A DNA stretch of 63,467 nt, filler included, from Hyphochytrium catenoides (GCA_900088475.1; 9 parts of 9 records of this genome joined end to end with filler, not necessarily neighbours in it), one strand, 5' to 3'. Shown: positions 1 through 63,467, numbered from the whole stretch's first letter. Program-made: numbers and translations. The notes: generated from the letters alone by a model not told the origin.

Positions 1-577
1 CTGTCTCTCTCTCTCTCTGTCTCTCTCTCTCTGTCTCTCTCTCTCTGTCTCTCTCTCTCTGTCTCTCTGTCTCTCTCTGTCTCTGTCTCCCTCTGTCTCT
101 CTCTCTTTCTCTCCCCCTCTCCCTCTCCCCCTCTCTCTCTCTCTCTGCTCCCTCTCCTTCACACACATACTCACAGCTCCTGCCCCTTTCTCGCTCCCTC
201 ACTTTCTATGCTGTTTCTGCGTCTCTCTCTCTGTCCCAGGTTCTGATTTGCATTGTGCGAGAGCAGGATGGTCCCTACAGAGTAGAGAAGGCACAGACTG
301 GCTCTTGACATTACTCTCCTCCATCTCTACATCTTTGTGAGTCCAGCAAGAGCTCTCATCTTCTTCTGACCCCATCAGCAGTCTTCATCATCTCTCCTAC
401 CACTCCTTCTCCTCCTACGCCAAAGAGAGAGCAGCGCCGCCTCTTTCTCCGCTCTCCTCTTTACTTTCCCTCATCACCCATTATCTTGAAGAAGGCAACA
501 AGGTCAGAGCCTCTTAGATAGAGACGACGGCGCTCTGCTGAACTGGTCAGAAGTAGAGTTGGAAGTAGGAGGAAGAC

Positions 578-1263
578 ATGAAGATGGGAGCAGCGGCGGA
601 AGTGAGAACAGCTACTACCGATGCGACGGATGTTGATGTGCGCTATGAGAGCGCCGCGGACGCGCCTGCGTGAGTGACCCAGCCCTACCGCCCGTCTCTT
701 GGTCGCGTCTCGTATGATATTCTGATCCTACCTCCCCACCCTCGCCTGCGCTTTCATCCTCGCGTGTCTTGCTCTTCTGTCATCATCTCTTTCTCGTACC
801 GTTTCCCTACAGGTGAGCTACATCGATAGTCTCGCGCCTAACGAGCTGCAGTCACTTACTAAATGGGCCTCTTCTTTCTCTCGCGTTTTCTTCCTCTTCC
901 CTCTATGTCTCTCTGCTCTGCCGCCTGGTGTCTCCTCTCTCTTTCCTTCCGCCTCTCAGCTCAAGGGGCGCGTTAGGACGGTGGCGCAAGAAAAACCCGG
1001 TTCTCTTTTACCTCGTCACCGGGTTTCTGGTCGTGGGCGTCATCCTCGGCATTGTTCTGGGTGTCTACTATGGGACGAAAGGAGATGACAGCGACGATCC
1101 TCAGGAGGCAAACAGTCAAGGAGGACAGAAAGCCCGGACCATCCAGGAGAATGATGTGCAAATGCACTTGGGGCTTACCGGCAATCCAGCGAAAAGTGTT
1201 GTCGTTATGTGGGTGACGAAAAAGACAAGGTAAGGAAAAAAGCAGCACTGTCTCCCTCCTTCC

Positions 1264-1326
<63 letters not shown>

Positions 1327-2711
1327 TTGTTTCCCATTGTCCCTTCGCCTTACCGGTTCTTCCTTCTTTCTATATTTGTCTGCCTTTCTCGCTCATTTTC
1401 CCTCTCTCTCCCATTCTTTCCTAAGACTCGCGCCCGTTGTCTTTACAATCCGCTGACAGCTCTGCAACCGCGACCTCGGTAGAGGTCATTGGAGATGATG
1501 GGAAGAAGCTTTCTTTCTCCCCCGAGGAGACAGCGACCTATGACTATACCGGCTATCAGATGCACAAAGCTACTCTCGAAGGCCTGAAGCCTGGAAAGAC
1601 CTACAAATACCAGGTGCTACTCAACGCGACCACGGTGTCCGTTGAAAAGAACTTCACAGCTCCACATGTGGAGCTCAAGAAGGGAGGGGAAGGCAAGCCT
1701 GACGATCAATGGAGCTTCTTTATCCTTGGAGACATGGGAGTTGGCCCTACAGCTCAGAAGAATGTACAGAGAATGGCTGGAGAAGATTTATCGAAGTATG
1801 ACTTTATGATGAATGTCGGAGATTTGGCCTATGCGTACAGCATCGATGAGATCTGGAACACTTATATGCGGATGTTAGAGCCCGTGGCATCCAGAATACC
1901 ATGGATGACTTGCCCTGGGAACCATGTACGCCTCTCCTCGCTATTTCAGTTCTAAAACTTTTCTTCCTCGCTTCTTGCCGTCCTAATTCAATAACTCGCA
2001 TCTCTTCATTATCTATCGGTAATGGAACTCCCAGACGCGCCATCTCTTACAAAGTCCTTTCTTCTTACCGTCACCTACTCTTGCTCTTATCCGCCATCTT
2101 GATTTGCTAGGACGTTCTGCCAGTGGACAGTGGAAAGGAGAATGGCGTTCCGATGCGTGCTCGTTTCTACATGCCGTACAAGGAGTCGAAGTCTAGCAGT
2201 GCGCACTGGTATTCCTTCAATCATAGGATCGTACACTTTACCACCATCAACACCGACGAGGACTATTCCCCCGGCACGGAGCAGTACAAATGGCTGGAAG
2301 AGGATCTAAAAGCGGCCAACACGCCAGAGGCCAGGGCTGTTAGGTAAGCAAGAACACGCAGAAAGATAAGGAGAGAGAGAGAGGATGGCAAACGTACGTC
2401 GTCAGCAACTCAGAGTGGAAAGGGCCGAAGAGTCTTAGTGGTATCGCTATGTATGTATGGAGACTCTCGGCCCATCAATACTTCGTTGGCCCCACTGTCT
2501 CTTTACTCTTGCCTCTGAACTCATTGGCGTCATCTCTTCCCTTTACTCTCACCACTGGTTGGGGGTGAAGGCCTTGGGTCTTTGTAGGCATGCACAAGCC
2601 TATGTACGGTTCTATCTCAGGTAGGGGCTTTGATGCTCCAAGGGGAGAGCCGGGCAACCTTGTGAAGAACCTGGAGCCCTTGTTTACTCAGTACAAAGTT
2701 GATGTTGTCTT
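578..2711 (+). CDS. Purple acid phosphatase (metallophosphoesterase) with N-terminal membrane anchor; 3'-truncated by contig end
   Basis: Exons 578-669, 960-1229, 1460-1925, 2111-2343 and 2571->2711 join in frame across GT-AG introns. Protein has a hydrophobic segment (VLFYLVTGFLVVGVILGIVLGVYY), a PAP N-terminal FN3-like region (QMHLGLTG..VVMWVT..HKATLEGLKPGKTYKYQV) and metal-binding motifs GDMG, GDLAY, GNHD (split by an intron) and VGMH. The final GHxH motif would lie in the gap. Exon 1 is less certain than the rest. Confidence 0.9.
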
Positions 2712-2811
2712 NNNNNNNNNNNNNNNNNNNNNNNNNNNNNNNNNNNNNNNNNNNNTTAATTAATTAANNNNNNNNNNNNNNNNNNNNNNNNNNNNNNNNN
2801 NNNNNNNNNNN
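2712..2811. other. Artificial contig-joining spacer (N44-TTAATTAATTAA-N44); also at 16330-16429, 46823-46922, 48251-48350, 49933-50032, 51113-51212, 52455-52554, 54035-54134
   Basis: An identical 100-nt block with a central 12-mer (stops in all six frames) occurs eight times, and genes are cut at these points. Confidence 0.97.
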
Positions 2812-5032
2812 CGCAACCCGGTGGTTAGCAGCCGTCTGAGGAGATATACATATAACACATCGTCTGTCCTTTCTCTCCCTTAAGTCTCACTTTCTCTCTC
2901 CCTCGTCCATGTTTCTCGGTTCTCATCCTCTTTGTTAAAGGCTCAGAGCAACAGACAGGAAGTCCTTGTTCTTCTTCTTCGCACCACGCCTCGTCCATAT
3001 GACCTCTTATTTGATCTACAATTTCTCTTTCCTGTGCTCCCTGTCCGCTTCCCATTGCCTCTGCGATTCCCTTCATCAAGAAAGAAAAGTACCTGGAGCA
3101 GGAGCCTTTATCGTGTCCAAGAGCTTGCAGCCACAGGTGCCGAAGATGATTGCTGCAAGTTCAGCACCACAACTCCTACCACTGCTACATAGTCGTGAGA
3201 CTCACTCTTCACAGTAAGGAGAGAGGGAGAGAGGGAGAGAGAGACCGCGGCTGTTCTTCTCTCGTCTCTTTCATTCTTCTTTCTTTCTCCGTATGCTCAC
3301 ACGTCTATGAAAGATGGAGAAAAGAAGAGGAAAAGAAAGAGATAGTAGAAGAGAAGATGAAAGAAGGAGAAGAAAGCGACGAACGGACAGGAAGGGGAGC
3401 GAAGGATTTGGACTCTCCAAATTCTGAACTGTCTCCTCTTCTCTAACATCATCACTAGTAGAACAAGAAGGAAGATTCATAGGGCATTTCCCCGCTTCAA
3501 TAGAGTTGGAGAAGAATGAAGAAACAGTGCTCGCTCTCTCTGTCTCTCTCTCTCTCTCTCCTCTCTGCTCTTCCTCCTGATAATAAAACCTATCAGCCCG
3601 CCGTTAGTAAAGCACAACGATAGAAGAGTCCAAGGCTCAACACGCTTAAGAAGAAGCACCAAAGCAACAACGGGTCATCGCCGCAGCATTGAAGCTTTCT
3701 TCCGTGTGCTATCCATACATTATATTATGCAAAGTTTGTTAACAGAAGAGGAAGATAGAACGGAGGAAATGCCAATTATTATTACTAGGTAGGTCAGCAG
3801 AAAGACTTCTCTTCTTCTCTCTTTCTCTCTTTTCATGTTTCTTCTTTTCATCCTATCTTCAGCGCTACTATGTAAACTCTTGCCGAGCAAGCAGAGAAGA
3901 AAGAAGGAAGAAACAGCAACAAAAAAAAGCAACTTAGTTAAAGCCAACATGCGTGTTCGCTTTTTGTACTCTCTCTTTTCTGTTGTTCGTCTTCTTCCCT
4001 TTCGTGCTCAGCAAATTGGTATATAAACTTTTGCAGAGGAAGAAACAAGAAAAGCCGACATTTGCAACTTTTCATTCTTCAAAAAAGGCTTCTCTTCTTC
4101 TTCTTCTTCTTCTTCTTCTTCTTCTTCTTCTTCGTTTTTTTCTTCTTCCCTCAGTTCTCCTCCTTCGCCATCTCCATCATTCCATCATCAACATTTCTTT
4201 TTTGTTGAAGCAACAACAGATCGCCGGCTAATGGGTGACAGAAAGGACCCTCTTTTTTCCTTCTTCATCATCATCAACGCTTTCTTTCCCCTTTTTTATA
4301 ATTTCTTCTTTTCTCCGCTTATCATCCGGACAGCAAGTAGTACTTCTTGGGGGGTTGCACTATGAGCCGTCTTCTCTCTCTTTTCTTCCTTCTTTCCCGT
4401 CCTCCTCCGTCTGACTTTCTTTCTCCCTCTCTCTCTCTCGCTTTGCCTTTCTTCCCCTCCTTTTCTGCTTATCTCTCTCGTCCTTTGTTATTCTCTCTCT
4501 CTCTCTCTCTTTCTCTTCTCTCTCTCTCTCTCTCCCCCTCTCCCTCTTACTCGCTCGACTCTCTCTCTCCCTCTCTCCGCCCCTTTCTCTCTCTTCCTCT
4601 CTTCTTCCTCTCTCTTGGTCAATGTTCCACTTTCCCTATGTGATCTCCAAAGTAATATCTCAAAACCGACAAATAATTCATTAATGATGCCCGCACCTCA
4701 GGTTAATGAGAGCTGTAGCGCTTCCTTCCCAATTAAAAGGCGGTTTAGGAATCTTTATCTTCGTTACAACACAACGCTCCAAACCCCTGTTTTGCCCCCT
4801 TTACGGTTGAGGTGTCATATATATCAGAGTAAAAGCGGCCAAGGGAATAAATTTTCTATGGATCTTCGCGTTTTGGACGCCACTTTATCTCTTTTTACGT
4901 CTAGAGAGTTGAGAGAATGTACTGCCTCAGATCTTTGATGGGTAATAAATGCCCTACTAGGAACTGCCTACTGTAAACAGTCATGAGGCATGTTGCTTGG
5001 AGATATCGTTTCCTCAAGGCCCCCCTCAGATT

Positions 5033-5085
<53 letters not shown>

Positions 5086-5928
5086 CTCTCTCTCTCGCTC
5101 TCGCTCGCTCTCGCGCTCTCCATCTTTCTTTCCCTCTCCTGCCTTCTCCTTCTCTCCCTCTCTCATTTCCTCAGTTTTATGTATATCTTGCTCTCTCTGG
5201 TTTTCGTTTACTCTTTCTTTTTGATTGCGGCTCGTGTCAGTTGCTCTCTCTCTTTGGTTGTTCCCTGTCTCTTACTTCTCTTTCCTTCCCCCAGATCTCA
5301 TTCCTTCCCCTCTCTTCCTTTCCAACTCGTCTTTCTATCTTCTTCAATGAAGGGTCGAATGATCGTAAAAGAAGAGCTGCGGGCGTAGGCAACCAGAGGG
5401 AGAGAGAGAGAGAGAGAGAGAAAGGGGGAGAGAGGGAGAAAGGAGAAAGAGCAGCCTGTCTCACCTTAAAGCCCTCTCCTCCTCTGACTATATAACAGTC
5501 ATGAATGACCCTTCCCCTACCTACTGCTTCCTCTCCTCCCTCTCGGTCTCCGCCTCTTCTCTCCCCCAAGTCTTTCTTCCTCAAATCCCCCGCTCTTTCT
5601 CTCTCTCTTTCTCTCTGTCACAGAAACCCTCGCCTGTGAAGAGACCTCTCGTGATAATACCTCCTTCCCTTTCTCCTTCATCGGTCGCTGTCTCCCGCCG
5701 CGGCTAGTGCTTTGTCTCTCTTTCTCTCTCTCTTCCTCTCCCTCTCTTTCCTCTCTCTCTTTTCTTTCTCTCTCCTCCATCTGGATCTCCTCACTTTCTT
5801 ATTCTCCATCCGCGACATCAGTCCGTTCGTTAGACAGAGACTCCAGGAGCCACCTAGAAGAGAGAGAGAGAAGGAATCACTGCATTGTCTCTCTCCCTTT
5901 TCCTGTGTAAGGAGAGTGTAGCAAAAGG

Positions 5929-6049
5929 ATGAAGCTCGTTCTTCTCTCTTCCATTAGCGCACTGCTCCTCTTCGCGGGCGGAGGAGTGGAAGCCAGATCG
6001 GATCTTTTCTTCCGCAAACGTAAGGCAAACGGGAAAAAAAGAGGAGATT

Positions 6050-6104
<55 letters not shown>

Positions 6105-6425
6105 GACTCACAGAGAGAACAGAAAGGGAAAGAAAGAAGATAAAGAGCTGCGTCGGGTGTGTATGATCATTTGAAAAGAGCCGAGGGAGAGAGAGAGAGC
6201 GTATGAGAGAGAAAATGAAGAGAGAAAAAAAGGAGAGGGAGAGATACAAAGAGGTCGCTAAAGCTTTTGAAGAGACATCGAGGTACTTCTAGAAGCTAGA
6301 ATTCTCTAACAAACTTTGGTCCTCGCTCCTTTCTCTCTTCCTCTTCTTCATTTTCTCCCTCTCACCCTCCTCTATGTTCTACTTCTCTCGTCCTCACTCA
6401 CTCTCTCTCGTTCTTTCTTTTTCTT

Positions 6426-6470
<45 letters not shown>

Positions 6471-6994
6471 TTGCAGAACGTTTCCCTATCCTCGCCCAGG
6501 CGGCCACTGAACCTCCGGAGGAGACGGCTCCTCCGCCAGAAGAAGATCCGACTCCTTCTTCGTCTCTCTCTCCCCTTGTGACCACTCGCCCTCCTGTTGT
6601 CTTCAAACCTCAGGACGGCAATCATGAGTCTCTCTTCTTTCTAGAGGAAAGAGAAGAGAGAGACCTTCCTAAAGGTAAGAAGAGATGATGCAAGGAGAGA
6701 AAGGTAGAAAACGAGAGAGGAAGCAACACAGAGAGAGAGAGAGAGAGAGAGAAGAAGAGAGACAAAGAGAGGAAGAGTATAGAAGACTTAAAGTTACGTA
6801 CGGGAAGCAGGAGACCAAAGTAATGTAGGAGCACCTGGATCATCCCTGTGCCTCTCTCTCTCTCCTTCTGTCTCTCTTCTGACACTATTCTCTCCCTCTC
6901 CTTCTGTCTCTCTTCTTACACTCTTCTCTCCCTTTCCTTCTTCTGCCTTCCCTTCGCTTCTCTTTCTCCATCTTTACACTCCTCTCTCTTTCTC

Positions 6995-7030
<36 letters not shown>

Positions 7031-7777
7031 GCCCCTGCCCTGATCGCAGCGAACACTGAGACTCCAGAGACAGCTCCTCCTCCTCCAGAAGATGACCCTT
7101 CTCCCCCTCTCTCTCCCGCTGTCACCACGCATCCTCCTGTCATTTTCAAGCCAGACGGGAATTCACATCATCAGGCGTCTCTCTCTCTCCAGGGAAGAGA
7201 GAGAAGAAGCGCTCTGCGAGGAGGTATGATACTGAGAGAGACGGCTGAGAGAAGGAGAGAGAGAGAGAGAGAAAGATGCGAAGAAGAAAGAGAGAGAGAT
7301 AAGAGAAAGAGTAGGACCACGCATAAAGCGGAAGAAAAATATCTCTTTTAGGTTCCCAATCTTATTTTTCTCTTTCTACCTTCTCTCTCTTTCTTCGTGT
7401 CTTCTCCTCTCTCTTTTCTTAACTCTGCTATTGATTCCCTGACCCTTCTTGGTCTCTTCTCTTTCTTGGTACACTCTACTCTGTTTCTCTCTCTCTTCTC
7501 TCTCTCCTCCTTTCGCCAAGGTCTCTCTCATCACAAGATGAGAGCGGAAAGAGCAAGACAAAGCCGATTGAGAAACGGAGGTAAAGATCATGGCTAACAC
7601 TGTCTCTCTCTCTCTCTTCATTCACTCTCTCTCTCTTTCCTCTCTCCTCGCTCTTCGAATTAGCATCCTCTCTCCCGTCTCCTCCTTCTCCAGGGATATC
7701 TTCTCTTGTCTTCTTATCTACTCCAGTGCTGACAACCTTCTGATTGCACGGAATCTTCTCTCTCTCTCCCTAACTCT

Positions 7778-7833
<56 letters not shown>

Positions 7834-8237
7834 TCTCTCCCGGTCTTCCACCCTTCCCCTGTCTGTGTCTCTCTTGCGTTTTGCTAGCTTTCATCCAACA
7901 GGAGGAGGAGACAGAGGCGCCAACTTCTAGCCCTTCTCTTTCTGCTCCCACTTCGGCAGCAGAGACAGCTCCTCCACCTCCAGAAGAGACTCCTTCTGCT
8001 TCTCTCTCTCCTCCGGCCACGAGTAACCCCCCTCCTGTTATCTTTAAGCCTGAAGACGGAGAGAAAGAGCGCAAGAAAGAGAAGAAACCACATCCTCAGG
8101 ACTCTCGCTCATTCCTAGGGAGAGAGAGAAAGAGAGAGAGAAGAGAAGAGAGAAGAAATGGAGAGAGTCGTATGGGTCGTCAACGTACTCTTCGTCTCCA
8201 TAACCAACAACCGGTGGTCTTCGCACACCGAGGCTGA
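5929..8237 (+). CDS. Secreted Pro/Ser/Thr/Glu-rich protein with three exon-encoded repeats (~296 aa), function unknown
   Basis: Signal peptide MKLVLLSSISALLLFAGGGVEA. Exons 5929-6019, 6477-6674, 7032-7223, 7521-7580 and 7888-8237 are all joined by phase-1 introns. The repeat ETAPPP(P)E(E/D)..PS..LSP..T..PPV(V/I)FKP.DG occurs in exons 2, 3 and 5. Confidence 0.75.
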
Positions 8238-9300
8238 GAGTAAGAGAGAGAGAAAGAAGGAAAGAATCCTGATGCCTCGTTGTTTGATGAGTTGTTCGGT
8301 CCAGAAAAGGAGAGAGAGAGAGAGAGAAAGAGAGTTGACAGTAAGATTTTCGTCATAGGATAATGTGTTCCTTGGCAAACCAGTAGCCCCTTCTTCTTGT
8401 CTTTTTGGTGAATCTCACTGATGTGGGGCTTCTCTCTATCCTCTCTCTTTATTCTTTCTCTCTTTCTCTCTCCCTTCTGCTTCTTCAGTCCCTTCCACTC
8501 TTTCTCTTCTTTTGTCTCTCCCGATAACTATGGAATCTCTCTATTTTTGTGTAAAGCAGCCTCTTAATGTCATCTTCTAGCGGGTCCGCTCCAGCATCTC
8601 TTCAATCTCCATTTTTTTCTACGCTTGTCTCTCTCTGTGACGGTTTTCTTCCCCTTTCTTTTCTTTTGTCTCGGTCTTTTCTTTTTCCTCTTCTCTCTCT
8701 TTTCTTTGCTCTCTCTCTCTGTGTATTTCTCCGTCTCTCACTGTCTCTTCTCTTTCTCTCTCTTCTCTTATTCTTCATCTATCTATCTTTCTTTTATGAT
8801 TTCCTGTCTTGTTCCCTCTTCCTCTTCTTTGACCCTGTTGCTCTCTCTCTCTCTTCTCTTGATCAGTTTCTCTTCTTCTCCTTCTTCTCTTGATCAGAGA
8901 GAGAAGAGAGAGAGAGAAGTTATTTTTTGATAAACGAGAAAGAGCGAAAGAAGATAAAGCGGAAAAAGACAGAGAGGAGAAAATTGTAGATGTGTCATTT
9001 TAATTGTTGTCCCAGGTCAGGAAGACAAAGTACAAAGCAAGCGGGAAGAAGAAAGATGAGAGAGAGAGAAGAGAGAGAGAAACCTACGTTAAAAGAGATG
9101 TAAAAAGAAAAAGCTACACCGAAAAATAGGAAAACGAAGAAGAGAAGGAAAAAAAAAACCTAGCAACAAATTGGACTCTTTCTCCATCATTTGTCTTCGA
9201 ACGAAAATATGANNNNNNNNNNNNNNNNNNNNNNNNNNNNNNNNNNNNNNNNNNNNNNNNNNNNNNNNNNNNNNNNNNNNNNNNNNNNNNNNNNNNNNNN

Positions 9301-10253
9301 TTCATCATGTTATCCGCAGGTGCGACGCCCACAACCTTCGTCTTCTTCCCTCCTATTGTTTGCAATGCTTTCTCTTCGGGAGAGTCTCTCTTTGCCAGGA
9401 CAAAGCGGAAGAGGATCGTGATCCAGACAGAGTGAATAAGATAGAGAAACGCATTGAGTTGAGGCGCAACCAAGAGAGAGAGACGGATCATTTTCTTCTC
9501 TTCTCCCGGGAAAGAGAGCTCCAAAAGTGCGATGATCAATGTCACGTTCTCGATGCCCGTATGGTGCGCAATCGTCCGACTTGTCGGCCGAGAGAGTGAA
9601 AAAAGTGCGCTCGTTAGGTAGCCGACCAAGGTGCCAAGGGGCTGATAAAGAACGATGGAGAGCCAAATGTTCCAGTCTTCGCCCCACAAATTGGTCGTCC
9701 GAAGGCCTTCCACGAGCGCCAGGATAAGAAAGAGCGCACCGATCCCTGCCGCGGCTTTCTCTAGCCTTTTAGCCCAAAGTGCGCTCCTTTTGCGGATGTG
9801 GAGACCGAAGAAGACGGGCACCACGATCAGGAGAAGTCCTAAGATAATATTCGAGAAGGGAATCTTCAGACCGTCAATCTGGAACTTGGTCGTGTTGAAA
9901 AAGAGAAAAGCAAGAAGGGGAATGATGAATAGTGCGGAAAGAGTAGAGGCAGCGCACATTGCGATGGAAAGTGCGACGTCTCCTCCAGCGAGATAGGAGA
10001 GAAGGTTGGTGGTGGGTCCAGTTGGTGCGGAACCAAGGAGAAGAAGGCCGATCGCGTGCTCATTCTTCAGAGAGAAAATGTGACAGAAGAGAAAGGCGAT
10101 AAGCGGCATCCAAACGTAATGAGAGCAGAATCCCACTAAGAAAGCCTTTGGTTTCTTCAAGAGAAGTTTAAATTCATCGGTGTCGATGGTGCAGCCCAGC
10201 CCTAAGCCTACGGCGAAGAGCATAAAGGCCATGGCCACCGTCATGATCTCCAT
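9301..10253 (-). CDS. Bile acid:sodium symporter family (SLC10/BASS) transporter; intronless, C-terminus runs into N gap
   Basis: Multi-TM ORF with family motifs MLFAVGLG, GFCSHYVWMPLIAF, GSAPTGPTTNLLSYLAGGDVALSI and RTIAHHTGIEN. Confidence 0.9.
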
Positions 10254-10270
10254 GATGCTTCCTGAAGAGA

Positions 10271-10322
<52 letters not shown>

Positions 10323-10385
10323 AGAGAGAGAGAGAAAGAACGAGAGAGAAAGAGTGAGGAGAGGGGGAGAGAGTGAGAAAGAGAA

Positions 10386-10417
<32 letters not shown>

Positions 10418-13400
10418 GAAACAGGAAGAAGATTTATCACTAGCACTTACGACAGACGACTGAACGTAGAGCAAGGCAGAAGAAAGCAATGATCGGTGAA
10501 CTCTTCTCTCTTCAATATGTCTTTCTGGACTTATAAATAACGTGACCAAAGAATAGCCCTTCTCTGTCTCGTATGGACGGTCTCTGTTGATCTATCTCCT
10601 TCCTTGTTTCTCTTCTCTCCTTTTGGCAAGTGCCAAAGAGAGAGAGAGAGCCGAGACGGAAGCGCAAAAATGATATGATTGCCTTTCTCTTTTGCTCTTC
10701 TTTTTTCCCTGTTCACTTACAACCTTAGCTTAGTATAACTTTTCCTATCTTTCTCTCTCTGTCTCTCTCTCTCTTTGTATCCTCCTCTTATCTCTCTCCT
10801 CTCCTCTTATCTCTCTTTCTCAGTTTCTTTATATATTCTAATCCCTTCCTCTCTTGTGAAGAGAGGCTGCAAGAAGAAACTTTTAAGAACCGATACATTG
10901 TAGAAGCTAAAATAGCGCGACCAGCGAGGAGGAAAGGATGTAGACGATTGCAACCAAAAAAGCAATGAGAAGCTAGAAGAGAAAGGACGACCGAAAGAGA
11001 GAGAGAGAGAGGGAGAGAGACGAAAGAGGGAGTGAGAGGAGGGAGAAAGAGAGAGAGAGAGGGGAAGAGAGAGAGAGAAGAGAGAGACAGGAGAATGAGA
11101 TCCGTCACTATTTATAGATTTCGTCGAAGCAAAGGGAGGAGGAGATATTGTGTACGGCAAAGAGCGGGCGAGAGAGAGAAGTGTCCCGAAGCCCAACAGA
11201 TGATAGAAATGCGGAAAATAGAGAGAAGAATGCTGCGGAAAATAGAGAGAAGAATGCTGAGAAGCGATCTCCCTCGCTCTCTCTCTCTTCTCTCTCAACC
11301 CCTCTCTTTCTCGTTGTTTCTAATCGTCGTTTTGAGATGGTACAAATCAATGAAGGAAATTCTTTGTGGTGGGCTGGGTGGACGATGATGGTGAGGGGTA
11401 GACATGCAAATATTGATTCCCTCTCTCTCTCTCTCTCGCGCGCGCGCGCTCCTTGTAAGTTCTCCTTCTCATCCATATGGCCTGTCTTCCCTCTCCTCGG
11501 CTTATCTTCTTGTCTCTCTCTTTCTTTTTTTCCTCTGTAAGACAACTGCCGGCTGAGGCAGTTATCCATCCACGAGAGGGCGGTTTGGGATGGGCTTACA
11601 GGAAGATCATAGCCACGTCTCTCTCTCTCTCTCTCTCTCTCTTTCTCCTCCCCCTNNNNNNNNNNNNNNNNNNNTCTCTCTCCTTTGTTACTATTAGCCA
11701 ACCCGTCCGAGATTACATACAGACACAGAGGTAGGCGGGGGAGAAGAAGAAGGAAAGAAGGAGGAAAACAGAAGACACAGAGAAAAGGCTAACAAAGAAA
11801 GATAGAGAGAGGGCCCAGCGGGGAGTTCGGCTTTGGGGCCAGTTGTCACCTGTGAGGCAGGTAACCGTCAGAAACTTGTCATTTTAATGCGTAGGCGACC
11901 TCATCAACCCCGATACAAGGGAAAGAGGGAGAATGTTGTGGAGAGAGAGAGAAGTCAAAGAGAGTGGAGGAGAAAGATGGAGAGAGAGGGGAAGAGAAAG
12001 AGAGAGAGAAAAAAGGAGTACAAACTTTATAAAAGAGGTGGAACGACAAAGAGGGAGGAGAGAGAGAGGGAAAAAAAAGAGACAGAGAGATAGAGAGAGA
12101 AATGGAGTGAGTGAGAGAGACAGAGCGAGAGAAGAGGGCAAAAATAAAGACAGGGGCGATGAGAACGGGTGAAAGGGGGCCTTGGCGCAAATTTTGTAAC
12201 GGACAAAAGCTGTTAGGACGCTTATTCCTAATCGTAAGCGCCATATTCTAAAGATCAGTGTCTTCCGGCACCACAGTATTTGAAATATAGCCAATGAGAT
12301 GAGCTATGCGGTTAGCGGCTTTCGTGACGCATCTCCGCTTGACAGAGAAGAGCTACTAGAGAGAGAATGAGAGGAAGAGAGAGAGAGAGAGAGAACAAAA
12401 AGAAAGGAGTACAATACAAGCGTAAAACCAGCAGAGAGAGAGAGAGAGAAAAAGAAGCGAATGAAAGCGACAGAGAGAGAGGAACAGGGAGAGAAAGTGG
12501 CAGTGATCAAGACAGAAGAAGAGAGAGAGAGGGCAGGGAATAATATGTTGAAGAGAACAGAGTGCGAGCGGGAGTGACCATAAATAAGAGAGAAAGAGGA
12601 AGAGAAGGCGAGGACAAACAAATGGGCCAGCATGCGCGGTAGAGAGAAAAAGAGAGAGACAAAAAGACGAAAAGCAGCTAAACGTACTGAGAAAGACAGA
12701 GTGAGACAGAGAAGAGAATTCAGAGACTCAAGATTTATATCTTTGACTTTTATTATAGATAACCACAGACGCTGGCGGCAGGCGGAAGAGGAGAGATGTG
12801 GGTGAGCAGAGGAGGGCGAGAAGAAGACAAAGGAGGAGGGAAAGAGAAGAATAAGGAGAAGAGAGATTATAAAGGAGGTGGGGAGAGGCGAGGAAAGAGT
12901 GTGAAAGAAGAGAACAAGAGCAAACTGCAGTGGAGGGGTGGAGGGAGCAGTCAACAGGAAGAAGATAATAGTTTGCGCATGGATGAAATGGATGATATCT
13001 CTCTCTCTCTCTCCTCTTCTTTACCAGTTCAAACGAGCAACAGTAGAGAGGGAGAGGAGGAGAAAGAGAGAGGGCTGTGGAAAATGGACAACAAGGAAGG
13101 ATGGGAGCGAAGGCGATGGAGAGAAACAACGAAAGAGAGAGAAAAATTTTGGGAGAAGAAAAGGACAGAAGAGAGAAAGAAGACAGAGAAGAGAGAAGAG
13201 ATATGATATGGCATGCAGCATGATGATGAGGAATAGACGGGAGGGAGGAAGAAGAAGAGAGGATGATTGTTTAGAAAGAGATCATCGAGAGAGAGAGAGG
13301 GAGACGAGGAAATCAGAAAGTTAGAGAGAAAGAGGGGAAGAAAGAGAGAAAGAGAGAGAAACAGAAGTCGTCTATGGGTCCTTGTCTCCCATCAGCTGCC

Positions 13401-13666
13401 CGCCACACTTTTCTGAGAAGAGCTTACAATGCTGAAGAGCCAGACAAAAAAGGCCAGATCAGAGGCTGTGCACGTTCTGGATCAATCATTATAATTCTCA
13501 ATAACTTACCATATATTCGACTTAGGCCTCGTTAACCGCCTATGATTCTGGATAATGGCTCCTGGCCCTGCAAAGAGTCAGAAGGATGATGCGCCGCTCG
13601 TCGGANNNNNNNNNNNNNNNNNNNNNNNNNNNNNNNNNNNNNNNNNNNNNNNNNNNNNNNNNNNNN

Positions 13667-13701
<35 letters not shown>

Positions 13702-14455
13702 GAGGGAGAGCGAGCGAGCGAGCGAGCGAGCGAGAGAGAGAGTGAGAGAGAGGACACTCAGATGCGGAAGATAACGAGAGGGAGGGAGGTTCATCTAAGC
13801 GACATGATGAACTGATGATGACTTCTCTCTTCCCCTTGCCATATCTTTTCTCTCTCTCCCTACTTTCTCTGTTGTGTGGTTCTCTCTTCCACTTTCTCTC
13901 TCTCTCTGTCGCTCTGTCTCTCTCTCTCTCTCCCAAAGAGCAAGAGCTCTGCTTCTGTCCTCATCAACATCATCTCTCTTGTGGTGTCTTTCTTGGCGGA
14001 CCACGTACCTTTCCCATATCATGATTTCTATTGAGAGATAGGACAGCAGAAGCATGTGGTTCCTCTGTCCTGTGCTTCCTTCTTTCATCTCTCTCTCCCC
14101 CACTTTTTCAGGCCTTCTCTCTCTCTTTTCCCTTCCTTTCTCTTCTCTCTCTCTCTCTCCCCTGGTCCACAGTGCTTCAGAAACTCTTTTCCTCTCTCTT
14201 CATCTCTCCGTCAGTCATATCGTGTCTGGCTCTCTCTCTCTCTCTTCCTCTCTCATTTGTCACTGGTGCCACGCTTCATTTCTCTCTCTCTCTCGTTCTT
14301 CCTCTTCCTCACTCCTTTTCACTATTTCCTCCCTGGATCGGAGTTCAGTAGTAAGCTGCGGCGGCAGGAAAAGAGGTGAGACATGTGTTGAAGAAAAGAA
14401 ACCAAGAGAAAGAGAGAGAGAGCGGACGGGACCAAAGAGGGAGAGAAAGAAAGAA

Positions 14456-14492
<37 letters not shown>

Positions 14493-15081
14493 AGAGACTG
14501 TGTGTGAGAGAGACAGAGTGAGAGAGAGTTGCCAGAAAGAGGATCAGCGAGATAGAGAGCACAACAAAAACTTTCGAGCGGCGATGACCATCAAGTTCAC
14601 CAGAGAGAGAGAGAGAGAGAGTGAGAGAGAGAGAGGCACATAATAGAAGAGAGAAAGTCCAAGAGGAGAGAACGCATTATACATTCTAGTATAAAGGCTG
14701 AGAGAGAGAGACATATTGCTCGAAGAAAGAGAGACGCATTTCTTAGAAATACTCTCTCATCGCGGCAGAGAGCCAAGCTCTATAACTAGACAAGCAGGGA
14801 GAGAGAAAGAGAGGAAAGAGAAGATAGAGACAAAGAGAAGCTCCGATTCCGCTCTTCCTCTTCTCAGAAAAACTTTCTGTCTCTTCTCTTCCCTTTTCTC
14901 TCCCCTGCTAAAAAGGCTTCCGATGAGAAAAGCTCAAGGCGCCGAGAATCCTCAGAGAGAGACGAAGCTCTAAGAGCACGGAATTCAAATTAAAAGAGAA
15001 CAATCCTTCCTACTCTCTCTCTTTTCCTCTCTCTCTCTCTCTTGCTCCCTCTATTTCGTGTCCGATTCTCTGTATATAACT

Positions 15082-15256
15082 ATGGCTTCACCGACGGCCG
15101 TGAAGAGAGACACTGGCGGGAGAGAGTATTCTCCCTTCCAAGCCTCAGAGCTCCAGCGGATGAGCAACGAACTCTCTCGCTGTGTCGCTGACTTAGAGAC
15201 GCCTCAGATGTACCTCAATTTTCTCTCTCTTGCAAGGTGAGGACAGGAGAGAGGGG

Positions 15257-15287
<31 letters not shown>

Positions 15288-15650
15288 AGAGAAAGGGAAG
15301 AATGAAACAGAGAGAGAGTAAAGCATGAGCTTAAGAAGACATAGAGAGAGAGAAAGAGAAAAAGCCAACTGAAGGATTTCGATATATGGATATCTCCTCT
15401 TCTTCTATTGCAACAGAAAACAGTCATCAGCTCATTCTTTTCTCTCTCACTCTCTCTCTCCCCCTCTCTCTCTCCCGGTCGCTCTCACTCTCTCTCTCCC
15501 CCTCTCTCTCTCCCGGGTCGCTCTCCCTCTATCAGCTGTTTGGCCTTTGTGCTGCTTCGCGCCGGAAACCCAAAGCTTCGGAAGTTCCCTGACAGTCTGA
15601 TTACCGTCTACGGGTACGCCCCCCTCTCTCTCTTCTTCTCTCTCTCTTCT

Positions 15651-15682
<32 letters not shown>

Positions 15683-16003
15683 TAACCTATTCTCTCTATT
15701 GCACTTCTCTTCTCTCCTCCCCTCTCTCTCCCTGTGACTATCTGTTTCGCACAATTTTTCTCGTCCCTCTCTCTCCGTCTCTCTTCGGCTCTCTCTGTCT
15801 CCCTATTTACACACTTTCTGCCTCTCTTTCGTGTCTTTGGCTGGCTTTTCGTCTCACGTCTCTCTCTCCCTCTTCTCTTTCTTCTCAACTCTCCTCCCCC
15901 ATCTCCTTCTCTCTCTCTCTCTCCCTCTTTCTCTTTCCCTCTCTCTCTCTCTCTCTCTCTCTCCCTCTCTCTTTCTCTCTCTTCCTCTTCTCTCTCTCTC
16001 CCT

Positions 16004-16067
<64 letters not shown>

Positions 16068-16245
16068 CACATACAGCTGCGTGTACATTCTCTGTCACCT
16101 GGCTCTCTCTCTCACTCCATTGACAGAGGAACAGCTGTTTCTCCCTTCTCTCCACTCTCTCTGTGACATCCAAGGCGTGGCCCTGCAGTTCTGTTTCTCT
16201 TACATGATCCTCGGATGGCTCGTCGTCCTCTATGTTATGTATGAG
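15082..16245 (+). CDS. N-terminal part (about TM1-TM3) of a GCR1/cAMP-receptor-like GPCR; truncated by contig end
   Basis: Exons 15082-15236, 15536-15613 and 16077-16245 join in frame. They give ..NFLSLASCLAFVLL..KLRKFPDSLITVYGCVYILCHL..LCDIQGVALQFCFSYMILGWLVVLY, resembling the LRKF loop and the C-x-x-QG..QF..W TM3 signature of GCR1/Dictyostelium cAR-like receptors. Confidence 0.6.
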
Positions 16246-17151
16246 GTGAGTCTCTCTCCTCTCTCTCTCTCTCTCTCTCTTGTTTCTCTCTCTTCCAGTC
16301 CCTTTTCCTCTCTCTCTCTCTCTCTCTCTNNNNNNNNNNNNNNNNNNNNNNNNNNNNNNNNNNNNNNNNNNNNTTAATTAATTAANNNNNNNNNNNNNNN
16401 NNNNNNNNNNNNNNNNNNNNNNNNNNNNNAGAGAGAGAGGAGAAGAGGGGGTTGGGAGCGATGAAGCCACGAGAGAGAGAGAGAGACTAAGAGAGAGACA
16501 ATGATAGGGGTCGTTGCTGTGTAAGAGCTGCCAAAGTTTAACAAGGGCAAGAGGTTTCCCGCACCACCGAATTGTCTCTATACACTCCTCTTCCCGTCCC
16601 AATATATTAGTCTGGGAAATCGCTTTCTCTGTAGATGACGGGGAGGCATAGCTAGGTAACGGCATCAGAGGCACGGTTCCAGGTGGAAATGTATAAGCAA
16701 TGGACTTCCTGAGTTCTCTTCTTTTAACTCTTAGCGAAGCCGACATTAGAGAAAAGCTTTAACTCCTTTCTCTTTTGCTCTTAGTCCTCTTGCACCTCTT
16801 ACTCCTTACTACCCCTTCACGAGTGATAGCTAAAGATAAGCGAGGTGCAGCCAGGCTGTCCCCAAGGCCGGAATATACACACGCACCCTCTTCATCAAGG
16901 TTATAAGCCAGAGATGAGCCTCTTGTCTCTCCCCACGTTCGTCCTCTCTATCTCCTCTTCCCAGAAGCTCCACCGCAAAGAGCACTGATTCTAACCCACT
17001 TGCACACTCTCTCGCCATTTTCCATCTGTCTTCCCCTGCCTCTTGTCCATCCTCACTGCAATCGCTCATCTGCTGACGGAGAGATGGGTAGACGACAGAA
17101 AGGAGAGAGAGGAGCGTAAGGCAAGGACTAAGAGAGACGCAAAGGACCGTC

Positions 17152-19790
17152 TTAAAAGTCAAAGTCAGTGTCATCGAAGTTGTCTTCATCCTCATCGTCG
17201 TCCGTGATGTCATCCAGCCCATCCTGATGGGCCTCGACGAAGTCTACACGCCAGCGAAGAATGCCGCCGATACCGCCAAAGCCCTTGCAGAACTGAGAGC
17301 CCTCCTGACTCCTGTTCGTGACAAACTCTAAGGTTGTACCTAAAGGCGAAGAGAGAGAGAGAGAAAGAGAGAGAGAAGATACGATAATAGACTTAGAGGT
17401 CAGTAATCAGGGTGCAACTTAGCCAAAAAGGCAGACTCCATACGCAGAGGATAGGAATTGAAGAAGAGGAAGAATGACCGCTGATATCTGCTTGCATGGA
17501 GAACAGACCTGACGAAGCAAGAGCCAGCCAAGAAACTGACAAAAGTAGCTACGAACGGACTCACCATACTGCTTGTAATTATTGGCAAACCATTCCACCG
17601 CTGAGATCTTCTCGACAGTCTCTAAGTCAGTGCCAGACGCAGGATCCTGGAAGTTGGAAGTGATCTTCTCCTGCTCTGGGCTAAGGAAAATCACCTTTGT
17701 CTCTGCAAAAGCGAGCGAAAAGAGAAGAAGCGTCAGAAGTGCAATCAAGAGAGACGAGAAGTGACAATGAGGCACCAAAAGAGCGAATAGCCGAAAAGAC
17801 AGGGACAAAGAAAGCAGAAGAGAGAATCCTTACCGCCTGTAGAGTTGTTTCTTAGAGTGAATCTGTTCAGCGCTAGGTCTTCATAGACAATGAGGATCTC
17901 GACAGCTCCTAGATCCAGGGCGTGCAGCGTGTCTCGGATGCCGAAGCAGTACTTGCCTGAGTCCTGACTGATCTCGTCGAAGTAGCGGCCTAAGCGAGGA
18001 GAGCAGAGACGAACCTGTAAGTCAAAGATCAAAAGCGACTACGTACAGAACGACTTGAGTCGTGGAAGGTAGATAGAGAGCAAAAGAGAGAGAGACACAC
18101 ACAGAGAGAAAGGGCTCTAACCGGAGATAAAAGAGGTAGGACGTGAACGTGAGTACAGCAAAGTCGAAGGTAGTGCGAGACAGGGACTCAATGGACACCA
18201 AGAGAGACAGAGCTCCAAATGAGCGAGGGAAAGGGCAGAGAGAGAGAGGGAGAGAGAGAGTTTACCAATGAGCTTCTTCTCATGAATAAACTTGACGTTA
18301 GCGAGAGTCTCAGCAGCTAGCTCTATCGCCTGATTGAAGCCGTTCTCTCCTCCATAAGAAACGTCCACTGTCTTGATGACAACCTTAGCCAGACGCTGGT
18401 CAAACATGTCTACAGAGGAATCAACGACATAGAAGAGTTAACGGACAAGCCGGACGTCAGGAGACTGCCATATGGCCCAACCCAGGTGAACCTAAGAGTT
18501 GGGACAGCGTAGAGGCTAAGGAAAAAGCAACAAGAAGAGACACATCCAGGTAAGAGAGAGGTCACACCAGTCCTAGGCCATTCTACTGCCTCTTAATGGT
18601 ATTGTGAATGCTTCTCTTTTTTCTCTCTCTCTCTCTCTTCTGTCTCAACTACTTCTATGCTAGGTAGAGCATCTTCTTCTCGTCCTTTGTTATCTTTCGC
18701 CTTCCAAATTGTCAAACGCTGTTCCAGCCCTGGCGCTTGCCTCCTCTCTCTCTGCTCACCTGACTGCTGGAGCTCTGTCTTGAAGTCAGCCGAACCAGCC
18801 AGCACCAGCCCAGCAATATTGGGCCTGTCATTAGTGATGAAGAACTGCGTGGCCATCTCTGCCACCTTCCTCACGTAGTTATGTCTCTTCTCCATACGAA
18901 GACGGGCGAAACGAAGCGCAGACTGACCACCTCTGCCGTGTTTCTTGGGCAGATCAACGCTGAACTTGTGCAGAACCTCTCTGTTATTTCCTTGGAGGGT
19001 TCCATAGAGACAGCCATTACCATCCATCACGATAAAGCCAAATTTATCATCGTCCTCCAGAAGTTGGTTGAGGTCCTATAATGAGCGACAGAGAGAGAAA
19101 AACGAGAGAGAGAGAAGGATAAGAGAGAGAGAGAGAGAGAAAGATGAGAGAGAGACATAGGGAGAGAGAAAGAGTGAGACAAATAGTGGAGAGAAAAAGG
19201 GAAGAGCGCGGCGAGCGGATTAGAAGAAAAAAAAAGACGAAGGACAGGGGGAGAGAGAGAGAGAGAGCCAGAGAGGGAGAGAGGGGAGAGAGAGAGAAGA
19301 GGGAGACAAAGATCGCTGAGCTGATCAGTGCCAAAGCCAAAGAAAGGGGGTCCTATATCAAAAGCAGGAAGGACTGCCATGGCCACTTCCCCTGGACCCA
19401 TACCAACGAAGACCAGAGGATGAGAGGACTTCCAAGATCGTGAAGAAGAAAATGCCCTTCTATGCCCTTCTCTCTCTCCTCTCTCTTTTTCTCTCTGTTC
19501 TTACCTCAGTATGGAACTTGTTGTCACACATGTAGAGAGAGGTATTGATAGGCTTGAACGGCTCAAAGTCAATGTTCATCTTTCTCTCTTTCCCTTCATC
19601 CGTCACCACTGTCCCGCAGTAGAGCACCAGGCCGTTGGGAGGAACTTTGCTATAGAGTTTCAGGCGCTGCTGGGTGGAGGTGATGGCGCCCAAGACCGAG
19701 AGACGATTGACTCGCGATTTGATGTTCGAGGCCGTGCCATACTCTTCCGTTAGCATCTTGTTTACCCGTGAGATCTGACCGGAGAGAGAG

Positions 19791-19821
<31 letters not shown>

Positions 19822-20480
19822 CCAGAAAAGAGAGAGAGAGTAAGAGAGAAGAGACTGTTGGGATAAGGCAGACCCAGAGGAGAGCGAAAGAATGAGGCAA
19901 GTTTCTAGAGAGAAAGCAAATACGAGTAGTGCTTAGAGCGCAAAGTAGACACGAAGAGCCAAAGCCAAGAGGGGAGAGAGAGAGAGATCGTAGAGAGAGA
20001 GAGAGACGTGTCTAGGGAACAGTGATTGAGGCAGCGATCAACTTTCAGAGGACACCGAGTAAGAAAGGGCAAGGATAGAAGTCAGAGGGCTTAGCAAATG
20101 CTGGGGCGTCTCCCCTACCTGATCCTTAGGAGGAATGATAAGAGAGATCATGCTAGTTCCGCTCCTGTTGAGAGAGAGAGAAAGAGAGAGAGAAAGAGAT
20201 AGGTAAGAGAGAGACTGGATCAGCATACGAGAGGTTATAACAAAGTGGAGAAAGAGACTATACGAGAGAAACATAAGCCGGCAAGACCGAAACTCTCGCG
20301 AGGACGAGGTTGAAAGAGAGAGAACAAAGAGAAAGAGAGGGAGAGAGAAAGACCGAGAACTATGGAAAAGAAGAATTCCAAGGATGGAGCGTACCCTCTT
20401 GCATTCTGCAGAGTTTTTATGAGCTTCTTGATCTTAAAGAGCTCGACCTGCTTGTCATCGGCGTCAGCGGCAGCAGACAT
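17152..20480 (-). CDS. ETF1: Eukaryotic peptide chain release factor 1 (447 aa, 8 exons)
   Basis: Minus-strand exons 20480-20395, 20164-20119, 19774-19505, 19075-18760, 18409-18266, 17989-17834, 17702-17565 and 17339-17152 total 1344 nt. Motifs GTS, TASNIKS, YMCDNKF, GRGGQS and GFGGIGG, with an acidic tail ending in TAA. Confidence 0.98.
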
Positions 20481-21329
20481 TGTCCCTTTCTCTCAAACAG
20501 AATCTCTGAATATGTTGCAGCCGTTGTCGCGGATAAGCAGAGACGCAATAAGTCTCTGCAAGAAATCTATTCTGAAGCTTCTCTTTCTGTTCAAATGAGC
20601 GTGAGAGAGGAAGAGAGAAGCAGTGCGGATAGATAGTGGAAGAGAAAGAAGCGAAGTTTGGCACGAGCAGAGAGATACACAGAGAGAGTGCATGTGGGTA
20701 AAGAGAGAGATCAGAGGATGTCAGGGAGGAGAAAGAGAGAGAGAGAAGAGGGGTAATGAATGAGAGAAGACGAATCAGAGAAAGAGAGGGAGAGTAGGAG
20801 AGAGACACCGAGAGAACGAGAGAGAGAGAACGAGAGAGAGAGAGGGTGCCGAAGAGAGAGAGAGAGAGAAAGAGAGAGAGAGGACGAGAGAGAGAGAGGG
20901 TGCGGAAGAGAGAGAGAGAGAGGGTGCGGAAGAGAGAGAGAGAGAGAGTGAGAGAGAGAGAGAAAGAGAGAAGGAGAGAAGGAGAGAAAGAGAGAAAGAG
21001 GGAGAGAGAAAAAGAGAAAGAGGAAGAAAGAGTGCTGTTCCCCATTACTTCTGATCAATGGCGCGGAGGGAACGAACCAAGAGTCTCCCAGCACCGGGTC
21101 CCCTATTACCCCTGAATACTTAGCCTAACATGTGCTTTTCTAAGGGAAGATCTTGCCTCAATCCGGTCTTGTGATCCTCAAAGTGCTCTGTGATCTTTAG
21201 GCGGCGAATCTTTGAGCTAATTGATGTCTAGTTCCCTGTTATTGATCTGGAAGCGGCATATCTATGGACTCAGCGAGTGAAGAGATGGATTCTTATCATC
21301 GTGAAAGATCTTGCCAACGAAGACCAAGA

Positions 21330-21373
<44 letters not shown>

Positions 21374-21541
21374 CGAAAGAGAGAGAGAGAGAGCATGATG
21401 AGGGAGAGAGGAAAGCAGAGACGAGAGAGAAAGGGAGAGAGAGAGAGAGAGGACAACGACAATGGCGTTTGGGGTTAGGAAGAAGAGAGAGAGCGGCTTT
21501 GCTAGTTCCTAGTGGGGCAGAACAACACGGCTCTCTCTTTT

Positions 21542-24500
21542 GAGCAATCTCTGAGTCGAGTACAAGGGAAATGCCCAAGAGTGGAGGCCCAAGGCAACCT
21601 AAGTTCGGCTATGCGAACATTTGGCAGTGCTGTTGCCGATCTTTTGTTCGGCATGTAGGAAGGTGTCTGGCGCTTGAAGCACTGCAAAAAGCTTCATCCG
21701 TTGCAGAGATCCATTCTAGAGATCAAGCTTCTCGAAGTTGGGCCTCCCGCCGAGGTGGTCACTTCCCAAAGGTTACTTCCCTCGTTTGTTGGTACCCTTC
21801 TACGGTGAAGCACTGTGAAGGACTCCTTTCGGCCTACTCTTAGAAGCGGTACCTGCAGACCTCAACCTAGGTGTTCTTGCTGATGGTGCAGCTACTGCTA
21901 CTGTTGCTCCTTTCCTGCTTGCTTCTGTCCTTCACACCTTGTCGCTTGATCATTGCTCTGCTGGGCCGGAACCCTTGCCGCTAGTAGCTAAGAATCTGGG
22001 AGGAGGACGGTAGCGTAGGAGTTGACTCGCCCCTAGTAGCTGAAATCTTTGACGAGTCCGTCAGTGGTGGTTGGTTAAGATTGAGCTCGGATCCTAATGA
22101 GTACTTACTAGGCTCAATGAAAGTAAGCACCCTTTTCATTTCATCTCATTTGCTTGCTTTATCGAGAGTACCGCCACCTTCACTGACAATCTTGTTCTCT
22201 CGAGCCTCTTGTTCAAACAATAGTGGCAAGACAGGACGCGAGATATAACTTTCCCTGTCATTGTCGGCCCAAGCTACCAACAAGCACTTGCTTGTTAGGT
22301 AGATGATGAGGCCAGCTAGGATGCTTATGAGATCACTGCTGACATAGAAAAAGAACGGGAACATGCAAGAGTGTCAAACTCAGAAGTTCAATTTTTCTGG
22401 TTATATGGTGCTAGCAGCACCCGTGTTGAATCGTGAATGCTCCTCCGACGCCACGGATCGTCTTCCTCTGCTTGCGGCGGGAGGAGGAGGGTGCAAGGGC
22501 GACTCGTCCATCCCTGCTAAAGGTGAGGGAGGCCTTCTCTTAGAAGCCGCTTCCTATTCCTTCATCAGCTTCGTAATCTCCTGCCGTATCTCGGTCTCTG
22601 AAGGAAGATTAAACCTGTCAGGGTGGCGTTGGCGCAGAACTTCTAACATTCGGCCCGGGCCTCTCTTCAGTGACTTGTCTCTCTCTCCCAGCTCGAAGAG
22701 CTCTCGAATCTCATCCTTGAAGCTTCCAATATACTTACGACCATACATCTGACCCTTGGGAGGTCTTCTAGCCCATCCACCTTTGATCTCGTAGGGAATC
22801 TGATAGCCATCATCAGGATCAGGTACCTCCAGCAGGGCGATGTTATCTGTAGCCTCAATGACTCCCACCTCTCCTCTTCCATGAAGATGTAGGGCTCTCC
22901 GGATGGCATATGAGACAACATCCCTTGAAGCTAAACCATTCAGATTTTTAGGTTCAGGTCGAGGTCCATGACGCCACTGGCGCTGTCTGCGGCGGAGCTG
23001 TCCTTCGGTCGTGATCTCAACACCGGTGATTGGGCCAGTGCTTAGAGGAGTCCCAACGGTCTCAGTTTGTACCTCCTCAAAGTCATCATCTTCACTTCCT
23101 TCTAGCTCTTCTTCTGCCTCGCTGACCTCGTCGAGGCTGGCTATTACGCTATCTTCCTCAGCGTCATATTCCTCTTCTGAATCATCGTTGGCTTGTTCAT
23201 TTGGTGTGGGGCCAGAAGTCATGAGAACTTGACCTTCAGAGGGCTTGCAACTGATCGTGATGCCTTCCCCTATGCCAGAATATTCAAAGGCGGTAAGGGT
23301 GAAGTTGGGGCAGTCTTTATAGCTTAGTACTCCCGTCGTTGAGGACTGACATCGGCTCCTGCCACCCTCGCCTTCTCCTACATGTCGGAAGAAGATTATG
23401 TCATTAGCCCGTTTGACGTGGCGCTCAAACTGCTTCTCAAGAGAATAGACCTCCTTTACAAAGCCGCCTAGTCGTTCGCGATCGTGCTCAATTAGCTCTA
23501 CAACGCAGTTAGGTAATCCACCGTGATGTTTTAGGCCTGCCACTGCCTGACTTGGAGTCACACAGTTATGTCCCTCCTTTAGATATGACTTCAGGACCTC
23601 CATGGAACGAGCAAAGTGAGCGTCCAAAGCCGACTTTCCATCCTGTGTCTCCGTATGAATGAATCGTGTGATCTCCACGCCATGCCCCGCTGCCAAGTAA
23701 GGAAGAACTAGTGGTAGGAGGGCGTTCTGATAACACGTTGCATTATCAGACTGGATCACTAATCTCTTTATGTCCGGGAGATCCTTGCGTAGCCTCACAA
23801 GTACCGCCTCTGTCATAGAGATAACTGACTCTCTGTCTTGTTTGTTGTCTCCGTCAGATAGATGATCAAAGTACATCTTGTTTTCACGGACCGTGGCACA
23901 CTGCACTCCATTGTCATCATCATAGGTGCAGTACTGCACCATCACGCCGTGCCAACTTATTCCCCTCTTTCCATTGTGGTCCACGGGTTTCTCCCGAAAG
24001 TACATGGGCTCAAGGTTCATCTTGAAATCCATCACCACTAGAGCCTGATCGGAGCCCTTATTGTCCAAGCAGTACTTTCGCATGCCCTCCACGATCTGGC
24101 TGATGGCCCTTTGCTGGTTTATGACCCTGATTCGGTGCCCAATGAAGAGCTTGGCCTTGAAGCAACAATCATCAATCACTTCTGTGGCTGAGGGTGGCGC
24201 TCCGGCAGCGTCCACCGTTTGCTTGACCCTCGTGTAGAAGAAAAACATTCGCTTACACTCTTGGCAAAAAGTACGACTGCCGCCTTGGATAGAGTGCGTA
24301 TTATCTAGCCCGTAAGCGATGTCGTGCAAACAGCAATCAACGTCAGCCTCTCTGACCTTCCTGTCAAATCCGTATTCCATGTATGCACGGACAACCTCCA
24401 TCTCTCTTATCAAGCTATCCTTGGTAGCTCCCGAGAGTCTCACAGTCTGTAGTATCTGCGTTATGAGTTCAAAGGTGTCATTCACAAGAAAGCCCGTGAC

Positions 24501-25950
24501 ATGGTCTGCTGCCCTCCTCACTTGTGCATCTCCTGCCGTGAGTGTGCTAACTATTCTGAAAAAGGTGGCTCTCGAGAGTGGGCTTTCCTCTGGCATGGTG
24601 GCCGCTACCAGCTCTACGTAAGCTGCATACATGTGCGTCCTTGCCTGCTTCCTCATGATAGAGGGAAAGATCTCCGTACGGCCATCAAGCTTTAGCTTCT
24701 TTGTTCCCCACGAAAGGAAAGAGACATTGGTTGGAGAGAGTATGAAAGAGACAGCATGATCCACAACTGCTGGCTGAAACCTTTTCACGGTCCGAGCGGC
24801 ACTCGCGATGTTTCCTCCCTCACTGAGAGTCAGAAAGTCTGCGCGCCCAGCGGCAAAAGAAGTAAAGGGCATGGCAAAGCCTGGCACAGTGTCTTTCAGC
24901 TCCTGTAAGCGAGAGTGCCGAGCATATTGGCAAATGAACGCCCGCATGACTCGTTTTTCTACGGACCCTTTCTTCGCCTTGAAGTAGCGTTCCGCTAGGC
25001 CTATCAAAAGGTCACTCGGGCAAAAGGGGTTACCCCTGCCAGATGCATGGCCTCCTTCTTCGACCCGATGACGATGAAGGAAGGCGTTAAAGGAAGCCTC
25101 TCCAGCTTCCTCCGACCACCCACAGAAGACCTTACATATGTGAAGGAAAATTGCCTTATAGGTGTTAAGGACATTTCTTAGAGCTTGCCCTTCGAGGGAC
25201 TGCCAAGCGGCAGGATCGGTCCTGCTAGCCAAAGGCGGCATATGAGCGTACGTGTATTTGACTGCATGTCCCATGCCAAGAGCCCTCAAAAGGTCTGCAG
25301 GGGTACGCAAAGCCTCCTGCTGAGGAAGGCCTGCAAAGTCGTCGCAGTCGGAAGGTGCTGCTGCGGCAGTTATCTCCCTCCTCGAGAAGCTTGTCGCCGA
25401 TGCCACCCTCTCCGGATGCTGGCCCTTTCTTGGTGGATGAGGAGCTTTCGGCGGCGACTCTGCAAGCATGCCTTGCCTATAAGTACATGTACGCCGTTTC
25501 TTACTCCGAGAAGAACTGCTGAGGCTATCTGCTGGCTGACGTCCACGCTTTCGGTTCAGCTTTGTTGCGATTGGTATGCCGTCATGGTCACAACCACACC
25601 GGCTGCACTGAAAGCAGGTGCCACATCTGGCTACTTTACATTTACAAGCGAGTTCAGGAAGGTTGCCAGCCATGGCAGCAAGTGGAGCAGGGCGGTCCTG
25701 CAAGGAATCAGTCGCATGCTCTCAACCTTAGCGCGAGCGATGCCGAATATGCGAAGCTCGATAGCAGCAGCGGCAGAGTCTCTGCAATAGATCGCTGTTT
25801 CCTCCTGCTGCCTATCGGAAGGCTGCTACAAGGTCCACACAGAGAAGATAGAAACCACTCTTTGCGTGTGGAAAGCCCTAGAAAGACGCGGAATAGAGAG
25901 ACATTGTGGTACACCTACACATTTCCCTCTACTTGACTCAGAGATTGCTT
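21542..25950 (-). mobile_element. Sola-superfamily (Sola3-like) DNA transposon, 4409 bp, with ~32-bp terminal inverted repeats
   Basis: Left end GAGCAATCTCTGAGTCGAGTACAAGGGAAATG (21542-21573) matches the reverse complement of the right end, AAGCAATCTCTGAGTCAAGTAGAGGGAAATG (25920-25950). Flanks TTTT / GTTT may be an imperfect 4-bp TSD. The interior lacks microsatellites and holds one large transposase-like ORF. Confidence 0.85.
22554..25673 (-). CDS. Sola-type DDD transposase (~1039 aa from first ATG)
   Basis: Intronless ORF with an N-terminal Cys/His cluster (CKC..CGTCFQCSRCGCDH). Putative catalytic blocks are VVMDFKMNLEPMYFREK..GKRGISWHG, IQSDNATCYQN and ETQDGKSALDAHF, followed by a C-terminal GWARRP..MYG helical region. 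Family assignment is from motif recall, not a database search. Confidence 0.8.
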   Translation of the reverse strand: MAGNLPELACKCKVARCGTCFQCSRCGCDHDGIPIATKLNRKRGRQPADSLSSSSRSKKRRTCTYRQGMLAESPPKAPHPPRKGQHPERVASATSFSRREITAAAAPSDCDDFAGLPQQEALRTPADLLRALGMGHAVKYTYAHMPPLASRTDPAAWQSLEGQALRNVLNTYKAIFLHICKVFCGWSEEAGEASFNAFLHRHRVEEGGHASGRGNPFCPSDLLIGLAERYFKAKKGSVEKRVMRAFICQYARHSRLQELKDTVPGFAMPFTSFAAGRADFLTLSEGGNIASAARTVKRFQPAVVDHAVSFILSPTNVSFLSWGTKKLKLDGRTEIFPSIMRKQARTHMYAAYVELVAATMPEESPLSRATFFRIVSTLTAGDAQVRRAADHVTGFLVNDTFELITQILQTVRLSGATKDSLIREMEVVRAYMEYGFDRKVREADVDCCLHDIAYGLDNTHSIQGGSRTFCQECKRMFFFYTRVKQTVDAAGAPPSATEVIDDCCFKAKLFIGHRIRVINQQRAISQIVEGMRKYCLDNKGSDQALVVMDFKMNLEPMYFREKPVDHNGKRGISWHGVMVQYCTYDDDNGVQCATVRENKMYFDHLSDGDNKQDRESVISMTEAVLVRLRKDLPDIKRLVIQSDNATCYQNALLPLVLPYLAAGHGVEITRFIHTETQDGKSALDAHFARSMEVLKSYLKEGHNCVTPSQAVAGLKHHGGLPNCVVELIEHDRERLGGFVKEVYSLEKQFERHVKRANDIIFFRHVGEGEGGRSRCQSSTTGVLSYKDCPNFTLTAFEYSGIGEGITISCKPSEGQVLMTSGPTPNEQANDDSEEEYDAEEDSVIASLDEVSEAEEELEGSEDDDFEEVQTETVGTPLSTGPITGVEITTEGQLRRRQRQWRHGPRPEPKNLNGLASRDVVSYAIRRALHLHGRGEVGVIEATDNIALLEVPDPDDGYQIPYEIKGGWARRPPKGQMYGRKYIGSFKDEIRELFELGERDKSLKRGPGRMLEVLRQRHPDRFNLPSETEIRQEITKLMKE

Positions 25951-26863
25951 GTTTATAAAAAGAGGAAGGCAGAGATCAGAAGGAGACAGCACTGATCAAG
26001 GCTCATTAGCCACTCGAGCTTGGAGGATGGGACACGGAGGCAGATGGCAGATGCAGCTCGGGTTCTGGCTGGGCTGAGTGGTGCGCAGGGTTGTGCTCTG
26101 GAGCCTCCGAGGAGTCTCAAGTGAGAGACGCCCGTCGAAAGCATAGGTGGACGAATCACTTGATGATCTCTAATGTCTGCCCTCTCTCTTTCTCTCTCTC
26201 TCTGTCTCTCCCTCCCTCTATGTCTCCGTCTCGCTCTTGCTCTGTGCAACACGGTATCCGTTTTGTGCTCTTCCTCTTCTTAAGCTCAGACAACTCATCT
26301 TTGACGCACTGTGCTCTGTGCTCTGTCTTACGACTCCCCAGCATGTCTACTTCGGTACGCTCTGTCATCTCTAAATGGCCTTTGAACGGGAAAAGGGAAA
26401 CGAGAGCCCTTAAGAGAGAGAGAGAGAGAGAGTTTTTCAAGTCTCAGCAAACGAGGTAGAGATGGACAAGATGTAAGGCACCGCTCCCAGTGACGGCATT
26501 AGGTTGGCAAAGGAACGCTTTCTCTCTTGTTTGTTGCGCCTCCTCCTCACATCTCAAGAGCTTCCTCCTACTTGACCATAGAAGATCATAGCCCTTTTCT
26601 CCCTTCTTTTTTGAAAGTTAATCCTCTCTTGCCACGTCCCGGTATGCTTTTCCTTTCTTCTGGAAGAGACTATTGACATTAGACAGATCATAGCGCAAGA
26701 GATGTCGAGGGAGAGGAAGTAGAAAGGATAGCGAGATGATTGTGAGAGAGACGGAAGCAACCTGTAGATTGGAAAGCAAGTCTCTCTCGTTCCCACCCTG
26801 ACTTGCTGTCTCTTCCTTATTATCTCCCTCCCTCAGTCTATATATATATAGGCAGGATCTCCT

Positions 26864-26908
<45 letters not shown>

Positions 26909-27001
26909 GAACTCTTTGCTATAGAACGCTTCAATGTGAGTATAAATAGCTATTAGATTAGCCGTGTTCCCCTTTCTGAGTGCCTCTTCCCTTCCTGCTA
27001 C

Positions 27002-30000
27002 CTACGGTGACACCTCTCCTCTCTCTCTGGCGGCATCTCCGTCTTCCTGCTGCAGAGGAGGGCCAGTTAATTCCAAGCCTGGTAGACTGTACCTCTCTCC
27101 TCTTTCCTTCCCGTGTCCTTGCCTCTTCTCCTTTCCTGGCGGTGTCTGCTGTACCTTCAGATCCCTAGCTGAGGTTGTCCCTTCTCCTCTTTCTCTGCTT
27201 ATCCTCCTTCTGACATAACGCACGCCATAGCCGAACAGAGAGAGCACCACGATACCGCCTAAGGCACATCCAAGGAGAAGCAGGAGCGTGGCAAAACTCA
27301 TCTTGCTGTTCTCCTCTCTCTCTCCTGGAGAAGGAGAAGGAGAGACAGCACCACCACTTCCACTGCCTGTCCCACCTAAGGTCTCTCTCTCTTCTCCCTG
27401 TCGGACGGAGAGAATGGCGAACGAGCTGGAACTATTGATAATGCCATAGTAAACCATAGCTTCCGCGATGGCAGAAGTAGCGTCAGAGGCGTTCTCTTCC
27501 AGGAAAGAGAAGACAGATTCCTGCTGCTTGCTGTTCTCCCCATAGAATTCCCAGGTAATGCGCGTTGGAGAGAAAGAGAGAGAGGAAGAATCTCTCTCTT
27601 CACCCTCTTCCCCTACTGGCTTGTGCTCCACCTGCCGAACAGGCAACAGCATCCTCCTTCCCATCTGCCTGCTGGAAGACAGATCACGGTGAAGAGAGCG
27701 TGTCTCTTCCATAGAAGAAACAGCAGTGACATTGAACTGTTTTCGAGAGAAAGAGAAGCCCGAAGCTAAGAACGCTGACCACAAGCTCTGACGGAGGGTT
27801 GAGAGAGAGGAGGAACTGGAGAGAGATTCGATGGAGACAGAGAGAGTGCTATTGACACTCACGATATGGAGTCGAGAGAGAGGTGCTGTCTCTTCTTCGT
27901 TGGTCTCTCTTCTTTGCCACTGCGCGGTCATCACACAGCGTCGAAGATCATTGTTCCAGATCCAAGGGAGAAGGACTCTCTCTCCTCCCACGAAGTGATT
28001 GTATGGGCTTCCTTCTATCTTCTCACTGGAAGGGTTGAAGGTAAGATTGTAAGGAAAGAAGTATTGACAGCGGTCTCCAGCTTCTCTCCCGCTCTCTTTC
28101 TCTTCGCCTCTCTCTATCCAACCGTCACCCCGAGGGCTAGTCACAGAGCTAACAAGGGCGCTAGCAAGAGAAGAGACGAGAGCCGTGCTTCTCTTCTCCT
28201 CTGGAGAAAGTGAGAGAGAAAAGGCTGACTCTGCGCTTTGGATCTCTACAAAGGGAGGAGGAACGCACTCTGGCTCTTCAATGGTTCCTCTTCTCTCTGT
28301 CAGAGGATCAAGAAGGTAAATGACGGGGAAAGAACCTTTCTCTCTGACGCTCTGGGTGCTATGAGACCAACAAGGACGACCTTCATGGAGAGGATCCCCT
28401 TCCGGAGAGAGAAGGTCGTGAGAGAGAAGAACAACGAAAACGACGGAGTCGTTCTGAAGAGAGAGAGAAGAGGAGAGAAGGGAGTCATTAGACGACAGTG
28501 CAAGAGCGACAACCTCGTCTGGGTTGATAGTAGAACCATTTGCATAGCCCAGAGAAAGAGACGAGACAAGTTCAACCTCTCCTGAGACTCTCTCTCCCTT
28601 GCCATCTTCATAGGAGGAGATGGACGCCCACCACGATGTCTCCTTCAGTCCAGTGACAAACCTCTCTACTTTCTCTCTTGTCTGTCTCCCTTGGCCTCCG
28701 ACAGTCTCTCCCTCTCCTCCCCAATCTCCATACCAAAGCAGGACCACTCCTGTCTTCTCCTTCAGGAGCTCTCCTCCACGGTAGATCAGGGGAGGAAAGG
28801 AGGAAGGCTTTGTCTCTAATCCTTCAATGGCACACATCTTGTCCTTCGGGTTCCAGAGGCTCTGTATTAGGAACCTTCTCTCTCCTACACGGACATTGTA
28901 GGGAGCTCTCTCTCTCTCCGTATAGTAGATCCTTTGGTAGTTTCCCTGGCATAGATCTCCCGCTTCTTCTCTCTCAGGAGAGAGCCATCCGGCTCCAAGA
29001 GGATCGCTGACTAACTCTAAGAGTTCGTGGGCCAAGGTGTCCACTATCGCGTCCGCAGATATATCTCCGTTGATTGACTGTGCGCTAGCAAGAGCGTAGA
29101 GGGGATTGAGACAGGGAGAGGCGCAAGAAAGAGAGAGAGGATCATTGAGAAGCGCATATGGAACTGGAAGAGCGAGAGAGGCAGACGGTAGGGAGTAGAG
29201 AAAGGAGGTGTGATAACCGCAATAGGAGCTACACAGCGCTCCAGTCCCATAGGATTCCATTATATCATCGGAGAGGATGACAATGTAGGCCACGTTATGG
29301 AGAGAAAAGAGAGAGAGAGAAGAAGAGACAGAGTCAAGCACTCTCTTCACAATGAGAGACGAATCCTTTACAGAGGCACCGAGAGAGTACTTGTCAAAGT
29401 AGCTCCTGCCAAACAAGAGAGAGTCCGTCACTCTCTTTCCTCTGCTGTCTTGATACAGATTCATGGTGTTCCACCACGAAGAAGAGCTCAGATCCCTAAC
29501 AAAGCCTTCTACGATCGACACGGTCTGACTGTCTCTCTCTCTGTCCCAGTCTCCGTACCAAATAAGGTTGACCGTCACCTTCCCCTCTTCTCCTCTATCT
29601 CCTTGTTCTCCTGTCATTACCCTGCCATTGTGGAGGTTCAGCTCTTTCTCACTGTAGGCGGAAGAGAGAGAAGAAGAGAGACAGCGTTGCTTCCTCTCAC
29701 TCCACGTCTGCTCTAGCAAAAAATAGTTCCCATCCATCTCTACATTCGCTATGTACTGCGAGTGAAGAGGAAAGAACCGCCAGGCACATCGATCCATCAC
29801 TCCTTCTCTCTCTGCTTCCCGTCCTTCTACTCTCCAGCCATTTCCATAGGGATTCGTGGCTAGATTGAGAAGAGAATGACCAAGATGAGTCGTCATCCCA
29901 AGCCCTTGGATAAGGTCATAGTCGCTCGTTGTCTCCGCTAACGAGTAATAGACGTTAAGGGCAGCTGGGAGACAGAGTGAGGGGCAGTTCAATGGATTCC

Positions 30001-30935
30001 CAACAAAAAGATAGGGAACTTCCCTGCCAGCAGAGGGAGAGACGTAGCTGTCGTGGTAAGAGCAGTAATCCTTGCACATTTCCTTATCTGTTCTTCTCTT
30101 TTCGGAAATCTTCCCCGCTGTAAAGATAGCGAAGGCCGTGCGAGCTGAGGAAGAAAGGTTTCTTCCTGCAGTGGCTCTTTCTATCAAGGAGGGGACGTCT
30201 CCTGGAGAGAGCGAGAGGTTGCTCGTACTAAGGAAAAGACTCTTGTCGTGGGCGATCTTCGGCAGAGAGTACTCGCTTCTAACCTCGTACCACCAGTCAG
30301 AAGAAGAGACAGAGAGGAGGAAGGCTTCTATCGCTGAGAGAGAGAGTCCATTGTTCCTCCAGTCTCCGTAGAAAATAGGATACACGGTGACTGTCTTATT
30401 AGCTAGCGGGTTGGAGCCCCCAAAGGAGAGCTTGGGAACGAGAGAGGGAGATCTAATCTTCATCTGTGCAGGCTCTTCCATCCCCACTCTGCAACCCTAC
30501 GAAGAAAGAAGGAAGAAAGCAGACACTGAGCGCTCTAAGAGGTTGATGGGATAAGCTAAAAGGATTGGCTAGAGATAAACAGACAAGATAAGCAGCAGGG
30601 CTCTGCACTGCAGAAATACACGGAATGGAAGCTATAGAATTTGTCCCAGTGACACGTGCTACAGCGCTAGCGGCGTTCTGCACAGTCGAACCGAGCGCAA
30701 TGACAGAAGATAGGTAAGAGATCATAAGAATAGAATGTGGGACGGAGCAAGAGCATGGGGAGACAGGTAGCGCTTAAGAGCAGGGAGAAGCAGATAGGAG
30801 GGAAGTGGCACGAAAGAAAGCAGAGAACGACAAGGGAAGACAGACAAACGGACAGGCAGACAGAGAGGTAGGATGGAAGAGACAAAGCAGCCAAGGGCAC
30901 CCTACGGATTTTACGGAGGGGAGTTGGGAAAGAGA

Positions 30936-30968
<33 letters not shown>

Positions 30969-31010
30969 AAAAAAAGAGAGAGAAAGAGAGAAGAGAGAGA
31001 NNNNNNNNNN

Positions 31011-31045
<35 letters not shown>

Positions 31046-33560
31046 CAGAGAAGAGATTAGAGAAAGGTGTACCTGCGATAGGATGTCCCAGTTCTTCTGT
31101 ATGAGAAAACGATGGTGCTGGTAGACGACATTATAGTGCTTTCCCTCCGCAGTGGTGGAGATAGGAGAGAACTGCCAAGCACACTTGTCAGCGTTTTCAT
31201 AGCCGTCAAGAGCAATCCAAGCGTAGCCCATCGGGTCCGTTAGAGCCTCTTGGGAGTTACAGAGACGGTAAAAGAGAGATTTAGCGATAGCAAAGAGTGT
31301 ACGGGACCGAGGGAGAGAGCATAGATGGAGGACACATGATGAAGAGTAGATCTCGAGGAGAAGACACGCGCCATTTCTCCTGCAATAGGCCCGGGCGCAG
31401 CTCATGAGGGAACACATGGGGAAAATAACAATATGAATGCCTCAACACGCAATGAGACAGAAAGACAGCGACCAAGCAAGCCCGGTACGCTTAGAGTTTA
31501 GGTACACACGGAAGGTGAAGAGAAAGACGTTGGACGAGGAGAAGGAGAAGGAGCCATATAAATGCAGGGCTTACCTGTTATTTCATGAGCCACCACGCTC
31601 GCCATCGAGTCCGCTACTAGTCCGTTTGGAGGCGAATAAGAGCTCGGTATGGTGCATACCTCGTGAGGGTCACACTGAAAGGGATGACCAATGAACGCAT
31701 AAGGAACGTAGGCGCTGCCACCCACTCTGTCTTGAAGGTACACGGCCGAATGATAACCGCAGTATTGCTGGCAAAAGCCTTCAGCACCTCCTGATGAAGA
31801 GAGAGAAGGAGAGAGTGTCTGTGTGAGAGAGACAGAGAGAAAGATGAAAGCGAATGAGAGAGAGATGACAGAAAGGGAGAGGAACAGGGTGAAAGAGAAA
31901 GTCAAAGAGTGAAAGAGAGACTCAGCATGCCGTTAGTGAGATGAGAGGACTTTTATCGCGATACTTATTATACATCGACAGCAGGAAGAGGAAGAGGACT
32001 GGGACCCTACTCCCTACGCTTTCCCTCCGAGAACAGGGAGGCAAGGGGATCAGGGAAAGGCAACAGAAAGGCAGAAGAAGGAAGAGAACAGGGCCATGAC
32101 CGAGCAAAGGTGGAGAAAGGGCTACGAACGAATGGGAGCAATAAGTATCGCGTTACCTACCTTCACTGATGTCCTCCGAGGTCATGACGATGTAAAGCAT
32201 GTGCGAAGAAGGATCCTCTCCTACTTCCTCTATCGCCCTGTGCACAATCTCCTCTACTCCGCCATCCAAGCTCTTCCCTAAGAAAGCATCATAATAGATG
32301 GACTTTATAAACCTTAGGTTATCGTTCACATGGTACCCGTCCCGGTCGTGATAATGGTTCGTGATGTTCCACCAGGCCGTGGAGCCGATGACGGCCGAAA
32401 GGTCCTCAATGGTCCGGACAACAGAGCCATTAACGGGCCACGAGCCGTACCATACCAGGTAGATGTCCGTCGCGGGCTGCGTCATCATCAGTTCTCCATA
32501 GAACTCCATGTTTAATGTGCAGGAGAGGACCGCTGCGTCTTGTGACGTACAAGTGGTAGAGGGTTGAGAAAGAGAGCAGCCAGTCAGAGAGCTTTCAGAG
32601 CCCGTACAGCTGAGAGAATACTGCGGCGCGGGGATAGAGGATATGGTCCGTGTGCTATAGAATGACGAGGCTTTGTAGACCGCTGTAGCTTTATGATAGC
32701 CTAAGGTCTTGCAAGCCACGTTGGCCGTCGTCAGGGTCATACTAAAGGAAGAGGAAGCGAGCTTGGTGAAGACGGATAAACGAGGTAACCTAGTGAACGG
32801 ACAGGGGCTGAAGGAGAGAAGAGAGAAGCAACGCAGTTGAACAGCGTTTGAAAACAGAGGTACAGCCCTCAGGCGTAACTCAAAAGGAAAGAATCTTCCC
32901 TCAGATTGTCGTCAATCGCGCTGTTCTCATACGCCGCCAAACGACGTGGAGGAAGGCAAGCTAAAGATGCGGACGGAGTTTTCAACAAGGAGAGGGGATC
33001 AATCGAGGTCCACGCAGGGGAAGAAAGCTACCCGCAAAGGAGATTGATATATATAAAGAGGGGAAAAGAGGAAAGATGGAAGCTTGCTCTCACCTGGTAG
33101 CACAAAGAGGCTGCTGTTGTCCTTTATAGCACACCGATAAGAGTCCCGCATAGTCCCCACCAAAGGAGTCATCGACGCTGAAGGCTGGGGCCATACTGGT
33201 TGTGCAAGCGGGAAAAGATGGAAGAAGGCGCCGCTTTCGCTCCCCATAATTTATGCTTGCAATGTTTGGCAGAAGAGTGACCTCATTGTCGGTTCTGGAA
33301 ATGTTGGACGCCCATCCCTTCTTGAGCTCGTCAGCCCCGGAGTCGAGGTTAACGTACTTGGGACGGCTTCTCAGTGGTACAGCTCGCTTGTGGACTGCTT
33401 TGTAACCTCCGCCTCTTCCTCTTCTTTCACTTTGGAGATGTCGATGGTGCTGGACTGGATTGCGTCGCACTGAGACCTTCCCAGAGGAGAGTTCCAACGT
33501 GAGGATAAGACAAAGGCAAAGAACTGCCCATGCGGCAGACTGAGGACGTTGGCGCTTCAT
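27002..33560 (-). CDS. Type I membrane protein: signal peptide + SRCR + 4x Phi-1/EXORDIUM domains + juxtamembrane module + TM + short tail (~1644 aa, 5 exons)
   Basis: Exons 33560-33094, 32741-32161, 31790-31575, 31248-31073 and 30496-27002 total 4935 nt, all phase-compatible. SRCR pattern GLLSVCYKG..LCA..ANVACKTLGY..LSCTGSESSLTGC..DAAVLSC. Four copies of the pattern (W/F)YG(S/D)W..WW..C.(Y/S)H..P.G.(G/A)W..D.C..N..W..C. TM FATLLLLLGCALGGIVVLSLFGYGV followed by RRR. Confidence 0.85.
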
Positions 33561-36500
33561 GTCCTTATTACTCTGCAATAGCAACTTCGGGCTTTCTATC
33601 CTTAGAAGATCAATAGCAAACACTATCTGATCTTCATCTGCAGAAGCTCCATAAATAAAGCCTTGACAGAGATCAGACAGCAATCCAAAGTGAGGGCCTT
33701 GCCATCTGCAGTCATCGCGGGGTGTCCATGTGAACGATCGAGCCGATGGAGCTTGCTCTAGAGCTCTCATCGCGGCGATTCGAGTGAGGTCGTGGGTGAG
33801 CCTACGCAATGTGTTTGCATGTCAACGTAGTGCGTCTAGCACTGAAGGCGTGGAGAGTGAGTTTGACGGGACTGCTGGTTGTTTGATGGTCGATCCGAAC
33901 GGAGGGGAAAGCTCAGTCATCAAACTTGCTTGTAACCTTTCAACCAAAATAGCCGCTAACCGACTAATGGAAGGACATATGGAATCTGGTGTATTGGATC
34001 GCTGAGATAACCGTTGTTATTGAGAATGTTACTCGATAAGGTCAGAAGGTGAGGATGCGATGTAACGGATTTTGAGAGAGGCGCCTCAGTCAGTTAGCAA
34101 CGGGGCTGAGAGACAGAAGGGAAGCAATGAATCAGAGCCTTGCTGTTTCTCTCTCTCTCTCTCGCCCTCTCTCTCTCTCTTTCTTTCTTTCTCTCTCTCT
34201 CTTGTTGTCTTTCCTGCTTCTTCGTAATGTCTTTCTCGCTTGGCGATCAACCTTCGAAGAACATTTAATTTGTACGCCGGTGATAGGGGGACAGTAACTC
34301 AGATTGCGTCTCCAGCTAACCACTAAAGTTGCTCAGTGAGAGCTATGTTCTATGGAGGCAATAACATAGAGCACTTTACTTATTAAGTAGAGCTTGTTGA
34401 GGTCGCAATACGCTCGAGAGAGCATCAGCAATATGACATTGCAGAGCTTTGTCTTGTCAATCGCTCAGTATTCAGTTGGACCTTGTTGGGGTGGTAAAGC
34501 CCTTCAGAGAGCACAGGACAAGTTACTCAATGCAGAGCTATCTCTACTAGACAGCTCATCAGTTAGAGCTCAGTTCAGAGCTGTATTCGCTTAGACAGTT
34601 CATTAGATAGAGTTCATTAGGTGGAGCCTGCTGTTGCCTACGTAGAGCCGTCACAAGTATCCATTGTCTCAGATTGACCTTTAATCCATTGTTCCCGACC
34701 ATGATAGTATTCAGTGAGGCGCTGAGATGTCCTTAATAGAGTCAATCTTCACTATGTCAAACTGAAGGGCTTAGTAGACCATCAGACCTCATCTGGTCCC
34801 AACGCCAGTCAGCATGTCGGTAGTGGCACTTTTTCCGACGACAAGAACAGAAAGGCAATAAAGTCCTGATGTCTTCAAGCGCGCTTTTCCGACAAGAGAA
34901 CCAAGCAAACGACGTGGCTGGTAGGAGTAGGAGAGAACTGATATGGGAACAAGAGGTTAACCCAGAAGAGGAACAGACAACAAGGCTCGCCTCTGAATCT
35001 TGCTGACCACCTGATAAGGGTTATTATACACAGGCCAAACACCTGAAAAGATGGGATGTAATCTGGATCGTTTTCGTAAGGGACCCTATAACCTAAAGCC
35101 CTAGCCAGCTCATAAAAGAAACAACCTGGTCACGTGATCCTGTCGTCATACATAACGACGGTGTCAACTGGCATTTTTAACGATGGACACGGGACCAGGC
35201 ACGACAAAACGTGCAAGCATCATCAGTTACAGAGGGCAATGAAACTCATGTCCTTATTAGTGCTATCGGCCGGTGGCCCAGAGACTCGAGGCAAGCTAGT
35301 CTTGGAGAGAGGCTTCTTTGGCCGCTTTATGTCAGCAACGTTATCTACCTTGTTACCGGATGGCCAGATAAGGCTCTTACAATATACGTAGGACGAGGAA
35401 AGGGGCCAAACGATATGCTAAGTAAGCGTACAATGACTCTCGTGCTGTGACTAGGGGCTCCTTCCTGTTCCCTCCTATGGCTGCATCGTATCAGCACTTT
35501 TCCTTCTTCCGTGACCTGCAATTTTATTAGCCTCCGCGTCGACCCTTGTAGACCACCTACCACTTCTGTCATTTGTCATTTCTAGTCCGATGAGACAAGG
35601 ACCCATCTAAATCCAGCAGCTCATGGACCATTGTTGGCTTCTTCACTGTTGTTCGGACATACCGATGAAGATTTACGTCCCACTTTGCTGAGCTGATGAT
35701 CACCTGACGCTCCTGCCTGAGAAACTAACCGAGTTCTCTCAAGACCGACTTTTGATAAGGTCCTCAGCCTGCTGCTATTGGCGCCGCTTTCTCAGGTTTC
35801 CTCCCCCGGACACTGGGCAAAAGAGTTTAGCTCTGCATGACACGTAAACTAAGATGAAAAGTAGCTTTTCGAGCAAGAGGAATGACCCGTCACCACTGCC
35901 CTTTACTACCTCCCTGCATCGGTGGACGGTGAGGCTTTTCTCTCTAGCACAGTCGAACGAATAGTGAGCGTCGTAACACCAACAGAAACTAGATTTCTAC
36001 ACGACGCTCACAGACACCAGGATGCACCCTGGTCCCGCTTCCCCGTTCCTTTCTTATGTCCTGACATTATTCTTGTCATTATTCAGTCCGGATCTGCTGC
36101 ATCTATGGATGACGCATCACAAGGAGCTCCTTTTCAATGTTGCGACTAGGTCATGTGTCATGTATGTCGCCCTAAAGGACGGCTTGTAGCTTGTAATGAG
36201 GTAACTCCTACAGCGTCCCCGGTGCTGGTAGGCTGTCTCTGCTACGTGTTTCTAACTTCCGCCTTCCCAGTGTCCAGAGCGCACTAGGAATGCCTACACT
36301 AATTAATAAGACTTATTTCTACCGTTTTGGCTTATATGGCGAGGAAGCACCTACTCTTTCAGATAAGACTGGATTCTGCACAATTGATAATGATCTATGG
36401 ACTCCCCAAAGGCACAAGGCTTTTCCAACTGAAGAACATCTTAGTCTTTCGGCTAGCTTCCATGGACGACTGCAGGTAGTTCTATCGTGGTTATTGACGA

Positions 36501-38071
36501 GAGGACAGTGGTGATGGGAAAGGAAGGAAGGAAAAGGCACGGAAGACATTCAGTGCAGCTCGAGGCCAGACAATGGCTTGCTGTCCTGTCCCAAGGACGC
36601 GCGGCCTGGCCTGGCTTCACTGGATTTTGCTCATCCAAGGAATCACCTTACCATGTCACCTTGGCTATGGAAATATTCCGTCAAGGCACAATATGAAAGC
36701 TTCCAAAACCAAGCGCGTACATCCGTTTTAGGAACGTTCATATATCAGATAAGGAAAATGTAGAGGTTACTTATTACGAATTTAACAATACCTTATATCT
36801 TTCGGAAAGAAATCTTCGGGTTTGTGTGAAGGTTACATCGCCAGCACTGACAGATTTTTTAGCAGATTCTTTTGGGGGTAGAAACTGAAACTGTTGATGG
36901 CACGGTCGCCACAGCTATTGGTCCGCCCATCCTACGACTAACCAGCTCTCAAGGCTCAGCCCGAGGCTGGCCCTCAACAGGAAAGAGAAAGTACCTGTAC
37001 AGGTGGGAGAAAGTGAATGTCATGTTGACGCAACGGCATTGTTGCACTGTCGCTCAATAATAATATCAGGGGTTATTCTTACTTCCCTTCAGTCCTATCT
37101 GTATTGACACTTGTGGGGAGGATCCAGCGCCACAAACCTCCACACTCCGCTTCATCCGCAAGCCCAAAGGAATGCAGGGCCAAACCCAAACAAAACACCC
37201 CTGTTTTCCTTGAGGTCCTTCCCTCTATGGTGATGGAAAAACTGAGACCTACGGCGACAGGAACTTCAACCATTCACCAACTGATGCCATAAGACAGTAT
37301 AAAAGCTAGGCCTACTCTAGGTTGTCCCAGCCGCAAGCGCCACCATACATTACTTTATTAGGCGAAAGAGAGTGTACTTTCCTTTGGCTTTCCTCTTCTG
37401 TGTATATTAAAGCCATTGATTGTTAGTGTAGGAGCGTTCTAAAAGCACTAAGAAATCTGGTGAGGGACCCTCAGAAACCACCATTCCGCACCCATCCAGA
37501 TATGTGCGCACAATCTCTACGCTACTGTTTAGCATCTATTAGGAGGTGCGCTTGGGAAGGACTTGGGTCGTTCTACAAGAAAAGGTTGCCCGAATATTAA
37601 CTATTGGATTTCCTCTATGGATTGGACCATAAACCAGTCCGCACCTTCCGTGCATCATTCTGTCTTGTGATTCGATGATTGCTGGCAGCACCTGTACCCG
37701 TGCGACCTGGACGAAAGAAGCTTCATCTGCAGATTTCTGCTCATTTATCGACTTCTGAGTCTTCATCACAAGCATCGCAAAGCCTTCTGCTAAGCCGAGA
37801 AGAGAGAGAGTCTGAAGCCACGCCACTAGATTAACAAGAAATCAGCAATAGTATACCAGAACTCCAGAGTTGTCCTATTGCAGCAGTCGTAAGGATAAGA
37901 GGACTCATTGTGAAGGCGCTTCGACATTGGGAATGCTGAGGAGCATACCGCTAGAGATAAACTCTTATTCTGTGGACACCTGACACGACTATGCTGGGTC
38001 TGTGGCATTGAGGAAGTTTCCCAGGACCTTGCAACATACGCTGTTTTGACCTCGTTGTACACGGTCAACTG

Positions 38072-39250
38072 ATGGAAGTAAGCCCCATGGCAAAAACTTG
38101 CCTTCCCGCTTCATTTGTACGGGGACGGTCGTTCACCCGGCAGGACGGGATGGTGCTTCGGACGGGCTCTTATAACGAACTCGTGGAAGCGCAGAACTCC
38201 AAAGCGCTTCGCCACAAGAGGAGATCTAACCAGGCTCACAGCGAGAGGTGCATGGAGCTCACAGAGCCCGTGAATCTGTCGGTGTTGAACAGCGCCACCT
38301 ACAGAGCAACGAGCAAGCAGACAAGGCGGCAGAAGCTCCTTGCTCAGTCTTGTTATTGGAGCTTCAACGCGAACAGTATCTGCTTCTGTGATGCTGTTTT
38401 CCTTGTGACAAGCATCTTAGAGACCTACACGATTGTCCAAAACAAGCACATGCCGCTCACCTTCTTAAGAGACCTGGCCACCGACATTTTAGAGAGCTAT
38501 CAACCGGTGAAGTATCACAACTGGATCCATGCGGTAGACGTCTTCGTACGGACTCACGCAGTCATGTCCAGCAATTCAACATCGTCAGCGCTGACTGATG
38601 TTGAAAAGTTCGCCCTGGCAGTCGCTGCTTTGGTGCACGATGTAGACCATCCTGGACATGATAATCTCTATGAGCGAAGGACATCATCTTCACGCTCTAT
38701 GGAGTGCAACGGCCATTCCGTGCTAGAGCGCCATCATTTATCCTTTGGCATGTCAATACTACGCAGACATGGCCTGGCGGCGTTTTTCACAGAGTCAGAG
38801 TACGAAGTGTTCACCGATATATTGCGACACGGCATCTTATGCACGGATATGGCACATCACGGCTGTGTGCTCAGTGCCATTCAGCTAGAGCCCTCTCAGA
38901 CATGCAGTACCAAAGATCTCGCGGGTGCAATTCTACATGCAGCAGACATTGGTGCACAATGTCTTCCCACCGAGGTGGCGCGGGTCTTTGAACAACGGGT
39001 CTTAGATGAGTTTAGAGCTCAATCTGCCAAGGAAATGATGCTTGGCCTGGCTCCGTCTATGGTGTACTTGGACGACCAAGAGAAGACTCTAAAGTCTCAA
39101 TTATCTTTTATTAACCTCTACGTCTTGCCCATCTGGGATGCTCTCCAGCGCCTGGTAGGAGGTATGGAACAGCCACTCGAGAACCTAAGAGCCAATGCAA
39201 AGCTTGCCGAGCAGGCGATAATGGGCTTGGACTCAGAAGGACAAGAGTAA
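38072..39250 (+). CDS. Class I 3',5'-cyclic nucleotide phosphodiesterase, catalytic domain only; intronless
   Basis: PDEase_I motifs YHNWIHAVDV, HDVDHPGHDN, VLERHH, TDMAHH, HAADIG and the conserved Gln in SQLSFI. Confidence 0.93.
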   Translation: MEVSPMAKTCLPASFVRGRSFTRQDGMVLRTGSYNELVEAQNSKALRHKRRSNQAHSERCMELTEPVNLSVLNSATYRATSKQTRRQKLLAQSCYWSFNANSICFCDAVFLVTSILETYTIVQNKHMPLTFLRDLATDILESYQPVKYHNWIHAVDVFVRTHAVMSSNSTSSALTDVEKFALAVAALVHDVDHPGHDNLYERRTSSSRSMECNGHSVLERHHLSFGMSILRRHGLAAFFTESEYEVFTDILRHGILCTDMAHHGCVLSAIQLEPSQTCSTKDLAGAILHAADIGAQCLPTEVARVFEQRVLDEFRAQSAKEMMLGLAPSMVYLDDQEKTLKSQLSFINLYVLPIWDALQRLVGGMEQPLENLRANAKLAEQAIMGLDSEGQE

Positions 39251-40242
39251 TCGTCACAACTTATTTATTGCCTGGCAGGCTGCTGGACCTATGACTAGGC
39301 AGCTTTTTATCCAGTGATCATTGTATTAGATAATGGCGTCGCTAGCTGTTGCTGATTCTTCGCTTCTCTACAACTTCCTAGTCGCCTGGGGCGGCGAGTA
39401 GCAAGAGAGAGACAAAGTGGACATGTCGATGTGTTTTCTAAATCTGTCAGAGGTTAACATTAAACGTGATGAACTTGTGTTTGATCTTCATCACTACCTG
39501 GCCTCCCAGCCTTAGCTCTAGGCGCTGCCTCTTCCCTACCAGCTTTCGGTCTCACAGCAAGAGCAGCCTGTCTTTCTAACGTCTCTGCCTCCTCTCTTTG
39601 CATACTTCCTTTCTCTGCCAATCTCTTAGCCCCCTTAACGTAATGAAGACAGCTACCAGAGCATGACCTTGATAGACAAGGAGCACTCCATTTGACCAGA
39701 GGTTGGGATCAGAGCGAGGTGACATTGCTCTTCGTTGAATCCCTTCTAAAAGCAGTAAGTCAGCCGCCCGTCCGCTTAGCTTCTTGCCTCATCTATCGCT
39801 CTTGCTCGCTTCCCTCTGCCTCTCTCCATCACTTCTCACTAGCTCTTACCGTCTGGATATCACTCTCTTGGAGCACTGCTGCTGCTCTTCTTCAGATGAG
39901 CGCTTCCCTTTTCGCGATGAAAAGTCTCTTCGTCATCGGCTTTCTCTGATCCCTTGTCCTGGCTGTGGGAATTACAAGTAGTCTGACTGTAACCTATAGA
40001 TTACTAAAGGGGATTATCACTTCCCACAAACTATTGATAGAAGATGTTTCTTCAAGTGTAGAAAAAAACTCTCCAAACGTTTCTGAAGATTATTGCAGAT
40101 CCGTCAGAGCTCCTTACAGTCTGCCCGGAGCCTGAAGAGGCCGAAGCTTTGCCATGGAACGCTTGGTATATGAGGTTTATGCCTGATTGGAGTGGAGCGT
40201 AAAAAGTCAGAGCGTAGGGGACTAGAGCCGCCAGGTGGGGCT

Positions 40243-43200
40243 ATGTCGAAGAGAGTCTACTTTCAGGGAGACCGAAGGGCGCCGTCCTTCACCGGTAATG
40301 ATGGTCCGCATCCAGCTCCTTTTTCGGAGAAGATCGAGTTTTTCATACTTGCCTTCTGTGCTGGTCTAAAGGTGCGATGCTTGAAGAAGGAAGGGTGGTT
40401 GGTGGGTGACAGTGACTAAGCCTACGTCACTCTGCCTGCTTACATAGGACGCGATCTCCTTCAATCTAATCATTAGTTTCTTTACCCGGAGCGGCGCGAT
40501 TAGACTGTGCACACTCAAGGTTGATGAAAGCAAGCGGTGGTGAATGCCACCAGCATACTTACTTGCTAGAATGCTCACCATTCCTGATATCTCGTCATAC
40601 ATATTTGTCTTCTGCCTTGCGCTTAGGCATCGTGCCCTTGACGTCGTGCACTCGTCCCGCTATCCTCTTCCTCTTGTCCCACCTCTTCTCTCTCTTTCTA
40701 CCCGAATGTCTCTCCCTACAATCTGTCTAATGTACATCTATGCGCCCTTCCGCAGTGCGTGGTGCTCAATGGACTCATCTTCCTGGGAAGCATTTTCTTC
40801 TTTCGTCAAGCTATTCTGCCACTCATCCACGTGCTAGGCCATGCTCTGCAGACACAAAGGTAAGGGGTCATTTATACATTAAGCTAATGGGAGGAAGGTG
40901 AATAAGGCTTCATGGTAGAGGGAGTGACTGCCTCAGGACTATGTCGACGGGAAACGTGAGAAAGGAGAGAAAAAGAAAGAAAGAAAGAACGATGTGATAA
41001 GGCTGAGGAGAGATCTGGAGAACAGCGATTACATAGGCCTTCTAGATAGTGCAACTGCCTTTCCAAGGCAGAAAGCTGTTTGAGAAGAAAAGAAGAGACC
41101 ATCAACTCACTGGGATCTTCGGATTTCTTATTCGCAGAGAAGACAGCAAAAGCGATGTCACTACTATCATTAACTGGGTCGTGTATGGAATTTATCAGGT
41201 AAGCTACGTGCTAAGAGATAGGGGAAAGAAACGGGGGGAGAGAGAGAGAAATAGCAACCGAGCTGAGCTCCGCCACACAACGAAGGAGAGAGAGAGAGCA
41301 AGAGGGACCGATAGTATCGAGGAAGAGAGGGACTGCTAAATGACATACATTGACAATGGCCTATCTCTGTTTGCGCTATCCGCTACTGTTAGTGTTAGAA
41401 TGTCTCCATCCTGATCTCTTGCTCTCTATTCAAGAGTCCCTGACTTTCTCCTTCCAGTTCTTGTGGATCTATCCAATCTATTGCATCAGCTTTATTTTGA
41501 ACACCATCTGGTACCAGGAGATAGCAGATCAAGGTGAGCAGTCTCTCCTCTTTCGCCTCTCACGCCATCCTCCCCTCAGGTGTCCTTACTATTGCTGTTC
41601 CCCTTCTCTCTTACCTGTATCTATTGCGCCTTCCTCATCTCCTCTTCATTATTGAGCGTGTTAGATCCCTTCTTGTCATTTACCTGACGCTTGCCCTTGA
41701 GATCACCGCCTCAATGTTGTCACTTTGCTCTTGTCATAGCCTACGCCATCCAGCATGGAAAGCCAGCAAGCACGAACGTCAAGGATATGATCAGGTCAGC
41801 CAATACGGCTAGCGACTGCCGCTAGTACTCACTTTCGAGCTTGCTTTTTGGTCCTTTCGACCAGCTCCATACTCGTCCTTTCTTCTGCTCTATTTGCTGT
41901 GTCCTGGTTTCATAATCTTGCGCTCTCTCTATACATATATACACAGAGATGAAGTCTACCGAAGCCTTCTCGTTGCTAGCCTCTTGTTTATGGTAAGAGA
42001 AAAACGTTCTTCTCTCACATCCTCAGCCTCGCTCCTTGTGGCCTTTAGCATTATTCGTCGACTCTTCTGGTCCTGTCCTTTCTTGTCTCCTTGCCCTTTA
42101 TTCGTCCTTCTCTAGGCAACTTTATGAATGACATGGCTTCCGTGGCTTTCTTGGCGTTAGTGACATTAGTCTCTTGCTCCCTTCACTTTCCTCTATCGGG
42201 TAACATCTATCGTTGTACTATCTAATTTGTTTACAGCGTTAGACCTCCTTCTCCAGGTTGCCTCTACGTCCTATGTTACTGAATGCTGATGGGCTCTTTT
42301 CTGCTTCTATTCTCTGGCTTTGTCGTGCAGCTCTTCCTTATGCATCTGGTTCCCATCGTGGGTCCAGTCATCAGCTTCATCTTCCTGAGGTATGAGAGGT
42401 CTACATGGTGGCGACATCTTTACGCGCTATTCCTCGCTCTTCTCTCCCGGGACACTTCCAAGTCCCCTTATATTGAAACTGCCTCTGCCAGAGGGATCTT
42501 GGTGATCTTGGTTTTTGATTAGTCCGGCTAACTCTTTGTTTCTGTCTCTGCTGACTCGGTAAGCTGGTTATACTCCCTGTATGCCTTCGAGTATACCTGG
42601 ACAGCACATGGTTGGAGCTTGGATAAGCGGTTGACATACCTAGAGAAGAACTGGTACAGCGCGGTCGTCGCAAGCTTACTTCTTCGCTGCTTTAACCTAT
42701 CCTTCCTCGAAAGTCTCTCTCCTTTCTGTCCCTGTGTCTCTCTGCTTACGTTTGGTCTATCGTTTCGGCACGCTTTTGGTTGCCTCTCACACCAAATAAA
42801 GGAATCTCTCACATTCTTTGAAGGGCCTTCTTTGCAGGTTTCGGGAGCCCTTGCACATTAGCCACCTTCTTCTCTGAGAAGTTCGTAAGCGTGGGAGTGT
42901 ACGCTGTACTCTTTCCTTTGGTAAACGTTTACTCTTCTTATTTTTGAGTGAGTCTGGAGAGTAACGCTTTCTCTTTTTCTTTGGACTCTCGCGGAACTTC
43001 CTTTCGATCTTTCGCCGATCTTCTATTTGGAAGTTTCTATTGCTTGCCATTCGAAGCAACCCTCCGCAGATAAGCACTGCTTCCTCCTACCAAGGGTCAA
43101 AGTTACCAATATTCAGGTATGTGCTTTATCCTTGCTGATATCCTCTCGGCTCGCCTGTCTTCTCTCTTTTCTCACACACTCTTTCTCCTCCCTCTCCCCC

Positions 43201-43658
43201 ACTCCTCCTCTGCTATCTCTCTCTTCCTCTCTCTCTATGTTCTCTCCCTCTCCCCCCAAAAGTCTCTCCCCCCTCGCATTCTATCTCTTTGTCCGAATGT
43301 CTCTTCCTTGTCTCTTGTGTCTCTGCCGCGTTCTCTCATGTTTTCTCTCTCTGTTCCCTCTCTCTGTCTCTGCGTTATCTTCCTGTCATCCTTGGTGGCT
43401 GTCTACGTACCCTCAATCACTTCTTTTCACCGTCCTGTGACTCTCATGTCTTGCAATGACGTCTTCTCTCTCTCTCCCTTGCTTTCTTCTCCGTCACTCG
43501 TCTCTCTCGTGGCTCCCTCCCTCACCATTATGTGCAACTCCTCCACCCTGATCTACAGATATCCCAAGTGGATGACAAACAAGCTGTTGGCCCTGTTGGG
43601 CTCCACCAGCGGACTAAACAAGCGCATAAGGATCACTAAGCATCTGCAGCAGCGACAG
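40243..43658 (+). CDS. EI24: EI24 (etoposide-induced 2.4) family membrane protein; 12 exons, 3' end in N gap
   Basis: Exons 40243-40371, 40448-40519, 40756-40859, 41138-41198, 41458-41533, 41740-41794, 41947-41992, 42331-42389, 42564-42653, 42824-42920, 43034-43116 and 43559->43658 join in frame. Motifs KCVVLNGLIFLGS, LWIYPIYCISFILNTIWYQEIA, WLYSLYAFEYTW, EKNWAFFAGFGSP and LPIF. Confidence 0.9.
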
Positions 43659-43715
43659 NNNNNNNNNNNNNNNNNNNNNNNNNNNNNNNNNNNNNNNNNN
43701 NNNNNNNNNNNNNNN

Positions 43716-43825
43716 TTTCTCTCTCTCCCCACACATACGCATACATCTAGATCCTTTTTCTCTCTCCCCACACATACGCATACATCTAGATCCTTTCTCT
43801 CTCTCCCCACACATACGCATACATC
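43716..43825. repeat. 39-bp tandem repeat, ~3 copies, abutting an N gap
   Basis: Unit TTTCTCTCTCTCCCCACACATACGCATACATCTAGATCC is repeated. Confidence 0.9.
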
Positions 43826-44177
43826 GGACAGACACATTCGAAGAGTAGAGAGGGAGCGAGACAGAAGCGTGTCCAGACGAGCGAGACAAAGAGATTGAGA
43901 AGAACAAGAATAGAGGACAAAGAATAGTGCAGGGAGGAAGAAGAGCGTGATCCTCTTGCCACTTTTATACGTTTTTCCTTCCTGATGAACAGAGATAAAG
44001 CCCCTGAAGGCCAAGAGACACTCATGCTGGTAAGCTATTGTTAATATTATGCTTAATAGGTACACGTATGACGGCTTAGAAAGAATGGAGATGTGATGGG
44101 AAGGTTAGGGTGAGGAAGAAGGAAGGATAAAGAGAGAGAGAGAGAGAGAAAAAGAAGAGAACAGAGCTTGAGTTAGT

Positions 44178-45116
44178 CTATTCTCCCTTCTTAGCCTTCT
44201 TCGGAGCGCGGTAGACGCCTACGACAACAGCGTGGTCTCTCTCATACGGCTCCAGAGTGAGCTGCTCCTGGGGCTTGAACTGCTCTTGCTGGAGCTTCTT
44301 CACCTCTCTGGCAAAGACAGCCTGAAAAGTAAGTGAGAGAGAGAGAGGCAGAGGTCAATGGCCAGAAGCGAGACAAAGGAGAGACTAGAGAGAGAAAGAT
44401 TTTACCTCTGGTGCAGCAGTAGAGTCAATGCAGCTAGCCTTGATGGAGACGACAAAGTGTCCTCCGTTCCTCAAGAAATAGTGGGAGTTCAGGGCCACAA
44501 TACGCGCCTGATCAGGCTGAGCCACATCTGCGAAGACAGTGTCTACCATAGGAACCAGCATTCTATACTTTAGAGGATGGCGCGCGTCCTCAATGATCGG
44601 GATCACGTTCGTCCGCGTCTTTGCCATGTTAATAAGATCTCTGCCAGATCTGTGAGAGAACTCTACGGCGTAGACGGCACCGCTGGGGCCCACGATGTCA
44701 GAGACGTGAGAGACTGTGGTGCCTGAAGCTCCTCCAAGGTAGAGAACCTTGGAGCCTGGAGCGATGTAGATGTTGTCCACACCGCCAAGGATTGCTGCTG
44801 CAAGCTTCGATCTGAAAGGGTTCCACACGCGGTATTCAAGCTTCTGCGTGCCCTCGCCGTTAGGGAGAGGCGTCTCAACTGCAATTCTCTTCTCTCCGTA
44901 CACACTGTGGCCTGGAGTGGAGTTCAAAGTGACGAGCGCGTCCTCCTTGCCGCGGGCAATGAAGACTCCCTCGTGTCTGTGAGGAACAATGACCACCTTG
45001 GCGCCTCCCTTCATGCCACTGTACGAAGACTGCGTTAGAGTGAGGGCAACATGAAGAGGGAGAGAGAGAGAGAGAGACAAGAGCGCAATAGAGAGCAGAC
45101 CCAGAAATAGAGAGAA

Positions 45117-45170
<54 letters not shown>

Positions 45171-45436
45171 GATCAAGAGATATGGACATCACGACGGATC
45201 GAGACGACAGGGTCAGGGCAAGATTGACGCAGCGTCTCAGGCACTCACCCTCGTCCTCCGCCTCTTCCTCCTCCTCTTCCGCCGGCGCCTCTCCCGCCTC
45301 CTCTTCCGCCGCCTCTTCCACCACCACGTCCGCCACCCCGTCCACCAGCGCCACGTCCACCTCCGCGGCCACCAGGAGGTCCACGGCCGCCACGGCCTCC
45401 TCTATCGCCTCTGCCGCCTCTTCCTCTGCCAGACAT
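44178..45436 (-). CDS. FBL: Fibrillarin (rRNA 2'-O-methyltransferase, Nop1)
   Basis: Exons 45436-45249 (GAR/RGG domain), 45018-44406 and 44321-44178. Motifs [41 protein letters not shown] and LEPYERDHA; TAG stop. Confidence 0.98.
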
Positions 45437-45857
45437 TGTTTTTGAGTTTTCTTCTGATTCTTCAGGTGACTAGACTTCTTCTAGTCTGCACTGGCTGCAG
45501 ATGGAGCTTCAGAATGGCCCGATGAGAAGAAGAGAATGAACTCAAGCTCAGCATCAACAGAGCACAGTTAGAAAACCGAGATGCGCGATGCCAGAGAAAG
45601 TAGCAGGAGAAAGTCGAGAGAGAGAGAATGGAAGAGAACGAGTGAGAGACAGAAGCAACATGAGGAGAGAGAGAGCGAGAGAGATAGAGAGAGAGTGCGT
45701 GAGATAGAGAAAGAGAAGGGTAGAAAGAGAAAAGAGAGAATGAGTGTAGAGAAAGCCAGGAGTTAGGGGGAGAGACGGGATGAACGAGAGAGTGAGAGAG
45801 AGGTAGAGAGAGAGAGAGAAGGAAAGAAATAGAGAGAGAGAGAGAGCGAGAGAGAGA

Positions 45858-45911
<54 letters not shown>

Positions 45912-47079
45912 CGCCCACGCATGGAACGGCTTCTCCTCCAACCAGCAGATTGAATGGTGAGCCGTAGCGAGACGAGATAATAATATCAGCCTTAAGCCCC
46001 CATAAAGCCTATCTCCCTCATGGTAATACACCAACCAGAAGAGGGTTCTCATTGCAGTTGTAGGGGTAGGTGGAAAGTCCGCCAAATAGCTGATGTAGGC
46101 CTACCAATTTAATGAAAACCCACGTAAATAGCCTTTGGTAGTTAAATGCATAAAAGCGGATACCTAGTAAAATATGATAACTGAGGTAGAGTAACTAGAG
46201 CGGATCAGAATCAACAGAACCTCTAGCTCAGTTGTTGAGCGACGAAAAGACACTTTCCAGACAGCGAGAGAGGGAGAGAGAGAGAGAGAGAAAGAGGGAG
46301 AGCAAAAGAGAGAGAGAGAAGACGGAGAGACACAAAGAGAGAGAAACGAGGAGAGAGTGATAGAGAGTGTGGGCAAGGAAGAAGACAAAGAATGCAGAAA
46401 GGAAGAACAGTGAGATCTCAACAGCTACAGCGGCTCAGAGCGCACAGCAGTAGCTTTGCAGGGCGATCCTCGAAGGACCGAGATGGTAGAAGGGGAAGGC
46501 AGAAGAGGCGGAGAGACAAGAGACAAGGCGAAGAAGCAAGAGACACAGAGAGAGAGAGTAGACAAAGCAGAAGAAGCAATAGACACAGAAAGAGAGCAGA
46601 CAAAGCGAGAAACAAGTAGTAGAAGAGAGTCCTATAGTCCCTGCAGCACCCTAGGTACGCTAAACCAGAAGGAAGAAGAAACGAGAAGAGCCAGCAAAGG
46701 GAGACCATGGACAAATCTTAATGATATTTAGCTGTTTATAGCAGAAGAGCTTTCGTCTTGGTCTCTCTCCTCCTCGCCACCTCTCCTCTCTTGCTGTTCA
46801 CTCTCTTCCGTCTCCTCTGTCTNNNNNNNNNNNNNNNNNNNNNNNNNNNNNNNNNNNNNNNNNNNNTTAATTAATTAANNNNNNNNNNNNNNNNNNNNNN
46901 NNNNNNNNNNNNNNNNNNNNNNAGCCTAAGAATGAGAACGTGTATGACGCCACCTCAAGCATCAACACGACGCAGGAGAAGCTAATGCGCCTCTTCTTCC
47001 GCCCCAAGATGGAAGCAGACAGTGACGCTTTATCAGCTCTTGCATCGTCTGCTCGAGAACAAAGAGTAAAAACCGACAG

Positions 47080-47340
47080 CCCGGCCCGATCTATCCTATC
47101 AAGAATCTAGGGACAAGTGGCACACAGTGTGACTACAATGCACCTGTGGATCTGCCCTGCACAGCAGAAGAGTTTGAAGATGTTAGGTAGTTGCAGACAA
47201 GCTTACTAAGCAGGCGGACTCCATCTCGAGGAGGAAGTCGCTGACAGCTGAACAGGCAGCGCCACTCTACCTCAAGGACGTGGTCAAGCATCATGGTATC
47301 CGAAAAGTCATCATCTCAACCCGTGACAGCAAGACTTTCG
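47080..47340 (+). pseudogene. Degenerate Ty3/gypsy-type retrotransposon integrase fragment
   Basis: Frameshifted pieces translate to KWHTV, VVADKLTKQA and LTAEQAAPLYLKDVVKHHGIRKVIISTRDSK. These match the integrase core pattern VVVDRLTK..TA...A.LF...VVRLHGLP..I.SDRD, with the catalytic Asp replaced by Thr. Confidence 0.75.
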
Positions 47341-48201
47341 TTACGTCTTCCTCTGTGTGGTGCTTGTCTGTGACCTGAGGCCTGGCCAGCGAAGGTAAAT
47401 GTAAAGCGTCTTTCCTTCTCTCAAATCCCCGTTCTTCCCCCTAACATTTCATTAGCATTAACTGGTCGAGGATATCAGTGTCTCTCTCTCTCTCTCTCTC
47501 TCGATGATACTAACCCATCAATAAGCCCTTCATCATTATCAGCCTTACTCCCAACTAAGAGCAAGAGACCAGTGGATACTCACTGACTGGTTGATCATCT
47601 AGGGCTCAGGCGGTGCTGGCATCTCTCTATCGAAGTCCCCGGAATCTCTCAAACTATCGAAGGCTCCTGGGCTGTCGGCGCTTTCTTTCAACACTGATAG
47701 TCGGAGACAAGTTAGCTTAGCGACGATTGTGGATCTGGGTAGGGGAAGGTGTGGCTTGCCCTAGGGTTGCATCGGAAAGAAGAGAATAGCTCATGCTTCT
47801 CCTTCTTCATCAATCCCTAGTTAGCCAGTTAGTCAGTCACGAGGCTGTTGGTCCACAAGCTCTTTGATGTTTATTATACACTTTTGAGAAATGAGAAATG
47901 AAAGATGAAGCGCTCAGACGATTCCTTAGAACTTCCGACCTCGCTATCGCTAGAGGTGCTCTACATAGCGGTCGTCATGGCAAAGAGAGAGAAAGAGTGA
48001 CCGACAGAGAAAGGGAGAAAGGAAAGTATAAGAAAACGAAAGAGAGAGAGAGAGAAGAGGGAAGGAAAGAACAGCAGAATTGCCAATTCCTGCCGGTTAT
48101 CGTCTCCTCCCTTCAGGGCCGCGCCTCGTCCTTCTAAACGAGCTTCCCTTTTCCTGATAGACCAGTGAGGAGGCCGAGCACATGTTTCATCCTCTTGCCA
48201 C

Positions 48202-48242
<41 letters not shown>

Positions 48243-50153
48243 GGTCTCATNNNNNNNNNNNNNNNNNNNNNNNNNNNNNNNNNNNNNNNNNNNNTTAATT
48301 AATTAANNNNNNNNNNNNNNNNNNNNNNNNNNNNNNNNNNNNNNNNNNNNGGTAACGCTGTTCGAGTAAGGCGCTTTATTTATAATCAAGCGCTTGGCTC
48401 GTAACATATCTATGACAGGTATCCTTCAGTAGAAGTTTGGAACCAGGAACTCGAGGGCTGTAGACAGAAAGTGGCCGACCGTAGAGGTTGTATCTGTTGA
48501 GACTCTGGAATTGATAAAGAGCTTGGATGGATCGTTAGTTTGATTTTTCGGATGAGCAAGACCTTGAGCTCCTCCTCCCTTCTCCTCCTTTGAATGCACA
48601 AGAAGCAACCTGAAGTTCTTTCGTTGTCAATCAGCTTGGCCTTCATCTTCTTTCGAGACTCCACTGTCCTTCTCATAGCCATGGCAGTTCCTTTTTGAGC
48701 CCGCCTCAGAGCGAAAGCTGTCTTCTTTAGCGCATTCGAGGAGCGACTGGAGAGACTCTCCTCCGCCTCCTTTCCGCCTAGTAAACGGTGCTTCCTTGCA
48801 CGGTTTCCACTACCTTCCTGCTCAGCAGCTACCATGTAAGCTTACACTTCAAGTTCTCTGTGTGCCCCACTAGATTCGGAGTCTAGGGGTTTTGTTCGTC
48901 AGAAATGTCGATTTAATTTATAAGCTCTTCTTGATCAGTCCAGGGTTTTGTTAGTCCTATTAGTAGTCTGCAAGTATCTGAGGTGTAACGACTGGCGTCC
49001 TCTCTCCACCAAATATGACCTCTAATTAGTGGTCAGCAACGTTGCCTGGCCGTACATTTAGTGACCGATTACTTCTTATTATGAATATTAGTTTGTTATG
49101 TCGTAGCGAGAAATCCGGCGGACGGAGCGCTGACCCTTTCATAGTGGTAGTGTGGCCGCTGTCAATGATGTCTCTCGTAGAATGTCGTTCACTTGCTTGT
49201 TACTAGGAATAGTAGAGGCCACTAACTAACTCCATGCATCACACGACAACAAGCGGTCATAAACACAGACAAATGCATGGCAAAGGTAGTTGTGTGCAGA
49301 AAGATGGTGTACGTACCCAGGCAAGAGGCCGTTGTTGTTGGGTAGTTCATCATCTTATAATTGGTCATGGGCAGCTTAGAGTTTGAATTATACATCTGCT
49401 GCAGACACTGGGCGGCCTATTATAACACCTAAGGAAAGGTTATGCATTATTGGCTCCCAAGAACAAAGAGATACCGTGAGGAAGAGCCACTTTAGCCCGT
49501 GACATGTTCTTACATCAGTGAGAGACTGTTATTTAAAGTGAATGGCTCTCTCTATATTCTGAGTGATGCACTCTTCTCCTCACAATATGGCGCCAAGAAA
49601 ACTTTCCGAATAGGCATGAAGGAGAGGAGGGTCAGTGCTTCGAAGTAGCTTAAGCACCGCCGGAGTAGTAGGATGGTCCACCAGCTGCAAGCAGCATATA
49701 CCGACGGAAACTACAGTGTCAAGCAATAAGAAGAGTACTTTCGAGACTTGTCCTGAAGCTAGCCCCAAGTCGCAGCACTGTCAAGAATATGGCAGTCCGC
49801 GCGCTCGTGTCCATAGAGGCCCATGTTAACTTTCATGTTGCGTCCATAGAACGGGGAATAGTGGGTGGTTTAGAGGGACCCCCGTAGGCAACACCCCGTC
49901 TATCTCTGGAAAGCTGGGCGATGTTTTCCATGNNNNNNNNNNNNNNNNNNNNNNNNNNNNNNNNNNNNNNNNNNNNTTAATTAATTAANNNNNNNNNNNN
50001 NNNNNNNNNNNNNNNNNNNNNNNNNNNNNNNNCTCTCTCTCTCTCTCTCTCTCTCTCCTGTACTCTCTCTCTTCCTGTCTCTCTCTCTAGTTTCTCTACC
50101 TCTCCTGACTCACTCTCTTCCTGTCTCTCTCTCCCTCTAGTTTCTCTCTCTCG

Positions 50154-50184
<31 letters not shown>

Positions 50185-51212
50185 CATTTTCTCTCTTTCT
50201 TTTTCTCTCTCTATCTCTTTCTCTCACTCTTTCTCTCTCCATTTTCCCTCTTTCTTTCTCTCTCTCTCACACTCTCTCTCTCTCTCTCCATTTTCTGCCT
50301 TGTTCCATCTCTTTCTAATCTTCTCTGTCTCCGCTCTGGACTTTCCAGTCCCTGTGTTTCTCTACCTTTCTCTCTTTATCTGTCTCTCTGTCTCTGCCTA
50401 TCTGTCTCTCTGTGCCTCGGTCTTTGTCTGTCTCTACTTCTCTGTCTGTCCAAGTGACTGAAGACAAGGAGATCTCTCACCATGTAACCCAGACGTCAGA
50501 GGCGGCTAACGTTTAGGTGAATGCCTTGAGTACAATAACCACAAGACCAGGTTATCACCGTAATTGTTGGGAAAGAGGGAGCTGACATGTTCAGTACTCC
50601 CCCTAGATGAGCTGACCGGCGAAACCTCAGATCGAACAACGTTCATGATGTGTGTCCGACAATGAAAGAACCAGGAATCTCCATCATCCCATCATTTCAT
50701 TCATCACAGGGGCGCTGCTCCGGGAACGAAGCCACGGACCTCATCAGCTCAACACCTGGAAGGCTGCAGGCTGAGTCCTAACCTCTTCGAGCCTTCTTGC
50801 TGGGCGGGCGGTGTCGGACTTTGCTCCATCATCTTGTGTCAGGGCTCTTCTGGGACAATATTTATTGAGTCACTGTGGAAAGTTGTACGAGCAGTCTGAG
50901 CTAAGAGAAGAAACTCACTGCTATATTGGAGGCCCCGGTTATTGCGAGAGGACCCGGCAAGGCAAAAAGAAAGAGGAAGCGTTCAGACAAAAGAAAAGCG
51001 GAACCGATAGAGAAGAGACGTCCCACAAGGGTGGGACTAGGAGAAGCAGCTAGGCAGAACTCTATCTAGCTAGGTTTTGGAGGGCGATGGCGAGGGGAAC
51101 AGAGAGAGATCTNNNNNNNNNNNNNNNNNNNNNNNNNNNNNNNNNNNNNNNNNNNNTTAATTAATTAANNNNNNNNNNNNNNNNNNNNNNNNNNNNNNNN
51201 NNNNNNNNNNNN

Positions 51213-52447
51213 GACCAGAAGAAAGACGCCGTGATCTCAGGGACATAGTGGAAGTGTCTGGCAAGGCCCCACCAGCCGGAGAGAAGGAGAAGACTCTCTT
51301 TCTTCCCCTTGTCCGTCTCATACTGAGCCGTGATGAACTCTGCTGGCTTTCCCCATACATTGCACTTGCCCTTGGCCGCTCTGAAGCTCTGTCTCTGTCT
51401 ATCGCAATCATAGTTGATCCAGATAGAGAGCAAGCCTAAGAAAGTGATGAGAAGAGAGAGAGGGAGACCAAGAGAGACAGGATGGTTGACGAGGAAGAAG
51501 GTATGCGAGGTGTAGATGGTCGGGAGAAAGACAAGGCATCCCCAGCAGATATAATAGCCCGCTCGGTCGTGCATGATGTCGATGGACGCAAGATATCCCG
51601 TCTCCCAGAGGAAGAACTTGAAGACATAGACCAGTTGCAGGCCAACATTCACTGCCATTGAGTCAGACAGCGTGCCAACCCGTTCCATCTGCGCCAGAGC
51701 GTAAGACAGCGTAGAGATCGCCCAGAAGACCATTCCAAAGCGGCAGTTCGTGAACATCTTCACATCGAAGCCAAAGATCCTGGGATAGAGCTCTGTTCCC
51801 CAGTAATAGTCGAAGATCAGGTTGCCTGTGTGCCCAGCGTCAGTGGAAGAAGGGAAGACTCTTCCTTTCACATAGAGAAGCGCACAGAAGACGAGAGCGA
51901 AGAGGTTCATGGAAGAGAGAAGAGAGCCAGAGTAGTCATAGACAATGCCTCCGTTGTACAGTCCATAGTGCACGCCCAAGAAGAAGAGAGCGATGGAGAG
52001 AAAGAAGCACTGCACGCCATTTGCCGTGTAGACAGGGACATTTCCTGTCGGTGTCACTGGTCCATGGAACGTCTTTCCTGGGACGAAGCGCATGAGAGCA
52101 AGCTGTACGGCCATGTAGATGCCAATAATCTTCCAGGCAACAGGGTTGAGAGGTGAAGGCCAAGCTTTAGACAGCGTTGTCGCTACTCCGTCTTTCAAAA
52201 ACGAGGAGAAAAGGAGAGAGAAAGAGCCGTCCAGGTGGAAGTTAGTGTACCAGACAAGCATGACAAAGACGGGAGGCACGGTGATGAGAAAGAGAGGACC
52301 GAGGAATCTTCTCCCGGGCATCATCCCCACGCTGACGCCCGTGTTATTGCCCCACATCCCGTCGCCCTTGCTTGTTTCTCCTCTTTTAGGGCTCATCTTG
52401 CCATTCCCTCTCCCTGTCTTCGCTCCGCCGTTTGCTGCTTTTGCCAT
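51213..52447 (-). CDS. DHCR7: Sterol delta-7 reductase (7-dehydrocholesterol reductase/DWF5, ERG4/ERG24 family); intronless, 3'-truncated
   Basis: Motifs GPVTPTGNVPVYTANG, DYYWGTELYPRI, DVKMFTNCRFGM, DIMHDRAGYYICWGCLV and LLLSGWWGLARHFHYVPE. Confidence 0.93.
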
Positions 52448-53085
52448 GACTGCTNNNNNNNNNNNNNNNNNNNNNNNNNNNNNNNNNNNNNNNNNNNNTT
52501 AATTAATTAANNNNNNNNNNNNNNNNNNNNNNNNNNNNNNNNNNNNNNNNNNNNTTAGTCTTCATGGGCCCAAAGGGGCCAATCGGCGTTGGAGGGTTAG
52601 GTGAGGTCTGGAGAAAAAGACAGATGATGGCTTCCAGCGCTCAATAGAAGAGGTCCTGCTTCTTTAGGCCAACATAGACAGAGTTCGGCAAAGATCAGAG
52701 AACGCAATCTTCTCCTAAGTCTTGCCTTCCTCTGATTGTTTCAGCTTGAAGAACAAACTGCGCATTGGCGATGCTTGCATTGCCGCTTCTGAACAAAACA
52801 AGAGTTCGGCAGAGCGACTCTCTGGAAGGTGCGCTCTTGGTCTGGTGTGACTTGCAAGAGGATCATTCTCTTGAAATTCTTACTACTATAGGGATAGGCT
52901 GATACGTTTCAGGGGTCAACCAGTCTGTCTAACGGGGTCTCAATCTGTTGTTCTGAGGTCATCAATCTTAGATCATAAGAGTTTGTCCGAACGACCAAAG
53001 AGGAGAAGGGTTGAGTAGTAGAGGGATAAATGCTGGATAATATCTGCTACTCGCTGGCTCCGGATAGGCTTGTAGCTTAGGGTTG

Positions 53086-53717
53086 GATAGGGTGGAGAAA
53101 GAAGGTTGGAATCATTGAGCTCATCCGTGTCCCATGCAGTGACTCTCGCCGCTTCTGAGTCTTTAAAGACGGTAGTACTTCTCTGCTTACAATGATGGTC
53201 GGCGCCAACATTTGTTTGTGTACTCATTGGCGGAGATAATAACTGAATCGCCTACACTTTCTATTACTTTTTATCAGCAACAGAGCCACTGACCATCAAG
53301 ATTGCCATCGACAGCAGAGGTTGAGTTCGCGTGGGAACGGAGAAAGATCTTCTTGGGAGAGCTCTCCTACATTTCCCTGGCTCCTGCTGCTGCTAAGATA
53401 GGGTGGAGAAAGAAGGTTGGAATCATTGAGCTCATCCGTGTCCTCCCATGCAGTGACTCTCGCCGCTTCTGAGTCTTTGGAGACGGTAGTACTTCTCTGC
53501 TTACAATGATGATCGGCGCCAACATTTGTTTGTGTACTCATTGGCGGAGATAACTGAATGGCCTACACTTCCTATTACTTTTTATCAGCAACAGAGCCAC
53601 TGACCATCAAGATTGCCATCGACAGCATCGACAGCAGAGGTTGAGTTCCCGTGGGAACGGAGAAAGATCTTGTTTGGAGAGTTCTGCTACCTTCGCCTGG
53701 CTCCTGCTGCTGCTAAG
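53086..53717. repeat. Direct tandem duplication, unit ~311 bp, 2 copies
   Basis: GATAGGGTGGAGAAAGAAGGTTGGAATC... starts at 53086 and at 53397. Both copies end CTCCTGCTGCTGCTAAG and differ by a few substitutions and small indels. Confidence 0.95.
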
Positions 53718-55175
53718 CCGTTCTTTTCTTGTCGGAGCTGATTGTGTAGTAACTGAAGGAAGAAATGTCTAGAGACATTGTCGCAGCTATAAACTACGGG
53801 TTCGAAGCTACAGCTGCAAGGAGCACTAATAACATCCTCTTATTATAGTTTGATGAGAGGTGGCTTGTTAACCCTTAATACCTTGCTCATTGCCTGTGTG
53901 TAACCAAAGTCAGGACCAGTGTATCTATCATAAAATCAAAGAAGCTTATGGAGAAGAAATAAATATGTTTGGTGGCAAAGGACTCTTTGTTTTTCTCCTT
54001 CTTATTACTTCTCCTTCTCGCGAATTATGGTCTCNNNNNNNNNNNNNNNNNNNNNNNNNNNNNNNNNNNNNNNNNNNNTTAATTAATTAANNNNNNNNNN
54101 NNNNNNNNNNNNNNNNNNNNNNNNNNNNNNNNNNATCCATGGATGGTTAGAGAGGTGCACCACTGTGCACTAGCGGATCATCATTGACGCGTATCTTCAT
54201 GTCTGTTATTAGTGCAGAAGTGCGGATTGTGCAACTATAAGGAAGAGGCAGGAGAAGAAGAGATAAGAGGAGAGACACCTGGAGAGGGAGAGAGAGAGAG
54301 AGGGCAATAATGAAGGACAACTGGAAACAGAGAGAAAGAGGCGCAAGAGAGAGAAGAGAGAGGTGACAATATAGTGGAAACATAAGAGGAAGTGACAGGT
54401 AGTGACGTGAGAGGCTAAGAGAGGAACTAGAAGAGAAGAGAGGACGACTGAAAGGTTTGACTGTGAGATGTTCAGCACCACCGCACTGCTATTGCATGGC
54501 AAAGGCTGTGGATCACTGCTGTATCTTCAGCTCTGTACCTTTTAGCAGAACTGCTGCAGCAGTGTCAGACAGGACACGAATCGTCGAGTGAGAAGAGCGC
54601 GGTAGAGGAAGAGGGAAGAGAGAGAGAGAGAGAGACAGAGAGAAGGATAGCACTTGAGAGCGAGAATCGAGAAGGGGGAAGACGATGAGAAAGAGGAGAA
54701 GAGCGGTTGAAATGATGGAAGATAGTCGATCAACGAGTAGCAAGAGCAAGCACCAGAAGAGTGCAAATAGATTTGAAGAAGAGAAGCGGTCTTAGTTCTT
54801 GATGTCCTGCCTCTCTCTTCAGAGATCTGTCCACTCTTCTGGTGGGTTAGCTGATGGCTGCAAGCTTCTTACACAGGGCCTTTGGCTGAAGCAGGGATGG
54901 ACAAAGGATAGGAGACGACATAGAAGGAGAGCGCGGCGTCTGTCTATCTTCTCGCTGCAGCAGAAGAGGAAGAAGCTAGTGTGGAGGAGCAGGCAGGCGG
55001 CAACTGTGTAGAGGACGAGAGAAGGTAATAAGAGAAGTGCGATGGACGGAAGAGCCAGAGATGAAGAGTAGGAATCTTCTTGGGTCGGGTTCCACTTCTT
55101 TCTGTCAGCAGGGAGGTTGGCAGTTCGGGAGAGAGAGAGAGAGAGANNNNNNNNNNNNNNNNNNNNNNNNNNNNN

Positions 55176-55207
<32 letters not shown>

Positions 55208-55569
55208 ATGAGGCAGAGAGGGACCCCCCTAGACCTAGGGTTAGGGTTAGCGTTTCTCAGAACTTCGAAAGTAGTATATTACGGAATAGGGTATAGTATC
55301 TTCCTGATAATCTTATGCGATGCATAAAGTATTCTTAATATATACACTTGAACAAATGAGAGGCGTTTTGAGGATGAGGATCAAGAGGATTGATCTCACG
55401 AGAAAAGTAACTGGACGAGCCCACGTTGAAGGTTGAAGAAGGAGAAAGAAGGAAGTGCCAGAGACCTGAGAGGAAGGAGAGAAAGATAGGATACGGAGAT
55501 AAAGAAGAAGAGAAGTAGAGAAGAGGAGGAGGAAAAGAAGAGAGAAAGAAGATTAAGAGGAAAGAAGAG

Positions 55570-56100
55570 GAAACATGATGATGAAGAACAGAAGAAGAAT
55601 GGTAAAGGAGAAAGAAGAAGGACGAGGTAGAAGAAGAGAAGAGGGAAGAGAAGACGGAAACTAGAGAACGAGAAGAAGGAAAAGAAGAAGAGAAAGAAGA
55701 AGAAGGGAAAGAAGGGAAAAGAAGAGGGAACATGATGAAGAACAGAAAATGAATGGTGAAAGAGAAAGAATAAAAGGAAGAAGAAGAAGAAGAGAAGAGG
55801 GAAGAGAAGAAGGAAACTAGAGAACGAGAAGAAGGAAAAAGAAGAAGAGAAAGAAGAAGAAGGGAAAAGAAGAGGGAACATGATGAAGAAAGAAGAAGAA
55901 TGGGAAAGGAGAAATAAGAAAAAGGAAGAAGAAGAAGAAAAAGAGAAGAGGGAAGAGAAGAAGGAAACTAGAGAACGAGAAGAAGGAAAAAGAAGAAGAG
56001 AAAGAAGAAGAAGGGAAAGAAGGGAAAAGAAGAGGGAACATGATGAAGAAAGAAGAAGAATGGGAAAAGAGAAATAAGAAAAAGGAAGAAGAAGAAGCGA
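55570..56100. repeat. Purine-rich compound minisatellite, ~150-160-bp unit, ~3.5 copies, inside a longer GAA-rich tract
   Basis: Anchor GGAAACTAGAGAACGAGAAGAAGG at ~55656, ~55812 and ~55963; anchor CATGATGA at ~55574, ~55731, ~55879 and ~56039. Confidence 0.85.
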
Positions 56101-57982
56101 AGACGAAAGAAAGCGAAGAAGAAGAGAAGGGGAAGAAGAAGGGAAAAGAAAGAAGAGGAAAAATCGATAAGAGACAGAAGAAGAGTGGTGAAGACGAAAA
56201 GGAGAAAGAGAAAGAAGAAGAAGAGAAGAAGGAAGAAGACGATGCAAAAGGGGACGATGAAGAATAAGAAGTAGAAGAGTGGAAGGTGAAGAAGAAGAAA
56301 AGTAGAAGAACAAGAAGAAGAGGAGAAGGCGCGCTTGAGGCCTGCTCAGGCTTAATCAGACGCTACTACTGGACAGAGAAAGAGCAACAAGGGAGGAGGA
56401 GCTATAAATAGTCTAGGAACTTCTAATAAAAGGAAAGACGACACGAGGCAGTGCCTCTAGATAGACACCACCGCCTCGCGCCCGCAGCTTGTTAGCCCAT
56501 TACACGGCCAAAGAGACAGCGGCTCCTCTCCTCTCTCTTCTCTCCCGCCTGGAAGATGAACAGGAGATACTACTAGGCAGCCTGGTCTCTCTATTGACGA
56601 AAAAGACAGCGCTCTTCTCTCATAGATCTCCTGTTGATGACGATGATGAAGCTACCACCAGCAGCGAAGAAGGAAGAATGAACGGTGCCAGGTATCCACT
56701 GACCTTAGACACATTTAAGCAAATAGAAGAGCAAGGAGAGTGAATGAGAATGGATTGCCAAGTGAAGGAGAAGAGTAATAGAGAGCAAGACTTCGTGCAC
56801 AGAGGAGACGAAAGAGCTGCCCTCTCAGAAGAGGAACCAAGACATGGAAGAGCACGACGAGCGGACAGAGAGGGACGGCCGTCATCGCAGTAGAAAAGGA
56901 AAGAGCAGGAGGACGCGCGCGGCGGGCAAGAAGAGAAGGACAAGCTTCCCAAGCATCCGAGAGAAAGAGAGAGTCTAAACCTTAGCGGTAAGAGGAAGGA
57001 GCTGAGTCAAAAACGGAAAGAAGAAAAGTGGAAGAAAAGGACTCATAGCAGGCACTCCAAGATTTATTAGGCACATCGGCCGGCACCTCATCTGCCTGCT
57101 CGATAGATAGATGTTCAGACTTCAAAGGCCGTGGTTTGAACCAGCGAAGGTCGTTTGGCGCCAACAAATTCCTGCTCGTAAAGGCGCCATTGATGCTACT
57201 AACGCCACTGGCAGCTATGTATGCGCTGAACGCTTGACATAGCAGCCTCCAACTCTAGGAGGTTCTCAGGATATGCTCACGCTGTTTGCCAGAAGATCTA
57301 TTTCTCCCGCTGGACCATTGTCTTGAGCTCTGTTAGGACCTTCAGGCTCCAGTCCCAAGGAACAGTTAGCCGCTTTTGTTTACTTCTTCTCACATCTGAG
57401 GCCAGTAAGAGTTGACTCTTACGTCAGAGTGGGCCCTGAAGCGGGAGCCCAATCTTATAATTGGAAACCTTGGGAAGATGGTGGACGCACGGTAAGAGTC
57501 GCAGTTGGTGGCTGAGTGCAAGCTCCATCGCTTGGACTGTCCCATGCGGAGTAGCCTGCAGCACTGTCCATATCATCATCTGCTGCCTGGCTCATTCTCA
57601 TTATATAATCAAAGCTTAAGTGTAGGAACCTCCTCTATTCAAAGACGCAATGGTCGCTTACTTCGCTGTCCTGTCCGCTCTGGGGAGAGCAACAAATCCG
57701 TAGCTGGAGCGCATCGCATGTCGGCTACCAGCCACGCGCGCCTGTTCTGTCGCTGATGATTAGGCTATCTCTAGGCACCAGCAGCGAGAGTAGTGAGGCC
57801 CAACAACAGGGACACGAAAGAAAAGCAGCCATCATCCCTCAGCGCGTGCCTTACCTCTCCACAGGCAAGCGTTGCAACTCTCTGGACAAAAAGAGAAGGT
57901 GTCTTGGTATAAGTGAGTGGCCTACATGTCTCCTCCTCTCCTCCTAAAAGCATAACTGCGTGCAGCAGGCAAGCTCGACAGG

Positions 57983-59796
57983 CTATCTATCGCGGCCGAA
58001 GAAACAGTTGAGTTCCCTCCAAGGTTGCCTTAGCCATGATCCCTTGTTGGCGTCCTTCGCTGCGGGGCTAGAAGAGGATCCTCGTGACTTGCTGGTTGCC
58101 TGTGACAGAGTAGATGCATGAACCTTCTTATCGCCAGCTTTGTGTCTCCCGTTGTTCTTATTGTTGAACCTCATCACATGCGCAGCTAACAAGACGCGAT
58201 TCTCCTCTGCAGAGAGCGCTTGATGGCTCCTGGCATAGACATAATAGTAGAGAATCATGACCAACAGGATCAGGGCAAAGCTCAGGGCTTCGGTGGCGCC
58301 GTGCCCTTCGAAGACCATCACGCCAACGAGTGAGCAAGCCAGATGCACAGCCCTACGACTGCTCCAGGGACGCCGAATGGACTGGTAAACGTCCCTTTGC
58401 TGGACTTGAAATAGTGTCTCTTCATGGCGATATAGCCTACCATTTGTCCGGCGTAGGCCACGAAGGCACTCATAATGCAAAGATTGTAGAGGTAAGCTTC
58501 CACGCCGTTAATAAAGACGACCATGAGGCACAGGACGTAGCTGAGAGATGTACCGGCGACTAAGGCATACGCAGGCGTATCATACATGGAGCTCTGTCCT
58601 AGCACGGCTGGTAGAAGCCGAGAGCTTGCTAGCGCGGCAATGAGCTTCCCATAGCACCACATAAAGCCAAAGGCGGTAGCGTACGTCGCAGGCAGTGAGA
58701 ATATCGTTGCCATCCGGTCCTCCAGGCCAAAGATCTGACTGAAGCCATTGTTGAACGGCAGTAACACGGTGGATAGGTTCTCTTCCTGCTCCTCCTCCCC
58801 GCTGGATCTGGATGGTGGTAAGCTCACGGTGATGAAGTAGACCATCGTTCCCGTGAATAAGAGAGTGAGAGCGCAAGCAGCCTGAGCCATTGGCACCACG
58901 CGTTTGGGCTGTAGCACCTGGTCACAAGCCAAGGGCAGGGCCTCCACGCCAACATAGAACCATGGGGCTAGAGGCAGCGACCGTAGAAAGCCTTCTATGC
59001 CGCCGACGAAGTTGCCAAGCTTGTGCTGAGGAATGCTCTTCTCAAGGTTAACATAGGGCAAAGAACCAAAGCAGAAGAGGAGGAGAATGAGCGTGGACGG
59101 TACGCCCAGGAACCAGATAAAGTACCAGAAGGGTCGGCCACCGCGGATGTGGACTGGCAGCGCTGTGGCGTAGAAGGCTAGCCACAATAGAGGCTCATAA
59201 CCTCTGAGCCCAGGGGCTGCTTCCACGATCATTCTAGCCAAGGACACGACAGAGGAGGCGACGTAGGCGACGTACTCAAGGGCTTCACAGGCTCCAACCA
59301 GGAAAGCAGGCAAGAAGCCCAAGGTGCATCTGGAAAGGCCATAGGCTCCTCCTGCAAAGGGCAAGTGGCCAGTGATCTCTGCTGTGCAGCAACAGAGGAT
59401 GATATAACCTATTGAAGTGAGGAAGTAAGCGATGAGATAGCTGTACAAGCCAGCCTGAAGCCCGGCGTTCCAGCTGAAGTACTGGCCTCCAATGACGATG
59501 GTGAGGCCCAGCATCCATATGTCCAAACGGCCTGGGCTATACTCTTGCAGAACATCGCTTGTCGCCGGTACAGCCACAGATTGCCGGTGATCATCGAGCT
59601 CTTCACCGCTTTGACTCAGCCGCTGCTGCGGAAGACTGCTGCCTCCTCCTTGGCGATTGCCTGCTCGAGAGGACTCTGTGGAGCTCAGCGGCCTACTGTT
59701 CTCGGCGATGGTGGAGGTATCATGAGACGAAGACAGGTTTTTAGAGGAGGACGGAGAGAGGACCTTCGAAAACGAAGGCAACTCTGAGATGCCCAT
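57983..59796 (-). CDS. APC-superfamily amino acid/ethanolamine permease with a 1-nt frameshift near 58336 (pseudogene or sequencing error)
   Basis: TM1 motif IWMLGLTIVIGGQYFSWNAGL, AEITGHLPFAGGAYG, WFYVGVEALPL and FTSPFG lie in ORF 59796-58318. The last TM and tail (SLVGVMVF..YYYVYARSHQALSAEE) continue in ORF 58480-57983. Adding one T (TGG CTT [T]GC TCA) fuses the two. Confidence 0.85.
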
Positions 59797-61330
59797 GATA
59801 GGGATATTTATGGAGAATGGATGGTAAGGCCTTTATTCTCTTCGTCAGAACTGTCTTCTCGTCCTATAAATCGGGTGAGCGGCTCAGATGCCGTCCGTCT
59901 GTCCGTCCTTGCCGCTGAAACGAGAAAGTGGAGATGAATGTTGGATGCTCCCGCCACGGAAGATAGACAGCGCTGCTTCTTTGCAGAGCAATGATGATGA
60001 AGCTTAGGCTGTGCCGGACTCAGGCGGCCAATTGTTTACTCAGAAGCGGCAGTTCAAGACAGACAAATGTATGATCTAGTTCCTCGTCCTACTGCTGCGA
60101 CCTAACAGACAAGACTGTACATTTATTATATGGTTCTTTGCTACTACTTTCTCTTTTCCTTACAGGAGGAATGAGAGCTCAATGTGGTCGTCTAGTAGGC
60201 GGTTACTGGCTTGTCCCGAGGCAAGAGTGAAGCATCTTCTACTTTCACTGTCTCACACCTAGTGGCGTTTATACCATGGTGTCGCCTACCACTCCTGTCA
60301 TGATGATGAGGCAAACCAGCCTACCGCCTTCATCCCTCATCGTGTGCTACCTCTATATATAGCGTCTCTTGCCTCCTGGAAGAGGAGCTGTTCTGTCACC
60401 TGACACTGCCTTGTTGCAGCTGCTGCTGCTGTCAACAGCTACTACTCTGCAGCCAAAGAGGACGACTATGGCTCATCTGCAGCGTCGCTGCTCCTCCTGG
60501 CTCTACTGCCTGAGTAACGGCCAAGCTGACAACCTCTCTCAGCCCTTCAAAGGGTTAAGAAGAGGGCCCGATGCCCGTCTCTGTGTGGAGAGCTAACAAT
60601 GGTCAAGAGAGACGAAGCGTGGCCACGCACGAAGACGAATCTTCATACAGATCGTTACCTGTAGTGCACTTCTGTCCCCCATACATATAACACCTACAGA
60701 CCTGCCCAAAGGCGGTTACACCATATCAGTTATCATGAACCCCCACACTTCCCCTCGTAGAAGTAGCCCCCCTGGCAAATGCAAATATGCGGCAATAATA
60801 AGCAGGCCACTTTTGGAGGGACATAGATATATGGAGCAATATACACAGGTATGGATATAAGGAGCCGTACTTTGTGGCAGTACCTGTCATTTAACAGAAA
60901 ATACTAGGCTTATAATATAGGATGGGGAAAAAATGCCGTACATGTAATCCAGCAGCTATGATAATACGAATATATGCTGTCGCACTGGCAAATAACAACA
61001 CAAGTTTTAGTTCAAGAACCCTATTATTCTATAGGCATCACCGTGACCTTCCATTCTTAACATACAAAAGACCCAAGTGTTGGGCGTCGAACAACCCCCA
61101 AGGAAGCATAATGCGAATTAAAACGGAGCCAAAACATTTTGCATACAATTTGTAGCCATGGATGTCGTCTTTTCTTGACAACCAACATCACCACTCAGAA
61201 ACCCTAACATTTGTACTGAATGGGCCCTGTAGCAGCGCTCGCTTTCTTAAGAGGCCCGGAAGCCCGTCATTTACTAGGAAACTGGCGCCGCCTTGGCTGC
61301 TGGCGGCGGCGATGGACAACCTTTGAAGGC

Positions 61331-61700
61331 CGTGCAAGGCTTCTCTTGTGGATGTTGGCGAGGCAATCTGAGGAGACAAAGGCAAGACATGGGGACCGAG
61401 ATGAGAATCTAGCTAGGCAGGCAGGGCGACGGATGATTTGGAGGCGTGGAGGCTTCTTTTGCGGATGGTGCCGAGGCAACCTGAGGAGACAAAGGCAAGA
61501 CATAAGGACGAGATGAGAAAATAGCTAGGCAGGCAGGGCGACGGATGATTTGGAGGCGTGGAGGCTTCCTTTGCGGATGGTGGCGAGGCAATCTAAGGAG
61601 ACAAAGGCAAGACATGGGGACGAGATGAGAATCTAGTTAGGCAGGCAGGGCGACGGATGATTTGGAGGCGTGCAAGGCTTCTCTTGCGGATGTTGGCGGG
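61331..61700. repeat. 112-113-bp tandem repeat, ~3.3 copies
   Basis: Anchor GGAGACAAAGGCAAGACAT at 61372, 61485 and 61597. The array opens and closes with CGTGCAAGGCTTCTCTTG(T/C)GGATGTTGGCG. Confidence 0.93.
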
Positions 61701-62530
61701 GACCTCACTCTTGAGCTTGAGGTAGCAGGGGCCAGGTAACTCTCATTGTGGGCTTTTGATTCACCACCTAGGTATCATAGAAATAATAGCAATGTCGGGG
61801 GAGACCGCCCGGGTATTATGGCGGGCATTGCACTACCGAGGAAATGAAGGTGGTCGAGACCATCATCCAGCGTGCTCTTGTCTCTCTTGGCAGCGCCGCC
61901 AGCGAAGGGTTAAACGACTTGTTTGAAGGTGAAGGAAGTTTGTTGGCTGGGAGAGTTCTTGCCATCGCTGCTTTGAGAGGGATTCTTATATAACCCGCGT
62001 CGGCTGGCAGCAAGGATATTTTTGGGGATTGTACTGATAAAGAATTGCACTCTGGATACATCATTGGAAGCAATGGCATCTAGGTAACACTCTTCAATCA
62101 TGTTGCAGTCAAAATCTACATTCCCGTTGTTGGCGGCCCCGATGATGCGGACTATCTCTAGATGAGGATTTGATGATGGGCGGTACCAGCTGCTAATCCA
62201 GCTGACGGAGCAACAGTTCTTACAAAAGAGATTCGTAACAAGCCGATCGAGATCCGAAAGCGGAGTCTCCATGCTTTCTGAGAGAAGTCGGAGCACCGAA
62301 AGGGAACTTGGGCTATGGTGCGCGCCCCACAGTCATTTCAGATTCGAGATTGAGACACACAATGGTCCGTGGAGCCTGTCTGCAGAATAAAATACATAGA
62401 TCTACTGAAGATGGTTCAAAGTTCTCTTTAATACTTTTTAGCCCTGCAAGGACTTAGTTGTTACCCTATGAGGCTACCTTCTTCTCTGCTGACAGTTCAT
62501 TGAAGAGAGTTCATCAGGGCTTAAGCATCA

Positions 62531-63109
62531 TCATGATGTTAAGAAACGGTCACCATGCACGACGGCAGCAGATAGACCACCAATGATGACACTGAACGCC
62601 GCAGCACTTAGTCCAGCAAAGCAAGGAGGAAGAGACGTTGCGGCACTCGCCTTGCTGCTGGCAGAAGGGCCTCCTTGTTGTGCAAACGGAGTCGTCGGGG
62701 AGTCGTCGGAGGGGTAATGGTGGCATCCGAATATGCAATCGATGGGGTTCTCCTGCCTCAGGGCGACACACTTGGCTTGATTGGGAGAGAATAATTGTCC
62801 CAGGCCTTTGGCGCAGAGTATCTTGCCATCGCAGATGAGATACGGATACTTGTTGGGATCGATGGCTCCAGTACCTGGGCACTGGAAGCAAGCTTTAGTA
62901 AGGCCATCGACAGAAGAATTTACTGAGAATTCTCCTGAAGGCCCGATAGAGGAAGTGCAGTTTGGACTGAGCTCCACATCCCCGTTACAGTCGTCAATGT
63001 CCACACATCCAAGTACAGTCGGTGGTGGCAGTGAAGCGCTTGCAGAGACGACTGCTGCTACCATGCTAACAAGACCGGCAATGATCCCGCTTCGCAGCCT
63101 CCTCTTCAT
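62531..63109 (-). CDS. Small secreted Cys-rich protein with hydrophobic C-terminus (candidate GPI-anchored surface protein), 192 aa
   Basis: Basic-then-hydrophobic N-terminus, 10 Cys in about 95 residues, a Ser/Ala/Pro linker and a terminal hydrophobic stretch (FAGLSAAAFSVIIGGLSAAVV). No family recognised. Confidence 0.65.
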   Translation of the reverse strand: MKRRLRSGIIAGLVSMVAAVVSASASLPPPTVLGCVDIDDCNGDVELSPNCTSSIGPSGEFSVNSSVDGLTKACFQCPGTGAIDPNKYPYLICDGKILCAKGLGQLFSPNQAKCVALRQENPIDCIFGCHHYPSDDSPTTPFAQQGGPSASSKASAATSLPPCFAGLSAAAFSVIIGGLSAAVVHGDRFLTS

Positions 63110-63467
63110 TGTTGTTCGTGCGCTAATAACTGCGCAACTTGCGATGACGATTGACTCCTTCGTTCTGCTGCTTCTGCTCCGCCGCCATCAGTCCCGCACT
63201 CTCGTAAGCAAGCAGAGAGTTCGCTAAAGACTGAATGTCCTTTCCTTACTACTGCGCGAATTGTTAGGCAGCCTCAGCCAGGAGGGTGGTGACGACGGAC
63301 GCGATGTAAAGTTTCAAAGTGGGCGATGATGCTGTTGATGATCTTTTGGCCATTCTTCTGTGCCTCCAAGCCACACCCACCTCTTCCTGCTCTGGTTCTC
63401 TAAATAGCTGTTCTGTCGGACTAAGCTATAACTGGGGCTAACTTAGTCCAACAGGTTCTAACGTGTT

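Follow-up and report, generated by a model that had tools for sequence, protein, structure and literature searches.

A probable five-exon gene of Hyphochytrium catenoides for a cell-surface protein with one SRCR and four Phi-1/EXORDIUM domains

The window, a 63,467-nt stretch of Hyphochytrium catenoides DNA, most likely carries a single five-exon gene for a cell-surface protein in which one SRCR domain is joined to four Phi-1/EXORDIUM (Phi_1, PF04674) domains. The source is neither a plant nor an apicomplexan but this hyphochytrid, a water mould-like protist: the two published primers for the species match the genome, and the best named fibrillarin matches are from stramenopiles, so that an apicomplexan origin, first suggested by the CT-rich introns, was rejected. 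SRCR is a pattern-binding domain, and the plant EXORDIUM/PHI-1 proteins influence growth as well as carbon and phosphate responses. We favour, with a probability of roughly 0.55, the view that the product of this one five-exon gene is an ectoprotein anchored at the surface and targeted by its SRCR domain; of its four Phi_1 domains, two may be catalytic and the other two are degenerate. The combination of SRCR and Phi_1 is absent from every other sequence searched. Moreover, a weak likeness to ADAM-type zinc proteases, seen in a predicted model, suggests a testable biochemical function for the Phi_1 family.

Exons, introns and the assembly gap

Joining five minus-strand exons gives a frame of 4935 nt, or 1644 codons, with no internal stop, as judged by inspection of the ORFs and splice sites. 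All four introns begin with GT and end with AG, and they measure 352, 370, 326 and 576 nt. The sequence-only reading had claimed that five ORF fragments splice into one protein of ~1644 aa, and this is borne out by the positions of the fragments, the open frame and the GT..AG introns; the splicing itself is what we infer from the genomic sequence. The exons, and the one intron that needs separate mention, are as follows.

33094..33560, minus strand: exon 1, with the ATG at 33560, the signal peptide, the basic region and the start of the SRCR domain; ends in phase 2 at the donor CAG/GTGAGA
32161..32741, minus strand: exon 2, with the remainder of the SRCR domain and the N-terminal 40% of Phi_1 repeat 1
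31575..31790, minus strand: exon 3, the middle of repeat 1, YCGYH ... VAHEIT (Phi_1 profile 123-199, family HMM 184-244)
31073..31248, minus strand: exon 4, the C-terminal part of repeat 1, ALTDP ... ENADKCAW ... FLIQKNW (HMM 248-300, E 6e-23)
30497..31072, minus strand: intron 4, GT..AG, CT-rich, containing the assembly gap 31001-31010
27002..30496, minus strand: exon 5, completing repeat 1 with its final G and C, then encoding repeats 2-4, the stalk, the TM helix and the tail; stop codon at 27002-27004

Repeat 1 is spread over exons 2-4, which match positions 47-182, 184-244 and 248-300 of the family HMM in order and without overlap. Junction 3 rebuilds, from a codon split as g/ag, the family-conserved Glu of HExxE, and junction 4 rebuilds the terminal Cys of repeat 1 at W+8, the spacing found in repeats 2-4.

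The assembly gap falls in a (CT)n microsatellite between the two splice sites of intron 4, 63 nt past the donor and 504 nt short of the acceptor, so that it is intronic and interrupts no coding sequence. The exon-4 frame, however, stays open across the CT repeat and the gap as far as 30911, which would accommodate two genes: one for a secreted SRCR and Phi_1 protein (exons 1-4, with a Ser/Leu tail encoded by the CT repeat and a stop at 30911), the other, in the large ORF, for a protein with three Phi_1 domains and a TM helix. We consider this arrangement improbable. Although the domains encoded by exon 5 are Cys-rich and followed by a C-terminal TM helix, that exon by itself has no signal peptide, and its first Met stands 12 residues ahead of a Cys-rich domain of extracellular type. 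Moreover, repeat 1 would lose the conserved final Cys that exon 5 supplies, and the donor and acceptor of intron 4 are canonical and in phase.

Domains of the predicted protein

The product of the single gene is, in silico, a type I membrane protein, with the following parts.

33480..33560, minus strand: predicted signal-peptide-like N-terminus (hydrophobicity scan), AAWAVLCLCLILTL, with a basic n-region and a hydrophobic core
33222..33479, minus strand: basic region, residues 28-113, Cys-free, ending KRR-LL
32519..33221, minus strand: SRCR domain, interrupted by intron 1; Pfam matches 32519-32737 (profile 28-99 of 100)
30491..32488, minus strand: Phi_1 repeat 1, residues 241-482, with introns 2-4 inside; YCGYH, AHEITEALTDP, ENADKC and six Cys intact
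29666..30442, minus strand: Phi_1 repeat 2, residues 499-757; six Cys kept, motif degenerate, GHSLLNLATNP (H-S-N-N)
28820..29665, minus strand: Phi_1 repeat 3, residues 758-1039; motifs intact (AHELLELVSDP), AF2 model with pLDDT 91.7
27908..28813, minus strand: Phi_1 repeat 4, residues 1042-1343; motif lost, ASALVSSVTSP (S-A-S-S), one Cys pair gone
27302..27907, minus strand: stalk of ~200 aa, with RRML at residue 1427
27221..27301, minus strand: predicted single transmembrane helix, MSFATLLLLLGCALGGIVVLSLFGYGV, mean Kyte-Doolittle 2.53 over 19 aa
27005..27220, minus strand: basic tail of ~72 aa, cytoplasmic in the predicted topology

Only two segments are strongly hydrophobic, residues 6-31, which resemble a signal peptide, and residues 1544-1573, the transmembrane segment. 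Together, the hydrophobicity scan and Pfam reproduce the order first proposed, namely a signal peptide, a basic region ending RRLL, SRCR, four Phi-1 domains and a single TM helix. A further in-frame ATG lies at 33770, 210 nt upstream; used as the start, it would leave the N-terminal signal recessed or turn it into an anchor. The basic region that follows the signal (33222..33479) matches no family.

The SRCR domain (PF00530) is recognised by Pfam in exon 2 with E 2.7e-9 and 37.7 bits, above the cut-off of 26.1. The first 27 positions of the profile would be encoded at the end of exon 1, where GLLSVCYKGQQQPLC fits, by eye, an SRCR start; the exon-1 part taken alone has no Pfam match. Eight Cys residues lie between residues 119 and 230, in the SRCR region, and this is the one occurrence of SRCR detected in the H. 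catenoides genome.

RRLL is found at residue 110, ahead of the SRCR domain, and RRML, which had been placed in a juxtamembrane module, does lie in the stalk. At least two occurrences of RR[LM]L arose in 43 of 20,000 shuffles, a figure for a motif that was defined after being noticed. As a matter of speculation, the two sites could serve in dibasic cleavage, for maturation and shedding of the protein. The stalk matches no Pfam family, and its AF2 model, built without an alignment, is unusable (pLDDT 47).

The type I topology, in which a large ectodomain is followed by a TM helix and a cytoplasmic tail, would also suit a signalling receptor that relays ligand binding across the membrane to the tail. 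This we regard as very improbable, given that the basic tail contains no recognisable domain and no Pfam family and that stalk, TM helix and tail have no paralogue in the genome. The suggestion of a surface receptor or sensor therefore goes unsupported; a cytoplasmic tail is present as proposed, although with ~72 aa it is longer than the ~60 claimed.

In exon 5, Pfam finds Phi_1 in three stretches (199.6 bits, E 8.7e-59), and in exon 2 over profile positions 9-122 (28.5 bits, cut-off 25); exon 3 yields a fragment of 20 bits. The family HMM matches exons 2, 3 and 4 with E-values of 7e-27, 2e-18 and 6e-23. The four Phi_1 domains and one SRCR domain expected from a profile search were thus returned by Pfam and the family HMM. 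The repeats are 22-31% identical to one another and at most about 34% identical to any database member. A framework of six Cys is complete in repeats 1-3, while repeat 4 lacks two of them, which is consistent with the loss of one disulfide. The residues of the motifs YCGxH ... AHExxExxTDP ... ExxDxC are kept in repeats 1 and 3, but not in repeats 2 and 4.

Conserved residues and a borderline resemblance to metzincins

An alignment of 82 family members defines a conserved charged set, H144, H205-E206-x-x-E209-x-x-x-D213, E226 and D229. We infer that the conserved residues cluster and that the cysteines pair, with three disulfides probably common to the whole family. In 157 Phi_1 domains, with plants, algae, rotifers and bacteria represented, 130 keep H-E-E-D intact; degenerate copies occur mostly in proteins with several repeats.

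The AF2 model of repeat 3 resembles the catalytic domains of metzincins, with ADAM22, ADAM17, ADAM10, ADAM8 and ADAMTS-1/5 among the top structural rows, at borderline scores within the range that, according to the comparison tool, models lacking a true match often reach. Of the modelling and structure search that had been proposed for each repeat, that of repeat 3 gave a confident model but only a borderline resemblance. In this model, H-E-x-x-E-x-x-x-D ends a long helix positioned like the zinc-binding helix of metzincins. However, the family consensus, AHELxExxTDP, is not the zinc-binding motif HEXXHXXGXXH/D, which is absent from Phi_1: Glu replaces the second His, and the third ligand stands at +8 instead of +10. 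Nor is there a Met among the invariant or nearly invariant Phi_1 columns that would correspond to the Met-turn, whereas a control alignment of metzincins has an invariant Met. Profile comparison by hhalign against 29 bacterial Reprolysin_4 metzincin domains was not significant (probability 1.4%), aligning only a 9-column AHExxE/AHExxH stretch, and a sequence search of the PDB with E up to 10 gave no matches. Among the papers searched, none links EXORDIUM with zincins. A link to transglutaminases was also considered and rejected; it consisted of weak matches to microbial transglutaminase in 5 of the 82 members, with no structural row in support.

Phi_1 would be the working module of the H. catenoides protein, and it is predicted to be a metal-dependent domain, either hydrolase-like or binding, because of its conserved charged residues and the metzincin-like predicted fold and helix placement. 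The protein may then act as an ectoenzyme at the cell surface, with repeats 1 and 3 predicted to be competent. Repeats 2 and 4 would be degenerate pseudo-domains that act as spacers or hold the substrate, and a ligand or surface would be brought to the repeats by the SRCR tip. Elsewhere, Phi_1 is fused to PAN, CBM14, TIG, PKD, FG-GAP, Big_3_5, fn3, CBM_4_9 and Laminin_G_3, a company of partners that we regard as enzyme-like and count for the hydrolase reading. Of the two roles once suggested for the protein, that of a capture or processing enzyme is the better founded, in view of the conserved H-E-E-D and of a model that resembles metzincins, even though the structural scores are borderline and the profile comparison was null.

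A stronger version would make Phi_1 domains divergent zincin-like metallohydrolases using H-E-x-x-E-x-x-x-D, and the gene product an ADAM-like membrane-anchored ectoenzyme, independently built in a hyphochytrid, whose alternating active and pseudo-enzyme domains are aimed by SRCR; we put this forward tentatively, as a rather unlikely proposal. The comparison with ADAM/adamalysin metzincins cuts both ways. Both are type I membrane proteins with an N-terminal pro-like region that ends in a dibasic site and an extracellular domain predicted to have a similar alpha/beta fold, with H-E-x-x-[H/E] on the corresponding helix. The H. catenoides protein, however, has no HEXXHXXGXXH, conserved Met-turn, disintegrin or EGF modules, and the profile comparison is not significant. 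The likeness is one of layout, and perhaps of fold, and not of family membership.

The conserved polar residues may instead serve to bind a ligand or a structural ion, with Phi_1 a ligand-binding or structural domain and the array projecting SRCR from the membrane, so that the protein would be a non-catalytic surface adhesin or matrix protein. In keeping with this possible but doubtful alternative, no Phi_1 (EXO/PHI-1) protein has a known biochemical activity (PMC2661892), two of the four repeats lack the motif and are still kept in frame, degenerate repeats are the majority in other tandem arrays, the partners of Phi_1 in this genome (SRCR here, PAN in a paralogue) are adhesive modules, and the metzincin resemblance is borderline. 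Conservation of H, E, E and D in most domains of the family is, however, more to be expected at an active or metal site, and bacterial members look like single catalytic modules accompanied by Ig-like or CBM modules.

Relatives, rarity and meaning

The plant EXORDIUM/PHI-1 proteins belong to the same family, whose profile all four H. catenoides repeats match; both are extracellular, and repeats 1 and 3 keep every family-conserved Cys, His, Glu and Asp. The plant proteins, however, are secreted, with a single domain in ~300 aa, whereas the H. catenoides protein has four domains, two of them degenerate, in 1644 aa, and adds SRCR, a stalk, a TM helix and a tail. Three paralogues in the same genome (L001, L003 and L004) are 29-37% identical to repeats 1 and 3 and have the motif intact, but each has one Phi_1 domain and neither SRCR nor a TM helix. 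L001, with a Ser-rich region, Phi_1 and three PAN domains, likewise joins Phi_1 to an adhesive module, and L003 consists of a signal peptide and a single Phi_1 in 349 aa; in contrast to the split repeat 1, each of these two lies in one open frame.

Tandem Phi_1 arrays occur elsewhere, with three repeats in two metagenome proteins (P0008, P0009), with two in Dinobryon (P0130/P0290) and Rumex (P0021), and also in P0007 and in Closterium (P0003-P0005). Like the protein described here, they are arranged head to tail and mix intact with degenerate motifs; in contrast, they have 2-3 repeats instead of four, and SRCR and TM are absent from the sequences compared. They are not orthologous to it: P0007 is ~23% identical, and their grouping in the tree is unsupported. 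In a tree of 164 Phi_1 domains, repeats 1-4 cluster with L001 and a Rumex protein at a support of 0.11, and therefore no conclusion is drawn on duplication order or donor lineage. Phi_1 is found in 7 of 301 genomes of one bacterial phylum; eight bacterial loci share no neighbour family, so that genomic context gives no functional hint. In animal and alveolate SRCR surface proteins, too, the SRCR module caps a multidomain ectoprotein on the side away from the membrane, but here a single SRCR is joined to Phi_1, a pairing unseen in any protein inspected.

Neither an orthologue nor an SRCR and Phi_1 protein was present among the best 150 of 7931 family representatives or in the word search, and two metagenome scans, with repeats 2-4 and exon 2 as queries, returned nothing. 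With the whole of exon 5, the word search gave none above threshold among 8000 candidates scored, perhaps because the list of candidates was taken up by low-complexity words rich in Ser and Leu; a search with repeat 3 alone retrieved a single Closterium protein. An ESM Atlas feature search with exon 5 gave no usable match, and exact look-ups of three proteins of this genome found none of them in the collection searched. None of the papers searched joins 'phosphate-induced protein 1' with SRCR, and the H. catenoides paper and its supplements do not mention Phi-1/EXORDIUM or SRCR. The claim that no membrane-tethered, SRCR-tipped, multi-EXORDIUM protein has been described therefore stands for the SRCR pairing, which was not seen elsewhere, but not for the remaining elements, since Phi_1 is already known in tandem arrays and is often joined to binding modules (PAN, CBM14, TIG, PKD).

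The H. catenoides gene would show a distant eukaryote using Phi_1 as a repeated, membrane-anchored module joined to SRCR. The contrast between intact repeats (1 and 3) and degenerate ones (2 and 4) points to the residues that matter and, together with the metzincin-like model, offers the whole EXORDIUM family a concrete test centred on metal and H-E-x-x-E-x-x-x-D. If the metallohydrolase reading is true, it would give the plant EXORDIUM proteins their first biochemical function. For Hyphochytrium, the protein is a candidate surface factor in the attachment to, or the processing of, substrate.

A predicted five-exon gene and its surroundings

The sequence-only reading had spliced five ORF fragments into one protein; the minus-strand fragments lie where it placed them and, joined in silico, have agreeing phases and form an open frame of 4935 nt (1644 codons) free of internal stops (script check).

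Exons of the gene studied (ORF list, DNA reading and script check)
33560-33094, minus strand, exon 1
32741-32161, minus strand, exon 2
31790-31575, minus strand, exon 3
31248-31073, minus strand, exon 4
30496-27002, minus strand, exon 5

Introns 1 to 4 measure 352, 370, 326 and 576 nt, with donors CAG/GTGAGA, AAG/GTAGGT, CAG/GTAAGC and CAG/GTACAC and acceptors ending in TTTAG, ATCAG, CCAAG and CGTAG; intron 3 falls within the codon (g/ag) for the conserved Glu of HExxE in repeat 1. For junction 1 the evidence is frame, splice signals and a fit judged by eye, because the share of the SRCR domain in exon 1 is too short to score by itself. The exon-1 frame is also open upstream of the chosen ATG (33561-33809, minus strand), with an in-frame ATG at 33770; if translation began there, about 75 residues would precede the hydrophobic segment, which would then be a recessed signal or a signal anchor. 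Domain searches and folding queries used single exons or parts of exon 5, and the in silico join served for frame, length, hydrophobicity, motif counts and the composite repeat-1 alignment row.

One SRCR and four Phi_1 (EXORDIUM/PHI-1) domains had been predicted, and this is what the profiles return. In Pfam, exon 2 matches SRCR (E 2.7e-9, better than the cut-off, profile 28-99) and also Phi_1 at profile 9-122; Phi_1 is matched again in exon 3, at profile 123-199, and by three stretches of exon 5 (E 8.7e-59). A family HMM made from 82 family sequences matches exon 2 at positions 47-182 (E 7e-27), exon 3 at 184-244 (E 2e-18) and exon 4 at 248-300 (E 6e-23), the positions absent between these exons coinciding with split codons. 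The proposed N-terminal signal-type segment and single transmembrane (TM) helix likewise correspond to the only two strong hydrophobic segments in a hydrophobicity scan, residues 6-31 and 1544-1573. Neither the stalk between repeat 4 and the TM helix nor the tail matches a Pfam family. The motif RR[LM]L occurs twice, before SRCR and in the stalk; at least two copies arose in 43 of 20000 shuffles, for a motif picked after the fact, and to call these cleavage sites is speculation.

The assembly gap at 31001-31010 lies inside a (CT)n run of intron 4 that starts about 35 nt past the donor and resumes beyond the Ns, and is therefore intronic. A hidden exon there is unlikely, because exon 4 stops at HMM position 300 and exon 5 starts with Gly-Cys, which puts the terminal conserved Cys of repeat 1 eight residues past the conserved Trp, just as far as in repeats 2, 3 and 4. 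That last Cys of repeat 1 thus comes from exon 5, which argues against exon 5 being a gene apart from the upstream exons; moreover, exon 5 lacks a signal peptide although it encodes disulfide-type domains and then a C-terminal TM helix. We regard two separate genes as very improbable and infer from the sequence that exons 1-5 are one gene.

Neighbours in the window
17419-19030, minus strand, eRF1 exons, with the GGQ motif in ORF 18593-19030
22554-25703, minus strand, 1049-aa intronless ORF located 1.3 kb downstream from the gene studied, no Pfam family
38072-39250, plus strand, cyclic-nucleotide phosphodiesterase catalytic domain (HDVDHPG)
44385-45176, minus strand, fibrillarin

The best named matches of the fibrillarin are stramenopiles (80-85% identity). 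The two species-specific rps3 primers given in the H. catenoides paper (PMC5795050) each have a single exact match in the genome, on one contig, in facing orientation and 185 bp apart, which identifies it as H. catenoides. The 1049-aa ORF occurs at 16 places in the genome, several truncated or with stops, is nearest in language-model features to DUF7869 / DDE_Tnp_ISAZ013 clusters, and probably encodes a transposase, from a family of DNA transposons. Introns throughout the region are full of CT/GA microsatellites, and a second run of Ns (about 43659-43716), flanked by short direct repeats, gives X in two overlapping ORFs.

Relatives of the two domains

In the H. catenoides genome, SRCR was detected in the gene studied only, and Phi_1 in three further genes (L001, L003 and L004).

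Phi_1 paralogues
G000:C2721:72089-75844, ORF 736-3708, minus strand, L001: a single open frame holding an N-terminal region, a long Ser/Thr-rich mucin-like stretch, one intact Phi_1 and three PAN/Apple domains
G000:C4083, ORF 1270-2319, plus strand, L003: 349 aa, signal-peptide-like start, single Phi_1

L003 is the plant-like form of the family, and an exact look-up in a 15-billion-protein collection found no identical sequence; by eye, its ORF adjoins one with an aquaporin-like look. Neither Phi_1 nor SRCR is mentioned in the H. catenoides paper and supplements (PMC5795050).

An exhaustive profile search returned 7931 representatives at E<=0.001, so the Phi_1 family is large; carriers by name include Closterium, Rumex, bdelloid rotifers, Dinobryon and bacterial MAGs. 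The top identity of database proteins to repeats 1-4 is about 34%, and there is therefore no orthologue in the sequences searched; two metagenome scans gave no close relatives either. Several of the best 150 of the 7931 relatives carry two or three Phi_1 repeats. Among the Pfam-scanned long matches, from the top of that list, and the Atlas clusters, partner domains include CBM14, TIG, FG-GAP, PKD, Big_3_5, fn3, CBM_4_9 and Laminin_G_3, and none is SRCR. The domains themselves are known, but none of the other sequences searched has them in this arrangement; the lineage is under-sampled.

In bacteria, Phi_1 genes occur sporadically: 7 of the 301 genomes sampled from one phylum have them, as does a Paceibacteria MAG. 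The proteins at eight bacterial loci (L019-L026) are single-domain, of 296-365 aa, and no neighbouring gene family common to these loci was found. Five of the 82 aligned Phi_1 proteins match microbial transglutaminase weakly in Pfam (PF09017, best E 8e-4), a link that was rejected, no structural match supporting it.

Repeats, predicted fold and proposed role

The four repeats share 22-31% pairwise identity, repeat 3 being nearest to the paralogues (37%). In repeat-3 numbering, C137, C141, H144, C173, C177, H205, E206, E209, D213, P214, W219, E226, D229, C231 and C270 are nearly invariant across the family. Of 157 domains from the best Phi_1 matches, 130 keep the whole H-E-E-D set, and the domains without it cluster in multi-repeat proteins.

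State of the repeats
Repeat 1: H-E-E-D intact, six Cys
Repeat 2: H-S-N-N, six Cys
Repeat 3: H-E-E-D intact, six Cys
Repeat 4: S-A-S-S, two Cys lost together

The joint loss from repeat 4 suggests that these two Cys are disulfide partners.

No PDB sequence matches the Phi_1 family. The AlphaFold and Foldseek comparison proposed with the sequence-only reading, run on repeat 3, gave a confident AF2 model with the 82-sequence alignment (pLDDT 91.7, pTM 0.91), matched by bacterial Phi_1 clusters of the ESM Atlas at TM 0.87, but no Foldseek match at E<=0.001. The best rows (E>0.001) are nearly all ADAM17, ADAM10, ADAMTS4/5, archaemetzincin and snake-venom proteinase. The modelled order (strand, helix, strand, helix, strand, hairpin, two strands, long helix 194-212) fits the N-terminal subdomain and active-site helix of the enzymes in these rows. 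H205, E206 and E209 lie in the final turns of helix 194-212 in the model, with D213-P214 directly after; the zinc-binding His residues 405 in ADAM17 and 410 in ADAMTS-5 have about the same fractional position in the structurally aligned ranges, an agreement that is a lead, short of residue-level alignment. When hhalign compared the Phi_1 alignment with 29 Reprolysin_4 domains from bacteria, each carrying HExxHxxGxxH, the probability was 1.4%, which is not significant; the single aligned stretch (AHELxE over AHExGH) is trivially short. Unlike the metzincins, Phi_1 is without their defining motif, Met-turn or profile homology, and as judged by these sequence features is not one of them. A zincin-like fold and site is a reasonable proposal from the model, at slightly better than even odds.

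The best-supported reading is that the gene encodes a surface-anchored ectoprotein in which repeats 1 and 3 would be the working parts, repeats 2 and 4 may be degenerate spacers or holders, and SRCR may be a targeting module. The product could instead be a non-enzymatic adhesin, and no activity is known for any Phi_1 member (PMC2661892); we favour an enzyme and consider a pure adhesin rather unlikely, because Phi_1 joins binding modules, as secreted hydrolase domains do. In silico, what the sequence-only reading observed holds up; its interpretation, of a surface sensor or capture/processing enzyme, is partly borne out. The wider value of the finding is a sharper hypothesis on the Phi_1 fold.
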